From an uncultured bacterium (GTDB taxonomy: Bacteria > Patescibacteriota > Minisyncoccia > Moranbacterales > GWC2-37-73): 64,000 nt of DNA. The translations under genes were made by a program, and so were the position numbers. The notes under the pieces are model-generated. The model searched no databases and was not told the DNA's origin. It saw nothing but the letters and a program-made list of their open reading frames with translations. Shown here in pieces: positions 1-64,000 of the stretch (positions are counted from its first letter, which is position 1; every line of letters starts with the position of its first letter). The stretch spans positions 5,936 to 69,935 of the forward strand of contig CAIOVI010000019.1 of NCBI GenBank assembly GCA_903861715.1, in the 5' to 3' direction.

Positions 1-1
1 G

Positions 2-400
2 TTGGGAGTTGAACGAGGTTTGTTGTCTGTGCTTTTATCTGCTTTTGAGAATCAAGTGCTTGAGGATGGAAGCTCAAGGACAGTGCTTCACTTTAAACCT
101 GAAATAGCACCAGTTCAAATAGCAGTTTTTCCGCTGATGAAAAATAAAGAAGAATTAGTTGAAAAAGCAAAAAATATTTTTGAAGATCTTAAACAAAATT
201 TTCGTTGCGAGTTTGATGACAATGGCAACGTGGGCAAGCGCTATCGTCGCCAAGATGAAATTGGCACTCCGTTTTGCGTGACCGTGGATTTTGAAAGTTT
301 GGAAGACGGAGCTGTGACGGTGCGTGACCGCGACACCATGGTCCAAGAGCGCATCAAGATTGCCGATTTGCAGAAATACTTTGGGGAGAAACTGAAATAG
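2..400 (+). CDS. glyQS: glycine--tRNA ligase, C-terminal anticodon-binding part (5' truncated by window edge)
   Basis: The translation carries a class II GlyRS C-terminal signature (GKRYRRQDEIGTPFCVTVDF...VTVRDRDTMVQERI). The ORF runs to the window start. Confidence 0.7.
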   Translation: MGVERGLLSVLLSAFENQVLEDGSSRTVLHFKPEIAPVQIAVFPLMKNKEELVEKAKNIFEDLKQNFRCEFDDNGNVGKRYRRQDEIGTPFCVTVDFESLEDGAVTVRDRDTMVQERIKIADLQKYFGEKLK

Positions 401-486
401 TAACTAGTAATCGTTAATTAGTAACTAGAGAATGGAAAATTAATCCAAAAAGAAACCCCTGGATAATTTTTTAGTAGTAGCTTTTC

Positions 487-1326
487 ATGTTGAGCGCAAT
501 CCTGATTTCAATCGGAACATTTCTTGAAGAAATTTCTGACTCAATTGGCAAAATAAAAGTTAATGATGGGGAAGAAAGTGTTTTTGTCATGGCATTCCTG
601 AGTCTTTTTTGGAGCGCTGTTTTTTATATTTTGATTTGTATTTTCAAAAGTGAAGTTTTCGTTTTTAACTTTGCCTCGTTGCCGACTTTTATCATCAGAA
701 CCCTTTTGGAAATAATTCAACTCTATGTTTTAGTATTAGCGATAGCTGATGCTGATCGTTCAGCATATAGTTTTGTGAGAACAGTGACAATCCCATTGCT
801 GCTTCTGATTGATTTTGCGCTGGGCTATAAAGTTGTTCTGTTGTCTGTGATTGGGGTGGCTGTAGTTTTGATTGCAATTTTGTTGTTGTTTATTAATAGG
901 AAAATTGAGAAAAAGGGAATGGGACTAGTCATTTTTTCGGCGATAAATGCAGTGGTGACAATTTCTCTTTTCAAATATGACACAACTCATTTCAATTCCT
1001 TGGTGGCTGAGCAGTTGAGCATTGTTTTAATTTTGCTGGCGTTTTTTGCGCTTGTTTCGATATTCAAAAATAAGGAAAATCCTTTCATTTTTTTGAGCAA
1101 GCCAATTTTCTTTCTGCAATCATTTTCAGTTGGACTCGGTGGCGTTGTTGAAAGTTTTGGCTATAGTTATGGCGTAGCTTCAATTGCGACTGCGGTGAAA
1201 AGATCTTCAGCCTTGCTCTGGTCTCTTTTGACTGGAAAAATTTATTTCAAAGAAAAAAACATAAGTTTGAAATTTGCGATAATGTTCTTGCTGATCATTG
1301 GGCTTGTGCTAATGTCTTTAGGGTAA
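487..1326 (+). CDS. multi-pass integral membrane protein (DMT/EamA-like fold suspected)
   Basis: 279 aa with about 9-10 hydrophobic helices. No catalytic motif was recognised. Confidence 0.45.
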   Translation: MLSAILISIGTFLEEISDSIGKIKVNDGEESVFVMAFLSLFWSAVFYILICIFKSEVFVFNFASLPTFIIRTLLEIIQLYVLVLAIADADRSAYSFVRTVTIPLLLLIDFALGYKVVLLSVIGVAVVLIAILLLFINRKIEKKGMGLVIFSAINAVVTISLFKYDTTHFNSLVAEQLSIVLILLAFFALVSIFKNKENPFIFLSKPIFFLQSFSVGLGGVVESFGYSYGVASIATAVKRSSALLWSLLTGKIYFKEKNISLKFAIMFLLIIGLVLMSLG

Positions 1327-1422
1327 TCCTTCTTGTAATACATTTCCAGCTATGTCTATTCACGCTTGTGCGTCCAAAACCGTGAAAAAGGGCTATTTTT
1401 TGACATTTTTTCACGGTTTTAT

Positions 1423-1450
1423 TGACAAAAACGTGAAAAAGGACTATAAT
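1423..1450 (+). promoter_or_regulatory. near-consensus sigma70-type promoter (TTGACA-16-TATAAT) overlapped by cgtgaaaaag direct repeats
   Basis: ttgaca sits at 1423-1428 and tataat at 1445-1450, followed by GGAG and the ATG at 1459. The decamer cgtgaaaaag occurs at 1381 and 1432, with an inverted copy tttcacgg at 1410. Confidence 0.55.
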
Positions 1451-1458
1451 GGAGTTGT

Positions 1459-2346
1459 ATGACAAGAATAACCAGCGGTTACAAAAAAATAATTTCCTTG
1501 CGGGAAAGATATCACAAAGCGGCTCATGGCAAAGAGGCGCTGCTTAAAATTATTGCTGAGGTGGAAGTTGCTGAGCAGGTTTACAATTCCAACGCCATTG
1601 AAAATAGCACGTTGACCCTTGAGGAAACTGAAAAAATTCTTTTGCAAATTGATTTGGATCGTTACATTTCCGAGCGAGAAATTTTTGAAGCCAAAAACTT
1701 GGCGCAAGTTGTTTCCTATATCGATAAGCGCGCCAAGGAGCAAGAGCTTTCCTTGGAAGTGATTCTATTACTTCACAAAATGTTGATTTCCAATATTCGT
1801 GATGAAATTGCGGGCAGGTTCAGAAAAGAAAATGAATTTGTGCGAGTTGGAAATTATATTGCTCCTGCTCCACAAGAAGTTTTGGGTCGACTTGAAAAGA
1901 TGCTGGTGACCTACAACGCAGAAAGTCATGAAAATATTGTCAGGCGAATTGCAAAACTGCATTTGACGTTTGAAAACACCCATCCCTTTTGTGATGGCAA
2001 TGGTCGCATTGGCAGGGCTATTAATAACTATCTTTTGATTCGCGAAGGTTTTGTGCCAATTAGCATCAAATTTATTGATCGTCTGAAATATTATGCAGCG
2101 TTCAGGGAATTTGATCTGAACAAAGAAACGACGATTATGGAAGAAATTGTGGGCAAAGCGTTGACGAATAGTTATCATAAGCGCTTGGCCTATCTAGAAG
2201 GCAAGGAAATTGTGACTTTGGCTGAATATGCCAAAAGAAAAAAACTTTCTCATTCAAATTTGATCAACAAAGCCAACCGGCAAACTATTGAAGCTTTTCT
2301 CGAAAAAGGCATTTGGAAAATCGGGATTGATTTTGAGAAAAAATAA
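1459..2346 (+). CDS. Fic family protein (class II-like, with N-terminal inhibitory motif SNAIEN)
   Basis: Canonical Fic motif HPFCDGNGRIGR. An upstream SNAIEN sequence matches the (S/T)xxxE(G/N) inhibitory helix. Confidence 0.85.
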   Translation: MTRITSGYKKIISLRERYHKAAHGKEALLKIIAEVEVAEQVYNSNAIENSTLTLEETEKILLQIDLDRYISEREIFEAKNLAQVVSYIDKRAKEQELSLEVILLLHKMLISNIRDEIAGRFRKENEFVRVGNYIAPAPQEVLGRLEKMLVTYNAESHENIVRRIAKLHLTFENTHPFCDGNGRIGRAINNYLLIREGFVPISIKFIDRLKYYAAFREFDLNKETTIMEEIVGKALTNSYHKRLAYLEGKEIVTLAEYAKRKKLSHSNLINKANRQTIEAFLEKGIWKIGIDFEKK

Positions 2347-2349
2347 ACC

Positions 2350-2376
2350 TACTTCCATATATCCATTTATGGAAGT
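2350..2376. repeat. CCATATAT hairpin element (27-nt copy identical to the one at 14841-14867)
   Basis: tacttccatatatccatttatggaagt forms a 9-bp stem with an 8-nt loop. An identical copy lies upstream of comEC. Confidence 0.6.
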
Positions 2377-2586
2377 TGAGCTTGTGGGGTTATTTCTTAA
2401 GAAGAAAAAGATACTAACAAATTATTGGCTTGAAAATGAACAAGAGTATGAAAAAGAATCAAATTATCAGCCAAAATAGTTTCACGGAATTTTTACTTTA
2501 CACTACGCCAAATGGCAAAGTGAAAATGGTTAGTTCTATTTTGGAACATACCACCCAGTATGCTTTCAAGAGTAAGAAATAAAATT

Positions 2587-2709
2587 ATGAAACAATATAA
2601 TCAAAAATCACAAATAGTAATTTATAAATCGCTAACGGGGGAAACTAAGATTGATGTGCGTTTTGATGGTGGAACTGTTTGGCTGACTCAAAAAGAGATT
2701 TTTATATGA
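2587..2709 (+). pseudogene. RhuM-like (Fic-associated virulence-protein family) N-terminal remnant, about 40 codons
   Basis: MKQYNQKSQIVIYKSLTGETKIDVRFDGGTVWLTQKEI resembles the conserved N-terminus of RhuM family proteins. The frame stops after about 40 codons and overlaps the start of the next gene. Confidence 0.35.
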
Positions 2710-3206
2710 AAAGAATTTTAATTTTGGGCTCTGTTGGCTCTGGAAAATCAACTCTTGCTAGTAAGCTTCATGAAAAATTGAAGCTTCCTATAGTCTGCCT
2801 AGACCAATATTTCTGGAGGCCAAATTGGCAATCGACTGAAGATGGTGAGTGGCGTCAAAAAGTTGAGCAATTAGCTCAAACCCGGCAGTGGATTATGGAT
2901 GGAAATTTTTTAAATACCTTAGATATTAGGTTGCCAAAGGCGGATGCTGTGATTTTCATAGATTGCAATAGGTTCATTTGCCTTTATAGATTCCTTAAGA
3001 GAATTGTCTGGAGGAGAGAACAGGGTGTGATTGAGGGATGCCGAGAAAGTTTAAATATAAAAATGCTGATTTGGATTCTTTGGAAATTCCCGCAGTATTC
3101 TAGAAAAAATATAATTACTGAAATTGAAAAGGTAAAAGATAAGAAAAATATTTTTATTTTAAAATCAAACAATGATGTAGAAAAATTTTTATCTAAAATA
3201 AAATAA
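2706..3206 (+). CDS. P-loop NTPase, adenylate-kinase-like 'topology modulation protein' family
   Basis: Walker A motif ILGSVGSGKST at the N-terminus. Size and layout match the FlaR-like AAA family. The start was chosen at the ATG of MKRIL. Confidence 0.55.
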   Translation: MKRILILGSVGSGKSTLASKLHEKLKLPIVCLDQYFWRPNWQSTEDGEWRQKVEQLAQTRQWIMDGNFLNTLDIRLPKADAVIFIDCNRFICLYRFLKRIVWRREQGVIEGCRESLNIKMLIWILWKFPQYSRKNIITEIEKVKDKKNIFILKSNNDVEKFLSKIK

Positions 3207-3272
3207 ATTTTATTTTTATGTAGCCTTTATAGTTTTCAAAAGTCACCATTTACATGGTGGCTTTTTTGTGAG

Positions 3273-6200
3273 CTATTTTTTTATTTTTTTCTCCCACTTC
3301 TTCCCTTCAAAAGTTTGATAGAGAAGTGGAAAGATAATTAAAGTTAGCACGGTTGAAACGGAAAGCCCGAAGATGATTGCCCAAGCCAGTCCTTCCCAAA
3401 CCGGATCAGCAATAATGGTGAGAGACCCAAGGATAGCTGTCAGTGAGGTCAGTAAAATTGGTAGCAATCGAACGCGCCCAGCTTCCATGAGAGCCTGCGT
3501 GAGTTCCATGCCACGTTCCTTGAGTTCATCAAGATAAGCCAGATAGATGATCGCATTTTTCACCACGATGCCAGCCAGCGCGATGACGCCAATCATGGAA
3601 GTGGCATTGAAAAAAGTGCCCTTGATTGCGCCGAGAAAAGCAAAGCCGACCAGCACGCCAATCATCCCCAGGGGAATGGTGGCCATGATGAGCAAAGGCA
3701 CAACAAGCGAACGCAATTGAACAACCAACACGAAATAAATCATGAGCAGAGCCACGCCCATGGCGATGCCAAGATCGCGGAAAATTTCCAAGGTCAATTT
3801 CCATTCGCCATCAATGCGAACGTCAACTTTTTGTCCAATTGAATTTTCATAAGTCAGTCCCATGGGGGACCATGCAGAAATGTGACCAGTGCCATCGGAT
3901 AGTTTATAACTAAAAAGTTTTGGAAATAAATCAAAGATAGCATACATGACGCTGCGCGACCCCATTTCTCCGCTAACATAGACAACTTGCTGACGATTGT
4001 CGCTAGCAATTTCACTTTGTTGGGCTAGGGGTTTTTCAAGGAGTAATTCTGAAATAGGTACGGTTTGGCCAGTAGCGCTTTTAATGGTGAGGTTAGAGAG
4101 GCTGTTTGCGTCGGTGCGGTCTTGCGGTTGCATGCGCAGGATTACGAATTGTTGCTCAGCTTGACGGTCAGGGTAATTAATAATGTTCCTAAAGCGGGCT
4201 ACGTTAAGACCCGAAAGGGCAGTGTGTAATGTTTGAATGACAGTGGCGGGGGCAATGCCGAGTCGGCCAGCCTTATCGATGTCAACTTGATATTGTTTTT
4301 CAAAAGCTCGCTGGGTGATAGTAGTATTTAAATCAACAATGCCATCAATACTCGTCGCCATTTTTTCTAAATCTTGGGCGGTAGCATTAAGTAATTGCTG
4401 GTCGTCGCCTTGAATTTTCAGAAAGAAAGTGCTGCGTACTGGCGGTCCTGGCGGATCTTCCACGACCGTAATTTTTGCATCTGGTTCATCGCTCAAAACT
4501 TCTTGATTCAAAGTTTCTCGCAAGCTGAGCGCGATTTGTTCGGAAGTTTGCTGTCGCTGCGTGTGCGGGATTAAATTTATTTTCAGGGTTGCTTGATTTT
4601 CTTGGGCGCGCATAAAGCTTCCCTTGAAAAGACCATTGAAATCCGTAATGGGCGCCGTTGCAACAAAACTTTCTACACTAGTAATGTTTGGAAAATTAAG
4701 TGCACTTTTTTCAAGAGCCGATGCTACCTGGTTAGTTTTTGCATAGCTGATTGAATTTGGCATATCTAAATAAATGTAAAACTGATTTTTATTGGCTTTT
4801 GGTAGCATGCGAAATTGCACGATTCGAAAAATTGGCAAAAGCATTGAAAGCAAAAGCAACAGTGCGGCGCTGGCGAGCACGATATTTTTTTGACGTTTGT
4901 TGGTGGTGAGTTTGCCAATTAAGCCTGCATAGCTGTTTTCAACTTTGTGAATTATTTGCACAAAAATATTTTCTTTTTCTTCACTATGCGGAGAAGCAAA
5001 AATTCCAGTCAGTGCAGGATTGATGGTGAAAGAAATAAAAAGCGAAACCAGCAAGGTGACAGACACGAAAAAAGGAATTGGACTCATGTATGGCCCCATC
5101 ATCCCACTGACAAATGCCATGGGGATGAAAGCCAACAAAATTGTGATGGTCGACATCAACACGCCCATTCCAACTTCATCCACAGCGGTGATAATCAAAT
5201 CCGAGATTTTTTTGTCAGGATTATTTTTGATGGTTCGATGCACGTTTTCAATGATTACGATGGCATCATCAACCAAAAGTCCCAAGGCTAAAATCAGTGC
5301 AAAGAGCGTAATGCGATTGACGGTTTGGCCAGCTAGTAGGCCGATGCCGAAAGAGGCAAGCAGGGTTAGGGGAATTGAAATTGCTACAATCAAAGAATTT
5401 CTCAGACCCAAAAAAGCCATCAAAATCACCGTCACAATCACAATTGAAAGCACTAAATGTTTGGTGAGCGTGGAAATTTCTTCGCTGGCAGTTTCGCCGT
5501 CATCGCGCAGGACTGAGAATTTTACTGAGTCATATTTGTTTTGTTTTTGGACTTCGGCAAGTTTTTCGCGAACTTTTTCAGTCACACTACTGATATTAGC
5601 CCCTTTAATTTTTGCTAGCGTCACATAGGCAACTTCTTGGGAAGCAGCATTTTTTTCAGTGAAATGAACAGCATTGGTGATTTCGCCAGGACCAAAAGTG
5701 ATAGTTGCCACGTCTCCCAAAGTGAGTGGCTTGTCTTGGTTGGGAATTAGCACAATTCTGGCAGCGTCTTGCGCCGATGTGATGTTTCCACTGATGCGCA
5801 AAGTTTCCGCAGAGCCATTGTTTTTTAAAGATTCAGTCGTATAGATGCCATTGGTAGCCCCCAACATCCCGATGATATCGGAAATAGCTAGGTGATATTG
5901 CGACATTTTTGCGCTATCAAGTTCGATTTGTAAATTGTTTGTCAGCCCTCCGACGACAGAAACTTTCGAAGCTCCAGGGACAAGTTTGAGTTGGTCTGCC
6001 AAATCAAAAGCTAAACTTCGCAGGGCTTGAGGTGAACGTTTGTTCGAGGTCAGCGCAATACTGATGATTGGCACATCATCCGGGTCCATCGTCACCAGGG
6101 AAGGATCATTGGCTCCGATTGGTTTTTGATAAAGATTGTCCCGCAGCTTTTGAGAAATTGAAATTTTTGCATTTTCAACTGGCGTGCCAACTTTGAATTG

Positions 6201-6536
6201 AACCATGACTACACTTTGTCCGCCATCAAAGGAATGCGAAATGAGTTGATCAATGTTGGGAAGCTGGCTCACGACATCTTCCATTGGGCGGGTGACAAGC
6301 TCTTGAACCTGGTCAGCTGTTGCCCCGGGGAAGCTGGTTGTGATGACAAAGGCCGGCGCCACGATTTCAGGATTGTAGGCCTTGGGAATCAAAATGAAAC
6401 TGCCAACTCCCCAAGCGATGATGAAAAGCATGGCTAAAATATTCAGCTCTTTATTTTTAACAAAAACCTGAGCCATTTTTCCGGCAAAGCCTAATTTTTT
6501 CTGAGAGTTGTTTTCTGCTGGGTTAATTTGATTCAT
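3273..6536 (-). CDS. RND family efflux transporter permease (AcrB/HAE1-like)
   Basis: 1087 aa with 12-TM topology, two large periplasmic loops and typical AcrB-like sequence blocks. Confidence 0.85.
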   Translation of the reverse strand: MNQINPAENNSQKKLGFAGKMAQVFVKNKELNILAMLFIIAWGVGSFILIPKAYNPEIVAPAFVITTSFPGATADQVQELVTRPMEDVVSQLPNIDQLISHSFDGGQSVVMVQFKVGTPVENAKISISQKLRDNLYQKPIGANDPSLVTMDPDDVPIISIALTSNKRSPQALRSLAFDLADQLKLVPGASKVSVVGGLTNNLQIELDSAKMSQYHLAISDIIGMLGATNGIYTTESLKNNGSAETLRISGNITSAQDAARIVLIPNQDKPLTLGDVATITFGPGEITNAVHFTEKNAASQEVAYVTLAKIKGANISSVTEKVREKLAEVQKQNKYDSVKFSVLRDDGETASEEISTLTKHLVLSIVIVTVILMAFLGLRNSLIVAISIPLTLLASFGIGLLAGQTVNRITLFALILALGLLVDDAIVIIENVHRTIKNNPDKKISDLIITAVDEVGMGVLMSTITILLAFIPMAFVSGMMGPYMSPIPFFVSVTLLVSLFISFTINPALTGIFASPHSEEKENIFVQIIHKVENSYAGLIGKLTTNKRQKNIVLASAALLLLLSMLLPIFRIVQFRMLPKANKNQFYIYLDMPNSISYAKTNQVASALEKSALNFPNITSVESFVATAPITDFNGLFKGSFMRAQENQATLKINLIPHTQRQQTSEQIALSLRETLNQEVLSDEPDAKITVVEDPPGPPVRSTFFLKIQGDDQQLLNATAQDLEKMATSIDGIVDLNTTITQRAFEKQYQVDIDKAGRLGIAPATVIQTLHTALSGLNVARFRNIINYPDRQAEQQFVILRMQPQDRTDANSLSNLTIKSATGQTVPISELLLEKPLAQQSEIASDNRQQVVYVSGEMGSRSVMYAIFDLFPKLFSYKLSDGTGHISAWSPMGLTYENSIGQKVDVRIDGEWKLTLEIFRDLGIAMGVALLMIYFVLVVQLRSLVVPLLIMATIPLGMIGVLVGFAFLGAIKGTFFNATSMIGVIALAGIVVKNAIIYLAYLDELKERGMELTQALMEAGRVRLLPILLTSLTAILGSLTIIADPVWEGLAWAIIFGLSVSTVLTLIIFPLLYQTFEGKKWEKKIKK

Positions 6537-7650
6537 AGGGAGTTGTTACTGAGCCATTTAAGAGATATTGTTGACCTTCGACTGCAATTTTTTGATTTGC
6601 GCTAAGACCTTCAGTGACCTCGACCAGGCCATTATTCTCAGTGCTAGTTTTCAGGGTTTGTTCTTTAGCAACATTGTTTTCATCCAAAACAAAAACGACT
6701 TGGTCTCCACCGCGAGAAATGATCGCCTTTCTAGGAATCGAAATTGCTTGTCCGTCTCTTGAAACCATAATTTGTCCGCGCAAAAAATCGCCAAGGTCAA
6801 TAGCGTTATTTTCATTATTGAGATGAATACGGACAAGAGTTTTGAAATTGGCAGCATCACTGCCAGCAGCAATCGCTGTGACAATTCCTGAAAGTGGCGC
6901 GCCATTTGAAGTTTGCAAATTTGCAACATTTCCAACTGCGATATTTTTTCCATTAGTGGCTGAAACATAAGTTTCAATTTCCAAGCTGCTGGGAGTGCTG
7001 AGGCTAACAAGCGGCATGGAAAAATTTACAAAGCCACCTTCGCGACTATACACAGTCGTAATGATCCCGGCAAAAGGGGCAACGAGCGTAAAATTATTTT
7101 TGCCAGCGCTGGCGATGCTGGCTGAGCCTTGAGCTGCAATCAACTGATCTTTGGCTCCTTGAATTTGCAAATCTCTGGCGCGCTCGGCGCTTTGCACCGC
7201 TTCATCTGCTGAATCAGAAGGACTGGCATCTCTGTTAGTCCTAGCTTCGTCAACCAATTGATTGTAATATTTTTTGCTGTCACTCAATGTTTTTTCAAAC
7301 GCCGAAACTCCAGCGCTGGCAGCTGCAACTTGAGCGTCAATTTGTTCATTGCGAATTATCGCCAAGACTTCTCCTTTTTTAACTGTCTCTCCTTCATGTT
7401 TCAAAATTTTGACAATTGTTCCGCTTACTAATGGGGAAACATCAGCACGACTAGCTCCTCGGACGAAACCGGAAACTTCAATAATGGTGTTTTTGTCAGT
7501 CTGCTGAGTGAGGATGGTTTTGACAATCGGATTATTCGGTTTAGCCGTTTGGTTATTTCTATTTTTTAACACCAAGGTTGCCGTGAGAACAACTGCAACA
7601 ATAATTCCAGCAAGGAGAAGATATTGTTGTTTTGAAAAATTTTTCTGCAT
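6523..7650 (-). CDS. RND efflux periplasmic adaptor subunit (HlyD/AcrA family)
   Basis: N-terminal TM anchor, a coiled-coil central region and a beta-barrel C-terminal part. It overlaps the start of the permease gene by 14 nt. Confidence 0.75.
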   Translation of the reverse strand: MQKNFSKQQYLLLAGIIVAVVLTATLVLKNRNNQTAKPNNPIVKTILTQQTDKNTIIEVSGFVRGASRADVSPLVSGTIVKILKHEGETVKKGEVLAIIRNEQIDAQVAAASAGVSAFEKTLSDSKKYYNQLVDEARTNRDASPSDSADEAVQSAERARDLQIQGAKDQLIAAQGSASIASAGKNNFTLVAPFAGIITTVYSREGGFVNFSMPLVSLSTPSSLEIETYVSATNGKNIAVGNVANLQTSNGAPLSGIVTAIAAGSDAANFKTLVRIHLNNENNAIDLGDFLRGQIMVSRDGQAISIPRKAIISRGGDQVVFVLDENNVAKEQTLKTSTENNGLVEVTEGLSANQKIAVEGQQYLLNGSVTTPYESN

Positions 7651-7707
7651 GTTTTTTGATTTAAAAATATTAATTATCCAATTAAAAAAGCCTTGCGGCT
7701 GCTACAT

Positions 7708-7737
7708 TTGACATAATACCCCAGGGGGGTATATACT
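7708..7737 (+). promoter_or_regulatory. promoter with imperfect palindrome ATACCCC-N3-GGGGTAT in the spacer (putative operator)
   Basis: ttgaca at 7708-7713, then ataataccccaggggggtat, then tatata/tatact at 7730-7737. It lies in the divergent region between the RND operon and the DUF2892/ferredoxin/trx genes. Confidence 0.4.
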
Positions 7738-7797
7738 GTCAAGGTAGGAAGAGAAAGAAAATAAAAATAAATTAATTAATTTTTTAGCAATAATCAT

Positions 7798-7989
7798 ATG
7801 AAAAATGAAAATGGTTTGGATCGTGTGCTTCGATTTATGGTGGCGATAATATTGGTTGCTTTGGGATTTTATGTTACGGGAATTCTAAGTGTGGTCGCAT
7901 ATATCTTAGTGATTGTTATGTTTGTAACAGCAGTTTCAGGTTTTTGTCCTTTGTATAAAGTTTTCGGAATTAACACTAATAAAAAATAA
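7798..7989 (+). CDS. small membrane protein, DUF2892 (YgaP-like TM domain)
   Basis: 63 aa with two TM helices. LRFMVAIILVALGFY resembles DUF2892. Confidence 0.45.
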   Translation: MKNENGLDRVLRFMVAIILVALGFYVTGILSVVAYILVIVMFVTAVSGFCPLYKVFGINTNKK

Positions 7990-8010
7990 TAAAAATATAA
8001 AATACAAAAT

Positions 8011-8196
8011 ATGAGCAAAGTTAAAGTAGATTCAGCCAAGTGTCCGCAAGATCATCCGTGCCCACTAGTTGGAGTTTGTCCGGCTGGGGCAATCAGTCAG
8101 AAAGGATTTTCCGCCCCAACAATCGACGAAGTAAAATGCATCGCTTGTGGTCGCTGCGTCATGACCTGTCCTTATCATTGTCTTTCTTTTGAATAG
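8011..8196 (+). CDS. small Cys-rich ferredoxin-like / metal-binding protein
   Basis: Eight cysteines in two clusters (CPQDHPCPLVGVCP and CIACGRCVMTCPYHC). Confidence 0.4.
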   Translation: MSKVKVDSAKCPQDHPCPLVGVCPAGAISQKGFSAPTIDEVKCIACGRCVMTCPYHCLSFE

Positions 8197-8410
8197 GTTG
8201 GCGAGGTTTTGTTTTAAATGCTATAGTATTTAGGTGAAAGAGGGATAATAGTTTTCAAAAAATTCACCCTGTTAAATAATTTTAAATTTTTACTAAAATT
8301 TAAAATTAAGATTTGATTAACTTAAAAACAGGATGAGTGTAATTAATAAAATAATACAAATAAGTTTATTTTTTCGGTTAGGAAAAATCAAATCTTATTT
8401 CACAGGATAA

Positions 8411-8734
8411 ATGAGTCAAGAAATGGAATTTACAGATCAAAATTTTGATCAAGAAGTTATCAAAGCAAACGTGCCAGTGTTGGTTGATTTTTGGGCGCCG
8501 TGGTGTGGGCCATGCCAAATGATGGGACCAATCATTAAAGAATTGGCTGAGCAAATGGGAGAGAAAGCCAAAGTTGGGAAACTTAATGTGGATGAAAATG
8601 GTTCTATTGCTTCGCAATATGGCATCATGTCAATTCCAGCGCTGAAAATTTTCAAAGGCGGCAAAGTTGTCAAAGAATACGTTGGCGTGCAAGCTCTCGA
8701 AAATTTAAAGAAAGCGTTGGAGGAGTTGGCGTAA
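8411..8734 (+). CDS. trxA: thioredoxin
   Basis: WCGPC active site with a full thioredoxin fold-length sequence. Confidence 0.9.
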   Translation: MSQEMEFTDQNFDQEVIKANVPVLVDFWAPWCGPCQMMGPIIKELAEQMGEKAKVGKLNVDENGSIASQYGIMSIPALKIFKGGKVVKEYVGVQALENLKKALEELA

Positions 8735-8804
8735 AACATAGAGCATGTAACATAAAACATGTAGCATTAGAAATGCAATATACATTTTTTTAAAAAGCCA
8801 CTTT

Positions 8805-8832
8805 GTAGAAGGTGGCTTTTTGTGGGGCGAAA
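8805..8832 (+). terminator. rho-independent terminator after trxA
   Basis: agccacc / ggtggct stem followed by a T-run. Confidence 0.6.
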
Positions 8833-8857
8833 AAGATGCTATATTTAAGCTACTTGA

Positions 8858-9862
8858 ATGGAAAATGAGAAAATCAGAAAAATAATTCCGTTGCTCATTT
8901 TACTGATTAGTTTAGTGCTGATTGGGTTGTTTTTGGTGGGCAGGAAAACAGCTTCTTTCGAAAATGTTAAGACTGACGTGGTAGTTGAGAAAAAAGCGGT
9001 GGGTATAGCTAAGGCAGTAGCGCTAGCTGAGGTAGCAGGCTCAGTTAAAATTCTTTTTACGGGTGATATTATGCTGGACCGCTATATTAGACAAATTAGC
9101 GAAAAAAGGGGTGGCGGTTTTATTTTTGCTGGCGTCCAAGACCTACTAGTTAAAAATGATTTGGTGGTTAGCAATCTAGAGGGGCCCATTACGGATAATC
9201 CCTCGGTCAGTGTAGGCAGCGAAATCGGCGCCCACGATAACTACATTTTCACTTTCGACCCAATTGTCGCCAGTGAGCTATGGAAAAACAATATCAAGCT
9301 TGTCAATCTTGGCAATAATCATATTTTGAATTTTGGAGCAGACGGGTTGGCGCAGACCAAAGAAAATTTGCGCAGCAATAAAGTTGATTTTTTTGGTGAT
9401 CCGACTGGCGAAAAAAGAATTGCCACTTGGAACAAGAACGGTTTGAAGCTGGCTTTTGTCAATTATAATCAGTTTGAAAAAGATGGCATTGCTAAAGCGC
9501 TTGATAATATCAGTGCTGCCAAGCAATTAAATGTTGACGAAATTATTTTGTATGCGCATTGGGGAACGGAATTTGCAGCTGAGGCTGATGTGAAGCTTAA
9601 AGATTTGGCTCACAGTTTTATTGATGGCGGCGTTGATTTGATCATTGGCAGTCATCCGCACGTAGTGCAAAACAAGGAACAATATCGCGGCAAAATGATT
9701 TATTATTCCCTTGGCAATTTTATTTTTGATCAGTATTTCAGCCCTGAGGCCCAAAAAGGGTTATCCGTTCAAGTTGAAATTGATTCAAGAGATAAAAATT
9801 TTATTTTTATAGAATTTCCAGTTGCTATAAAAGGCAGCGGGCAAACAGTGATAAACTACTGA
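8858..9862 (+). CDS. CapA family protein (poly-gamma-glutamate synthesis-type metallophosphoesterase)
   Basis: N-terminal TM anchor plus typical CapA blocks (GDIMLDRY, NLEGPIT, HWG, GSHPHVVQ). Confidence 0.7.
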   Translation: MENEKIRKIIPLLILLISLVLIGLFLVGRKTASFENVKTDVVVEKKAVGIAKAVALAEVAGSVKILFTGDIMLDRYIRQISEKRGGGFIFAGVQDLLVKNDLVVSNLEGPITDNPSVSVGSEIGAHDNYIFTFDPIVASELWKNNIKLVNLGNNHILNFGADGLAQTKENLRSNKVDFFGDPTGEKRIATWNKNGLKLAFVNYNQFEKDGIAKALDNISAAKQLNVDEIILYAHWGTEFAAEADVKLKDLAHSFIDGGVDLIIGSHPHVVQNKEQYRGKMIYYSLGNFIFDQYFSPEAQKGLSVQVEIDSRDKNFIFIEFPVAIKGSGQTVINY

Positions 9863-10109
9863 TTTTTGGCTTAAATTAGGACAAATTATGAGTTTAAAAT
9901 TGTTCCAAGGGAGGCTTTTTTTGTAAATTTAGCCAAGGTTGGACTTTTTTTGTATTTTATGCAAAGTAAAATGTTCAGAGATTAACTTTTCCTTTGACAG
10001 AGTCGCTCATCTGACTTATGATACTAGCAGGTAAAATCAGCTAAAGAGGGTTATAAATCAGCTCGCTGCGATGAGAGATAATTTTTTGTTAGCTGAAATT
10101 GAAAGCACT

Positions 10110-11195
10110 ATGTTGAAAAAAATCAAAGACAATTTTGCAAAATATCTGGGTGGGCTTTTTAGTAATCTTTCCAATGACATTGGAATTGATTTGGGAACTG
10201 CCAATACGCTTGTCTATGTCAAAGGGAAAGGCATTGTGATCAATGAACCTTCGGTGGTTGCGATTAACAAACGCACCGGACAAGTCTTAGCCATTGGGCG
10301 AGAAGCCAAACGGATGGTTGGCAAAACTCCAGGGCATATTGTGGCCACGCGGCCTTTGGTGGATGGCGTGGTGAGCGATTTCGAAGTGACCACTCAAATG
10401 CTCAGATATTTCATCGAAAAAGTGCACAAAGATTCTTTTTCTTTTTCGCCGCGTCCACGAGTGCTGATTGGCATTCCGTCAGTCATCACGGAAGTTGAAA
10501 AAAAGGCCGTGATTGATGCGGCCATGAATGCTGGTGCACGTGAAGCCTATCTGATTGAGGAACCAATGGCTGCAGCTATTGGCGCGAGACTTCCAGTGAC
10601 GGATGCGCGCGGAAACATGGTGGTTGACATTGGCGGTGGCACTTCCGAAATTGCCGTTATTTCTTTGGGCGGCGTGGTCAGCGCTCGCAGTTTGCGAGTG
10701 GCGGGCGACGAAATGAATGAAGACATCATTCGCTATTGCCGAGATGAATTTAATCTTTTGATTGGCGAAAAAACTTCGGAGGACATTAAAATAGCCGTGG
10801 GTAGTGCCTATGTTTTGAAAGAGCAACTCACCATTGCAATCAGAGGACGAGACTTGGTCAGCGGTCTGCCAAAAGAAGTGATTGTCAATGACAGTCAAAT
10901 CAGAGAAGCAATTTCTCGTTCGATTCGCATTATTGTCAACAATGTGAAAACGGTGATTGAAGAAACTCCGCCAGAACTTTTGTCTGACATCATGCAGCGG
11001 GGAATTATTTTGGCTGGCGGAGGCAGTTTGATCCGAGGTCTGGACAAATTGATTGCCAATCAAACGGAAATGCCAGTTCGCATGATGGAAGATCCGCTCA
11101 CGGCTGTGGTGCGAGGCACTGGCATTGTGCTTGAAGATCTGGAAGTTTTGAAACACGTTTTGGTTGAAGATCAACGCGAGAAATCTTTTAAATAA
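10110..11195 (+). CDS. mreB: rod shape-determining protein MreB
   Basis: GIDLGTANTLVYVKGKGIVINEPSVVA and DIGGGTSE actin-fold motifs. The start was chosen at MLKKIKD. Confidence 0.9.
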   Translation: MLKKIKDNFAKYLGGLFSNLSNDIGIDLGTANTLVYVKGKGIVINEPSVVAINKRTGQVLAIGREAKRMVGKTPGHIVATRPLVDGVVSDFEVTTQMLRYFIEKVHKDSFSFSPRPRVLIGIPSVITEVEKKAVIDAAMNAGAREAYLIEEPMAAAIGARLPVTDARGNMVVDIGGGTSEIAVISLGGVVSARSLRVAGDEMNEDIIRYCRDEFNLLIGEKTSEDIKIAVGSAYVLKEQLTIAIRGRDLVSGLPKEVIVNDSQIREAISRSIRIIVNNVKTVIEETPPELLSDIMQRGIILAGGGSLIRGLDKLIANQTEMPVRMMEDPLTAVVRGTGIVLEDLEVLKHVLVEDQREKSFK

Positions 11196-11204
11196 AAACA
11201 ATAA

Positions 11205-12014
11205 ATGCAAAGATTGACTTCCGTAAAATTATTCAAGGTTGGATTGTTGGCAATTTTTTTTGGATTGCTTATTTTTTTCAATCCGGCTGGATTTTTCAAT
11301 CCATTTAGGAATATTTTTTTGGACGTTGTGCTTCCTTTCAAAAAAATCACCTATACTTTTTCGGCCACTGTCGAAGGGGCGGGTGAATTTTTGGGTTCAA
11401 TCGGACAACTGAAAACCGAAAACGAAAAATTGCTGAGTGAAAATCAAATTTTGTTGGGAGAAAATGCGATGTTGGCGGATCTGAAAAATGAAAATGCTGA
11501 TTTGCGCAGTCAGCTCAATTTGTTGCCAAGAAATCAGTTTAAGCTGCTCCCAACTAATGTTGTTAGTCAGGATTTGAGCGGACCTGGCAATTGGCTGGAA
11601 ATTGACAAAGGCAGTGACGATGGTCTCAGTGAAGGCATGGCGGTGATAATTTCCAAGAGCATTTTGGTTGGGCGAATCGGAGAAGTTGCGCCGAAAAGTT
11701 CCAAAGTAATTTTGCTGACAAACCCCAAAAGCGTTGTCAACGTGGCAACTGTTCAAACTGGAGCCAAGGGAGTGATTAAGGGCGAATATGGGCTGGGCCT
11801 TATTTTTGACATGATTTTGCAAACGGATTCAATTCAAAGTGGGGATGAAATTGTCACCTCGGGCATTGGCGGTCAGCTGCCACGAGGGTTGCTGGTGGGA
11901 ACTGTTCAGAATGTGCATGCCTCTGATGATCATTTGTTTCAGCAAGCCACGGTGGTTTCGCCGCTGCAAATTTCAAAATTGCAATTCGTGTTTGTGGTGG
12001 TTGGAAATAAATGA
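11205..12014 (+). CDS. mreC: rod shape-determining protein MreC
   Basis: N-terminal TM segment, coiled coil and a beta-rich C-terminal domain. Its position after mreB supports the call. Confidence 0.7.
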   Translation: MQRLTSVKLFKVGLLAIFFGLLIFFNPAGFFNPFRNIFLDVVLPFKKITYTFSATVEGAGEFLGSIGQLKTENEKLLSENQILLGENAMLADLKNENADLRSQLNLLPRNQFKLLPTNVVSQDLSGPGNWLEIDKGSDDGLSEGMAVIISKSILVGRIGEVAPKSSKVILLTNPKSVVNVATVQTGAKGVIKGEYGLGLIFDMILQTDSIQSGDEIVTSGIGGQLPRGLLVGTVQNVHASDDHLFQQATVVSPLQISKLQFVFVVVGNK

Positions 12015-12024
12015 TCCAAAAAAT

Positions 12025-12528
12025 ATGCAAAAAAAAATTATCTATAGCGCACTTATTTTACTGGCAATTCTGTTGCAGCTGAGTTTCTTGCCAGCCTTGG
12101 CAGGAAAAAATTTGCCAGGGGATGCAGTCTTGATGCTGGTTTTGGCGATGGCAGTTTTGGATGGTTTTGCGTTGGCCCTGAATTGGGCTATTGTGGCCGG
12201 AATCCTGGTTGATTTTGCCACTTATGGAACTTTGGGTGAGCATGTGATTGTTTTTTTGTTGGTGATTTATGTGGTGAGTTTTTTCTCTCGCAGACTTTCA
12301 GTTGAAGTCAAAGGCACTGGCCGCTTGTTGTTTTTTCTTTTTGTGGCGGCGGCTAGTTTGATTTCAAATGGACTGCTGCTGACTTTTTTGTTTTTGGAAA
12401 ACAAGCTTGTCAAATCGCAGTTGCAATTTTTCAGCAGCAGTAAAGGTTTTTTGCTGCAAATAATTTGTAACACAGTTTTGTTTTTTCTCTGGTATCAGGT
12501 CGTCAAAAAGATTAAGAAAGTGGTATAG
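12025..12528 (+). CDS. mreD: MreD-like membrane protein
   Basis: Small polytopic membrane protein lying between mreC and the PBP2 gene. Confidence 0.45.
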   Translation: MQKKIIYSALILLAILLQLSFLPALAGKNLPGDAVLMLVLAMAVLDGFALALNWAIVAGILVDFATYGTLGEHVIVFLLVIYVVSFFSRRLSVEVKGTGRLLFFLFVAAASLISNGLLLTFLFLENKLVKSQLQFFSSSKGFLLQIICNTVLFFLWYQVVKKIKKVV

Positions 12529-12564
12529 TTAGATGGGAGAGAGCAGTTTATTTTTTCAAATTTT

Positions 12565-14445
12565 ATGAAAACCAAAAGAAACAATTTTAACGCTTACTCC
12601 AGCATGGAGATTGAAGACTATGTTTTGACTGCGACTGAAAAGGAAGCGACCAAGATGGAAAAAGGACTTGAAAAAAAGTGGCTGGACTATTTGTGGTGGG
12701 TCATTGTTTTTTTTGTGCTCAGCTTGGCAGGGCGAGTGATTTTTTTAACGGTCATTAAAGGCGCCTATTATCAAGACATTGCCAAAGGAAATAGCATCCG
12801 ACCGATTGTCATCAAAGCTCCACGAGGCAGAATTTTTGATCGCACTGGCTTGGCCTTGGTCAGCAATATTCCCAGTCTTGATGCGGTGGTTGTGCCAGTT
12901 GATTTGCCGAAAGACCAAACAAAATTAAAAGAGCTTGCTCAAACACTTGCTTCAATTTTGAGTTTGAATCAAGCCCAGGTGCAGACAATTTTGGAAACCA
13001 GCAAAAATGGTTCCTTGGACACAGTTTTACTCAAAGAAAACATTTCGCAAGATGAGTCACTCAACCTTTTGGAAAAATCAAATGTGCTGACTGGGATTTC
13101 CATTGAAAAAACCGCCATCCGAGGTTATTCAGATGCGCAAATCTTTTCTCACCTGATGGGCTATGAAGGAAAAATCCAGCAGAAGGAATTGGATAATGAC
13201 AAAAGTTATCGCTTGACTGATTATATCGGCAAGCAAGGAATTGAAAAATCATATGAAAGCAGTTTGCGAGGAGTTAATGGCGCTGATCAAATTGAAGTTG
13301 ATTCAATGGGCAATGCTCAAAGAGAGGTGGGAATCATCAATCCGAAGCCTGGTAGTGATTTGGTGCTCAATATTGACGCTGGACTTCAGAAAAAAATTTA
13401 TGATAGTATCGGTGCTGTGTTGGAAAAAACTGGTGCCAAGACAGCAGCCGCAGTGGTGATTGATCCGAAAACTGGTGGAGTGTTAGCCATGGTAAACGTG
13501 CCAAGTTATGACAACAATCTGTTTGCTCAAAAAATCTCAGCGGATGATTATGCCAAATTCATCGCCGATCCAAGCAAGCCACTTTTCAATCGGGCAATTG
13601 CTGGAGAATATCCACCAGGCTCAACCATCAAACCTGCAATTGCAGCCGCCGCCCTTTCGGAAGGCACCATCACTCCCACAACTATTATTGATGGCTTGGG
13701 CGGAACGCTCAGAGTTGGCGGTTTTAGTTTCGGGGACTGGAAAGCGCATGGCCCTAGTGATGTGCGCACAGCAATTGCCCAAAGTAATGACATCTTTTTT
13801 TACACAGTTGGAGGTGGCTACGGAAATATTCAAGGCTTGGGCATGGACAGAATGAAAAAATATGACAACCTTTTTGGCTTTGGCGAAAAAACGGGCATTG
13901 ACATTGGAGGCGAATCTGCAGGCTTCATTCCAAGTGAACAATGGAAGCAAGACACTTTAGGAGAAAAATGGTTCATTGGCAATAGCTATCATGCAGCCAT
14001 TGGCCAAGGTTATGTGACAGCCACACCGCTGCAATTGGCAAACTATGTCGCAGCTATCGCCAATGGCGGAACCTTGTACAAACCGCACTTGGTTGCACAA
14101 ATCAAAAAAAGTGATGGCGGGGTGCAAACCATCAAGCCCGAGATAATCCGGAGCAATTTCATTGATCCGGCGGTTTTGAAAGTGGTGCAAGAAGGAATGC
14201 GCAAAACCATCACGGATGGCACGGCTCAAGTTTTGAAAACAATGCCAATTGAAATTGCCGGCAAAACCGGCACCGCCCAATTTGGCACCGCTGGTCAAAC
14301 GCACGGTTGGTTCATTTGCTATGCGCCCTTTGACGATCCCAAAATTGCGATGGCAGTTTTGGTGGAAGGCGGCGGGGAAGGCAATTCCAGCGCCTTGCCA
14401 GTCACCCAAGAAGCCTTGAAATGGTATTTTGGTGGCAGACAATAA
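12565..14445 (+). CDS. mrdA: penicillin-binding protein 2 (peptidoglycan D,D-transpeptidase)
   Basis: Dimerisation domain plus transpeptidase domain (STIKP, SND, KTGT motifs). Located in the mreBCD cluster. Confidence 0.85.
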   Translation: MKTKRNNFNAYSSMEIEDYVLTATEKEATKMEKGLEKKWLDYLWWVIVFFVLSLAGRVIFLTVIKGAYYQDIAKGNSIRPIVIKAPRGRIFDRTGLALVSNIPSLDAVVVPVDLPKDQTKLKELAQTLASILSLNQAQVQTILETSKNGSLDTVLLKENISQDESLNLLEKSNVLTGISIEKTAIRGYSDAQIFSHLMGYEGKIQQKELDNDKSYRLTDYIGKQGIEKSYESSLRGVNGADQIEVDSMGNAQREVGIINPKPGSDLVLNIDAGLQKKIYDSIGAVLEKTGAKTAAAVVIDPKTGGVLAMVNVPSYDNNLFAQKISADDYAKFIADPSKPLFNRAIAGEYPPGSTIKPAIAAAALSEGTITPTTIIDGLGGTLRVGGFSFGDWKAHGPSDVRTAIAQSNDIFFYTVGGGYGNIQGLGMDRMKKYDNLFGFGEKTGIDIGGESAGFIPSEQWKQDTLGEKWFIGNSYHAAIGQGYVTATPLQLANYVAAIANGGTLYKPHLVAQIKKSDGGVQTIKPEIIRSNFIDPAVLKVVQEGMRKTITDGTAQVLKTMPIEIAGKTGTAQFGTAGQTHGWFICYAPFDDPKIAMAVLVEGGGEGNSSALPVTQEALKWYFGGRQ

Positions 14446-14518
14446 ATAAATTGTCACATGGTTATATTGCTATATTGTTAGATTATAAAAGTATTATTTT
14501 ATCGAAGTATTATTATCT

Positions 14519-14676
14519 GGTGAAGTGAACGTCTGGCTAGGGCGGACTGAACAGCCTGGCCGCCTTTGAAGGAAGCGACGATAACAAAAGGTTTTTTGCC
14601 TCACCGATTTTATCGGTGTGAGTCTGAAGGGCACAGGGCCTGCCTACCGGTAGGCAGGCTTGCTCTGGGGTATTAA
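14519..14676. repeat. structured repeat element A (copy 1), containing the 22-bp perfect palindrome gcctgcctaccggtaggcaggc
   Basis: About 105 nt are shared with the inverted copy at 30287-30400. Copy 1 carries an extra insert of about 45 nt at 14530-14575. Confidence 0.7.
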
Positions 14677-14710
14677 TATTCTTTTATTTTACAAAAAAAG
14701 CTAACGCAAA

Positions 14711-14757
14711 AACAAAAAAACCATAAATCATACGATCGTATGTTTTGTGGTTTTTTG
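14711..14757. terminator. bidirectional intrinsic terminator (A-run, long hairpin with catacgatcgtatg core, T-run)
   Basis: aaaaaaccataaatcatacgatcgtatgttttgtggtttttt. Confidence 0.6.
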
Positions 14758-14771
14758 TGAAAAATTTTTTT

Positions 14772-14798
14772 ACACCCATATATTAATTTATAGGTGTG
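14772..14798. repeat. CCATATAT hairpin element (variant)
   Basis: acacccatatattaatttataggtgtg. Confidence 0.5.
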
Positions 14799-14840
14799 AA
14801 GGGAAATTAAAATTGCGAGAAAATTTTTGCAAAATATTTT

Positions 14841-14867
14841 TACTTCCATATATCCATTTATGGAAGT
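14841..14867. repeat. CCATATAT hairpin element (identical to 2350-2376)
   Basis: tacttccatatatccatttatggaagt. Confidence 0.6.
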
Positions 14868-14924
14868 AGTGAAAAAAACGGAAAATGTTATTTTGTTTTT
14901 TGAAATTTTTGCTATAATAAACTC

Positions 14925-16388
14925 ATGACCAAGTCAAAAATACTTTTGTTTTTGCTTTTGAGTTTCATTGGGGCGGTTTTTGTCAGGTCATTTTTTGAAA
15001 TTTCTCAAATTGAAATTTTTCTGCTGCTAATGTTGGCCTTGATAACACTATTCACATTTTACAAAAACAAAATGGCGACACTGGTCGCTTTTTTGTTGCT
15101 CTCTTTCGTATTTGGGTTGTGGAAAACTGACAGCAAAATATCACAGGCCAGCAATTTAACATTTTTGGGAAAAAATTTTCAAGAGCAAGCTGTTGTGCAA
15201 AAAGTGAGCCCTTCGACTTTCGGGCAGAATATTATTGTTGATTTTCAAAACGAGAAAATTTCGGTCCTGCTGCAAGTTCCGCAATATCCGGAATATAAAT
15301 ATGGAGATTTGTTGGAAATAACTTGCACTGTCAAGGCGATTGAAAATTTATCTGCCGGAGAGGCAGGCAAAGATGATAGTTTTGACTATCACATGTATAT
15401 GGCCAAAGAAGGCGTGCTGTATCAATGTGAAAAAAGTAAAATTAAAAAAGTTGGAGAAAACGGTGGCAGTTTTCTTTTGGGAAAAATAATTGCCATGCGC
15501 AGGATTTTTGAAAACAAAATCAATCAGGTGCTGCCTCAGCCAGAAGGCGCTTTGGCTATTGGACTTTTGCTGGGTGGCAGTGGTGGACTTTCCAAGGAAA
15601 TCCAAAGTGATTTTTCGCGCACTGGCATGACGCACATCGTGGCAGTTTCGGGATATAATGTGACGATCATTGCGGAATATCTAATTTTGCTTGGCATTGC
15701 CTTGGGGCTTTGGCGCAAGCAGGCAATTTGGTTTGCGATTGTGGGAATTGCTTTGTTTGTGATCATGAGCGGCTTGCCAGCTTCGGCAGTGCGAGCTGGG
15801 GTGATGAGCGGCATTTTGCTTTGGGCGATGAAAAATGGAAGGCTTTCTTCTTGTGAAAATGCCATCATTTTTGCAGGGGCGATAATGCTATTTCTCAATC
15901 CTTTGCTGCTCCGATGGGATGTGGGATTTCAACTTTCTTTTTTGGCGACTTTGGGCATTGTGCTGACTTCGGATTTTTGGGAAAAGAGTTTTGTGAAGCA
16001 GCACAAAGCCCTGGGAATTTCAGAAGCAATCACTTTGTCGCTGAGCGCTCAAATTTTTGTGTTGCCAATCATTGCCTACAACTTTCATTTGACTTCACTC
16101 ATTTCACTTCTGGCTAACGTTTTTATTTTGCCAGTGATTCCACTCTCAATGCTCTTGGTTTTTTTGGTGATGGTTTTTGGTTTGCTTTGGACGCCGCTTT
16201 CCTTGGTTTTCGCTTGGCTGGCTTTCGTGCTGCTGGCCTATGAAATAAAACTGATTCATCTTTTAGCCGAGTTTCCCTGGGCCAGTGTCGGTGTTGAAAA
16301 AGTCAACGTGTGGTGGATTGCGATTTACTATATAATATTAATAAGAATAATTTTTTGGATAAAAAGTCGAGAAAATTTAGAAGTATGA
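14925..16388 (+). CDS. comEC: ComEC/Rec2 competence protein (DUF4131 plus competence domain; no fused MBL domain)
   Basis: Polytopic membrane protein with the competence-domain block LAIGLLLGGSGGLSKEIQSDFSRTGMTHIVAVSGYNVTII. Confidence 0.8.
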   Translation: MTKSKILLFLLLSFIGAVFVRSFFEISQIEIFLLLMLALITLFTFYKNKMATLVAFLLLSFVFGLWKTDSKISQASNLTFLGKNFQEQAVVQKVSPSTFGQNIIVDFQNEKISVLLQVPQYPEYKYGDLLEITCTVKAIENLSAGEAGKDDSFDYHMYMAKEGVLYQCEKSKIKKVGENGGSFLLGKIIAMRRIFENKINQVLPQPEGALAIGLLLGGSGGLSKEIQSDFSRTGMTHIVAVSGYNVTIIAEYLILLGIALGLWRKQAIWFAIVGIALFVIMSGLPASAVRAGVMSGILLWAMKNGRLSSCENAIIFAGAIMLFLNPLLLRWDVGFQLSFLATLGIVLTSDFWEKSFVKQHKALGISEAITLSLSAQIFVLPIIAYNFHLTSLISLLANVFILPVIPLSMLLVFLVMVFGLLWTPLSLVFAWLAFVLLAYEIKLIHLLAEFPWASVGVEKVNVWWIAIYYIILIRIIFWIKSRENLEV

Positions 16389-16614
16389 TTTTTGAAATAG
16401 TATTTTGTATTTTGCATTTTCCTCTCCGCACATTGCGCAGTGCGTAGGTAAAAGACGAGTGATGAGCGTTAAGAAATTTTGAAACGCAGTGAGGTCAGTA
16501 GGCCGAACGGAGTGTAAATTTTAGCGAAGAGTGAAGTCTTTGCCCCAGCAACAAGCACGTGTCGGGATTTCTTTTGTAACTTTTCTATTAAAAGAAAAGT
16601 TAACCTCTGTAATG

Positions 16615-16650
16615 CTGGATTGCTTCGGATGATTACATCCTCGCAAAGAC
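16615..16650. repeat. family-2 palindromic element, right-arm half copy
   Basis: ctggattgcttcggatgattacatcctcgcaaagac matches the right arms of the full copies at 17627-17718 and 18444-18537. Confidence 0.55.
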
Positions 16651-16687
16651 AAAGCAAGGCTTAATTATTAGTTATCATACATCCCTT

Positions 16688-17566
16688 ATGCTTCATCGCA
16701 AAATATTTTTTCCCATCCTGGGTGGTCTGATTGCGCTCATTGTCATCTTGAGCGTTATCGTTTTTCATGGTCAAAATAACGCTCTGAGCGTGGTGTTTTT
16801 GGATGTTGGCCAAGGCGATGCGATTTTGATTTCGCAAGGCAGTCAACAAGTGTTGATTGATGGTGGCAAGGATGGAAAATTGTTGTTGGAAAAACTGGGA
16901 AAATATATTCCCTTTTGGGATCGTAAATTGGAAACCATAATTGAAACGCATCCCGATCAAGATCACATCGGAGGCTTGGTTGACGTTTTGAGAACTTATG
17001 AGGTTGGTAGTGTGCTGGAAACCAAAATGCAAAACAATTCGCAGACTTTCAAAAAATTGGAAGAAACTGTCGATCAATTGGCAAGTCAGCACAAACTTGA
17101 AAAAATTGAAGCCAAAAAAAACGTGGTCATCAAGTTTTCCAACGGCGCAATTTTGCAAATTTTATATCCTTTGGAATCTGTGACAGACACTAACTCCAAT
17201 GACACTAATCTGGCCAGCGTGGTGGCAAAATTGACAGTTGGGGACAGCCGCTTTCTTTTTACGGGTGATTTTCCAACTTTGCAAGATAGTTCATTGCTCG
17301 GCAGCGGCGAAGATGTGAGTGCGAACTTTTTGAAAGTTGCGCATCACGGTTCCAAATATGCCACCAGCAATGAGTTTCTTGAAAAAGTAAAACCAACCGA
17401 AGCGATTATTTCAGTCGGAAAAAACAATTCTTATGGTCATCCAAGTCCAGAAGTTTTGCAAAGACTTTTGCAACATAAAGTGAAAATTTTGCGCACCGAT
17501 GAAAGCGGGGATGTTGAATATGAATGTCAGAATTTAAATAGTAAATGTTTTTTGAAATCATTTTAA
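16688..17566 (+). CDS. ComEC-type metallo-beta-lactamase fold hydrolase (stand-alone, with N-terminal TM anchor)
   Basis: VVFLDVGQGDAILI and HPDQDHIGG motifs typical of the ComEC C-terminal MBL domain. Confidence 0.75.
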   Translation: MLHRKIFFPILGGLIALIVILSVIVFHGQNNALSVVFLDVGQGDAILISQGSQQVLIDGGKDGKLLLEKLGKYIPFWDRKLETIIETHPDQDHIGGLVDVLRTYEVGSVLETKMQNNSQTFKKLEETVDQLASQHKLEKIEAKKNVVIKFSNGAILQILYPLESVTDTNSNDTNLASVVAKLTVGDSRFLFTGDFPTLQDSSLLGSGEDVSANFLKVAHHGSKYATSNEFLEKVKPTEAIISVGKNNSYGHPSPEVLQRLLQHKVKILRTDESGDVEYECQNLNSKCFLKSF

Positions 17567-17626
17567 GGTTGCAATTTTTCGTATTTTTGCATTTTTGAGT
17601 CCACTTCGCAGTGTATTCTAATTTTT

Positions 17627-17718
17627 GTCATCGCGAGGATTTTGTAATCAAAATCCGTGGCGATCCAGAGCCTTGCAACGCCCTGGATTGCTTCGGAGGA
17701 TTACCTCCTCGCAAAGAC
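17627..17718. repeat. family-2 palindromic element of about 92 nt (full copy)
   Basis: gtcatcgcgaggattttgtaatcaaaatccgtggcgatccag, then a loop, then ctggattgcttcggaggattacctcctcgcaaagac. The arms are reverse complements and contain nested hairpins. Confidence 0.6.
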
Positions 17719-17835
17719 GGATGAGGATTGATTGTCTTTTTGCAAACGAAACTTGCTTTATCTCAAACTTTTGCTAGACTATAAATATCTAGCAAGCTTA
17801 TCGCTTTTTAATTTAATTATAAATAACCAAAAATT

Positions 17836-18438
17836 ATGGCGCACCCAAGCAAAGAAAGAACGTTTGTCATCCTCAAGCCGGATGCAATTCAACGAAATTT
17901 TATTGGTGAAATCATTTCTCGTTTTGAAAAAACCGGGCTCAAAATCACCGCGATGCGATTGCTGGTGCCAAAGGCCGAGCAATGCTGGACACACTATAAT
18001 AAGGACGAGGCTTGGTTTCTGAAAAAAGGTGAAGGAATTGTGAAAGCTCGTCAGGAAAATAATATGCCAGTGGAAAAAGAGGCGATTGAATATGGTCGCG
18101 ATATTATTGGCCAATTGGTGACTTTTATGACCTCCGGTCCAGTTTTGGCCATGGTGATTGAAGGCAATCAAGCGGTTGGCATTGTGACTAAATTGGTTGG
18201 GGGAACTGAACCGCTGACTTCTGACATCGGCACCATTCGCGGAGATTTGACTTTGGATTCCTATGACCTGGCTGGCATTGATGGTCGCGCCGTGCGAAAT
18301 TTGATTCACTGCTCTGACAAGCCCGAAGAGGCTGAACGCGAAATCAAAATTTGGTTTACTGAAGAAGAAATCATCAGCTATCGTTCCATTTCAGAGCAAA
18401 TGCTTTATGATGTGAACCTGGATGGAATTTTAGAATAA
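17836..18438 (+). CDS. ndk: nucleoside diphosphate kinase (long form with insertion)
   Basis: ERTFVILKPDAIQR and the NLIHCSD active-site His motif. Confidence 0.85.
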   Translation: MAHPSKERTFVILKPDAIQRNFIGEIISRFEKTGLKITAMRLLVPKAEQCWTHYNKDEAWFLKKGEGIVKARQENNMPVEKEAIEYGRDIIGQLVTFMTSGPVLAMVIEGNQAVGIVTKLVGGTEPLTSDIGTIRGDLTLDSYDLAGIDGRAVRNLIHCSDKPEEAEREIKIWFTEEEIISYRSISEQMLYDVNLDGILE

Positions 18439-18443
18439 ATAAA

Positions 18444-18537
18444 GTCATTGCGAGGATGTAATCATCCGTGGCAATCCAGAATGTTGCCAGGCCCTGGATC
18501 GCCACGTATTTCCGAGTACAGAAATACTCGCGAAGAC
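18444..18537. repeat. family-2 palindromic element of about 94 nt (full copy)
   Basis: gtcattgcgaggatgtaatcatccgtggcaatccag ... ctggatcgccacg ... ctcgcgaagac. It begins 6 nt after the ndk stop. Confidence 0.6.
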
Positions 18538-18624
18538 GCGTAGCTATCTAGAATACACAAAAATCGACCATCGTGGTCGGTTTTTTGTTTTGCTTTTTTT
18601 CCTCAAGCTTGATATTCTGGAGAT

Positions 18625-19812
18625 ATGAAAAACTTTCTGAAAAAAATATTCATTGTCATTCTGGAACTGGCTTTCATCGCGGGCGTGCTTTGGTATATTG
18701 CGGAAAAAAGAGGCATTCACAGTTTGCAACAAGTTGCGCCGACCTTGGGAAGTCGATTTGAAAAAATGGTGCAAGCGCCTTTTCCTGCCTTGGAACAACC
18801 AGTTACAAAAACTTTTCAGTGGAAATACAAAAATGTCCAATATGAATTGCCGTTGACGCTTTATCAATCGGTCTATGTCTATTATCAAAAGCAACCCAAA
18901 ATTTTTTCCTACACCGGTGACTTGCCGGCCAACTGGGAAGAAAGCTATTATGGCATGTTTTTGAAAGCCAACGACAATGATTCGACCATTGCCAATCTTG
19001 CCAGTGGTTTGCAACAATTGGGCACCCAGCATCGCTTGAGCAGTGACCAAGTCGTGGAACTTGCCTTGGCTTTTGTGCAGTCCATCACCTATGATGACAC
19101 AAAAGCTAGCAACATTTTGGCCAAAGCTGACAATGAAACCATGCTCTATCCATACGAAACACTTTTTGAACAAAAGGGTGTTTGCAGTGACAAGAGTTTG
19201 TTGGCAGTTTCAATTTTGAGAAAGCTGGGCTATGGTGTGGCAATTTTTGCTTATGAGCAAGACAACCATATGGCCATCGGGGTGCAATGTCCTCAAAATT
19301 ATTCGACCTACAATAGCGGTTATTGCTTTGGCGAAACCACTAGCGTCGGCAACAAAATTGGCCTTATTCCGCAATTTAACACTCAAAGTCAGAAAACTGC
19401 CGATCTTGCCGAACTTCCAACTTTTGATCAGGCGCAGCAACAAATCAAAAATTTGCAAGACCTTGGGCAAATGACAATTTATCAAATTACTCCTGGCAAA
19501 GAATATACGGGCATCATTGAAACGAAAAGAATTGAAACTGAGTTAACCAAGCTGAAAACCGATTTGAAAAATTTGATGGCGAAATTGGAAGCGCAGAAAA
19601 AAGTTGTTTCGGGAGAGGTTGCTGATTTGAAGAAGCAAAAAGACAACCTGGATAGTTGGAAAAATGAGCAAAACTTTGAAAAATATAACGCTGCGGTGGA
19701 GGATTATAACTCGCTGTTGGAAAAATACAAGCAAGACGTGAAAAGTTACAATAATTCGATCCCGCTTTACAATCAGACGGTGGCGAGGTATAACGAGTTA
19801 ATCAAGCAGTGA
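18625..19812 (+). CDS. membrane-anchored transglutaminase-like (Cys-His-Asp) protein with C-terminal coiled coil
   Basis: GVCSDKSLLAVSILRKLGY fits the transglutaminase-like catalytic Cys context, and NHMAIGV supplies the His. The C-terminal 100 aa are coiled-coil and Lys/Glu-rich. Confidence 0.45.
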   Translation: MKNFLKKIFIVILELAFIAGVLWYIAEKRGIHSLQQVAPTLGSRFEKMVQAPFPALEQPVTKTFQWKYKNVQYELPLTLYQSVYVYYQKQPKIFSYTGDLPANWEESYYGMFLKANDNDSTIANLASGLQQLGTQHRLSSDQVVELALAFVQSITYDDTKASNILAKADNETMLYPYETLFEQKGVCSDKSLLAVSILRKLGYGVAIFAYEQDNHMAIGVQCPQNYSTYNSGYCFGETTSVGNKIGLIPQFNTQSQKTADLAELPTFDQAQQQIKNLQDLGQMTIYQITPGKEYTGIIETKRIETELTKLKTDLKNLMAKLEAQKKVVSGEVADLKKQKDNLDSWKNEQNFEKYNAAVEDYNSLLEKYKQDVKSYNNSIPLYNQTVARYNELIKQ

Positions 19813-20405
19813 TGGAAATATTAAGCCATAAAATTGAAGAAATGGGTATAACCAAGAAGATAACGCTTAATAGTGAGAAAATTGAATATACCGTCCGCAA
19901 ACACCGAACCGCAAAAAGGCTTAAATTGGCCATTTATTGCGATGGAAATTGTGTGGTGACTTTGCCATGGCGAATGGGTTTTTGGAGTGCCGATGATTTC
20001 ATCAAGAAAAACGCCACTTGGGTTTTGGAAAAAATGAAGGCTATGAAGAAAATTGGCCGCAACAGTCTGTTTGCTCGCCATGACCATGTGGAATATCTCA
20101 AGCTCAAGGAGCATGCCCGCGAAATGGTGGCCAAGCGACTGGAGAAATTCAATGAGGTGTATGGTTTCAAATACAAAGGAGTTGCCATTCGTAATCAAAA
20201 AACCCGCTGGGGCAGTTGCTCATCCAAAGGCAATCTTAATTTCAACTACAAAATCCTGCTCCTGCCGCAACGTCACGCTGACTATATCATCGTGCACGAA
20301 CTTTGCCATCTGAAGGAATTTAATCATTCCAAGCGCTTTTGGAACCTCGTGGCTCAAACAATTCCAGAATATGAGAAGATTGTGGAACAACTGAGAATTT
20401 TATAA
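19809..20405 (+). CDS. DUF45/YgjP-like (SprT/WLM-type) zinc metallohydrolase
   Basis: HELCHLKEFNHSKRFW contains an HExxH motif. The gene overlaps the upstream gene by 4 nt (ATGA). Confidence 0.65.
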   Translation: MMEILSHKIEEMGITKKITLNSEKIEYTVRKHRTAKRLKLAIYCDGNCVVTLPWRMGFWSADDFIKKNATWVLEKMKAMKKIGRNSLFARHDHVEYLKLKEHAREMVAKRLEKFNEVYGFKYKGVAIRNQKTRWGSCSSKGNLNFNYKILLLPQRHADYIIVHELCHLKEFNHSKRFWNLVAQTIPEYEKIVEQLRIL

Positions 20406-20599
20406 AAATGCCAAACATAGTGATGGCATTTTTTTGTGCTATAATATAAAAGTAAACACTAAAAAATAAACATTATGCCCAGTAGTGAGAATTCGAAAAT
20501 TATTCACTGTGGCTGAAAGAGTTTAAGGGTTAGAAAATAATAATCTAATTTAAAATAAAAATTGTTTGAGCATGGCTCATTCGAATTTCTACTACTGGG

Positions 20600-21283
20600 A
20601 TGCGGAAAATATTTTTAGACATCGAAACTTTGCCGGCAGGCGAGGATAAGTTTGAAATTTTGCAAAAACTATATGACAAGAAAGTCGCCAAGCAAGGAAG
20701 CGAAAAAAGTGAAGGCGAAACTTTTGAAGATTTCGTCGGGGCGACCAATTTTGATGGCGCTTTCGGGCGCATTTTGTGCATCGGCTTTGCCATTGACGAT
20801 GGCGCGCCAGAAACGCTTTATCACGAAAACGATGAGCGCCAAACGCTGAAACGCTTTTGGGAAATTGTCGATTCCATCAGTTCGCCTTCACGGGGTGGCT
20901 ATGGCGGTCCAGATTATGGTGTGCAATTTGTTGGACACAACGTGATGGATTTTGATTTGCGTTTCATTTATCAACGCTCGATTGTGCTGGATGTTAAACC
21001 TGCCTACGAACTGAATTTTGCTCGCTATCGAAATTATCCAATCTTTGACACGATGCGGGAATGGTCCAAATGGAGCAGTGGGATGATTGGTTTGGAAAAG
21101 TTGGCGTTGGCCTTGGGCGTGCCTTCGCCAAAAGATGAAGGCATCGACGGCAGCCAAGTCGCTGAGTTTTTCGCCAACGGAAAGGTGAACGATATTTTAG
21201 AATATTGCAAACGCGACGTGCAGACGACCAGAGATGTCTATCGCAAAATGACTTTCGACAAACCCGCCAATAAACTTTTTTAA
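20600..21283 (+). CDS. RNase H-like DEDDy 3'-5' exonuclease (PolB-exonuclease-related family)
   Basis: Exo I FLDIET, Exo II FVGHNVMDFDLRF and Exo III YCKRDVQTT motifs. Confidence 0.6.
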   Translation: MRKIFLDIETLPAGEDKFEILQKLYDKKVAKQGSEKSEGETFEDFVGATNFDGAFGRILCIGFAIDDGAPETLYHENDERQTLKRFWEIVDSISSPSRGGYGGPDYGVQFVGHNVMDFDLRFIYQRSIVLDVKPAYELNFARYRNYPIFDTMREWSKWSSGMIGLEKLALALGVPSPKDEGIDGSQVAEFFANGKVNDILEYCKRDVQTTRDVYRKMTFDKPANKLF

Positions 21284-21296
21284 GCGTTAATTTTTT

Positions 21297-21335
21297 ATGG
21301 AGGCTCAACCTCCATAATGGAGGTTGAGCCTCCAT
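21297..21335. repeat. GGAGG-hairpin palindromic repeat (copy 1): atggaggctcaacctccat a atggaggttgagcctccat
   Basis: Perfect 19-bp inverted arms. Each arm is itself a ggagg/cctcc mini-hairpin. The element is flanked by a T-run and an A-run. Confidence 0.7.
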
Positions 21336-21344
21336 AAAAACACT

Positions 21345-21668
21345 ATGCAACAAATCAAAGAAAAAATTGTGACCCTCAAAGATAAAGGTGCGGAACTTGA
21401 AAGGGAAATTCGTGAAAAAACCTTGGGCTATATTCTCACCAGTTTTGGACTCGTCGCTGGCCTGGCTTGGAACGAAGCCATTAAAGCTTTCATTGAAAGA
21501 TTTTTCTCTGATTCAAGCGGCGGTCTGCTGGCTAAATTTCTCTACGCAATTGTTGTGACCATCGTGGTGGTGCTGATTTCACTTTATTTGACCAGACTTT
21601 TCAAGGTCGACAAAAAAGCCAAAGGCGTTGAAAAAGAGGAGGCAAAGACGGCGAAGAGAACGAAATAG
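21345..21668 (+). CDS. small membrane protein (coiled-coil N-terminus, one or two TM helices, Lys-rich tail)
   Basis: ORF with an ATG start, followed by a clean terminator. Confidence 0.4.
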   Translation: MQQIKEKIVTLKDKGAELEREIREKTLGYILTSFGLVAGLAWNEAIKAFIERFFSDSSGGLLAKFLYAIVVTIVVVLISLYLTRLFKVDKKAKGVEKEEAKTAKRTK

Positions 21669-21678
21669 TTTTTTACTG

Positions 21679-21709
21679 CCACACTACTTCATATGGTAGT
21701 GTTTTTTTG
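21679..21709 (+). terminator. rho-independent terminator
   Basis: acactac / gtagtgt stem followed by T7. Confidence 0.65.
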
Positions 21710-21896
21710 GGTTAAAAAAGTTTAATTTTTGAGAATAACTTGCGTATGGTGGATTGCTTGCATTTTGGGAAAAATTGGGCGATACTGAGCTATGAAATAT
21801 TGACTAGTTTTAGGAAGTTAATTTAATAGGTGGAAATAAGGCAAAGACTAAACTTTCAGAGCACTGAAGGTTCAGTTTTTTTGAAAAAAATTTTCC

Positions 21897-24800
21897 ATGG
21901 AACAAGGAATTTTCAGCAAGCAACAGCTCAAAGATGAACTCAGGCGAATGGTGGGAGCGACGGTATATTCGCGAGGGGTGAGTTATTATCGAGACGATTT
22001 GGTTGGGCAAATCACGTCGCAACTTTTGCAGGGAGGAAAAATAAAGCTCTCGGCTTTTGTGATGGGTTCTGATGAATATAAAACGACTGCAGTTTTTGAT
22101 TTTAGCAAAAATAGTTTCCAAAAATTCATTTGCAGTTGTCCCTATGATTGGGGAGATTGCAAGCACGCCGTGGCGTTGGCGCTCAAATTTTTGGATTTTT
22201 ATGCACAATTTCTGGAGGAAGAAAATATTGTTGAAAATGAAGGCGAAGATTTTGGAGGCAGTTTAGTTTTGTGGCTGAAAAAAATTGCACAAAACAAAAC
22301 ACAAAGCTGGGAAGATGCAGAATATTATGCGGATGAGGATGAGGAAATAGCTGAAGAATATGCGCCAAGAAGCAAAAGTAAAATCAAAATCAAAGATGCG
22401 GAAATTGTGACCTCAAAAAAACAAGAAAATAATGAAATTGCAGATTTGAAAGCTCGGCTCAAATCCATCGGCATTGATGCCGAAAATATTCCGGATTTTG
22501 TGTTGAAAGAACTTGAGAAAAAAGTCTCCGTTGGGAGTTTGCAGCTTGGCGTGCAAGCAGAATCGCTAGAAAAACCAAGGGTGGTGGAAAATCTCGGCGA
22601 GCGTTTTTTGCAAAAATATTGTTTGGTGCTGAAAACTGATTATCAATTCAAAATCGAATTACACGAGAAAAACAAGCCCAACGATAGTTATTGGATGGTT
22701 AATGCTGGCGAATTGTTGGGGCGTGAAAAAAATCAACTTACGGGAAAGCAGAAAGAATTATTGTCAGCCTTAAGTGATGTTAGTGCTTGGTATAATGATG
22801 ATGAGTCAAGTGACTATGGGAAAATTTTAAGCTTAGCGAAAGAAATAGGGGTTAGTATTTTTGCGAATAGCAAAGCTGCTAGCAGTCGGGTGACTTTCAG
22901 GGATGATGGATCCAAATTTAAAGCAAAATTATTTTTCAAAAAAGAATATGATTGGCAGGGCACAGAAAGAGTTGAGCAAGAAAAACTTTTGTTTGGTTTA
23001 GCTGGAGAATTTTTTTTGACCAAGCAAAATAGGATGTATTTGCGAGGGCAATATTTAATTGTGCTTGATAATTTTCAATTAGCAATAATTTCTTTGCCAG
23101 AAATTTTGGCTGGAGCTGTTGGGAAAATTATGAAAAGCATTAGTTATTATCAAAATTATTATTATCAGCCTAATGACAACGAGCTGCTGAATAGAGCTGA
23201 GACAATTTTGGAAGACACGGAAATAATTCGACTTAATGAATTTATCGAAAAAGTCAGGGAACTTTTTGAATTAGAAACTGATTTGTCTGCGAAATTTGAA
23301 ATTAAAGAATTTAAAAAGCTTGGACCTGCAATTATGGTCGACTATGACAATGCTAACCATTTTTTGCAATTGCGCGCCACGATGGATTATGGTTTTGCCA
23401 AGTTTGATGTGGCGCAAATAGTTTATAAATCAATGCGGGGTGGCAAACCAAGTTTTCAAAAAAGATATTTTTCCGGACGCGAAAAATATCACTTGGAAAT
23501 TGTGGGCGACAAAATCAATTATGCGAAAATGGCCTCCAAGGCTGAAATTGCCTTGTTTCGAAAATTTTCTCAAGAGGAGCAATTGGGTTTTTCGAAAACG
23601 GTGCATTGCGTGAAAAAAAGCGTCAAACAAATCGAAAAATTTCAAAGCGAAAATTGGACAAATGTGAAAGCCCTCGGTTACCCCTTGGAATATATTCATG
23701 ACAATTTTGATTTCGTGGAAGAAAACTTCAAAGTTGACTATGACGTTTCTTTTGACAAATCCAATGATTGGTTTGAATTTGATGTGGCTTGCTATTGTGG
23801 GGAAAATAACATCACCCTAGAAGATTTGCAAAAATATATTAAAGATAAACAACAATTTTTGAAATTAGCTGACGGTCGAATTTTAAAAATAACCAACCGT
23901 GCGGAATTGGAAAAATTCGTGCGGATGTTGGAAAGTTTTTATCAAAGAGAAGGCCAAAAATTTGAAGGCAAACTTTTTCACGCCCCAGAACTGGAAGATG
24001 TGCTAACAAGTTCACCGTATTATAGCGGGAAAATTGCCAAGAGTTTTAAGAATTTTATGGCTGAAGCGCAGAGTGGTAAGCCAGTAGAGAAAGTGGCAAT
24101 TCCTGCCAAAATTAAAAAACCTTTGCGCGACTATCAGAAAGATGGCATCAACTGGTTTTATTTTTTGCGCAAATATCGCTTTGGTGGAATTTTGGCTGAT
24201 GACATGGGGTTGGGCAAAACGTTGCAGGCCCTGAGTTTGATTGAAATGAACAAAATCAAAAAGAAACCTTCAATTGTGATTTGTCCGAAAACATTGCTTT
24301 TCAATTGGGAAGATGAAGCCATCAAATTTTTTCCAGCGATGAAAGTTTTGGTCATCAGTGGCGCACCGACCGAAAGACAAGCTCAACTTAAAACTTTGAA
24401 AAAAGTTGACTTGGTGATTACTTCCTATCCTTCAGTCAAAAAAGATCAACTTGAATACGATAAACTGAAATTCAATTATTGCTTTTTGGATGAGGCGCAA
24501 TATATCAAAAATCACAAAACCCAGAACGCTAAAGCCGTTAGAAAAATAAACGCCGACTATCGTTTGGCGCTCACGGGCACACCTTTGGAAAATTCTGTTT
24601 CAGAAATTTGGTCGCTGTTTGAATTTTTGATGCCAGGATTTTTGGGCACTCAGCACGCTTTTGCAGAAAAATTTGAAAGACCCATCATGAAAGAGGCAGA
24701 TAGCACAGCCTTGGAAGCTTTGCGCAAGAAAACAGCCTGCTTTGTGTTGCGTCGCACGAAGGAAAAAGTGCTGAAAGAATTGCCAGCGAAAATTCAACAA

Positions 24801-25511
24801 GTTTCGCATTGCCAACTTGGAAGCGAACAAAATATTTTGTATCAAGAAATTTTGAAGAATGTGAAAAATGATTTAGCCGAGGTGGTGGCGGAAAAAGGTT
24901 TTGCCAAATCGCAGATTCACATTTTGGCAGGGCTGACCAAGTTGCGTCAAGTTTGCAATCATCCAGTCTTGCTCCTGAAAGACAAAAATCACAAAAAATA
25001 TGCTTCCGCTAAATTGGAATTATTCTTGGAATTGGTTGGCGAAATTGTTTCGGCCGGCAGAAAAGTTTTGGTCTTCAGTCAATTCACGCAGATGCTGGAT
25101 ATTTTGGCCAAAGAATTAGAAGAGCAGGAAATTGGCTATCATTATCTGTCTGGCAAAACCAATAACCGCAAAGAATTGGTGCAAGATTTCAACAGCAATG
25201 AAAAAATCCCGGTCTTTTTAATAAGCTTAAAGGCTGGTGGCACGGGGCTTAATCTGACTTCGGCTGACAATGTGATCATCTTTGATCCTTGGTGGAATCC
25301 TAGCGTCGAAAATCAAGCCATTGATCGGGCTCATCGTATTGGTCAGAAAAATTCTGTCAATGTCTATCGCCTGATTGTCAAAGGCACGATTGAGGAAAAA
25401 ATCGTGGCCTTGCAAAACAAGAAAAAATCACTTTTCGACAATATGATCGGCGAAAGCAATGACCTTTTCAGGAAACTCACCTGGTCAGACGTGAAAGAAC
25501 TGTTCCAATAG
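21897..25511 (+). CDS. SNF2-family helicase with N-terminal SWIM zinc finger
   Basis: SWIM CxC...CxH motif (CSCPYDWGDCKHAVA). SNF2 ATPase motifs (LADDMGLGKT, DEAQYIKN, TGTPLEN) and helicase C motifs (QAIDRAHRIGQ). Confidence 0.85.
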   Translation: MEQGIFSKQQLKDELRRMVGATVYSRGVSYYRDDLVGQITSQLLQGGKIKLSAFVMGSDEYKTTAVFDFSKNSFQKFICSCPYDWGDCKHAVALALKFLDFYAQFLEEENIVENEGEDFGGSLVLWLKKIAQNKTQSWEDAEYYADEDEEIAEEYAPRSKSKIKIKDAEIVTSKKQENNEIADLKARLKSIGIDAENIPDFVLKELEKKVSVGSLQLGVQAESLEKPRVVENLGERFLQKYCLVLKTDYQFKIELHEKNKPNDSYWMVNAGELLGREKNQLTGKQKELLSALSDVSAWYNDDESSDYGKILSLAKEIGVSIFANSKAASSRVTFRDDGSKFKAKLFFKKEYDWQGTERVEQEKLLFGLAGEFFLTKQNRMYLRGQYLIVLDNFQLAIISLPEILAGAVGKIMKSISYYQNYYYQPNDNELLNRAETILEDTEIIRLNEFIEKVRELFELETDLSAKFEIKEFKKLGPAIMVDYDNANHFLQLRATMDYGFAKFDVAQIVYKSMRGGKPSFQKRYFSGREKYHLEIVGDKINYAKMASKAEIALFRKFSQEEQLGFSKTVHCVKKSVKQIEKFQSENWTNVKALGYPLEYIHDNFDFVEENFKVDYDVSFDKSNDWFEFDVACYCGENNITLEDLQKYIKDKQQFLKLADGRILKITNRAELEKFVRMLESFYQREGQKFEGKLFHAPELEDVLTSSPYYSGKIAKSFKNFMAEAQSGKPVEKVAIPAKIKKPLRDYQKDGINWFYFLRKYRFGGILADDMGLGKTLQALSLIEMNKIKKKPSIVICPKTLLFNWEDEAIKFFPAMKVLVISGAPTERQAQLKTLKKVDLVITSYPSVKKDQLEYDKLKFNYCFLDEAQYIKNHKTQNAKAVRKINADYRLALTGTPLENSVSEIWSLFEFLMPGFLGTQHAFAEKFERPIMKEADSTALEALRKKTACFVLRRTKEKVLKELPAKIQQVSHCQLGSEQNILYQEILKNVKNDLAEVVAEKGFAKSQIHILAGLTKLRQVCNHPVLLLKDKNHKKYASAKLELFLELVGEIVSAGRKVLVFSQFTQMLDILAKELEEQEIGYHYLSGKTNNRKELVQDFNSNEKIPVFLISLKAGGTGLNLTSADNVIIFDPWWNPSVENQAIDRAHRIGQKNSVNVYRLIVKGTIEEKIVALQNKKKSLFDNMIGESNDLFRKLTWSDVKELFQ

Positions 25512-25702
25512 TAAAATTGATATAGGAAAATTATTCTTTTCAAGCAGCAAAAATGGGAGCAGAGTGGGGATGCGGGTTAATTATGGTTGCTGCGTAGCAG
25601 GCTACGTAACAAACGTAGCAAAATTAAAATAACCCTTATTAGGTAACAGCGTGGTGTGATAAATTACCACATTATCAAAAGTAAAGCGCATTTTTCAAAT
25701 CT

Positions 25703-25742
25703 GACATTTACTTTGATACTCGAAAGTATCAAAGTAAATGTC
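25703..25742. promoter_or_regulatory. perfect 40-bp palindrome (18-bp arms around cgaa) 30 nt upstream of the SEC-C gene start
   Basis: gacatttactttgatact cgaa agtatcaaagtaaatgtc. A second, imperfect copy lies at 26373-26411. Confidence 0.6.
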
Positions 25743-25771
25743 ACCAAATTTAAATTCATAAAAGGAGCACC

Positions 25772-26314
25772 ATGAGCAACAAATTTAACAATCTGAAAGA
25801 AGAAGATTTGATCAAATTTTTGGATGAGGGAAGTTTAAAAGAGGATGAAATTGCTGATTTTATGCAGGCCATGCAGAACAGGGGGCTGGCAGGTTCGATT
25901 ATGCAGTTGGATGACCCAAATTCCAGAGAGGGAAAATCAACTATTGAATATGTGAGCTATCATGAGAAAATTCCGCGGGAATATTTTTTGGAAATGCCAG
26001 AAGGTGAAATCATCAAAGCGCAGAAAACTTTGCTTTCGCAGGATTCCCTGATTGAAGATAAGAAAGTGGCATTGCTGGTTCTGGCTCATGCGAAAAAAGA
26101 GGTGGCACGTGAAGCCTTGCAAAAATATTCTGAAAATCCAAATGAAAGTCTGCGAACTTGGGCAACTTTGGCCTTGCAAGAATGTGAAAGTTTTTTGGAG
26201 AAAAATGAAAATGAAAAACCAAAAATTCTTTTTCAAAAAATCAAAAGCACCAAGCGAAATGACCCTTGCCCATGTGGGTCTGGCAAGAAATTTAAAAAAT
26301 GTTGCTTGGAATAG
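25772..26314 (+). CDS. SEC-C motif protein (helical N-domain, C-terminal CPCGSGKKFKKCC metal-binding tail)
   Basis: Canonical SEC-C motif at the C-terminus. It shares an ALxECExFL helical block with the protein at 40777-41418. Confidence 0.6.
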   Translation: MSNKFNNLKEEDLIKFLDEGSLKEDEIADFMQAMQNRGLAGSIMQLDDPNSREGKSTIEYVSYHEKIPREYFLEMPEGEIIKAQKTLLSQDSLIEDKKVALLVLAHAKKEVAREALQKYSENPNESLRTWATLALQECESFLEKNENEKPKILFQKIKSTKRNDPCPCGSGKKFKKCCLE

Positions 26315-26372
26315 CCTTCAATTTTAATTATTCAGGTTAACAGCTGATCTAGCTTTTCTTTTTTCAAAAGTG

Positions 26373-26411
26373 GCAAACACTTTGATACTCGAAAGTATCA
26401 AAGCAAATGTC
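26373..26411. repeat. second copy of the tttgatactcgaaagtatcaaa palindrome (imperfect outer arms)
   Basis: Core of 24 bp identical to the copy at 25703-25742, followed by the same aaatgtcaccaaa. Confidence 0.6.
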
Positions 26412-26546
26412 ACCAAACTGAGGAAGCTTTTTGGAAAATTATTGTGTCTGAATTCACAGGTTAATATTTTTGGATTATTTTGAAATTGTGTGGTATAATA
26501 TCGATATCAGTTTTTCAACTTTTAAAGGGCTTGGCTTAAAACAAAA

Positions 26547-26969
26547 ATGAAAATTCTTGGCATTATTTTGGCCTCTCTTGCGTTTGCCGGCGTGATCATC
26601 TCACCGTTTTTTTGGTTGGGTTTTTTGCGGGCGAAAAGCGTGGGGCGATATTTGGTTGTGAGTTCAATTTTAACCTTACTATTTTTCTGGTTTTCTTTGA
26701 CATGGCTGTATGATTTTTTATTAAAGCCTGTAAATAGTTATGACGTCCTTTATTATTTTGATAACATATCTTTAGGATATTCATTTATGGTATTTTTTTT
26801 CATAATTATTTCTCCTTTGATTTTCATTAAAATTGTCCAACAAAAATTCACGCTGAAAAGTTTTGCGGGCGGGCTGCTTCTTTCTTTGGTCCTTTTCATT
26901 TCGATTTTCTTGTTTTGGGCGCTGGTGCTGTTGCCACAGGCTTTCAATCAATTGCACAATTATTTTTAG
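26547..26969 (+). CDS. small polytopic membrane protein
   Basis: 140 aa with four hydrophobic helices. Confidence 0.4.
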   Translation: MKILGIILASLAFAGVIISPFFWLGFLRAKSVGRYLVVSSILTLLFFWFSLTWLYDFLLKPVNSYDVLYYFDNISLGYSFMVFFFIIISPLIFIKIVQQKFTLKSFAGGLLLSLVLFISIFLFWALVLLPQAFNQLHNYF

Positions 26970-27060
26970 TTTCTGATCTTAAGCTAACTGCACCTAAAGA
27001 GGCTAAGCCTCTGAGTAATAATTATTTTTTGTTTTCAAAAAGAGGGGGAGCGCATTAGAT

Positions 27061-30000
27061 ATGCGAAAGAAAATTTTTCCAGGACTTCACTTGGGAATTG
27101 CAATGCTCGTTTGGATTTTTTGGGGCGTCAAAGTGGCGCAGGCTTTGGTTTTGGTGACCAATGATGTCATTGTGCCAACAACTTGGACAAAGGCCAATAG
27201 CCCTTATGTCATTCAAAATTTCATTGAAATCAAAGCACCGCTGGTCATTGAAGCTGGCACCGTGATCAAATTTCAAAATTTTGAAAGTGATGGCGGACCG
27301 ACAGTGCCCGGCCTGGGCATTCAAAGTGCTTTCACGGCTGTGGGCAGTCCTTTGGAAAAGATTGTGTTCACAAGTGCCTGTGACTCTAATTATGGTGGGG
27401 ACACGCAGCAAGATTGTTCCTCCAAAATGCCTAGTCGCAGCGGAAGTTGGGATAGCCTCAGGGTTTGGGTCGGATTTGGTCAGCCAGTTTTGATTGAATA
27501 TGTCAAAATTTTGAATGCTAGCAATGGCGTAACTTATGTAAATTCTCAGTGCAATTTTTCCTATCGGGATTTGACGGTCAGAAACACCGAAATCAGTTTT
27601 GCTTCTTCTGCTGGAATAGCGCTTCAATGCGTTCAGCCAATTTTGGACAGCTTGAAGCTAACGTTTAATTACGACGGGATTTATGTTAGTAACTCGGTTT
27701 ATAATTACACGCCGAAAATTAGAAATAGCATCCTTAGCGACAACCGGAATGCTGGCGTAGAGGCATATCGGTACACTTACTTTGATGCCAGATATAATTA
27801 TTGGGGAGATGCTAGTGGGCCATATTATGGTTATGATAATCAAGGCAACACAGAGGGCCCCAATAAAAGCGGTTCGGGCAATCGTATTGTTGGAACCAGT
27901 GTGCTGTTTCGACCTTGGGACAAAAGCGATCCAACCATTCCGAAAAAACCAGTGATTTTCATTCCCGGCATTGGCGCTTCCATCAACCCAGATTTGATGA
28001 TTGGTGGAGTTTTCGCTGACAATTGGACGATGTTTGATCACACCTATGACGGCATCCTCAAAGCTTTCAAGGTCATGGGTTATCAAGAAGGCAAGAATTT
28101 TTTCATTGCCTATTATGACTGGCGTCAAGGCAACGGCGAGTCAGCGGAAAAATATCTCAAGCCCCTCATCAAAAAAGCGCTGACACTGAATGATGTGACG
28201 CAGGTGAACCTCGTGACTCATTCCATGGGATCGTTGGTGGCGCGCAGCTATGTGCAAAGTTCCAGCTATGCCAACAACGTGGACAATTTGATTATGATTG
28301 CGCCACCCAATCGAGGTTCTTCAGATGTTTATACTTTGTGGGAAGGCGGTTATATTCCAAAAAATTGGAGTAGTAGAACAGCCATGGTTTATTATCTTGC
28401 ATATTTGCAGTTAATAAATTTAGAAACTAGTAGATATAATATTATTCATAAATATATTCCTTCCCTCAAAGATTTGCTGCCAGTTTATGATTTTCTTTTT
28501 CCAACTGGCAAGGCAGACGAACTCAAAAATTTTTTTGACATGCAAGAGCGGAATGATTTTTTGCTGGATTTGAATAAGTCGGTTGCTGGCTTGAAAACCA
28601 AAACTGATTTGAGCATCATTTTGGGCGACAAACAGCCGACTGTGAGCAAAATTCCATTTGTTGATTCTGATCAAGCGGGGCTTTGGTTGGATGGCAAGCC
28701 GAGTCCGCTCGATCCAGTGCGAGATGATGCCAGCGGTGATGGCGAAGTGCTGAGATTATCTGGTGACATTCCCAGCAATTTTTGGGCAGTGCTGAACTAT
28801 GACCACAGTGCAATTGTCAGCAAATCGGAGAAAATTGTGGCTGATCTGCTGGGCGAAACTTTGACTGACACTTTCGATTCACCAGAAATTAAAGATGAAA
28901 TTATTTTTTGGACCGATGCACCAGGAGATTTGAAAGTATCTGACCCAGATGGAGCCTCGGCGCCCAAGGATAACAATGAAGACACTGATGTCCGCTATGC
29001 GCAGGAGGAAGGCAAGGATGGTTTCAAAATCGTGTCAGTGCCGAATGTGAAAAATGGGCAATATCACGTTGAGCTTCAAGGTCATGAAAATGGGAACTAT
29101 CATTTAGCAACTGAATATGTCGATCACAAAAACGAAAATCAGCAAGAGGCAGTTCAAGTCGTTCAGACTCAGAAAGATCAAACGCAAAATTTTGTGGTGA
29201 CAGTTGATCCGAAAAATCCAGTCACGCCAATTCAAGATGTTCAATTGCAAGATGAAATTGCGCCAACCATCACATTGCAAGCTCCCGAGGATGGCAAGGC
29301 ATATGCCAATGATCAAATTTTGCCAATTGTTTTTTCAGTTTCGGATAATGTTTCCAAAGAAGAAGATCTTGTGGTTGAAAAATATCTGGATGATGACAGT
29401 CAGCTGTTTGAGGCGGACTCGATTGATTTTGCAAAGCTTGCGCTGGGCCAGCATGTTTTTTGGATCAATGTTTATGATGAGGCAGGGAACTACAACTCCG
29501 TCGGAGTGTCGTTTGAAGTCAAGCAAGCTGAAACTCCAAGCAATCCGCCGGCAGACAATGGCAGTGGCAATCAAGACCAGACTGGTGGAAGTGGCGGCGC
29601 TGGCGGCGGAAATCAAAACAATGGAAATACTGATCCAGATTCAGGTTCTAATTCAAATGGTGGCTCTAATTCTAATTCTAATTCTAATTCTAATTCAGGC
29701 AGCCAGCCAGTGACGGAAGCTGTAGTTGCGCCAACCCAGTCAGCGGCGGCTCAGGAAAATTCTGGTTCAAATCGAAAAAAAACAGCCAGCCACAAAAAGA
29801 AAAAACAAATCAAAACAATTTCAACAACAACGAAATTTATTGAAGGTGGTGGCGTGACAAAATCCAGTGAGCCAATAAAAGTGCTTTTCAGTTCAAATTT
29901 TAATTTGTCGAAAAATTCTGAAGAGCAGCAGAATTTGTTTTATCAAGTCCTGGAAGAAAATCTCAAAGGGCAGTTGCTAGCTATGGAGGAAAATCCAATT

Positions 30001-30282
30001 CAAGATGAAGAAACTTTCGTTACTTTTCAAGCAATGCGACAAAGAAATTCTTTTTTCGCCATACTGGCTAGGGCTGACAAAAATTTGTTTAAATTTCTTG
30101 GCGGGCCAATCGTGTTGGGCGCAGAGCGCAATAGCAAACAAGCGGATGCAAATTTTGAGCAGTTGCGTGCTGCTCAAAAAAAGGCTGAAAAAAGCAGGCT
30201 AGCTTTATTGCTCGAATTTGCATTTGCCTTGGCCGCCACAATTTTCTTTGCCCTTAGTTTTTTCAGGGCTCGTTTCAAATAA
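27061..30282 (+). CDS. large secreted / surface-anchored protein with parallel beta-helix N-region, lipase-like alpha/beta-hydrolase domain (GHSMGS), Ser/Asn low-complexity linker and C-terminal TM anchor
   Basis: Signal peptide. Beta-helix-like repeats (NASNG..., SDNRNAG...). VIFIPGIGAS ... VTHSMGSLVAR lipase/PGAP1-like motif. (SN)n tract. Hydrophobic C-terminus. Confidence 0.65.
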   Translation: MRKKIFPGLHLGIAMLVWIFWGVKVAQALVLVTNDVIVPTTWTKANSPYVIQNFIEIKAPLVIEAGTVIKFQNFESDGGPTVPGLGIQSAFTAVGSPLEKIVFTSACDSNYGGDTQQDCSSKMPSRSGSWDSLRVWVGFGQPVLIEYVKILNASNGVTYVNSQCNFSYRDLTVRNTEISFASSAGIALQCVQPILDSLKLTFNYDGIYVSNSVYNYTPKIRNSILSDNRNAGVEAYRYTYFDARYNYWGDASGPYYGYDNQGNTEGPNKSGSGNRIVGTSVLFRPWDKSDPTIPKKPVIFIPGIGASINPDLMIGGVFADNWTMFDHTYDGILKAFKVMGYQEGKNFFIAYYDWRQGNGESAEKYLKPLIKKALTLNDVTQVNLVTHSMGSLVARSYVQSSSYANNVDNLIMIAPPNRGSSDVYTLWEGGYIPKNWSSRTAMVYYLAYLQLINLETSRYNIIHKYIPSLKDLLPVYDFLFPTGKADELKNFFDMQERNDFLLDLNKSVAGLKTKTDLSIILGDKQPTVSKIPFVDSDQAGLWLDGKPSPLDPVRDDASGDGEVLRLSGDIPSNFWAVLNYDHSAIVSKSEKIVADLLGETLTDTFDSPEIKDEIIFWTDAPGDLKVSDPDGASAPKDNNEDTDVRYAQEEGKDGFKIVSVPNVKNGQYHVELQGHENGNYHLATEYVDHKNENQQEAVQVVQTQKDQTQNFVVTVDPKNPVTPIQDVQLQDEIAPTITLQAPEDGKAYANDQILPIVFSVSDNVSKEEDLVVEKYLDDDSQLFEADSIDFAKLALGQHVFWINVYDEAGNYNSVGVSFEVKQAETPSNPPADNGSGNQDQTGGSGGAGGGNQNNGNTDPDSGSNSNGGSNSNSNSNSNSGSQPVTEAVVAPTQSAAAQENSGSNRKKTASHKKKKQIKTISTTTKFIEGGGVTKSSEPIKVLFSSNFNLSKNSEEQQNLFYQVLEENLKGQLLAMEENPIQDEETFVTFQAMRQRNSFFAILARADKNLFKFLGGPIVLGAERNSKQADANFEQLRAAQKKAEKSRLALLLEFAFALAATIFFALSFFRARFK
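29671..29700 (+). repeat. hexanucleotide microsatellite (aattct)x5, in frame, encoding SNSNSN
   Basis: Read directly from the sequence. Confidence 0.8.
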
Positions 30283-30286
30283 AAGT

Positions 30287-30400
30287 GTATTAATACCCCA
30301 GGGCAAGCCTGCCTACCGGTAGGCAGGCCCTGGACCCTTCGGGCTCACATCGATAAAATTGGTGAGGTATCAATCTTTTGTTATCGTCGCTCACTTCGCT
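30287..30400. repeat. structured repeat element A (copy 2, inverted relative to copy 1)
   Basis: Its reverse complement matches 14572-14676, including the 22-bp palindrome. It starts 5 nt after the stop of the upstream gene. Confidence 0.7.
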
Positions 30401-30547
30401 AGATAATAAACATCCAGCCAATGAGCTTAATTATTTTCTGTTACAATATTTCAGTATATTGTAATATCCCACAATTGAAATTTTTAGCTATCGCCCGCCT
30501 GTCACGATATGACATTTCGGGCAGGCAATTATTTTCAACTCTAAAAG

Positions 30548-30619
30548 CTTTTGACTTTGTTACCATACAACTACATATGGTAACGAAGTCAAAAAGTCCA
30601 TTCAACCACATAAGGACAT
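30548..30619. repeat. long hairpin (19-bp arms) plus GTCCAT...CCACATA...GGACAT hairpin, inside a 225-bp segment bounded by 21-bp direct repeats (30474-30494 and 30699-30719)
   Basis: cttttgactttgttaccat ... atggtaacgaagtcaaaaag, then gtccattcaaccacataaggacat. Confidence 0.5.
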
Positions 30620-30754
30620 CTCGAAAAGCTAGTGGTATTTAATGGTAAATTGGTTTAGTTTGTTTTAATTTTTTTAGTTTTTTATTTCGGGGTGCATAAT
30701 TGAAATTTTTAGCTATCGCAATTTTTTTCAACTCTTTTAAAAATCAAAACCAAA

Positions 30755-30786
30755 AATCCCCAGCCTTTCGGCAGGGGATTTTTTGA
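30755..30786. terminator. bidirectional terminator (tccccagcc tttc ggcagggga flanked by A- and T-runs), probably serving rpmB
   Basis: aaaaatccccagcctttcggcaggggatttttt. Confidence 0.6.
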
Positions 30787-30886
30787 AGTCGCTTTCAATA
30801 AGAAAAATTTTATTATCTAGAGAAGCGAGAGAAACGAAAGTAATCTTTCATTTCCGAGCGAGCGACGATAGCAAGGCGTAATCGCC

Positions 30887-31054
30887 TTATTTGCTTTCAG
30901 TCTTCATGCACTTGGTGCAAATTTTGGCTTTCTTTCCGTCAATCTTTTTGGATTGAATATTGATTGCAAATTTTCTTTTGGAGGCGATGTTTGAATGGCT
31001 TCGGGAATTTCCAGCTGTAGTTCCACGACCGCAAACGCTGCATACTCTACTCAT
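30887..31054 (-). CDS. rpmB: 50S ribosomal protein L28
   Basis: MSRVCSVCGRGTTAGNSRSHSNIASKRKFAINIQ... is a typical bL28 sequence with a Zn ribbon. Confidence 0.85.
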   Translation of the reverse strand: MSRVCSVCGRGTTAGNSRSHSNIASKRKFAINIQSKKIDGKKAKICTKCMKTESK

Positions 31055-31260
31055 AGTTATGAAACATGGAACATGAAACATGAAACAAGAAATCAATCTT
31101 CTTATGTTCTAAGAAAAATATGCTTCGTGTTTTATGCTACGTGTTCTATGATGATGTTGATTTATTACAAGGTTTACTGTATCATAGCTATTGAGTTTTG
31201 ACAAGACTAAAGTCATATAACATAAAACACATAACATAAAGCAGGGCTCATCCATGTTCC

Positions 31261-31992
31261 ATGCTTTGTGATCTATGTTCCATTTCTGTGGACCTAAATT
31301 CAATTGTTTTAATTGCTTTTTATATCCTCATTCTGATTTATTCAATCGTGATTCATGAAGTCATGCATGGCTTTGTGGCGCTTTGGTTGGGCGATTCGAC
31401 GGCCAAATATGCCCAGCGGCTCAATTTCAACATTTTTAATCACATTGATCCAGTTGGTTCAATTTTGGTGCCGCTCATCATGTTGGTGACTTCCGGTTTC
31501 CACTATGCCTTTGGTTGGGCCAAGCCAGTGCCTTACAATCCCTTCAATTTGAAAAATCAAAAATTCGGGCCGATGTTGGTGGCGCTGGGCGGACCTGGTT
31601 CGAACATTGTGTTGGCCTTGGCGGCCGCAATCGTGGGCAGAATGATCACGCTGCCAACAGCCGTCAAAGGCGACATTATTGTCAGTGTGGCGATGGGCAA
31701 TTGGACTCAGCTCTCAGCACTGGTAGCTGGTTCTCTTGGGGCGATTGTTTTCACTTTGATGACAATGGTGATTTTTTGGAACGTGCTGCTGGCTTTTTTC
31801 AATCTAATTCCTTTTCCGCCGTTGGATGGTTCCAAGATTTTATTCACTTTTCTGCCAATCAAAACTGAAACCATGCTCATGCTTGAACAATATGGCTTCG
31901 TGCTCCTTTTGATGTTCATCTTCATCTTTTCAACTCCGCTTGGAATTTTTCTCAACACCATGCTGAGTTTGTTTTTCAGCGTGACTATCTAG
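31261..31992 (+). CDS. site-2 protease family (peptidase M50) membrane metalloprotease
   Basis: HEVMHG (HExxH in a TM helix) and a downstream NLIPFPPLDGSKI motif. The exact start is uncertain. Confidence 0.65.
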   Translation: MLCDLCSISVDLNSIVLIAFYILILIYSIVIHEVMHGFVALWLGDSTAKYAQRLNFNIFNHIDPVGSILVPLIMLVTSGFHYAFGWAKPVPYNPFNLKNQKFGPMLVALGGPGSNIVLALAAAIVGRMITLPTAVKGDIIVSVAMGNWTQLSALVAGSLGAIVFTLMTMVIFWNVLLAFFNLIPFPPLDGSKILFTFLPIKTETMLMLEQYGFVLLLMFIFIFSTPLGIFLNTMLSLFFSVTI

Positions 31993-32081
31993 AAAGTTAC
32001 TTGGGTTGAAATTTTTTTTGAATAAAAAAAGAAAGGCAGAGCAACTAGGTTGGTACCTTTCTTATAATAATGCTTCTTTTT

Positions 32082-32339
32082 TTAAAATTGTTCCTTCAAC
32101 TTAGGAATTATTTTAAAACCTTTTTTAAAGGATTTGAAATCTGGCTTCTCAGGGCCAAATGTAACTGTATAAGTTTTGCAATTTTGTTTTTGATGACAAT
32201 TGTCACCAGGATTTTCTTCTTTGAGGGAATAAATAAATCCACCATCAGCATCCCGTATGCCGTCGCCATTGTAATAAGCCTCCTCTGCTTCTTCAATGGT
32301 TGCTGTTTTTGTCCGGGTTTTTATTTTAAGAAGTTTCAT
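32082..32339 (-). CDS. hypothetical small protein (85 aa)
   Basis: Only non-overlapping ORF with reasonable composition in the 32.0-32.4 kb gap. No recognisable motif. Confidence 0.25.
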   Translation of the reverse strand: MKLLKIKTRTKTATIEEAEEAYYNGDGIRDADGGFIYSLKEENPGDNCHQKQNCKTYTVTFGPEKPDFKSFKKGFKIIPKLKEQF

Positions 32340-32520
32340 TTCTCAAACATTTATGGTTATTGGAATTTTTTCAAAAAAATAAAAAATGCAAAACTCTGGT
32401 TGTTAAAGACCTAATCTTTTCGTCTTGCTATTATATTTCAAAATGACTCAATAGTTTGGCATATTTTGGAAAATAAGTCAAGCTACGGCCTTCAGTGGTG
32501 TTTTGACGTCACTTCGTTTG

Positions 32521-32549
32521 ACATATTTACAAAAGTTAGGTAAACTACT
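32521..32549 (+). promoter_or_regulatory. candidate promoter for rpsL-rpsG-fusA (TTGACA-17-TAAACT)
   Basis: ttgacatatttacaaaagttaggtaaact lies about 240 nt upstream of rpsL. Confidence 0.4.
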
Positions 32550-32742
32550 TTTGTTAGTCAAGTAGCCAAATTTTTGGCTGTTTTGTTTTAGAAAGTAGTC
32601 AGTCGAGGTTCGTTTCGTTCTGGACGGATTTCCCACAGGCTATGCTTAATTAAAAAATGAACTTATATTTTTCAATTTTGATTTTTGAAATTTAATTCTG
32701 AAAAAGGAGGAATTTCAGCCAAGGGCTGATCAACCTTTGGCG

Positions 32743-32777
32743 GAAATTAGAAATTAGAAATTAGAAATTAGAAATTA
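32743..32777 (+). repeat. tandem heptamer (gaaatta)x5 immediately upstream of rpsL
   Basis: ggaaattagaaattagaaattagaaattagaaattaaag, ending 14 nt before the ATG. Confidence 0.8.
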
Positions 32778-32791
32778 AAGCGAAGCGCACT

Positions 32792-33214
32792 ATGCCAACA
32801 ATCAATCAGTTAGTGAAGAAAGGACGCACATCGTCAACCAAAAAATCAAAGTCACCAGCGATGATGACAATTTTTAACACGCTTCAAAACCGACCGAAGC
32901 AAACTTCGAGTCCGTTTAAGCGTGGAGTTTGCATTAAGGTCAGCACCACCACTCCAAAGAAACCAAACTCAGCGCTGCGAAAAATCGCTCGTGTTCGTTT
33001 GACCAATGGCATGGAAGTCACAGCTTACATCCCAGGAGTTGGACACAATTTGCAAGAGCATTCAATCGTGATGATCCGCGGAGGAAGAGTTAAAGATCTT
33101 CCAGGTGTGCGCTATCACATTGTGCGTGGAGTTTTGGACAGCGCCGGTGTTGACAAACGAAACCAAGGTCGCAGCAAATACGGAGCCAAGAGACCGAAGG
33201 CAAAAACCGAATAA
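32792..33214 (+). CDS. rpsL: 30S ribosomal protein S12
   Basis: [12 protein letters not shown] ... [10 protein letters not shown] is canonical uS12. Confidence 0.95.
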
Positions 33215-33321
33215 TTATATTTAACAGATTAACACTGATATAAAACTGATAAACACTGATCACGGATATCCGTGCTCCGTAAAAATCCGTCAAGGATCTG
33301 TTAAAATCAGTATAAAAAAAT

Positions 33322-33789
33322 ATGGCACGAAGAAAAAGAGTATATAAGAAACAATGGAAAGCTGACTCGAGATATGGAAATGTCTTGGTGGGTCGTTTCA
33401 TTGGCAAAATTTTGCAAGATGGCAAACGAAGTGTGGCTGAAAAAGTTATCTATGAATCTTTTGATATTATTCATGAACGAACCAAAAAAGGCGGTCTGAA
33501 TGTTTTTGAACAAGCAATCAAGAATGTTTCTCCCCTTTTGGAATTGAAATCAAAGCGAGTTGGTGGCGCAAACTATCAAGTTCCGATTCAGGTTTCTGGA
33601 GAACGCCGTCAGACTTTGGCTGTGCGTTGGATTTTGGCAGCTTGCCGCGCGAAGAAGGGCAAGAAAATGGCTGAGAAATTGGCTGATGAATTCATTGACG
33701 CATCAAACAAGGTTGGCAGCGCGATGAAGAAACGCGATGACACTCACCGCATGGCCGAAGCTAACAAAGCTTTTGCACATTTCGCCTAG
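33322..33789 (+). CDS. rpsG: 30S ribosomal protein S7
   Basis: MARRKR ... canonical uS7 sequence. Confidence 0.95.
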   Translation: MARRKRVYKKQWKADSRYGNVLVGRFIGKILQDGKRSVAEKVIYESFDIIHERTKKGGLNVFEQAIKNVSPLLELKSKRVGGANYQVPIQVSGERRQTLAVRWILAACRAKKGKKMAEKLADEFIDASNKVGSAMKKRDDTHRMAEANKAFAHFA

Positions 33790-33861
33790 TTTAAATTTCA
33801 ATAAGACCTATATGACTGTATAGGTCTTATAGGTCTTATTTTTTATCTAACAAAAAAAATT

Positions 33862-35946
33862 ATGTCTCAAGAAAATGACATTTCCAAATTAAGAAACATT
33901 GGCATCATCGCTCACATTGATGGCGGAAAAACCACCACCACGGAGCGTATTTTGTTTTACACTGGGATCACTCACAAAATCGGAGAGGTGCATGAAGGCG
34001 CTGCCACGATGGACTGGATGGAACAAGAACAAGAACGCGGCATCACCATCACTTCTGCGGCCACTAAATGCAGTTGGAAAGGTCATCCAATCAACATCAT
34101 CGACACTCCTGGTCACGTGGACTTCACAGTGGAAGTTGAACGCTCATTGCGCGTGCTGGATGGCGCCGTGGTTATTTTCGATGGCAAAGAAGGCGTGGAA
34201 CCGCAATCTGAAACAGTGTGGCGACAAGCTGACAAATATCACGTGCCGCGTATTTGCTTTGTCAACAAAATTGACAAAGAAGGCGCTGATTTTGATTTTG
34301 TGTTGGGCTCAATTTGGAATCGCTTGACTCCTAATGCTTTGGCGCTGCAAATTCCAATTGGCGAACGCAGTGAATTTTCTGGCGTGGTTGATTTGATGAA
34401 AATGAAAGCCTACACTTTTGAAGGCGAGATGGGCATCAAAGTGGTGGAAAATGAAATTCCAGCTGAACTCGTGGAAAAAGCCAAACAGTGGCGAGAAAAA
34501 ATGATTGAAAAAATTTCTGAAACTGATGATGCTTTGACTGAAAAATATTTGAGTGGCGAAGAAATTTCAACGGAAGAACTGAAAGCTGCTCTCCGTCGAG
34601 GCGTGCTGGCTGCCAAACTTGTGCCAGTTTTCACGGGAACTGCCCTTCGCAACAAAGGCGTGCAATTGGTGCTGGACGCTGTGGTTGACTACTTGCCATC
34701 ACCTTTGGACGTGCCTCCAGTGATTGGAACTAATCCAAAAAATGGCGAAGAAGTTACACGAGCCGCTGATGACAACGAACCTTTTTCAGCCTTGGCTTTC
34801 AAAGTTGCCACCGATCCTTTCGTGGGACAACTAACCTTCTTTCGGGTTTATTCGGGAACTCTCAAGGCTGGTTCATATGTGGTTAATGCCACTAATGGAC
34901 AAAAAGAAAGAATTGGACGAATTTTGCAAATGCATGCCAATCATCGCGAAGAAATTGATGAAATTCGAGCTGGCGGAATCGGCGCCTTGGTGGGACTCAA
35001 AAGCACGACCACTGGTGACACGCTTTGCGATGAACAAAAGCAAATCATTTTGGAAAATATTGTTTTCCCAGAACCTGTGATTGACATTGCGGTGGAACCG
35101 AAGACTAAAGCTGATCAAGAAAAAATGGGACTTGCTCTTCGCAAATTGGCTGGAGAAGATCCAACCTTGCGATTGCGCACCGATGAGGAAAGTGGGCAAA
35201 CCATTATTTCCGGAATGGGCGAGCTTCATCTTGACATCATTATTGATCGCATGAAACGAGAATTTGGAGTGGAAGCTAACATTGGTCAACCGCAAGTGGC
35301 TTATCGCGAAACCATCAAAAGCGAAGCGCAAGCTGAAGGAAAATACATCAAACAGTCTGGAGGACGTGGACAATATGGACATTGCTGGCTCAAAGTGCGT
35401 CCGCAAGAAGAAAAAGGCAAGGGCTATGAATTCTTCGATGAAATTAAAGGTGGAGTTATTCCTCAAGAATACATCACTCCGATTAATAGGGGAGCCAAAG
35501 AAGCTTTGGAAAATGGTGTGTTGGCTGGTTATCCAATGGTGGACGTGATTGTGACCCTTTATGATGGATCTTTCCATGAAGTCGACTCCTCTGAAGCCGC
35601 TTTCAAAATCGCTGGTTCAATGGCCGTGCAAGAAGCGGTCAAACGCGCCAACCCAATCATCTTGGAACCTATTATGAAAGTGGTGGTGACTGTGCCGGAA
35701 CAATTCATGGGTGACATCGTGGGCGACATTAATGCTCGTCGTGGGATGATCAAGGAAATTAATGATCGCGGAGAGGGAAATGCTCGCGTGAAAGAAATTG
35801 AATCTGAAGTTCCCTTGGCCAATATGTTTGGATATGCAACTCAAATGCGATCCATGACTCAAGGACGTGCTTCATATTCCATGGAATTTGCGCACTACAA
35901 CGAAGTGCCAAAGAACGTGGCCGAGACGATTATCGCTAAAAAATAG
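33862..35946 (+). CDS. fusA: elongation factor G
   Basis: [10 protein letters not shown]1 motif, DTPGHVDF, and full five-domain EF-G length. Confidence 0.95.
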
Positions 35947-35989
35947 TTTCCGATGCGAAACTACGAATGAAATACGAATCTACGAAATT

Positions 35990-36016
35990 AAAAAACAGCC
36001 TGCGGGCTGTTTTTTG
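35990..36016 (+). terminator. rho-independent terminator after fusA
   Basis: cagcc tgcg ggctg followed by tttttt. Confidence 0.7.
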
Positions 36017-36058
36017 GTGGGGAAAATAAATAAATCTAAATTTAGCCAACCAACTGTT

Positions 36059-36092
36059 GGAGGCTCAACCTCCATATGGAGGTTGAGCCTCC
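36059..36092. repeat. GGAGG-hairpin palindromic repeat (copy 2)
   Basis: ggaggctcaacctcc atat ggaggttgagcctcc. Confidence 0.7.
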
Positions 36093-36190
36093 TTGCTAGC
36101 ACGCAACTTTATTTGATTTGGCATGCTTGGGGAGATAAAAAAGTTTTCATCATAAAGTAAACTTTCTTGATATTTCAAAAAGTTTAGCTT

Positions 36191-37153
36191 ATGATGAAAA
36201 CAGTGAAATGTGAAATAAATTTTTATTGTTCAAAAAATATGGCACTCTATAATTTACAAAATCATAAGCTTGTAACTATCAAAGAAGAATCATTTAAATT
36301 GGAAAAAGAAATTCAAATAATTACTGAAAAAAATCTTGAATATGTTTTTGGTTTGAAATTTGTAAAATCAGAACTAGCGTTACATAATTTGAGATTTGAT
36401 ACTTTAGCATTCGATGCTGAGAATAAAAGTTTCGTGATCATTGAATATAAAAGAGACAAAAATTTCAGTGTCATAGATCAAGGGTACGCATATCTTTCAT
36501 TAATGCTGAATAATAAGGCCGATTTTATTTTGGAGTATAATGAAAGTGCTAATACCAACTTAAAACGAGATGATGTCGATTGGTCTCAATCAAGGGTGAT
36601 ATTTGTTTCACCAGTTTTTTCAAAATATCAACAGCAAGCCATAAATTTTAGGGATTTACCGATTGAACTGTGGGAAATCACAAAATATCAAAATGATTTA
36701 ATTCAATACGATAGACTGAAGTCTCCAGAAACATCTGAGTCAATCAATAAGATTAGTAAATCAAGTGAAACAGTAGAAAGGGTAACTGAGGAAGTTAGGG
36801 TTTACACGGAAGATGATTATTTAAAAACTGCTGATGAAGAAATAGTAGATCTTTATGAAGAGCTTAAGAATCAAATTTTGAGCTTAGATAACAAAATTGA
36901 AATTGTGCCAAAAAAGAAATATATAGCATTTAAGGCATCTTCTAATTTTATTGATGTATTACCACAGAAGGGTAAGATTAAATGTTGGCTCAATATGCCA
37001 AAAGGGGAATTAAATGATCCTTATGGAATTAGTAGGGATGTTTCTGGAATTGGACACTGGGGCAATGGAGATTATGAGTTTAGTATATCTTCTTCGTCTG
37101 AGTTTATAAATTTGATGCCTTTAATAAAACAAAGTTACGAAAAGAATAAATAG
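36191..37153 (+). CDS. hypothetical protein with a PD-(D/E)xK-like N-terminal nuclease motif and a DUF5655-like C-terminal region
   Basis: FDTLAFD ... VIIEYK fits a D...ExK nuclease core. The C-terminal region resembles DUF5655-type domains. The assignment is tentative. Confidence 0.4.
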   Translation: MMKTVKCEINFYCSKNMALYNLQNHKLVTIKEESFKLEKEIQIITEKNLEYVFGLKFVKSELALHNLRFDTLAFDAENKSFVIIEYKRDKNFSVIDQGYAYLSLMLNNKADFILEYNESANTNLKRDDVDWSQSRVIFVSPVFSKYQQQAINFRDLPIELWEITKYQNDLIQYDRLKSPETSESINKISKSSETVERVTEEVRVYTEDDYLKTADEEIVDLYEELKNQILSLDNKIEIVPKKKYIAFKASSNFIDVLPQKGKIKCWLNMPKGELNDPYGISRDVSGIGHWGNGDYEFSISSSSEFINLMPLIKQSYEKNK

Positions 37154-37275
37154 TCTTATTTTACCAAGCTATCAAATCCTGCCCTCGAGAACTCGAGCTA
37201 TTTCAAAAAACAAAAAGCGTGTCAAAAAAATGCATATTTAGATAGTAAAGTTTCATTTTGAGCCTGATGAGAACC

Positions 37276-37301
37276 AGACCCATATATTAATATATGGGTC
37301 T
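37276..37301. repeat. perfect 26-bp palindrome of the CCATATAT family
   Basis: agacccatatattaatatatgggtct equals its own reverse complement. Confidence 0.6.
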
Positions 37302-37542
37302 GAATGAAAATTTATTAGGCACTGTAAAATGCACATGAGTTGTGCTGAAAATTTTTCTCTTGAGTTGTTAAAATTTGGCAATTGCCAAAAAATAACAACT
37401 TTTGCAAGCTTGGAATTTTTTTGGATATGTTAATTTTGGTAAATATGCGAGATTTGGCATATCTATTTTTTTAGTTGCATTTACTAGGTTTTGTTGTTAT
37501 TTTATAGGGGTGAGAAAATAATAATTCAGAAAATATAAGCTT

Positions 37543-38649
37543 ATGAAAAAGCATGAACTGCGAGAATGTATTGAAAAAATAAAGACAGGAAGCAAGGAAG
37601 AAATCAAACTTGCCAATAAAGCGCTTGAAAAAATTTGGGATGATTCTGACAGGGAATCGGCTGATCGAAAAGAGTTTCTTGAAATGTTTATTTCTGAATT
37701 CGGAAACTTTGAAGCTATTAAAAATGAGAGCAACAAGATTGCCTTCATTGGATCTTTGAAATATGCGTTTATGTCCGTGGATCAAGATGACCGCAATTTT
37801 GAAGCTTGCGCACGATTCGTGTTGTATTGTATGACAAATCCCTCTGGGCATATAAGGCAAGCTATAATCCATGTAGGTATCTATCTGATTCATTTTTTGC
37901 GTGCGTCTTTCAGCGATTTCAGAAAAAATGAGCAAGATGAGAAACTTATTTTGAAAAACCAAGAAAGAATTGGCAAGTTCATAACTGAATTGGATGCAAT
38001 GCTGGAACATTTTTATGAGAGAAAATACAAACGTTTTAAATACATTAGCAGTTTGCCACCGAGTGCGTATAAAAGTTTGGAAATCCTTAGAAATCAGCTT
38101 CTTTGCAGTGAGTACTATCAGAAAATATTTGAGGAATATCAAAACAAGAGATTGCGCACGGTTTTGCCGCAGCTTGTTTTGAAATATACGCAATTAGGTA
38201 TTAATACGGTTGAAGACGGATTTGTCTGTTCTCTTTGCCAGCGCAGAAAAAAGCGTTTAGGATCTTCAAATCCGTTGGCTAAAAAGCCATTGATAATTTG
38301 CGAGGACTGCACAATTGATGAATATATGAAAGATTATGGCTACAAAACTCGAGCCGCTGCCGCAGCTCGCAGAAGAAGAATTTTTGATGTGGGATATTTG
38401 TTGCAAGATTTACTAGTGGATCGATATTTAGCTGAAAATAATAAAAAACATATTAGGGAATTAAGTGAGCATGAGACTGAGCAGCTTTTTATGCTTGGGG
38501 CAGGTATGTACAATGAGCTTTTTGATAAAGGCGATAAAATTTTTCTTGAGGAAATTTTTAATCAAAAAGAAATCGAAGAAAAATTACAAGCAACTTTGGA
38601 TAAAGGTGAATTTGATTGGGATTTTTTCAAAGCTAATTTGGAGCAATAA
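37543..38649 (+). CDS. hypothetical protein (368 aa) with an internal CxxC...CxxC zinc-ribbon-like segment
   Basis: CSLCQRRKK ... CEDCTIDEY. No catalytic motif was recognised. Confidence 0.45.
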   Translation: MKKHELRECIEKIKTGSKEEIKLANKALEKIWDDSDRESADRKEFLEMFISEFGNFEAIKNESNKIAFIGSLKYAFMSVDQDDRNFEACARFVLYCMTNPSGHIRQAIIHVGIYLIHFLRASFSDFRKNEQDEKLILKNQERIGKFITELDAMLEHFYERKYKRFKYISSLPPSAYKSLEILRNQLLCSEYYQKIFEEYQNKRLRTVLPQLVLKYTQLGINTVEDGFVCSLCQRRKKRLGSSNPLAKKPLIICEDCTIDEYMKDYGYKTRAAAAARRRRIFDVGYLLQDLLVDRYLAENNKKHIRELSEHETEQLFMLGAGMYNELFDKGDKIFLEEIFNQKEIEEKLQATLDKGEFDWDFFKANLEQ

Positions 38650-38718
38650 AAGGGGGATGGGAATATAATTTTAAAGGAAGAGATTGTCTTAAATTTTAAA
38701 ATGTGCTAGATTGTTACT

Positions 38719-39039
38719 ATGGAAACGCAGATAACCGACCAAAAAATAGCTGAAATTGCCAAGCAAATTGCTGAGCAACAACAACCAGAAAAGATTATTC
38801 TTTTTGGTTCTTATGCTTGGGGAAAACCGCACAAAGATTCTGATGTGGATTTGTTTGTGGTGAAAAAAACTAACGACACTCGAAAAACTGCTCAGGAGAT
38901 TAATCAATTGTTTTTTCCCAGATTCTTTCCAATGGACGTGGTTGTTTACACTCCTTTTCAATTGGAAAAGGAGCTTAATTTGGAGGAACCTTTTGCTTTG
39001 AAAATAATCAACGAAGGCAGAATTTTATTTCAAAATTAA
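38719..39039 (+). CDS. minimal nucleotidyltransferase (MntA/HI0073-like antitoxin-type NTase)
   Basis: LFGSYAWGKPHKDSDVDLFVV contains the GS...DxD NTase fold motif. Confidence 0.75.
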   Translation: METQITDQKIAEIAKQIAEQQQPEKIILFGSYAWGKPHKDSDVDLFVVKKTNDTRKTAQEINQLFFPRFFPMDVVVYTPFQLEKELNLEEPFALKIINEGRILFQN

Positions 39040-39044
39040 AAGCA

Positions 39045-39446
39045 ATGAAAGAAGAAAATAAAAAAATTGTGCTTGAGCGTTGGTTTAAGAAAGCCCAAGA
39101 AGATGAGCTTAATGCTGATTCTATTTTGAGGCATCGCGATGGCACTCCTGGCGTAGTGTGTTTTCTTGCACAACAATTGGCAGAAAAATATTTGAAAGCC
39201 TGTCTGATTTCTTTTGATTTGGAAATCTTGAAAGTGCATGATCTTTTGAGGTTGATTTCAGTTTTGGAAAGCAGTGCTTCAGAAATAAAAATTTTAAGCA
39301 ATGAGGCAAATCTTTTGAATCAATTTTATATCGAAACTCGCTATGTGGGTGATTATCCCGATTTTTCCTGGGAGGATGCAGAGAAAGCCTATGAAGCAGC
39401 CAAAAAAATCAAGGAGTTTGTTTTGAGGGAAATCACGGAGAAATAG
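39045..39446 (+). CDS. HEPN domain protein (HepT-like partner of the upstream NTase)
   Basis: Helical protein of about 130 aa immediately downstream of the NTase, with a 5-nt gap. The Rx4-6H-like region is near the C-terminus. Confidence 0.65.
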   Translation: MKEENKKIVLERWFKKAQEDELNADSILRHRDGTPGVVCFLAQQLAEKYLKACLISFDLEILKVHDLLRLISVLESSASEIKILSNEANLLNQFYIETRYVGDYPDFSWEDAEKAYEAAKKIKEFVLREITEK

Positions 39447-39710
39447 CTTTCATGAAGCATGGAACACAAAACATGGAACATGGAAGCAAAAATTCAAATA
39501 TACGTTTAAAGGCAGTCTCGTAAGGACTGTTTTTTTGTTGCGAGCAAGCCATTTTTTGGACTTATCCACAGGTGGCGATTGACAGTGATATTGAAGAAGT
39601 GTTAAACTATCATTATTGGGCAAGCGGCCGCAAGCTCAGGCTAATAAAATTAAAATTAAAAATCCAAGTTAAGTTTTAGCTTTGATAACAAAATAATTTC
39701 GTTACCATTT

Positions 39711-39745
39711 GGGAGTTCGACTCCCATTGGGGGAGTCAAACTCCC
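39711..39745. repeat. GGAGG-hairpin palindromic repeat (copy 3, variant gggag/ctccc)
   Basis: gggagttcgactccc attgg gggagtcaaactccc. Confidence 0.65.
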
Positions 39746-39801
39746 TTGAGATGATAACGTTTGCTATCTTGATATAAAATAGAATTTAACTGGGCAAAAA
39801 A

Positions 39802-40056
39802 ATGAGCAACTATCAAAACTCCGCTCAAGGCGGAAACAATGTGTCTGAAAAAGTTTTTTCCAAAATGCTTCGCGCAGGAGGCAAAAATTATTTCTTTGAT
39901 GTCAAAAAAGCCAGCAATGGCAGCAACTATCTGACCGTGGCAGAGTCCTACAAAAATCAGCAAGGCCAGCAAGTCACCAATCGAGTGATGCTTTTCAAAG
40001 ATCATTTTCAAGATTTTTTCGCTTCACTGCAGGAAGCCAGCAACTTTTTGAAGTGA
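39802..40056 (+). CDS. DUF3276 (bacterial PUR-alpha-like ssDNA/RNA-binding) protein
   Basis: KNYFFDVKKASNGSNYLTVAES is the typical PUR-like repeat signature. Confidence 0.55.
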   Translation: MSNYQNSAQGGNNVSEKVFSKMLRAGGKNYFFDVKKASNGSNYLTVAESYKNQQGQQVTNRVMLFKDHFQDFFASLQEASNFLK

Positions 40057-40535
40057 AAATTGACATTGTTAATTGGCAGTTATATTATATCAATATGAAA
40101 AACCAAACCAAAAAAACTGAAGAAAAAGTTTATACCATGGGAGAAGTCGGCTCTTTGCTGGAAAGCATGGACGGTACCATGAAGATGATGTCAGAAAATT
40201 ATGTCGGTCTTGTGAAAACTCAGGATAAAATTCTTGCGGTTCAGTATGATATGAAAAATCAACTTGAACGAGTTGAAATTAGACTCAGTGGCGTCGAGGG
40301 CGGGCTTATTGGTGTCGAGGGCAGGCTCAGTGGTGTCGAAGGCAGGCTTAGTGGTGTCGAGGGAAGATTGGATGGAGTTGAGCACCGACTTGAAAAAGTT
40401 GAAACCAAAATCGACAGGCTGCAAGATGATATGGTGGAAGTGAAGTTTGAACTCAAGAAGAAAGTTGCTGTGGATGATTTCGAAAAATTGGAAAAGCGAG
40501 TCGTCAAGCTCGAAAAACTTTCCTATTCGCATTAG
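40053..40535 (+). CDS. coiled-coil protein with tandem heptad repeats (GVEGRLS)x5
   Basis: RLSGVEGGLIGVEGRLSGVEGRLSGVEGRLDGVEHRLE is encoded by 21-nt tandem repeats at about 40279-40385. The start could instead be the ATG at 40095. Confidence 0.5.
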   Translation: MKIDIVNWQLYYINMKNQTKKTEEKVYTMGEVGSLLESMDGTMKMMSENYVGLVKTQDKILAVQYDMKNQLERVEIRLSGVEGGLIGVEGRLSGVEGRLSGVEGRLDGVEHRLEKVETKIDRLQDDMVEVKFELKKKVAVDDFEKLEKRVVKLEKLSYSH

Positions 40536-40698
40536 CAACTTTGCGCCAAAAAATCTTCAGTCAAAATACCTCCAACTTTTTGCTTGGTGGTATTTTTTAT
40601 GGACCAGTCGCAATTTTTTTCAATTATGCTAAAATAAAATCGTGGAAATAATTTTTAAACTAATACAGAATCAACTTAATTAGTTGCAGCTATACGTT

Positions 40699-40733
40699 GG
40701 AGGTTCGACCTCCATTAGGGAGGTCGAACCTCC
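40699..40733. repeat. GGAGG-hairpin palindromic repeat (copy 4, variant ttcga/tcgaa)
   Basis: ggaggttcgacctcc attag ggaggtcgaacctcc. Confidence 0.7.
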
Positions 40734-40776
40734 TTGTAACCAACAGTAATTTAATTGATTTGGTATAAGTAAAAAT

Positions 40777-41418
40777 ATGACAAAAAAGTTAAAAAAAGAA
40801 GCTGAAATTAGTTTGGCAAAGCTTGAGGATAAAGAACTCTTGATAAAAGAGCTTAAAAAATTGGCACATGCTGGCACCAAGGAGGCGGTGGCAAAAATTG
40901 AAAAATATCTTGAAACAGAAAAAGATGCTGAAAGACGAGCTTACGGCGAAATGGCTCTGGAGGAATGTGAATTTTTTCTGTATGAACCAAGGAATGAAAA
41001 AGAGGAAAAGGAGCTGATGCTCTGTGAATTGATCAAGCGTCGCGAGCGTAGAGTTGATGATTTGACGATCAAAATTGACGGCGCTGAAATGAGATTGGAA
41101 AAATTAGCACTAGAAAAGAAGGTGCATAAAAAAGTTTTGGAGTCCAACAAAAGCAAGCAAGAAGATTGGCAGTATTTTTGGTTGGAAGATTTTGTGGGGA
41201 TGGAAAAAAATGAATTGCAAAAAATTGAAGATGAACTTGCCTATGAAGAAGCTTGGATTGAGCAGGCGAAGAAAATGATCACAACCGAAAGATATAAAAA
41301 AATTCCGTTTCGTTTTCTTGGACATTTCGACTTTGGTTTTGATGAAGATTTTCCAGAAGATGATGAGGATGCTTGCGATTGCGGTTGCTGCGAGAGTGAG
41401 GAAGAATTTAAATTTTAA
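40777..41418 (+). CDS. hypothetical coiled-coil protein with acidic Cys-rich C-terminus (paralogous block shared with the SEC-C protein at 25772)
   Basis: The MALEECEFFLYE block matches LALQECESFLEK in the SEC-C protein at 25772. The C-terminus is DEDACDCGCCESEEE. Confidence 0.5.
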   Translation: MTKKLKKEAEISLAKLEDKELLIKELKKLAHAGTKEAVAKIEKYLETEKDAERRAYGEMALEECEFFLYEPRNEKEEKELMLCELIKRRERRVDDLTIKIDGAEMRLEKLALEKKVHKKVLESNKSKQEDWQYFWLEDFVGMEKNELQKIEDELAYEEAWIEQAKKMITTERYKKIPFRFLGHFDFGFDEDFPEDDEDACDCGCCESEEEFKF

Positions 41419-41451
41419 AATTGAATCAATGAAATTGCTGTCGTTTGCAAT

Positions 41452-41485
41452 GAGGCTCAACCTCCATAATGGAGGTTGAGCCTCC
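41452..41485. repeat. GGAGG-hairpin palindromic repeat (copy 5)
   Basis: gaggctcaacctcc ataat ggaggttgagcctcc. Confidence 0.7.
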
Positions 41486-41502
41486 AATGGCTGAAGTTAA
41501 AT

Positions 41503-41528
41503 ATGTCCATTCAACCACATAAGGACAT
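41503..41528. repeat. GTCCAT...CCACATA...GGACAT hairpin element
   Basis: atgtccattcaaccacataaggacat is identical over 24 nt to 30596-30619. A variant lies at 42722-42746. Confidence 0.6.
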
Positions 41529-41560
41529 TTTGTTAACTCTGTATCAAACGTCTTATTTTT

Positions 41561-42709
41561 TTGATTAGAAATCCTTTATTATCTATGCTTTCTTACATTG
41601 AAATATCAAAAGAAAATCTGCTACATAATTTTGCGGCGTTAAAATCACTGGTGCGACCGGAAGTTAAAATTATTTCAGTTATCAAGGCCAATGCTTATGG
41701 GCATGGGCAAAATGAGGTTGCGCAGATTCTTGAGGAGGTCACTGACTATTTCCAAGTGGATGATCTGCAAGAACTCAAGCTGCTGCGAGAAGTTTCTCAA
41801 AAGCCAACCCTGGTGCTGGGCTATGTTGCAAATGATGAGATAGCAGAAGCGCTAAGCTTTGGAGGAACACTTTGTGTTTATGCTGAGAAACAAATTTTTG
41901 AAATTGAAAAAAATGCAAACAAACTTGGCAAAATTGTGGATGTGCATGTGAAAATTGATGCCAGGTTGGGCAGGCAAGGTGTGTTGCCAGAAAATGCGGA
42001 AACAATAGTTGAAATTTTGAAAAAGTGTCAGCATATTCGCGTTCAGGCTGTTTATTGTCACTTTGCAAACATCGAGGACACTGCTGATTTTTCACATGCG
42101 CAAAAGCAAATTGAGGTGTTTGAACAAGTTGTGGCTTTTTTTCGAAAAAATGGTTTCGAAAACATCAAAACGCACATGTCTGCCAGTTCCGGAGTTATGG
42201 TGTATGAAAATATTCAGGGAAAATCAGGCTTTATTCGTCCGGGTCTAAGCCTTTATGGAATGTGGCCCTGCGAAGAATTGAAAAAGAAATTGGAGAGTGT
42301 GGATTTTTCTTTGAAGCCAGTGATGAAATGGGTGTCGCACATTGCTCAAGTTAAAACTTTGCCAGTCGGTCATTCAATTGGCTATGGTTTGACATTCATG
42401 ACTTCTCGACCGACGAAGATAGCCATAATTCCCCAGGGTTATAGTGATGGCTATGATCGAGGACTTTCAAATAAGGGTGAAGTCCTGATTGGCGGTTCTC
42501 GTTGCCAAGTTTTGGGTCGCGTGGCGATGAATATGTTTGTGGTTGATGTGAGCCATTTGGAAACTGTCAGTGCAGAAGACGAAGTCGTGCTGCTTGGCCG
42601 ACAAGGCAAGGAAACTATTTCGGCTGAAGAGATAGCTGAAAAAATTGAAACGATTAATTATGAAATAACCACGCGAATCTCGCCTTTGCTGAAGCGGATT
42701 GTTTGCTGA
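41561..42709 (+). CDS. alr: alanine racemase
   Basis: VIKANAYGHG PLP-lysine motif, with the C-terminal domain YGMWP block. The start could instead be the M at 41585. Confidence 0.85.
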   Translation: MIRNPLLSMLSYIEISKENLLHNFAALKSLVRPEVKIISVIKANAYGHGQNEVAQILEEVTDYFQVDDLQELKLLREVSQKPTLVLGYVANDEIAEALSFGGTLCVYAEKQIFEIEKNANKLGKIVDVHVKIDARLGRQGVLPENAETIVEILKKCQHIRVQAVYCHFANIEDTADFSHAQKQIEVFEQVVAFFRKNGFENIKTHMSASSGVMVYENIQGKSGFIRPGLSLYGMWPCEELKKKLESVDFSLKPVMKWVSHIAQVKTLPVGHSIGYGLTFMTSRPTKIAIIPQGYSDGYDRGLSNKGEVLIGGSRCQVLGRVAMNMFVVDVSHLETVSAEDEVVLLGRQGKETISAEEIAEKIETINYEITTRISPLLKRIVC

Positions 42710-42721
42710 GAATTAAAATCC

Positions 42722-42746
42722 GTCCATGGGAGCCACATATGGACAT
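42722..42746. repeat. GTCCAT...CCACATA...GGACAT hairpin element (variant)
   Basis: gtccatgggagccacatatggacat. Confidence 0.5.
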
Positions 42747-42787
42747 CTTGCTAAATGTTTAGGGAAATGTGATATAATTAGCAAGCT

Positions 42788-43663
42788 ATGAATTTTGACT
42801 TACTGTTTCAAATTTTAAACACTTGGCAATTTAACACCATCGCTTTTCTGGTGACGGCGGTTGTCTTTGCGCAATATTACAAGCTGGCTGTTAATGGCAT
42901 TAAAAAGGATGGAGTTGCTTTGGTGATTTTTCAACTGATCGGGGCCGTGAGCATTTTGGTTTTGGTTCCGTTTTTTCCAATAAAAATTTCCAATGACCCA
43001 AAGATTTACGGCTTGCTTTTTGCAGCAGTTATTTTTTATACCATCAATGATAGAATCCAAGCGACTATTAGAAAAAATTTGGAAGTCTCGCTTTATTCAA
43101 TTCTGAACCAGTTTTCAAGAGTTTTTTTGGTGCTGTATGGCATTTTTATTTTTAAGCAAGAAATTGTTTTGTTTAAGTTGCTTGGCGGTGGCTTGATTTT
43201 GCTTGGAAATATAATTCTTTTTTATCGAAAAGGGAGGTTTACTTTTAATAAATATGTATTGCTGGCAATTGTGGCAGCTTTTTGCGTGGCAACTGGGCTG
43301 GTAATTGATGTTGATATTTCGACTAGGTTTAATTTGCCGATATATATCATGCTGACGCTCGCACTTCCAGCGCTGATTATTTTCATTTCAGAACGTTTTT
43401 CTTTCAAGGAAGTTTTTGTCGAGTTCGTCTCCTTCCGGCAGAAAAATTTTCTCATAACGGGAATTTCTTGGGGTCTGATGATCTTGTTCATGATTCGGGC
43501 TTTGCAACTTGGCCAAGTGGTTTTCATCGCTCCGCTGATGGCGGTTTCAGTTTTTCTGAATGTGGTGGCTGCATATTTTTTGCACAAAGAGCACGACCAA
43601 TTTCTTCGAAAGATTTTAGTGGCGATTATAATTATTTTAGGCGTTTATTTAATAGTAGCTTAG
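42788..43663 (+). CDS. DMT/EamA-like membrane transporter
   Basis: 291 aa, about 10 TM helices, two-repeat architecture. Confidence 0.5.
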   Translation: MNFDLLFQILNTWQFNTIAFLVTAVVFAQYYKLAVNGIKKDGVALVIFQLIGAVSILVLVPFFPIKISNDPKIYGLLFAAVIFYTINDRIQATIRKNLEVSLYSILNQFSRVFLVLYGIFIFKQEIVLFKLLGGGLILLGNIILFYRKGRFTFNKYVLLAIVAAFCVATGLVIDVDISTRFNLPIYIMLTLALPALIIFISERFSFKEVFVEFVSFRQKNFLITGISWGLMILFMIRALQLGQVVFIAPLMAVSVFLNVVAAYFLHKEHDQFLRKILVAIIIILGVYLIVA

Positions 43664-43806
43664 TGTTGCAGTATTTTTTAAGAAAAGTATAAAAACAGAA
43701 AGCATATTAAGCAAGGTTTAAAAAACTAACAATAGAGATAAAATCCTTTATTTAAGCCAATTATGAAAGATAAGAAGCTAGGGCCTGAAAAGCTAATTTT
43801 TGGCTC

Positions 43807-43834
43807 TTGACAGGATTTATTTATCGTGTAGAAT
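43807..43834 (+). promoter_or_regulatory. candidate tuf promoter (TTGACA-16-TAGAAT)
   Basis: ttgacaggatttatttatcgtgtagaat lies about 155 nt upstream of tuf. Confidence 0.45.
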
Positions 43835-43989
43835 AAACAAGTATTGAGTTTTTGATTTTCCTCGAAAGGAATTTTTTTAATTGCTTTTTTTGGAATATCA
43901 TGTTAAAATTTTTTAGTAATTAAATTATCTTAAGTAACCGCTGGTTGCGGGGCAAAAATAGCCCCCAGCAAAAGCGAAAAACAATTAAT

Positions 43990-45183
43990 ATGGCAGTAGG
44001 AAAATTTGAGCGAACAAAACCACATGTAAACGTTGGAACAATTGGACACGTTGACCACGGCAAGACAACTTTGACCGCGGCTATTTTGCATTGCCAAAGC
44101 TTGAAAGGTTTTGCGAAAGAAAGAGGTGTTAATGAAATTGACAACGCTCCAGAAGAAAGAGAGCGCGGAATCACCATTGCAACTTCACACTGTGAATATG
44201 AAACCGAGGCTCGTCACTACGCTCATGTTGATTGTCCAGGTCATGCTGACTACATCAAAAACATGATCACAGGAGCTGCTCAAATGGACGGATCTATTAT
44301 CGTGGTTAGCGCTACTGATGGTCCTATGCCTCAGACTCGCGAACACATCTTGCTTGCCAAACAAGTTGGTGTGCCAGCAATCGTGGTTTTCATCAACAAG
44401 GTTGATATGGTTGATGACGCTGAATTGATTGACTTGGTGGAAGCTGAAATTCGAGAACTTTTGACCAAATATGAATTCGACGGAGAAAACGCTGCTGTTG
44501 TTCGCGGCAGCGCTACCAAGGCTTTGGCTGCAACATCTATTGAAGATCCTGCCGCTAAACCAATTTATGACTTGATGGATGCCCTTGATGCAAAAATTCC
44601 AGATCCAATTCGTGACACTGACAAGCCATTGTTGATGCCTATCGAAGACATCTTCTCAATCGAAGGTCGTGGAACGGTGGTGACCGGAAGAATCGAAAGA
44701 GGTGTGATCAACATCAATGAAGAAGTTGAAATCGTGGGTCTTCGCCCAACCGCCAAAACTGTGGTAACTGGAATTGAAATGTTCAACAAATCATTGGACA
44801 AAGGACAAGCCGGAGACAATGCGGGACTTTTGCTTCGCGGAATCAAGAAGGAAGATGTTGAACGCGGACAAGTTTTGGCCAAGACTGGCTCAATCACTCC
44901 CCACACTGAATTTGAAGGAGAAATTTACATTTTGACCAAAGAAGAAGGCGGACGACACACTCCATTTTTCAAAGGATACAAACCACAATTTTACATCCGA
45001 ACAACGGATGTGACTGGTGAAGTTATCCTGCCAGAAGGAACTGAAATGGTTATGCCTGGAGACACAATCAGCTTGACTGTCAAATTGATTGCCCCAGTTG
45101 CGATGGAAGAAGGAATGCGCTTTGCTATTCGCGAAGGAGGACGCACCGTTGGAGCCGGAGTTGCTACCAAAATCATCAAGTAA
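43990..45183 (+). CDS. tuf: elongation factor Tu
   Basis: [18 protein letters not shown] and NKVD motifs. The start is at [12 protein letters not shown]. Confidence 0.95.
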
Positions 45184-45277
45184 GTTCGAGTTTACTATGC
45201 AGACATAAGTCAAATTATGTCTGCTTGTGTTTCCTCAAACAATGTTTAAACAGTAATTTTTATTTCAATCTACTCAG

Positions 45278-45613
45278 ATGGCTTCGAAAAAAATAGAATC
45301 AGGACAAACATCCACCAGAATCAGAATTAAGATCAAAGCTTATGACAATAAGGTGATTGATCAGTCAGCCCGCAAAATTGTTGAAACTGCGGAACGAACC
45401 GGCGCCAGAATTACTGGTCCCGTGCCACTTCCAACAGAAATTCACAAGGTGACTGTCAACAAATCAACTTTTGTGCACAAGGATGCTCGCGAACAATATG
45501 AAATGCGAATCCACAAGCGTTTGGTTGACATCTGGGATCCAACTCCAAAGACAATTGAAAGCTTGACTGGGCTTGATTTGCCAGCTGGAGTTGATTTGGA
45601 AATCAAAATGTAG
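45278..45613 (+). CDS. rpsJ: 30S ribosomal protein S10
   Basis: [40 protein letters not shown] is canonical uS10. Confidence 0.95.
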
Positions 45614-45931
45614 TATGCGAATAGTCGCGAATGAGTGTTACGAATGGATGCGAATTATTTCCGAATAGTCGCGAATTGGCTGAAAAGCTTGCATAAATTT
45701 AAAAATTGGTTTAGGATAAATAGACTAGAAAAAAGAAAAGAAACTAGTTAAAGTCCGGCCTTAAAAAGTCGGATACTCAATTAGCCAAGTCGCGGACTTT
45801 TCCGTTGACTCTGCTGGCTGAGAAGTCAGTTTTTTTAATCCTACGAAATTACGAAAAATATGGAATGATTTATTTTTGTAAATTTGTAAAGAGTTATAAA
45901 TTTTAGAATAAAGTTTAGGATATTTACTGAT
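45614..45931 (+). promoter_or_regulatory. unusually long (318 bp) S10-L3 spacer containing cgaat-rich repeats and two terminator-like hairpins (45759-45800 and 45805-45837, the latter followed by T7)
   Basis: aaagtccggcc ... gtcgcggacttttcc, and tgactctgctggctgagaagtcagttttttt. Confidence 0.5.
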
Positions 45932-46492
45932 ATGAAAAATATTTTAGGAAAAAAAATGGGCATGACAACGCTGTATGATCAAACGCAAGGTGCGCTTAAT
46001 GTTACTTTGATTGAATGCGAGCCAAACACTGTGGCTATTGTCAGGACTTCCGAGAAAGATGGTTATAGTGCCGTCCAACTTGCCACCCAAAAGACCAAGA
46101 AAGTTGCTCACAAGAAAGAATTTCGCAGTGAGCAGGCGGTGACATTGGCTGTTGGGGACAAGATTACCGTTGAAAATTTTGCGATTGGAGATTTGGTCAA
46201 GGTTAGCGGAATTGCCAAGGCAAAAGGATTTCAGGGAGGCGTGAAAAGACATGGGTTTGCGGGTTCTCCTGCATCTCATGGACACAAGCACGATTTGCGA
46301 GCTCCTGGTTCAATTGGTGCTCAGCAACCACAGCATGTTATCAAAGGAAAAAGAATGGCTGGACGTATGGGAGGCAAGAGAAAATCAGTGAAGAATGTGA
46401 AAGTGGTTTATTTGAATGTTGAAAAGAATTTGATCGGTGTGCTTGGCTCAGTGCCAGGTGTCGTCGGAAGAGTGGTTGAAATTAAAGGATAA
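45932..46492 (+). CDS. rplC: 50S ribosomal protein L3
   Basis: GKKMGMTTLYD start and overall uL3 blocks. Confidence 0.9.
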   Translation: MKNILGKKMGMTTLYDQTQGALNVTLIECEPNTVAIVRTSEKDGYSAVQLATQKTKKVAHKKEFRSEQAVTLAVGDKITVENFAIGDLVKVSGIAKAKGFQGGVKRHGFAGSPASHGHKHDLRAPGSIGAQQPQHVIKGKRMAGRMGGKRKSVKNVKVVYLNVEKNLIGVLGSVPGVVGRVVEIKG

Positions 46493-46591
46493 TACGAATG
46501 CTGATACGAATTATGCCCGAATTATATACGAATATAATTTTAGGACAATTCGGATGTAATTAGGATATAATTTGGATTAAAATTAGGATAT
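46493..46591 (+). repeat. r-protein intergenic repeat (type 1)
   Basis: atacgaatgctgatacgaattatgcccgaattatatacgaatataatt ... aattaggatataatttggattaaaattaggatat ATG. Confidence 0.8.
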
Positions 46592-47221
46592 ATGGCTACA
46601 ATTGCCCTGCACAATCTAGAAGGAAAGAAATTGGAAGATTTGAACATTTCAGATGCGGTTTTCGCAGTGAAATCAAACGATGAACTTTTGCACCAAGTTT
46701 TCATGGTGATTGCTGGCAATCAAAGATTTTCAATTGCCAACACAAAAGACAAAAGTGAAGTTGCTGGAACTGGCAAAAAACCTTTCAAGCAAAAAGGAAC
46801 TGGCAGCGCCCGTCAAGGACAGAAAAGAAATCCAGTGATGAAAGGTGGTGGAATTGCTTTTGGACCAACCAGCGATCGAAATTTCAAACGCGATGTGAAC
46901 AAAAAAATGAAGCAAAAGGCGGTGCGGATTGCGCTTTCTGAAAAACTTCGCAGCGGAACTTTGATTGCGGTTGATGCTCTTGAGCTCAAGGACGCCAAAA
47001 CCAAAGCTTTTGCGCAAGTTATCAAAAACCTCAAACTGACTGGAAAGACTTTGGTGTCATTTGCTGATGGAGAAAAGAAATTGTCAATTGCTAGTCGCAA
47101 TCTTCCCAAGATTGCCAATATTGAAACCAAGGATTTGAATGTATATGATTTGCTCAACAACAAAAATGTGCTCTTGAGCAAAGCCTCGATTGCATTTTTG
47201 GAAGAAAAATTTAGCAAGTAA
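46592..47221 (+). CDS. rplD: 50S ribosomal protein L4
   Basis: KQKGTGSARQGQ ... GGGIAFGP uL4 blocks. Confidence 0.9.
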   Translation: MATIALHNLEGKKLEDLNISDAVFAVKSNDELLHQVFMVIAGNQRFSIANTKDKSEVAGTGKKPFKQKGTGSARQGQKRNPVMKGGGIAFGPTSDRNFKRDVNKKMKQKAVRIALSEKLRSGTLIAVDALELKDAKTKAFAQVIKNLKLTGKTLVSFADGEKKLSIASRNLPKIANIETKDLNVYDLLNNKNVLLSKASIAFLEEKFSK

Positions 47222-47323
47222 ATCGCGAATCAACTCGAATTTAAATCCGAATAATCGCGAATAAAAAAGTATTAGAGAAAATTAGTGAAATAATTAGTGT
47301 TGATTAGTGATTTATTTAAACAT
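47222..47323 (+). repeat. r-protein intergenic repeat (type 2: gtattagagaaaattagtgaaataattagtgttgattagtgatttat)
   Basis: About 50 nt are shared with the S3-L16 spacer at 50541-50631. Confidence 0.7.
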
Positions 47324-47707
47324 ATGGCAGTAATAGAAGAGAAAAAAGAGAATATTGCAAAAAAGGAAGTAGCGGCCAAAAAGGCAGTGAAAAAGGTTGT
47401 TCCTCGAGCTGCTGAAAATGCCGACATTGCTTACAAAGTTTTGGTTGAACCTTGGATCACTGAAAAATCCCATGCAGGCTTGGCTGAAAACAAATATGTT
47501 TTCAGAATCACCCAGGATGCTACCAAGGCGCAAGTGAAAAAAGCAATCGAAGGTTTTTATCAAGTGAGTGTCCAAAAGGTTGCAGTTTTGAATTTTATTC
47601 CAAAGAAAAGAGCCTATGGCAGATTCGAAGGCGCAAAATCAGCAATCAAGAAAGCCGTGGTGACTTTGAAAGAAGGAGATAAGATTGAATTGTTCCAAGG
47701 AGCCTAG
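47324..47707 (+). CDS. rplW: 50S ribosomal protein L23 (with Lys/Ala-rich N-terminal extension)
   Basis: YKVLVEPWITEKSHAGLAENKYVFRI uL23 core. The start is at the MAVIEEKK ATG. Confidence 0.85.
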   Translation: MAVIEEKKENIAKKEVAAKKAVKKVVPRAAENADIAYKVLVEPWITEKSHAGLAENKYVFRITQDATKAQVKKAIEGFYQVSVQKVAVLNFIPKKRAYGRFEGAKSAIKKAVVTLKEGDKIELFQGA

Positions 47708-47815
47708 ATGCGAATTATGATGCGAATTATATCCGAATATAATCCGAATCAGCAGGAAAGCTTTTTATGAAAAATTCGGAAATAATTAGGATGTAATTTG
47801 AATAAAAATTAGGAT
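47708..47815 (+). repeat. r-protein intergenic repeat (type 1b subfamily)
   Basis: gatgcgaattatgatgcgaattatatccgaatataatcc ... aattaggatgtaatttgaataaaaattaggat. Near-identical to 52555-52664. Confidence 0.8.
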
Positions 47816-48646
47816 ATGGCAATTAAAGTATACAAAAAGAATACCGCAGGTAGGCGAAATATGAGTATTGTGAAGCCTGATGATTTGACCAAGAAGAAAC
47901 CTGAGAAATCTTTGCTGGCGCCAATGACTCAAAAGGCTGGACGCAGTCACGGCAAGATTTCAACCAGGCATCAAGGTGGTGGACACAAGAGACGCTATCG
48001 CTTGGTGGATTTCAAGCAACAAAAATTTGATATTCCTGGAAAAATTATTGCGATTGAACGAGACCCAAACAGAAGCGCTTTGATTGCTTTGGTTTCATAT
48101 AAAGATGGAGACAAACGATACGTGTTGGCTTCAGAAGGGATGAAGCAAGATGTGGAAATTGTGTCAGGCGAAAGCGCACCAATCAAAAAAGGTAATCGAA
48201 CCGTGCTGCGAAACATTCCTTCGGGAACAATCATCTCGAACATTGAATTAGTGGTTGGCAAAGGCGGACAACTTTCACGTAGCGCTGGATCCGGAGCAAC
48301 TTTGATGGCTATTGATGGAAAGATGGCGCAATTGAAAATGTCCTCGAATGAAATTCGTTTGGTGAGCAAAGATTGCTATGCAACTATTGGAAAAGTGAGC
48401 AACTTCGAACATAGCGCTGAAAAAATTGGAAAGGCTGGAAGAAACAGATGGAAAGGCAAACGACCAGAAGTTCGCGGATCAGCCATGAATCCAGTTGATC
48501 ATCCACACGGAGGAGGAGAAGGCCGACAAGGAATTGGATTGAAACATCCGAAGACTCCATGGGGCAAGCCAGCTCTCGGAAAGAAGACCAGAAAGAAGAA
48601 AAGATACAGTGATAAGTTTATTGTCAAGCGAAGAGTCAAGAAATAG
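47816..48646 (+). CDS. rplB: 50S ribosomal protein L2
   Basis: Canonical uL2 sequence including HPHGGGEG. Confidence 0.95.
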   Translation: MAIKVYKKNTAGRRNMSIVKPDDLTKKKPEKSLLAPMTQKAGRSHGKISTRHQGGGHKRRYRLVDFKQQKFDIPGKIIAIERDPNRSALIALVSYKDGDKRYVLASEGMKQDVEIVSGESAPIKKGNRTVLRNIPSGTIISNIELVVGKGGQLSRSAGSGATLMAIDGKMAQLKMSSNEIRLVSKDCYATIGKVSNFEHSAEKIGKAGRNRWKGKRPEVRGSAMNPVDHPHGGGEGRQGIGLKHPKTPWGKPALGKKTRKKKRYSDKFIVKRRVKK

Positions 48647-48745
48647 ATACGAATGATGATACGAATTACATCCGAATTATATACGAATATAATTTACGGA
48701 TAATTCGGATATAATTAGGATATAATTTGAATAATAAATTAGGAT
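48647..48745 (+). repeat. r-protein intergenic repeat (type 1)
   Basis: atacgaatgatgatacgaattacatccgaattatatacgaatataatttacggataattcggatataattaggatataatttgaataataaattaggat. Confidence 0.85.
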
Positions 48746-49093
48746 ATGTCAAGAAGTTTAAAGAAAGGACCATTTGTTGATGAGCGCGTTGTGAAGAAAG
48801 TTCTCAATGCAACTCCAGGGCAAGGCACAATTAAAACTTGGTCACGAGCCTGCACAATTACGCCTGAAATGATTGGTTTCACTTTTGGAGTGCATAACGG
48901 CAAAGAATTTATTCCAGTTTATGTCACAGAAGAAACGGTTGGACACCGACTGGGGGAATTTTCACCAACTCGCAAATTTGTCAGACATGGAGGTAAAATG
49001 CAGAAAGAAATAGAATCAGCCGCCAAGCAAAAAGCCCAAGATGCAGCCAAAGCAGCCAAGGCTGAGCCAGCAGGAGGAGCGAAGAAGAAATAG
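48746..49093 (+). CDS. rpsS: 30S ribosomal protein S19 (with Ala/Lys-rich C-terminal extension)
   Basis: [11 protein letters not shown] ... [13 protein letters not shown] uS19 core. Confidence 0.9.
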
Positions 49094-49194
49094 ATACGAA
49101 TGTTGATACAAATTACATCCGAATTATATACGAATATAATTTATGAAAAATCCGGATATAATTAGGATATAATTCGAATAATAAATTAGGATAT
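49094..49194 (+). repeat. r-protein intergenic repeat (type 1)
   Basis: Near-identical to 48647-48745. Confidence 0.85.
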
Positions 49195-49779
49195 ATGAAA
49201 GTTAAAGCCTCACTCAAAAATTTAAGAATGTCTCCCCGAAAGGTCAGATTGGTCACCCGTAGTATTGTGGGCATGAATGTTGCTCAAGCCTTGATTCAAT
49301 TGCAAAATTTGGTCAAGAAAACGAGCAATCCTTTGGAGAAATTACTGCGAAGCGCTATTGCTAACGCCGAAAACAATTTTGGATTGGACAAAGACAATTT
49401 GTTTGTCAACAATATCCAAGTTGGTGGAGGACCAAGTTTGAAACGCTGGCTCCCGAGGGCTCAAGGACGAGCGACACTGATTTTGAAGAGAACTTGTCAA
49501 ATTGATCTGGAATTGGAAGAAAGTGTGGAAGGCAAGAATCGCAAATCGAAAGAGCAATTGGAAAAAGAAAGAGCGCAGCGAGAGAAGGCGACGCAAAAAA
49601 CAACTAAGGTGGAAGAAGTGAATGAAGCGGAAGTTGTGGATGAAGCGAAACCAGCGGAAACAGTAACTCAAAAAACAGTCACCAAAAAAACTCCAGTCAA
49701 GAAAGAAGTTCCCAAGAAAGGACAACAGAAAGATGGCAATTTTTTGAATAAAGTGTTTCAGCGAAAATCAGGAGTATAA
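49195..49779 (+). CDS. rplV: 50S ribosomal protein L22 (with long charged C-terminal extension)
   Basis: uL22 core over the first 110 aa, followed by a Lys/Glu-rich tail. Confidence 0.9.
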   Translation: MKVKASLKNLRMSPRKVRLVTRSIVGMNVAQALIQLQNLVKKTSNPLEKLLRSAIANAENNFGLDKDNLFVNNIQVGGGPSLKRWLPRAQGRATLILKRTCQIDLELEESVEGKNRKSKEQLEKERAQREKATQKTTKVEEVNEAEVVDEAKPAETVTQKTVTKKTPVKKEVPKKGQQKDGNFLNKVFQRKSGV

Positions 49780-49883
49780 ATACGAATGAGATGCAAATTA
49801 TGGACGAATTGGATGCGAATGTGGCATAAAGTTTAAAAATTGGGATATAATTAGTATATAATTAGGATATTAAATTAGAATAT
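49780..49883 (+). repeat. r-protein intergenic repeat (type 1, degenerate copy)
   Basis: Starts atacgaatgagatgcaaattatggacgaatt and ends gatataattagtatataattaggatattaaattagaatat. Confidence 0.6.
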
Positions 49884-50540
49884 ATGGGACATAAAGTAAA
49901 CCCAATAGGATTGCGAATAGGTATTACCAACACTTGGAAATCGAGGTGGTTTTCTGACAAGGATTATACCAAAAAGCTCAAAGAAGACATTCAAATCAGG
50001 GAATTCATCAAAAAGAAATACAAGAGTGCTGCTATTGCAGAGGTTGAAATTCATCGCAGTGCTGGCACCTTGAAACTGATTTTGAAAACTTCCAGACCTG
50101 GAGTTTTGATTGGGCGCGGCGGAAATGGAATCGGTGACATCAGCAAAATAATCAAAGATAAGTTCTTCGCTGGTCGAAAGATCGATTTGAAAATTGAAGC
50201 TCAGGAAGTTCGTCAGTTTGAAGAAAATGCTTCACTGGTTGCACAAAGCGTGGCTGAACAGTTGGAAAAACGAGTGCCTTTCAGAAGAATTTTGAAGTCA
50301 ACACTGGACACAGTTGAGAAAAATAGAATTGTCAAAGGAGTGAAAATTGAAGTTTCCGGACGCTTGGGTGGAGCTGAAATGTCTCGTCGAGAATGGCTTT
50401 CAAGAGGAACGGTGCCGCTGCACACTTTGCGAGCAGACATTGATTTCGCCAAGGCAACTGCCTTTACAACCTATGGAGCCATTGGAGTGAAGACTTGGAT
50501 TTACAAAGGAGAGGTGTTTGATGAAAAAAATGCGAATTAA
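49884..50540 (+). CDS. rpsC: 30S ribosomal protein S3
   Basis: GHKVNPIGLRIG uS3 N-terminus and KH domain. Confidence 0.95.
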   Translation: MGHKVNPIGLRIGITNTWKSRWFSDKDYTKKLKEDIQIREFIKKKYKSAAIAEVEIHRSAGTLKLILKTSRPGVLIGRGGNGIGDISKIIKDKFFAGRKIDLKIEAQEVRQFEENASLVAQSVAEQLEKRVPFRRILKSTLDTVEKNRIVKGVKIEVSGRLGGAEMSRREWLSRGTVPLHTLRADIDFAKATAFTTYGAIGVKTWIYKGEVFDEKNAN

Positions 50541-50631
50541 TTTGAATCTGATTTAAAATGATTGCGAGTGTAGCAAAGTATTAGAGAAAATTAGTGACAT
50601 AATTAGTGTGGATTAGGGATTTACCAAATAT
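50541..50631 (+). repeat. r-protein intergenic repeat (type 2)
   Basis: gtattagagaaaattagtgacataattagtgtggattagggatttac. Confidence 0.7.
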
Positions 50632-51045
50632 ATGTTGATGCCAAAAAAAGTTAAACACAGAAAGATTCACCGAGGAGGAGAAATTCGGGGAGTTGCAACC
50701 AAAGGTAATGCCGTGAGTTTCGGCAGCTTTGGACTCAAGGCCGAAACCTCAGGACTGATTTCAGCTCGTCAAATTGAAGCTGCTCGAAGAGCGATGACCA
50801 GATATGTGAAAAGAGGTGGCAAGATTTGGATCAGGATTTTTCCGGACAAGCCAATGACCAAAAAAGGTGATGAAACTCCGATGGGTAAAGGAAAAGGTAG
50901 TGTGGATCATTTTGTAGCTAAGATTAAGGAGGGAAGAATGTTGTTTGAAATGGATGGGATCGATGTTTCAGTTGCCAAGGAGGCAATGAGACTTGCTTCT
51001 CACAAATTGTGTGTCAAAACAAAATTTGTGGCAAAGGAAAAATAG
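50632..51045 (+). CDS. rplP: 50S ribosomal protein L16
   Basis: [15 protein letters not shown] uL16 N-terminus. Confidence 0.95.
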
Positions 51046-51147
51046 TATCCGAATGTTGATACAGATTACATCCGAATTGTATACGAATATAATTCATGAA
51101 CAATCCGGATATAATTAGGATATAATTCGAATAATAAATTAGGATAT
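51046..51147 (+). repeat. r-protein intergenic repeat (type 1)
   Basis: tatccgaatgttgatacagattacatccgaattgtatacgaatataattcatgaacaatccggatataattaggatataattcgaataataaattaggatat. Confidence 0.85.
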
Positions 51148-51336
51148 ATGAAAATTCAGGAAATTAGAGATTTAAATATTGAGCAAATCAAAAAGCTCAT
51201 TGCCGAGAAAAGAACGCAGGCAGTGAAACTTCGTTTTGATATTGCAGCTCGCCAGCTCAAAAATCATCGTGAGTATCGAGCTATCAAGAAAGATGTCGCT
51301 CAAGCGTTGACGGTTTTGAAGCAACTCGAGCAATAA
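51148..51336 (+). CDS. rpmC: 50S ribosomal protein L29
   Basis: Helical protein of about 62 aa with the uL29 pattern, at the expected position. Confidence 0.85.
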   Translation: MKIQEIRDLNIEQIKKLIAEKRTQAVKLRFDIAARQLKNHREYRAIKKDVAQALTVLKQLEQ

Positions 51337-51441
51337 AAGAATAATGTGAATGTCGATACGAGTTATGTCCGAATTATATGCAAATATAATTTAAGGACAA
51401 TTCGGATATAATTAGGATATAATTAGGATAAAAATTAGGAT
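51337..51441 (+). repeat. r-protein intergenic repeat (type 1)
   Basis: ... gtccgaattatatgcaaatataatttaaggacaattcggatataattaggatataattaggataaaaattaggat. Confidence 0.8.
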
Positions 51442-51681
51442 ATGACAAACACCACTAAAAAATTAGCAACCAAAAAAGGAAAAGTTGTGAGCGACTCAAT
51501 GGACAAAACCATTGTGGTTGCAGTTCAAACGCTGAAAACTCATCCGAAATATTTGAAGAAATATCGCTCGACCAAGAAATACAAGGTTCACGACGCAGAA
51601 AACAAGCACAAGGTTGGAGAAGTGGTGGAATTTGTGCAATGCAGGCCATTAAGCAAGGACAAGAACCACACATTAGCCTAA
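51442..51681 (+). CDS. rpsQ: 30S ribosomal protein S17
   Basis: GKVVSDSMDKTIVVAV ... YKVHDE uS17 blocks. Confidence 0.9.
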   Translation: MTNTTKKLATKKGKVVSDSMDKTIVVAVQTLKTHPKYLKKYRSTKKYKVHDAENKHKVGEVVEFVQCRPLSKDKNHTLA

Positions 51682-51781
51682 AATACGAATGTTGATACGA
51701 ATTAATCCGAATTATATGTAAATATAGTTTGAGGACAATTCGGATATAATTAGGATATAATTTGGATAAAAATTAGGATAT
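51682..51781 (+). repeat. r-protein intergenic repeat (type 1)
   Basis: aatacgaatgttgatacgaattaatccgaattatatgtaaatatagtttgaggacaattcggatataattaggatataatttggataaaaattaggatat. Confidence 0.85.
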
Positions 51782-52147
51782 ATGATTCAAGCAGAAACAA
51801 GATTAAGAGCAGCTGATAATTCTGGAGCAAAAGTGATTGAATGCTTCAAGATTCTGGGTGGAACTCGCAGGCGTTATGCCTCTGTGGGCGACATCATTGT
51901 TTGCTCTGTTAAATCAGCTGAACCGAGAGGCTTGGTGAAGAAAGGAGACAAAGTTCGCGCCGTGATTGTCAGACAGAAAAAAGCCTACAGACGCAAAGAT
52001 GGATCCTATATCCGTTTTGATGAAAATGCTGCGGTGATTGTTAATGAAAAAGAGCCGAAAGGAACCCGTATTTTTGGACCAATTGCCAGAGAATTGCGTG
52101 AAAAAGGTTTTGCCAAGATTGTGTCATTGGCGCCAGAAGTATTATAG
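51782..52147 (+). CDS. rplN: 50S ribosomal protein L14
   Basis: [17 protein letters not shown] uL14 N-terminus. Confidence 0.95.
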
Positions 52148-52248
52148 ATACGAATGTTGATACGAATTACATCCGAATTATATTTACGAATATAATTTAC
52201 GGACAATTCGGATATAATTAGGATATAATTCGAATAATAAATTAGGAT
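52148..52248 (+). repeat. r-protein intergenic repeat (type 1; differs at one position from the 53930-54030 copy)
   Basis: atacgaatgttgatacgaattacatccgaattatatttacgaatataatttacggacaattcggatataattaggatataattcgaataataaattaggat. Confidence 0.9.
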
Positions 52249-52554
52249 ATGAGAATTAAAAAAGGAGACCTCGTGAAAAAAATTGCAGGCAAGGATAAGG
52301 GAAAACAAGGCAAAGTCTTGCGAACTGTGCCAAGCGAGGGAAAAATTGTGGTTGAAAAAATGAACATTGTGAAAAAGCACAAGAAGGCTCGCCGAGAAGG
52401 AGAAAAGGGACAAAGAGTTGAAATTGCTGCTCCCTTTGATGCTTCGAACGCAATGTTGATTTGTCCATCCTGTGGAAAAGCAACTCGAACTTCCTATGCT
52501 TTTATCAAAGAAAGGAAAGTGCGAGTTTGCAAGAAATGTGGGAAGGAAATCTAG
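52249..52554 (+). CDS. rplX: 50S ribosomal protein L24 with a C-terminal CxxC...CxxC zinc-ribbon-like tail
   Basis: KOW region KKGDLVKKIAGKDKGKQGKV. The C-terminus CPSCGKATRTSYAFIKERKVRVCKKCGKEI replaces the usual uL24 tail. Confidence 0.85.
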   Translation: MRIKKGDLVKKIAGKDKGKQGKVLRTVPSEGKIVVEKMNIVKKHKKARREGEKGQRVEIAAPFDASNAMLICPSCGKATRTSYAFIKERKVRVCKKCGKEI

Positions 52555-52664
52555 ATACGAATTATGATGCGAATTATGTCCGAATATAATCCAAATCAAT
52601 AAATCAGTTTTTTATAAAAAATTCGGAAGAAATTAGGATGTAATTTGAATAAAAATTAGGATAT
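52555..52664 (+). repeat. r-protein intergenic repeat (type 1b subfamily)
   Basis: atacgaattatgatgcgaattatgtccgaatataatccaaatca ... aattaggatgtaatttgaataaaaattaggatat. Confidence 0.8.
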
Positions 52665-53213
52665 ATGAAAATAACTCCAGCAAAAGAAAAATATACGAAA
52701 ACTGTTGCAGCTCAAATGCAAGAGAAATTTGGATATAAAAGCGTCATGGCAGTGCCTCGAATCAAGAAAGTGGTGGTTAATGTTGGAATTGGCAAGATTG
52801 TGAAGGAAAATGATAAAATTGAGGAAGTCGTCAATACTTTGACCGCTATTACTGGGCAAAAACCTGTCAAAACCAAAGCCAAGAAAGCGATTGCCGGTTT
52901 TAAAACCAGAGAAGGCATGGAAGTTGGCGTGAAAGTGACTTTGCGAGGAGCTCGGATGTGGCAGTTTATTGACAGATTGATTGTGGCTACCTTGCCAAGA
53001 ACAAGAGATTTCCAAGGCATCACCCGTAAATCAGTTGACAGCCATGGGAATATAAACATTGGAATCAAGGAGCATTTGATTTTTCCTGAGATTTCCCCTG
53101 AACGTGTAAAATATACTTTCGGATTGCAAGCGACAGTTTCAACGACTGCCACCTCACAAGCAGAAGGTTTGGAATTATTTAAATTATTAGGATTTCCGCT
53201 GAAAAGCGAATAA
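52665..53213 (+). CDS. rplE: 50S ribosomal protein L5
   Basis: KEKYTKTVAAQMQEKFGYKSVMAVPRIKKVVVNVGIG is canonical uL5. Confidence 0.95.
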   Translation: MKITPAKEKYTKTVAAQMQEKFGYKSVMAVPRIKKVVVNVGIGKIVKENDKIEEVVNTLTAITGQKPVKTKAKKAIAGFKTREGMEVGVKVTLRGARMWQFIDRLIVATLPRTRDFQGITRKSVDSHGNINIGIKEHLIFPEISPERVKYTFGLQATVSTTATSQAEGLELFKLLGFPLKSE

Positions 53214-53233
53214 GTAAAATTGATTAAATAAAT

Positions 53234-53419
53234 ATGGCGAAAACATCTACCCAAGCTAGAGCAGAAAAAAAACCAAAATTTTCGACCCGTGAGGTGCGAA
53301 GGTGTTGGCGTTGTGGTCGGAAACATGGTTATCTTCGAGCCTTTGATATTTGCAGAATTTGCTTTCGCGAGTTGGCAAGTAAAGGAGAACTGCCGGGGGT
53401 AAAGAAAAGTAGTTGGTAA
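53234..53419 (+). CDS. rpsN: 30S ribosomal protein S14 (type Z, zinc-binding, 61 aa)
   Basis: [23 protein letters not shown]. Confidence 0.9.
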
Positions 53420-53524
53420 ATACGAATTATTTATCCGAATTACATCCGAATTATATGAAGATATGATTTGTGAATAATCCAGATAAAAAATAAGATAATT
53501 ATAATTAGGATAAAGAATTAGAAT
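53420..53524 (+). repeat. r-protein intergenic repeat (type 1, diverged 3' half)
   Basis: atacgaattatttatccgaattacatccgaattatatgaagatatgatt ... ataattaggataaagaattagaat. Confidence 0.7.
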
Positions 53525-53929
53525 ATGTTAGATCCAATAGCAGACATGCTCACAAGAATTAGAAACGCCCAGCGAGCGAAACACAAAGAGGTTTCGGTGC
53601 CGTTTTCGAAGTTGAAATATTCTATTGCTCAAATTTTGCAGCAAAGACATTTCATTCAAGCTGTCAAAAAAGAAGATGGAGAGAAATTTCCAGTGCTCAA
53701 CATTACTTTGAAATATGAGGTTGTTTCCAACACGGAGAAAAATCCTGCCATTCGGGAGATCAAGAGAGTGAGTCGAGAAGGTCAGCGGATTTATGTGAAA
53801 AAGACTGACATCAAGCGAATCAAGAACGGCTATGGAATTTCAATTGTTTCCACTTCCAAGGGTATGATGACTGGAGACAGTGCCAGAAAATTGGGATTGG
53901 GCGGGGAAATAATTTGTGAGGTCTGGTAG
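53525..53929 (+). CDS. rpsH: 30S ribosomal protein S8
   Basis: DPIADMLTRIRNA uS8 N-terminus. Confidence 0.95.
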   Translation: MLDPIADMLTRIRNAQRAKHKEVSVPFSKLKYSIAQILQQRHFIQAVKKEDGEKFPVLNITLKYEVVSNTEKNPAIREIKRVSREGQRIYVKKTDIKRIKNGYGISIVSTSKGMMTGDSARKLGLGGEIICEVW

Positions 53930-54030
53930 ATACGAATGTTGATACGAATTACATCCGAATTATATTTACGAATATAATTTACGGACAATTCGGATATAAT
54001 TAGGATATAATTTGAATAATAAATTAGGAT
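53930..54030 (+). repeat. r-protein intergenic repeat (type 1)
   Basis: Differs from the 52148-52248 copy at one position. Confidence 0.9.
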
Positions 54031-54567
54031 ATGAGTAGAATTGGAAAAAAACCGGTAGCTATTCCTCAGGGAGTGACTATTAATGTAGATAAGAACTTGG
54101 TATCCGTGACTGGGCCAAAGGGCTCACTTAAATTTGAACACCACTCCGATGTGGCGATCGAAATCAGTCCAGAAAGTCTTTTGGTTGAAAAGAAGGGCAA
54201 TGGTAAAAATGCACCAGCGATTTGGGGAACCACGGCTAGGGTTATTGAGAACATGATTGAAGGCGTGACTGTGGGTTTCAAAAAACAACTTGAACTCAAT
54301 GGCGTTGGTTTCCGTATGTCAGTGGCTGGCAAAAAAATCAACTTGGCACTTGGATTTTCACATCCAGTGGAGGTGGTAGTTCCAGCTGAACTTGACGTTA
54401 TTATCGAAGGAAATACCATGACAGTTTCGGGGATTGATAAGCATGCCGTGGGACAATTTTCTGCCAACATCAGAGCGCTTAAACCAGTTGAGCCATATAA
54501 GGGAAAAGGATTTAAATATGTTGGTGAACATGTGAGACGCAAAGAAGGCAAGAAATCATCGAAATAA
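54031..54567 (+). CDS. rplF: 50S ribosomal protein L6
   Basis: SRIGKKPVAIPQGV uL6 N-terminus. Confidence 0.95.
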   Translation: MSRIGKKPVAIPQGVTINVDKNLVSVTGPKGSLKFEHHSDVAIEISPESLLVEKKGNGKNAPAIWGTTARVIENMIEGVTVGFKKQLELNGVGFRMSVAGKKINLALGFSHPVEVVVPAELDVIIEGNTMTVSGIDKHAVGQFSANIRALKPVEPYKGKGFKYVGEHVRRKEGKKSSK

Positions 54568-54653
54568 GGCATCCGAAAAGCGCACTACGAAAGCGCCCAT
54601 ACGAAATTTCGTAGATTCGCATTTAATTCGTAGATTCGTATCGGTAAATCATT

Positions 54654-55004
54654 ATGAAAAAAATAAGTAACAATAGCAATCGTTTGCAAAGAAAACGCCG
54701 AGTCAGGGCGAAGATTTCAGGCACCGTTGAGCGTCCTCGACTTTCAGTTTTCAAAAGCTTGAAGGGTATCTATGCGCAGGTTATTGATGATGCAACTGGC
54801 AAGACTTTGGCAAGCGCTAAGCTCTCAGAAATCAAAAAAGCTGCCAACACGATTGAGGGCGCTGGAGCAGTTGGAAAATTGGTGGCTGAAAAATGTTTGG
54901 CCGCGAAAATTGAAACAGTAATATTCGACCGATCAGGTTATCAATATCATGGCAAGATAAAAGCTCTCGCAGATGGAGCTCGTGAAGGCGGACTGAAATT
55001 TTAA
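54654..55004 (+). CDS. rplR: 50S ribosomal protein L18
   Basis: [20 protein letters not shown] uL18 block. Confidence 0.9.
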
Positions 55005-55120
55005 GTTAAGTAAACAGAATTAACACGGATTTTTAACAGAATTAACACGGAAACACGGAAACTATTTTGAATTTTTTTGTGTCGTTCTGTAATTTTCTGT
55101 GTAATTCCGTTATAGTATAT

Positions 55121-55654
55121 ATGGACAAAAGATCAGGAAAAAAACCAATGAGAAGAGAGAAGCCAGAATTTGAGCAGAAGCTTTTGGATTTGGCTCGAGT
55201 TACGCGCGTGGTTAAGGGTGGACGAAGATTTCGCTTTCGTGCAACGTTGGTGATTGGAAATCGCAAAGGTCAAGTTGGCGTTGGAGTCGCCAAGGGCTCG
55301 GATGTTTCCGATGCGATTCAAAAGGCTTTCAATGATGCCAAGAAATCTATGATTACTGTGAAATTGTCTGGAAACACAATTCCCCATGACGTTCACATGA
55401 AAAAAGGCAGCGCAAAAATTTTGCTCAAGCCTGCTGCTGAAGGACGTGGAGTTATCGCTGGAGGAGCTGTCAGAGCCGTGGTTGACTTGGCTGGAATTCG
55501 TGACATTGTTTCAAAATCACTCGGAACTTCCAATAAGCTGAATGTGGCCAGAGCAACTATTGAAGCCTTGCGAAGCCTTAAGGAGCCAAGGATCAAAGTC
55601 GAAGCCGTGAAGGCTGAAGTAGTCGTCAAAGATGAGAAAGTAGAAGTTAAATAG
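55121..55654 (+). CDS. rpsE: 30S ribosomal protein S5
   Basis: LLDLARVTRVVKGGRRFRFRATLVIGNRKGQVGVGVAKG is canonical uS5. The start is at MDKRSGKK. Confidence 0.95.
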   Translation: MDKRSGKKPMRREKPEFEQKLLDLARVTRVVKGGRRFRFRATLVIGNRKGQVGVGVAKGSDVSDAIQKAFNDAKKSMITVKLSGNTIPHDVHMKKGSAKILLKPAAEGRGVIAGGAVRAVVDLAGIRDIVSKSLGTSNKLNVARATIEALRSLKEPRIKVEAVKAEVVVKDEKVEVK

Positions 55655-55775
55655 CATTTTTTCTGTTTTATAAATTATTGGCCCCACAAATCTACAAATT
55701 GACTACAAATCTATAAATGCGCATGAATTTATTTGTAGATTTGTATAAGATTCGTAGATTAGTAGGGATATTGTT

Positions 55776-56210
55776 ATGCAAATTCATCAACTTACGCTCA
55801 AAAAAAGGAAGCCAAAAAAGACCGTTGGTCGCGGAGGAAAACGTGGAACTTATTCTGGCCGAGGAAATAAGGGGCAAAAAGCTCGCTCAGGAGCTTCAAT
55901 TGATCCTTTGTTTGAAGGAGGTCGTTCCTCATTGACGGAACGTCTCAAGAAAGTGCGGGGATTCAAATCTCGAACTCCAAAGAAGACCGTGGTGAAGATT
56001 TTTGATTTGGAAAAGAATTTCAAAGATGGCGAGGTTGTTTCAATTGAAAGCTTGATAACTGCCAAGATTATTTCCAAAAAAGATTCAAAGGATGGCGTGA
56101 AAATTTTGACAACTGGTGAAATCACCAAAAAACTCACAATCGACAAAGAACTTTTGCTTTCACAATCTGCCAAAGATGCTATTGTTAAGGCAGGAGGAAC
56201 AATTTTATAG
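55776..56210 (+). CDS. rplO: 50S ribosomal protein L15
   Basis: LKKRKPKKTVGRGGKRGTYSGRGNKGQKARSG uL15 N-terminus. Confidence 0.9.
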   Translation: MQIHQLTLKKRKPKKTVGRGGKRGTYSGRGNKGQKARSGASIDPLFEGGRSSLTERLKKVRGFKSRTPKKTVVKIFDLEKNFKDGEVVSIESLITAKIISKKDSKDGVKILTTGEITKKLTIDKELLLSQSAKDAIVKAGGTIL

Positions 56211-56316
56211 TCATTCAATCATTTAAACATGCAAACAGTTAAACATATTAGCATTTAAACATGGTTTCAATAGGGTGTTGTTTAAATGATTAGATGTTTA
56301 GATGTTAAAATGAAAG

Positions 56317-57588
56317 ATGTTGGACAAAATAACACAAATTTTTAAGGTCAAAGAACTGCGTGATAAGATCCTCTTTATTTTAGGGGTTCTTATTGTTTTT
56401 CGCGTGGCTGCTAATATTCCTTTGCCAGGAGTTGACAGTGAGCAACTTCGTAGACTTTTTGAGGGCAATCAATTGCTCGGCATGCTTAACGTTTTTTCCG
56501 GAGGCGGCTTGACAAACATTTCAATCGTTATGTTGGGAGTGGGTCCTTATATCACAGCCTCAATCATCATGCAGCTTTTGACGATGATTGTGCCTAGCAT
56601 TGAACAAATTTACAAAGAAGAGGGCGAGGCTGGCAGGCAAAAATTCAACATGTGGACGCGTTGGCTCACTGTGCCTTTGGCAGTGATGCAGACTTTCGGG
56701 CTGGTGACTTTGCTGAAATCGCAAAACGTGATTGGCAATTTAACCCCGTTTAATTTAGCAGTGCTCATTTTGATTGCCACCACCGGAACCATCTTTTTGA
56801 TGTGGCTGGGAGAGCTCATCACGGAGAAAGGCATTGGTAATGGAGTTTCCCTTATCATTTTTGCCGGCATCGTCAGCAGTTTGCCTTCTTCAATCTCCAA
56901 ACTTTTTTTGACTTTTGATTCTTCTCAATTTTTCACCTATGCAATCATTCTGGCAGTCATGCTGGTGACGATTGCAGGCGTGGTTATGGTGACTGAGGGG
57001 CAACGCAATATTGAAGTTTCCTATGCCAAGCGAGTGCATGGCGGCAACACCTATGGCGGAGCTGCTTCGCATTTGCCGCTGCGAGTCAATCAAGCGGGTG
57101 TTATTCCGATCATTTTTGCAATGTCAATCATGCTTTTTCCTGGCATGATTGCAACTTTTTTGATGCGAGTCAGTAATCAAACCGTGGCGTCTTTTGCAAC
57201 TAGCGTGAACAATCTGTTTCAGAATCAAGTTTTTTATGGCAGTGCTTACTTTGTCTTGATTGTGCTCTTCACATATTTTTATACAGCTGTGGTTTTTGAT
57301 CCAGTGAAAATTTCAGAGAATTTGCAAAAACAAGGTGGTTATATTCCAGGTATTCGTCCAGGTAAGACTACGGCGGACTATTTGTTTAAAATCATGAACC
57401 GAATAACTTTGGCTGGCGCCTTGTTTCTGGGAGCTATTGCGGTCTTGCCATTCATTGTGCAGGGCCTGACCAACATTCAAACTTTGCGCATCGGTGGAAC
57501 AAGTGTGCTGATTGTCGTTTCAGTTGTCATCGAAACCATCAAACAAATTGAAGGACAATTAGTGATGCGAGACTACGAAGGATTTTAA
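56317..57588 (+). CDS. secY: preprotein translocase subunit SecY
   Basis: 10-TM protein with SecY blocks (GVGPYITASIIMQLL, GIGNGVSLIIF). Confidence 0.9.
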   Translation: MLDKITQIFKVKELRDKILFILGVLIVFRVAANIPLPGVDSEQLRRLFEGNQLLGMLNVFSGGGLTNISIVMLGVGPYITASIIMQLLTMIVPSIEQIYKEEGEAGRQKFNMWTRWLTVPLAVMQTFGLVTLLKSQNVIGNLTPFNLAVLILIATTGTIFLMWLGELITEKGIGNGVSLIIFAGIVSSLPSSISKLFLTFDSSQFFTYAIILAVMLVTIAGVVMVTEGQRNIEVSYAKRVHGGNTYGGAASHLPLRVNQAGVIPIIFAMSIMLFPGMIATFLMRVSNQTVASFATSVNNLFQNQVFYGSAYFVLIVLFTYFYTAVVFDPVKISENLQKQGGYIPGIRPGKTTADYLFKIMNRITLAGALFLGAIAVLPFIVQGLTNIQTLRIGGTSVLIVVSVVIETIKQIEGQLVMRDYEGF

Positions 57589-57598
57589 AAGTCACAAA

Positions 57599-57658
57599 AC
57601 ATAGAGCATAGAGCATAGAGCATTTTTGTTCCATGTTCCATGTTCCATGTTCCATGTT
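57599..57658 (+). repeat. two adjacent tandem heptamer arrays, (catagag)x3 and (ccatgtt)x4, ending at the adk ATG
   Basis: acatagagcatagagcatagagcatttttgttccatgttccatgttccatgttccatgtt. Confidence 0.8.
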
Positions 57659-57660
57659 TA

Positions 57661-58308
57661 ATGAATTTGATAATCTTCGGTCCCCAGGGCTCTGGCAAGG
57701 GGACGCAAGCCAACAAACTAGCCGAGAAATTTAATCTGTCCCATCTTGAAACCGGACAGATTTTTCGTGATATTGCTAGAGAAGATTCTTCCTTGGGAAG
57801 AAAAATAAAAGAGTTGAATGAAAATAAAGAAATGATTCCAGATCAAATTACAGTTGAAGTCCTGAGGCATTTTCTAGAACTGGTTCCTTCTGAAAAAGGC
57901 GTTATTCTGGACAGCGCTCCGCGCACTTTTGGTCAAATTGAGCCAGTTGAAAAAACCATGCAAGAAGAAGGTCGAACTATAGATAAGGCCATCTATATCG
58001 CGCTTTCATATGAAGAATCCGTAGCTAGAATAACCAAGCGCTTCGCTTGCACCAAGTGTTTCAGACATTTCGTGCTTGGAAAAGACATCCAAGATAGCAG
58101 TGAAAATTGTCCAACCTGCGGAGGTCTAATTATGCAAAGAGGTGACGACACCCCAGATGGAATTGCCAAGCGACTCAAAACTTTTTATGAAGTTACGATG
58201 CCGGTCATTGAGCATTATCGAGCAAAGGGAATGTTGATCGAGGTGGATGGAAAGCAGGGAGTGGAGGAAGTTTTTGAGGATATTTTAAGAGGATTAAATA
58301 AGGAATAG
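57661..58308 (+). CDS. adk: adenylate kinase (with Cys4 zinc LID)
   Basis: IIFGPQGSGKGTQ P-loop, plus CTKC ... CPTCGG in the LID domain. Confidence 0.9.
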   Translation: MNLIIFGPQGSGKGTQANKLAEKFNLSHLETGQIFRDIAREDSSLGRKIKELNENKEMIPDQITVEVLRHFLELVPSEKGVILDSAPRTFGQIEPVEKTMQEEGRTIDKAIYIALSYEESVARITKRFACTKCFRHFVLGKDIQDSSENCPTCGGLIMQRGDDTPDGIAKRLKTFYEVTMPVIEHYRAKGMLIEVDGKQGVEEVFEDILRGLNKE

Positions 58309-58443
58309 AGTTTTATCAATCTATTATAGAAAAACAATTTTTAATTTTTAATTTTTAATTTTCAAAATATTAAATTTTAAAACATTTAATTAAACATTTT
58401 AATTTGATTTCAAATTTCAAATTTCAAATTTAAAATTCAGCAG

Positions 58444-59208
58444 ATGAGTATTCACATCAAAACTGAATCTGAACTTGCCAGCATGCGCTTGGCCGGCAAA
58501 AAGCTGGCTGAGGTGATGCGCGCATTGGAAAAAGAAATCAGGCCCGGAGTTTCAACTCTGCAGCTGGATCAGTTGGCTGAAAAGCTCATTTTGGAGCGTG
58601 GTGGTCGTCCAGCTTTCAAGGGCTATGGTGGCGGCAAAAATCCTTTTCCAGCCAGTATTTGCGCTTCAATCAACAATGAAATTGTGCATGGGATTCCAAG
58701 TGGCGAAAAAATTCTTCAAGCGGGGGATGTTTTTAAGGTTGATATGGGCTTGGAAATCGAGGGCTTCTGTTCCGACATGGCGCGAACTTTTGCGGTGGGG
58801 CAAATTTCGCCAGAAGCTCAAAAATTGATTGAAACGACCCAGCAAGCTTTTTGGCAAGGCATCAAAAGACTTAAAGCCGGAAAAATGCTCAGTGACTATT
58901 CCAAAGTAGCTGAAAAAACTGTCATCAAGGAGGGTTTTTCAGTGGTGCGAAATTTGGTGGGGCATGGCATTGGCAGGGACTTGCATGAGGATCCTCAAGT
59001 GCCAAATTTTTTTGAAAAAAACTTTCGCGATGTCCAGCTTCAAGCTGGAATGACGCTGGCACTGGAACCGATGGTTAATGCTGGCGATTTTAAAACCGTG
59101 CTGGGCAAAGACGGCTGGGTTTTTGAAACAGCCGACGGCTCGCTTAGCGCTCACTATGAAAACACAATTTTGATTACAAAAAATGGAGTTGAGATTTTGA
59201 CGCAATAA
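58444..59208 (+). CDS. map: type I methionine aminopeptidase
   Basis: Pita-bread fold with His/Asp/Glu metal-ligand blocks (FKVDMG, HGIGRDLHE, ALEPM). Confidence 0.9.
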   Translation: MSIHIKTESELASMRLAGKKLAEVMRALEKEIRPGVSTLQLDQLAEKLILERGGRPAFKGYGGGKNPFPASICASINNEIVHGIPSGEKILQAGDVFKVDMGLEIEGFCSDMARTFAVGQISPEAQKLIETTQQAFWQGIKRLKAGKMLSDYSKVAEKTVIKEGFSVVRNLVGHGIGRDLHEDPQVPNFFEKNFRDVQLQAGMTLALEPMVNAGDFKTVLGKDGWVFETADGSLSAHYENTILITKNGVEILTQ

Positions 59209-59304
59209 AATAGATTCTAGAATCTTGATTCTGGATTTTAGAATTTTGGATAAAAAAAGACCCCATGGTTTCTGCAATGAGAAAGGGGGATTAAGATTCT
59301 GGCA

Positions 59305-59336
59305 GTCACGAAATAGCTTATGGTATTTCGTGACTC
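59305..59336 (+). terminator. terminator-like hairpin after map (12-bp stem agtcacgaaata / tatttcgtgact)
   Basis: Read from the sequence. A T-rich stretch follows. Confidence 0.5.
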
Positions 59337-59896
59337 AGATTCATTTGTTATTTCATTGCCGTTTTTTGGACATGAAGGAATTTGTTGCTCCAAAAATAAT
59401 GAGAAAGAGAAATAGTGCAAGAGGTCCTTTTACTATCTCTATGCAGATTTTAAAGGTATTTGGGAATATAATCCCAGATATCATTGTTAAAAAGAGTAAC
59501 AAATAAAGCGTCTTTAGTTGTTTCTGTATCATTTCTTCTTCCTTATTGTTTTTGTAAAGAGACTTCTTTTTTTTCTTCAAAACGCCAGCAAAAATAAAGA
59601 ACCGGGGCTAAAATAAAAAATGGCACCGCCCAAAGCCTTTCACGTAACCAGATATCAGTTTCTATTAACTGAAAGTTTGTACATATCGTGTAGCAAATTG
59701 CTGATAAAAACGACATGCCTTGAATGATAATTAGAAATTTTGTCTTTTTGGATAAATATTTACAGGCATAGAGCATGGATGCATTTTTTTTCATTATTTT
59801 CTTTTTTTAAAAAACATTTTGGGAAAATATGCTATACTATATAAGAACAATTCATATTATATCATAATTATGTCAAAGTCAAGAGGGTGGGAAAAT

Positions 59897-60301
59897 ATGG
59901 CTCAAGCAAGCTCTTTTTTGGGGTTAGATTTTGGGCAATCCAAAATTGGTTTGGCGATTGCTGACGAGGAAACCAGGATGGCTTTCGCTTTGGACGCTTT
60001 TAAAAATGACCAGAGTTTTTTTGTCAAATTGAAAGAAATTGTTCAGCAGAAAAATGTTGCCAAGATTATCATAGGCATGGCTCGACACAGCAATGATTTG
60101 CAAGGCAGTCAGGAAAAAATAGCTTTTGGCCAAAAAATTGAAAATGAATTAAAGCTGCCGGTTGAGTTTGCGGATGAAATGTTTTCAACCAAAATGGCCC
60201 ATGCAAACCTCAAAACGCATGGTGGCAAAAATCTTGCCCAATTTGATGATCAAGAAGCCGCCCGAATTATCTTGCAAGGCTGGCTAGACAAAACACAATG
60301 A
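59897..60301 (+). CDS. ruvX: RuvX/YqgF Holliday-junction-resolvase-like putative pre-16S rRNA nuclease
   Basis: LGLDFGQSKIGLAIADE N-terminal motif of the YqgF family. The start is at MAQASS, preceded by gagggtgg. Confidence 0.8.
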   Translation: MAQASSFLGLDFGQSKIGLAIADEETRMAFALDAFKNDQSFFVKLKEIVQQKNVAKIIIGMARHSNDLQGSQEKIAFGQKIENELKLPVEFADEMFSTKMAHANLKTHGGKNLAQFDDQEAARIILQGWLDKTQ

Positions 60302-60333
60302 TAACCAAGATACAATAACCAAGGTATAATAAC

Positions 60334-60374
60334 CCTGCCTACCTGCCTATCGGCAGACAGGCCGGCAGGCAGGC
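60334..60374. repeat. GC-rich hairpin related to the element-A palindrome (cctgcctacctgcc ... ggcaggcaggc)
   Basis: Shares the gcctgcctacc motif with 14638-14659 and 30307-30328. Confidence 0.4.
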
Positions 60375-60557
60375 AAACAAAATTCAATAATCAAAACTCA
60401 AGCATTCAAAGCCTTTGTATTTTTGGATATTGGAATTTGAAACTTGTTTGTGATTTGTATCTTGTGTCTTGTTTCTTTATAAATTTTCTAGTTACTAGTT
60501 GGCCTAGGCATATTTTAATCCTGTGGTATAATTAGAACATCTAATAAGTAATATAAA

Positions 60558-61319
60558 ATGCAGATGGAAAAAAAACCATATTTGTCAGTAGTAGTTCCTG
60601 CTTATAGGGAACAAGAAAGAATTGGAAGTAATCTTTTGGAAATTGAAAGTTTTTTGAGTGGCAAAAATTTCGACTATGAAATTATTGTGGTGGTGGATGG
60701 TTCCCCGGACAACACTGCTCAAGTGGCGGAAAATTATGCCAGTCAGGTGAAAAATTTGCGAGTGATTAACAACGCAGAAAATCATGGCAAGGGCTTCGTG
60801 GTGCGACAAGGACTGCTTGAAGCCAAAGGTCAATATGTGGTTTTTCTTGATGCAGATGGTTCAACTTCAATCACCCACGTAGAGAAGGCTTTACCAGAAC
60901 TTGAAAAAGGGGCTGGGCTTGTGATTGGTTCTCGCAAAATTAAGGGCGCTTTCATTCAAATTCATCAACCAAGGCACCGTGAAATTATGGGAGAGGGTGG
61001 CAATTGGCTCATCCGCATTGTTTTGGGACTTTGGAGTTTCCCAGACACCCAATGTGGCTTCAAAATGCTCACTGGGCAAGCTGCTCATGAAGTTGCCAAG
61101 CGCATGGTGGTTGATCGTTTCGGTTTTGATTTTGAATTAATTGTGCTGGCCAAGGCCCTTGGATTTAAAGTTGTGCAAATGCCAGTGCGCTGGCTCAATG
61201 AAGAAGGTTCAACTGTGAGCTTGACTGGACCGAATGGTTTTATTCAAGTTTTGATTGATTTATTTAAGACAAAATGGCGACTCATCACTGGAAAATATAA
61301 TATCAAGAAGGTAAAATAA
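60558..61319 (+). CDS. family 2 glycosyltransferase (polyprenyl-phosphate sugar synthase-like)
   Basis: LSVVVPAYREQERI ... VVVDGSPDNT ... FLDADG GT2 (DxD) blocks. Confidence 0.8.
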   Translation: MQMEKKPYLSVVVPAYREQERIGSNLLEIESFLSGKNFDYEIIVVVDGSPDNTAQVAENYASQVKNLRVINNAENHGKGFVVRQGLLEAKGQYVVFLDADGSTSITHVEKALPELEKGAGLVIGSRKIKGAFIQIHQPRHREIMGEGGNWLIRIVLGLWSFPDTQCGFKMLTGQAAHEVAKRMVVDRFGFDFELIVLAKALGFKVVQMPVRWLNEEGSTVSLTGPNGFIQVLIDLFKTKWRLITGKYNIKKVK

Positions 61320-61461
61320 TTGTCGTGAAAAAAAAAGAACGAGATGAGATGTCCAATGCCTAATTTCTAATGTAGGAAAAGAAATTAGCGAGCAAAATAG
61401 AAAATATCGGATGTAATTTTTAATAAAGTATGAATAGGATAAATAGTTTTAGAGGAAAATA

Positions 61462-61503
61462 AAAATTCGAGTCATTCGAGTGAAAATTCGAGTCATTCGG
61501 GTC
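61462..61503 (+). repeat. tandem direct repeat of about 21 nt (aaaattcgagtcattcgRgt x2) ending at the galT-like start
   Basis: aaaaattcgagtcattcgagtgaaaattcgagtcattcgggtcgcc. Confidence 0.75.
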
Positions 61504-61507
61504 GCCA

Positions 61508-62575
61508 ATGGCGATGCAAATAAACATCAACAACACAACTGAAGAAGAGGCTGAAGAAAAAAAGCAGCCTGAAAAGGTGCAGACTTCCCAATTGCGACAG
61601 GATTTGGTGACTGGTGATTGGGTGGTGATTGCAACTGGACGTGCCAAGCGCCCTGATTCTTTTGGTGATTTTGAAAGAATTAAAGATGACAAAGGAATTG
61701 AAAAATGCATTTTCGAAGATCCGGTGGCAAGTGGGCAGCAACCTGACGTGCTGATTTATACTGACAACAACAACGAATGGACTTTGCGGGTTTTTCCAAA
61801 TCTTTTTCCAACCGTTTCTCCAGCTCCGGCAATGAAACCAACCACCGAAGGGCCATATTTTTCAATGCCAGGCGTGGGCTTTCATGAATTGGTGGTGACC
61901 AGAGACCATTTCAAGCAACTGGCCCTCATGAATGTGCTGGAAGTGGCGGAAGTTTTCGATGCCTATCAAGATCGTTATCTTGATTTGATGAACAAGAAAA
62001 ATGTCAATTTCATTGCTATTTTTCATAATCACGGCAAGGAAGCAGGGGCTTCAATTGCCCATCCCCATTCTCAAATCATGGCCATCCCGGTCATTGCGCC
62101 CTATCCGAAATCAGAACTTGATGGCGCCGAAAGTTATCACCGACACAACAAACATTGCGTGTATTGCGTGATGAGTGAGTTCGAGAGTGATTTCAAAGAA
62201 AGAGTGGTTTTTGAAAATGATGAGTTCATCGCTTTTTGTCCTTTTGCCTCGCGTTCAGCTTTTGAAGTTTGGGTGATGCCCAAAAAGCACAGCCCTTATT
62301 TTGAACGAATTACGGACACAGAGAAAATAAAATTGGCCGAAGTTTTCAGCAAAGGCTTGAATGCAATTTACAAGGCACTCAATGATCCTCCTTACAACTT
62401 TTATATCAACACCTCGCCGTGTGATGGCAAAGATTATCCCCATTTTCACTGGCACATTGAAATTTTGCCACACACTTCCATTTGGGCAGGCTTTGAGCTT
62501 GAAACTGGAGTGGAAATTTCAACTATTGAGCCAGAAGTAGCAGCGGAATATCTGCGAAAGCAAGTCAGTAATTAG
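61508..62575 (+). CDS. galT: galactose-1-phosphate uridylyltransferase family protein (HIT-like)
   Basis: IAHPHSQIMAIP contains the HxHxQ active-site motif. An upstream CxxC ... HxH region fits the GalT Zn site. Confidence 0.7.
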   Translation: MAMQININNTTEEEAEEKKQPEKVQTSQLRQDLVTGDWVVIATGRAKRPDSFGDFERIKDDKGIEKCIFEDPVASGQQPDVLIYTDNNNEWTLRVFPNLFPTVSPAPAMKPTTEGPYFSMPGVGFHELVVTRDHFKQLALMNVLEVAEVFDAYQDRYLDLMNKKNVNFIAIFHNHGKEAGASIAHPHSQIMAIPVIAPYPKSELDGAESYHRHNKHCVYCVMSEFESDFKERVVFENDEFIAFCPFASRSAFEVWVMPKKHSPYFERITDTEKIKLAEVFSKGLNAIYKALNDPPYNFYINTSPCDGKDYPHFHWHIEILPHTSIWAGFELETGVEISTIEPEVAAEYLRKQVSN

Positions 62576-62736
62576 TAATCAGTAGCTAGTAACCAATGAT
62601 TAATAATTTCTAAAAAAGAAATGGATTAAAATTGTTATATTGTTATATTGTCATATTGTTTTTTATAAATTTTATTATCAATATATCCGTATATCAATAT
62701 AACAATGTAGCAATGTAGCAATTAAAATTATATTTT

Positions 62737-63216
62737 ATGCACACTATTATAATCAACTTCTTCGCAGGTTTCCCGAAAGAATTGGCAACGTTTTTGATTG
62801 CGCTGATTCCAATCACGGAACTGCGAGCTTCAATTCCCTTGGCTATCAAGGTTTATGGTTTGTCGCCGACAGTGGCATTGCTTTATTCTGTGGCTGGAAC
62901 CTTTTTTGCGATGGCTGTTATCGTGCTACTCTTGGATCCGATTGCAAAACTGCTTTCCAAATACATTCCGATTTTTGAAAAGTTTTTCGCTTGGCTTTTT
63001 GAGCACACTCGCAAAAGAGCAGGTGACAAGATGGAAAAGTATGGCGAGTGGGCGATTTTCATTTTGGCTGCCACGCCAATTCCACTTTTGGGCGGCATGA
63101 CAGGAGCGCTAGCAGCTTTTGTGTTTGGCATTCCTCTCAAAAAATCTTTGCCATTGCTTTTGATTGGCACGATTGTTTCAGGGTTAATCGTGATGGGGGT
63201 AACAATCTATTTTTAG
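62737..63216 (+). CDS. COG2426-type small multidrug-export-like membrane protein
   Basis: 159 aa, four TM helices. The N-terminus ELATFLIALIPITELRASIPLAI is typical of this family. Confidence 0.55.
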   Translation: MHTIIINFFAGFPKELATFLIALIPITELRASIPLAIKVYGLSPTVALLYSVAGTFFAMAVIVLLLDPIAKLLSKYIPIFEKFFAWLFEHTRKRAGDKMEKYGEWAIFILAATPIPLLGGMTGALAAFVFGIPLKKSLPLLLIGTIVSGLIVMGVTIYF

Positions 63217-63256
63217 GGAATTTGAAATTAAAATAAATATAGTTATTGCTTGGCAC

Positions 63257-63568
63257 GTGTTTATGCCTTATAATAAATTTATGCTTAAGCAAGAATACAC
63301 AGAAAGGATAAAAAAAATTCTGAAAAAACAGCTCACCAAAGGTGAAAAAGTTTTTATTTTTGGTTCAAGTGTTAGCAGTGAAAGATTTGGGGATGTGGAT
63401 TTGGCAATTGTCTCTGAGCAGGCGATGGATTTTTCAGTTATGTTAAAAATTAAAGATGATTTGGAAGAGTCAACCTTGCCTTATAAATTTGATGTGGTTG
63501 AGATTAATCAAACTAACGACCCTTTTCGCACCCACGTGATGAAGGGAGAAAAAATATGGATTATTTAG
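63257..63568 (+). CDS. minimal nucleotidyltransferase (HI0073-like)
   Basis: IFGSSVSSERFGDVDLAIV NTase motif. Confidence 0.75.
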   Translation: MFMPYNKFMLKQEYTERIKKILKKQLTKGEKVFIFGSSVSSERFGDVDLAIVSEQAMDFSVMLKIKDDLEESTLPYKFDVVEINQTNDPFRTHVMKGEKIWII

Positions 63569-63957
63569 AAGAAAAATACGCTCAATTGCTGCAAGCAATG
63601 CAAGCTTGGCAAAGAGCACTGGAGGCTCCCTTTTCTGATATTTCCAGGGATGCTTCAATCCAAAGATATGAATTTTCGTTTGAACTTCTTTGGAAAGTTA
63701 TAAAAAAGTATTTAAAAGAAATTGAAGGTTTTGAGCGGAATTCTCCCAAGGCTTGTTTTCGAGAAATTCGGATGACTCTTGATATCAGTGAAGAAGATAT
63801 TGAAATCTGTATGAGTATGATAGAGGATAGAAATTTGTCAGTGCATACCTATTCTGAGGAAATGGCGATGGTTTTGTATAATAAACTGCCTGAATATTTG
63901 AGAGTGTCAAACGTAATTGCTGAAAAAATCAAAGTCAAAGCTGGGCTGGGGAAATAG
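63556..63957 (+). CDS. HEPN-domain nucleotidyltransferase substrate-binding protein (HI0074 family)
   Basis: Overlaps the NTase gene by 13 nt. It has the HI0074-type helical sequence and ends with an NLSVHTY Rx4-6H-like region. Confidence 0.7.
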   Translation: MDYLEEKYAQLLQAMQAWQRALEAPFSDISRDASIQRYEFSFELLWKVIKKYLKEIEGFERNSPKACFREIRMTLDISEEDIEICMSMIEDRNLSVHTYSEEMAMVLYNKLPEYLRVSNVIAEKIKVKAGLGK

Positions 63958-64000
63958 TGGAAAGAAAAAAGCGTATAAAATAGGCAAAAATCCAAAATCT

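Follow-up and report, generated by a model that had tools for sequence, protein, structure and literature searches.

A conserved leader RNA between rpsJ and rplC in Moranbacteria resembles the S8-binding site of 16S rRNA and is a candidate attenuator of the ribosomal-protein cluster

Why should two ribosomal-protein genes, rpsJ (S10) and rplC (L3), stand 318 nt apart, and does the hairpin with a run of T in the spacer between them act as a terminator or attenuator, as an initial annotation of this DNA proposed? The window (the whole stretch of DNA that was analysed, 64,000 nt) represents the ribosomal-protein region of a Candidatus Moranbacteria (Patescibacteria/CPR) genome, and its nearest loci show 95-96% L3 identity. 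In the window rpsJ follows tuf, as the S10 gene follows that of EF-1alpha in archaea; the features discussed here are collected in Table 1. Both flanks of the spacer were confirmed with Pfam, and its length is exactly the 318 nt that had been claimed. Moreover, in a survey of 45 loci retrieved through L3, the S10-L3 spacer measured 113-362 nt in 42/42 Patescibacteria loci with both genes found, and 19 and 9 nt in two non-CPR loci. The long rpsJ-rplC spacer is hence a lineage trait.

Table 1. Features in and around the rpsJ-rplC spacer (positions in the window; pairings and functions of the RNA elements as predicted)
Feature	Position	Strand	Evidence or detail
EF-Tu (tuf)	43990-45183		Pfam-confirmed
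rpsJ (S10), upstream flank	45278..45613	+	Pfam PF00338, E = 2e-36
rpsJ-rplC spacer	45614-45931		exactly 318 nt
5' half of CGAAT-word cassette, outside the leader proper	45614..45680	+	six CGAAT, 10-13 nt apart
Promoter-like box	45689..45717	+	-35 TTGCAT 45689-45694, 17-nt spacer, -10 TAGGAT 45712-45717
Aptamer-like domain	45744..45784	+	P1 enclosing internal loop and P2
P1	45744-45749 (CUAGUU) with 45779-45784 (AAUUAG)	+	RNAalifold, covariation counts
Putative S8-site mimic	45751..45777	+	identity to E. coli 16S h21; descriptor scan reports 45751-45777
P2 hairpin	45753..45774	+	GUCCGGC / GUCGGAU, loop 45760-45767
Candidate alternative antiterminator	45776..45822	+	45776-45785 (CUCAAUUAGC) with 45813-45822 (GCUGGCUGAG), enclosing P3
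P3 hairpin	45788..45810	+	per-sequence folds, window fold
P4 intrinsic-terminator hairpin + U7	45813..45836	+	stem 45813-45819 / 45824-45830, loop GAGA, T7 45830-45836
Rest of rplC 5' UTR	45837..45931	+	further CGAA words; Shine-Dalgarno-like AGGA 45917-45920
rplC (L3), first gene regulated in the proposal	45932..46492	+	Pfam PF00297
L4	46592-47221		Pfam-confirmed
rpsH (S8), proposed effector	53525..53929	+	ORF; same strand and cluster as rplC

Two hairpins had been described in the spacer. The second, said to have a stem of 6-7 bp followed by T7, was found as a 7-bp stem at 45813-45830 with T7 at 45830-45836; this stem (GCUGGCU/AGUCAGU) is weak, as two of its seven pairs are G.U. For the first, placed at about 45759-45800, an inverted repeat does exist in the window (45764-45777 / 45788-45801, 79% complementary), as does an 8-bp complement read from the sequence, AAAGUCCG/CGGACUUU at 45750-45757 / 45793-45800. 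Its pairing is absent from the conserved structure in the alignment of relatives and was therefore rejected; the conserved hairpins nearby are P2 and P3. Folding of 45750-45840, a check that had been suggested, gave z = -3.05, with 1/200 shuffles equally good, while no stable fold was found in the CGAAT-word part (45611-45725; z = +0.48). Terminator-like sites in the region numbered 5 against 6.3 in shuffles, i.e. no excess. Taken by itself, the window sequence gives only weak to moderate evidence in the chance test; it is the comparative evidence (conservation, covariation and context) that places the observation far above chance.

The comparison with relatives reveals a structured RNA of ~96 nt at 45741-45838 that includes the second hairpin. 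Its consensus, as read off the spacers, is ACUAGUUAAAGUCC-[variable hairpin]-GGAUACUCAACUAGCYAA-[variable hairpin]-GCUGGCU-loop-AGCCAG-U6-8. With a covariance model (CM) built from 34 sequences we found one copy per locus, always in the rpsJ-rplC spacer. The score is 78 bits in the window (45741-45838) and 52-95 bits in 37 Moranbacteria/Parcubacteria loci; all other matches in ~580 kb, those in the remainder of the 64-kb window among them, stay at or below ~18 bits. Some lineages, such as L037-L040, L042 and L171, lack the leader. A CM of the core only gives 47.4 bits at the aptamer-like domain, its sole match in the 64-kb window. No Rfam 15 family reached the gathering score anywhere in the window, and none matched the motif even at E <= 10. 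The initial annotation had named lack of conservation in relatives as evidence against its hairpin, and this hairpin proves to be conserved.

The stems are maintained in different ways. P1 is paired at 99.8% and has G.U changes besides one compensatory column, and P2 has four pairs with compensatory changes and a distal part that varies freely. P3 was found in every homologue, its sequence not being conserved. The core of P4 is 97% paired, with compensatory changes in 3/4 core pairs, and this terminator hairpin, with a G+C-rich stem and U6-8, is present in 95/95 CM hits. Among 83 distinct sequences, eight pairs in all are compensatory (one in P1, four in P2 and three in P4), 96% of cells are paired as opposed to 16-41% with the partners slid, and double-change cells number 113 against 33 +/- 7 in shuffles, none of 500 shuffles reaching 113. 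The internal loop (AAA opposite ACUC) is invariant, and the P1/loop/P2 arrangement is supported by covariation. In the rows taken from metagenomes, invariance of the P1 and loop columns follows from the construction of the search pattern, and the rows selected through L3 independently show the same invariance. Across the element there are 162 G.U and 12 A.C pairs, an excess which indicates that the RNA strand is the rplC strand; the opposite strand was rejected on these counts and on reverse-strand CM scores of at most 18 bits. A small ORF or other coding function was likewise rejected, with stops in 5/6 frames and stem lengths that span all three mod-3 classes. We are highly confident that the element is a conserved RNA that regulates in cis and has a terminator-type hairpin at its end.

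What might such an RNA bind? The RNA recognized by S8 is a helix with an asymmetric internal loop of seven conserved nucleotides, which is reused in the spc mRNA (PMC4176348). Two base triples, (G597-C643)-U641 and A595-(A596-U644), belong to its core, in which A642 is invariant and A640 makes a contact (PMC4176348). A word search of E. coli rRNA with the leader returned UUAAGUC at 593-599 and an exact GAUACU at 639-644, which are both strands of helix 21. The leader and helix 21 can be aligned structurally without gaps, the reference being the E. coli 16S rRNA. In this alignment AAGUC at 45751-45755 (motif A11 A12 G13 U14 C15) corresponds to A595 A596 G597 U598 C599, and GAUACU at 45772-45777 (motif G68 A69 U70 A71 C72 U73) to G639 A640 U641 A642 C643 U644. 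Judged by its nucleotides, the conserved loop copies the S8-binding core of 16S helix 21.

The window has all nucleotides of the S8 core, and in alignment A3, made up of the window and 34 loci selected through L3, 33-35 of the 35 sequences agree at each of these nucleotides. At the level of sequence, the first triple is represented by G 45753 (35/35), C 45776 (35/35) and U 45774 (33/35), and the second by A 45751 (35/35), A 45752 (33/35) and U 45777 (33/35). The A642 equivalent, A 45775, occurs in 35/35 and is also kept in the divergent subfamily described below (10 loci). The equivalent of U598-A640 is invariant, and that of 599-639 is C-G in the Moranbacteria family. Covariation starts exactly one pair outside the S8 core, and the distal stem is variable. 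Two loci (L029 and L030) differ at 3/7 core positions.

How easily could such a likeness arise by chance? For the sequence alone the coincidence is modest (199/5000 shuffles). When the helix context is required, with a 4-bp helix between the two segments and a 3-bp helix closing them, 2/20,000 shuffles match anywhere in E. coli rRNA, and the single real match is the S8 site. The S8 match was a post hoc finding, preceded by two other nominally unusual resemblances to rRNA, at 16S 902-913 (GUUAAA|ACUCAA; P ~ 8e-4) and at 16S 1089-1107 (P ~ 4e-3). The pairing context in the rRNA differs in both of these, and they were treated as chance, indicating that short A/U-rich words match rRNA easily. Moreover, helix 21 was missed by the core-only CM (R2) in a run against the E. 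coli rrnB operon (best match 7.2 bits); the likeness is therefore limited to ~11 loop-core nucleotides and their helical context. As for the protein, the S8 encoded by rpsH of the window keeps the S-T-S and R-I-Y RNA-contact residues (named in PMC4176348). Apart from the site in the leader, a descriptor scan found no canonical S8-core site in the window, neither at rplE, where the E. coli-type site would lie, nor elsewhere, and the spacers between rplC and rpsH hold no terminator-like site on the + strand.

If S8 is the ligand, diverged leaders should retain the core, and this prediction was tested. Starting from locus L041, which scores 25 bits with the CM, we fetched ten new Paceibacteria-type loci (56-82% L3 identity), and all ten have the order tuf-rpsJ-[151-526 nt]-rplC. 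In 9/10 the spacer contains GCUA(G/A)UUUAAGU...AUACU(G/A)(A/G)AUUAGCC, with an 8-bp lower helix, and then a hairpin with U6-8, while the original CM scores these loci at just 23-33 bits. This subfamily, made up of these nine loci and L041, has kept the AAGU/AUACU core without change, and the equivalent of 599-639 is G-C in four, G.U in four and A-U in two. The lower helix also retains the rRNA-like U594.G645. In 4/5 CPR loci that are more distant still, a terminator-like hairpin precedes rplC by 9-26 nt, with unrelated sequence upstream, and attenuation before rplC may be older than the S8-mimic motif.

The same leader and attenuator could instead respond to another effector, namely L4, as the E. 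coli S10 leader would lead one to expect, or L3, the first gene product. L4 is the established attenuation regulator of the rplC-rpsQ gene set in E. coli (PMC3616713), and the 'Prior' rule that was applied to an Archaeoglobi candidate upstream of rplC would likewise choose L4. The initial annotation, too, had suggested a search for mimicry of an L4 or S10 binding site, and the site that was matched is instead that of S8. Compared with the L4 site of E. coli 23S rRNA (295-343), the leader shares the GAUAC pentamer only, and mimicry of that site was rejected. In addition, the loop core and the S8 site have the same sequence, also in the divergent subfamily, which argues against L3 as well as L4. 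We consider either of these effectors unlikely.

The terminator stem may also be one of two mutually exclusive partners. Full-length leaders fold into P1, P2, P3 and the terminator, with P1 intact in 69/83 and the P4 core in 59/83. In nascent RNAs, with the 3' strand of the terminator withheld, P1 is completely lost in 59/83, and its 3' strand together with ACUC pairs with GCUGGCU around P3. This antiterminator, whose 5' strand consists of the C643/U644 equivalents plus the 3' strand of P1, is the MFE fold of the nascent transcript. The two states are nearly isoenergetic: the predicted energies in the window are -30.7 kcal/mol for the terminator state and -30.2 kcal/mol for the antiterminator, a difference of 0.5, and ddG across the family is -3.2 +/- 3.2 kcal/mol. 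The complementarity of the antiterminator strands is conserved (77-80% paired vs 9-57% when slid), and a search for covariation between them within the family found none. They do change in a compensatory manner between subfamilies, from AGCCAG/CUGGCU to AGCCAA/UUGGUU (G-C to A-U). The nearly invariant terminator strand beside freely varying stems is also what a dual pairing constraint predicts. We thus infer a mutually exclusive antiterminator as a candidate based on predicted folds. In the Paceibacteria-type subfamily the competing helix abuts P1 and does not overlap it, so that a coupling of S8 binding to termination is not obvious there.

Alternatively, S8 or another protein might bind the leader and control translation or mRNA stability, P4 and the U-tract being a structure close to the RBS or a U-rich standby site. 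In most genomes 2-40 nt separate the U-tract from the ATG (median distance from its end to the rplC ATG 32 nt; at most 40 nt in 55/81 sequences), S8 of E. coli does act on translation, and the window stem is weak; these points are in favour of such control. However, a G+C-rich stem with U6-8 occurs in every one of the CM matches and its changes are compensatory, the hairpin of the window is 95 nt from the ATG, and a nearly invariant 5' strand with a conserved competitor is the signature of a terminator/antiterminator platform. Control at the level of translation or stability therefore seems rather improbable, and attenuation of transcription remains the preferred reading.

The genomic context indicates what is transcribed through this platform. 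The loci used for the CM had been selected through L3, and for an unbiased test of the context we scanned a metagenome collection with the motif core alone. This gave 115 contigs with one match each, of which 80 were fetched; rpsJ lies just upstream in 72/72 with sufficient upstream sequence and rplC just downstream in 71/71 with sufficient downstream sequence. All fetched contigs have full-length CM matches including the terminator. Several 'TPA_asm' assemblies (Bdellovibrionales, Gammaproteobacteria, Anaerolineaceae) bear names that conflict with their L3 similarity, and these names were not relied on. The short distance between the U-tract and rplC leaves no room for a promoter and a 5' UTR, so that rplC must be transcribed through the hairpin. 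P4 thus has the make-up of an intrinsic terminator, i.e. a G+C-containing stem-loop with a U-tract, upstream of rplC and without room for an intervening promoter. Conservation, covariation, the fixed context and this lack of promoter room all support the proposal of a terminator or attenuator between rpsJ and rplC, and of a new attenuation point, that was made in the initial annotation.

A promoter-like box precedes the element in the window, with a predicted transcription start at ~45723-45726. The pattern GCTTGCAT-17-TAnnAT is common to the window and about 20 relatives; a strict box was found in 19/83 leaders and a relaxed one in 23/83. In the -10 hexamer T1, A2 and T6 are kept and positions 3-5 vary, while the -35 hexamer varies between TTGCAT, TTGCCA and TTGACA. 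Ends that are kept around varying inner positions in the -10 hexamer correspond to the mode of promoter evolution. The box suggests that the element is more than an internal site in an operon led by rpsJ; in the window genome it is probably the 5' leader of an rplC-led unit with a putative promoter upstream. In some other loci the motif starts 12-16 nt past the rpsJ stop, and transcription must there come from upstream.

The promoter-like box and the terminator could also bracket an independent sRNA gene of ~115 nt in the window genome, with its own promoter (45689-45717) and terminator (45813-45836), simply located between rpsJ and rplC. Such a gene is very unlikely, given that the box is missing from most homologues, that the position is always upstream of rplC, and that rplC is read through the element; the element is a leader/attenuator and not an sRNA gene. 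A riboswitch that senses a metabolite or alarmone and controls the ribosomal-protein cluster would share the architecture of an aptamer followed by a terminator, but the conserved part is confined to an internal loop of 3 x 4 nt flanked by two plain helices; it contains neither a junction nor a pseudoknot and coincides with a known protein-binding site, which makes this reading very improbable too. Finally, functionless chance hairpins in an AT-rich spacer, which the lack of an excess of terminator-like matches over shuffles might suggest, are refuted by the conservation in 38 sequences (the window and 37 loci) and 80 fetched contigs, the covariation and the exclusive context.

We therefore return to the attenuator with an S8-site mimic. 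In the mechanism that we propose, the leader RNA at 45741-45838 would be a cis-regulator of the ribosomal-protein cluster that starts at rplC. S8 present in excess over free 16S rRNA would bind the leader and hold P1 and the loop; the antiterminator would then be blocked, the terminator would form and transcription would stop ahead of rplC. With S8 sequestered by rRNA, the antiterminator would prevail and transcription would run on into the cluster. That S8 binds, that termination really takes place, which way the switch works and that the upstream promoter is active are inferred here, and we consider the full mechanism reasonably likely. We regard the element as a probable feedback switch, not described before, of the main ribosomal-protein cluster.

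Autoregulation of ribosomal-protein operons through rRNA mimicry is a textbook principle, and its S8 version is known only in E. coli and near relatives. In the spc operon of E. coli, S8 represses through a mimic of helix 21 in which the core is conserved and the distal stem variable (PMC3616713). The leader resembles this operator at the rplE start in being an mRNA copy of the 16S helix-21 S8 site with the same loop nucleotides, in keeping the core beside a variable distal stem, and in having the S8 gene in the same transcript (PMC4176348, PMC3616713). The two differ in several respects. The leader lies upstream of rplC, which heads a fused S10-spc cluster, while the E. coli site overlaps the rplE start; its strands follow the order found in rRNA, with a hairpin closing the upper helix; and its platform is a predicted terminator/antiterminator, whereas in E. 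coli the RBS is occluded, L5 is repressed and translational coupling is involved. They also belong to Patescibacteria and Gammaproteobacteria, respectively, and have no sequence homology past the core. The element thus appears to work like the E. coli spc operator and not to be a member of that family.

Other known leaders share parts of this design. The E. coli S10-operon leader, which serves L4 attenuation, is, like the proposed leader, an attenuator of transcription that responds to a protein and controls rplC, rplD and the genes after them, and it also has a hairpin domain followed by a terminator hairpin. Unlike the present leader, which is downstream of rpsJ, it is located upstream of rpsJ, binds L4 and needs NusA, and we found no Rfam or sequence similarity between it and the element. 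In B. subtilis, L20 (infC) and L10(L12)4 (rplJL) bind rRNA-like leader sites and favour termination (PMC1865079, PMC4538822); the proposed terminator/antiterminator shift is similar, while the proteins, structures, operons and phylum differ. The 'L4' r-leader candidate of Archaeoglobi (Eckert and Weinberg 2020) is likewise a conserved structure directly upstream of an rplC-led cluster, and as in the window S10 is not the first gene of the rplC-led unit. It differs in having an unrelated motif, in belonging to another domain of life, in a ligand that was assigned by precedent and in that no terminator platform was reported.

To our knowledge, the regulatory RNAs of CPR bacteria are almost unexplored. 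We found no CPR r-leader, S8-dependent terminator leader or Moranbacteria intergenic repeats described in the literature, and as far as this search shows the element would be the first ribosomal-protein leader proposed for CPR bacteria. According to a 2024 review, spc/S8 regulation is not known outside E. coli and Vibrio. The candidate S8 operator therefore belongs to a very distant and largely uncultivated radiation, and both its position before rplC and the proposed transcription attenuation are unlike the E. coli case. The CM together with a simple descriptor allows the rpsJ-rplC spacers of all Patescibacteria to be annotated.

The spacer is rich in CGAAT, as had been claimed, with six copies at 45618-45676. 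Across the whole window the word shows no enrichment (147 copies, 152 expected); its copies cluster in intergenic spacers. This richness is unrelated to the attenuator and belongs to genome-specific repeated intercistronic cassettes. Twelve spacers from rplC to rplF each hold one cassette of ~100 nt that runs from stop to start, with the layout (NNN-CGAAU)x4, a centre, (AUUNGGAU)x3-4 and then AUG. A hairpin in the cassette is merely potential, as the consensus fold is weak (-4.7 kcal/mol) and shows no covariation. Close relatives have other word families at the same positions, or just 13-50 nt, and a 21-mer of the cassette was found in 1/161 fetched loci. Promoter-like sites number 41 against 28 +/- 5 expected, and the repeated cassettes carry such matches.

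Because these cassettes contain promoter-like boxes, transcription of the genes further downstream, rpsH among them, may not depend on the leader alone. A far wider and speculative reading, which we hold to be doubtful, is that a single S8-sensing attenuator before rplC is the master switch of a fused S10-spc(-alpha) cluster of >20 genes in a large part of Patescibacteria, taking the place of the individual L4, S8 and S4 circuits known from E. coli. Part of this reading is that the cassettes would form a second layer, not yet described, alongside the switch. They would be rapidly exchanged, homogenised within the genome and different from those of close relatives, and each would combine the potential to form a hairpin with a promoter-like box and an end that resembles a Shine-Dalgarno sequence. 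Apart from the element and the cassettes, the tuf-rpsJ spacer contains a further conserved hairpin, in which 8/10 pairs covary.

Twelve near-identical cassettes of about 100 nt, characterised by CGAAU words, occupy intercistronic positions in the window, each of them bounded exactly by a stop codon and the next ATG. Their 5' part consists of three to four NNN-CGAAU units spaced about 11 nt apart, which lead into a centre, and the part that follows the centre reads AUUCGGAU/AUUAGGAU/AUUUGRAU/AUUAGGAU. The hairpin that the cassettes can potentially form is long and imperfect, at -18 to -20 kcal/mol and with a z of about -2.5, and in the predicted structure the terminal AGGAU and the AUG stay unpaired. 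Covariation was not detectable among the 12 copies because their sequences are too similar.

Other repeat families are also found in the intergenic regions of this genome. A second family, built on CGCGAAU, is represented in the window by one cassette and a copy of a 3' half, and is the dominant cassette family in the related locus L004. Many further spacers have the same build with different words, i.e. a short word every ~10-11 nt followed by inverted repeats of that word; for instance, the words are CUACAAAU/AUUUGUAG in the rpsE-rplO spacer and UUAAACAU/AUGUUUAA in the rplO-secY spacer. Judged from these spacers, short words that are repeated and then inverted look like a general intergenic style of the genome.

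Cassette content differs at orthologous spacers between the window and the related loci L001, L002, L004 and L005. Relatives with 87-96% L3 identity possess either another word family or just 13-50 nt at the matching intergenic position; the S17-L14 spacer, for instance, measures 100 nt in the window and 13 nt in L001, and in L004 it holds 111 nt that belong to a different family. To judge by these comparisons, the turnover of cassette content is very fast. Within a single genome, by contrast, one word family is common to many spacers, and the 21-mer GGATATAATTAGGATATAATT of the window cassettes was found in only one of the 161 fetched loci. This distribution suggests that cassettes are spread or homogenised within a genome.

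Every CGAAU cassette also holds promoter-like matches, of the forms (A/C)GGACA-18-TATAAT and AUUACA-17-TATAAT. Such sites are therefore enriched in 45840-58000, where 41 were observed against 28.4 +/- 5.1 expected. If the cassettes do carry internal promoters, this bears on the extent of the cluster controlled by the rplC leader.

Repeat cassettes, promoter-like matches and the tuf-rpsJ hairpin (window positions)
Feature	Positions	Spacer	Sequence
CGAAU cassettes 1-6	46493-46591, 47708-47815, 48647-48745, 49094-49194, 49780-49883, 51046-51147		
CGAAU cassettes 7-12	51337-51441, 51682-51781, 52148-52248, 52555-52664, 53420-53524, 53930-54030		
Promoter-like matches in cassettes	46542-46571, 51394-51423, 51732-51761, 52200-52229, 53982-54011, and others		
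Second family, cassette	47222-47296	rplD-rplW	CGCGAAU x4 ... AUUAGAGA/AUUAGUGA
Second family, 3' half copy	50541-50631	rpsC-rplP	
Same build, different words	54568-54653, 55655-55775, 56211-56316, 58309-58443, 60302-60557, 62576-62736, 33215-33321, 31097-31260		
Conserved hairpin, 10 bp	45199-45224	tuf-rpsJ (45184-45277)	GCAGACAUAA...UUAUGUCUGC, then UUGUGUUYMCU

The hairpin in the tuf-rpsJ spacer shows compensatory changes in 8 of its 10 pairs among 19 relatives, and matches no Rfam family. Possible readings of this hairpin are a partial terminator, an element for processing or stability, and a leader of its own for S10.

Within the rplC leader, the 5' strand of the S8 core (AAAGUCCG, 45750-45757) is perfectly complementary to the 3' part of hairpin P3 (CGGACUUU, 45793-45800), and a weaker form of this pairing (AGUCCAA/UUGGACU) occurs in the closest relatives only. 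It may correspond to the first hairpin of the initial annotation, and could represent an additional, clade-specific alternative pairing or chance. Two further likenesses of the leader to E. coli 16S rRNA that are unusual by their nominal P values, one to 902-913 (strands GUUAAA/ACUCAA; P ~ 8e-4) and the other to 1089-1107 (GUUAAGUCC...CAACGAGC; P ~ 4e-3), are probably due to chance because their pairing context is unmatched.

Long rpsJ-rplC spacers without the leader motif of the window are present in more distant CPR (L038, L039, L041 and L042, from Saccharibacteria, Kerfeldbacteria and others), and these end in a terminator-like hairpin with a U-run 9-26 nt upstream of rplC. Attenuation before rplC may be widespread in CPR, with differing sensor domains.

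Several 'TPA_asm' assemblies among the fetched loci (L014/L015, L020/L021 and others) are titled Bdellovibrionales, Gammaproteobacteria or Anaerolineaceae. These labels look unreliable, since the L3 genes are of Moranbacteria or Parcubacteria type and the leader is present.
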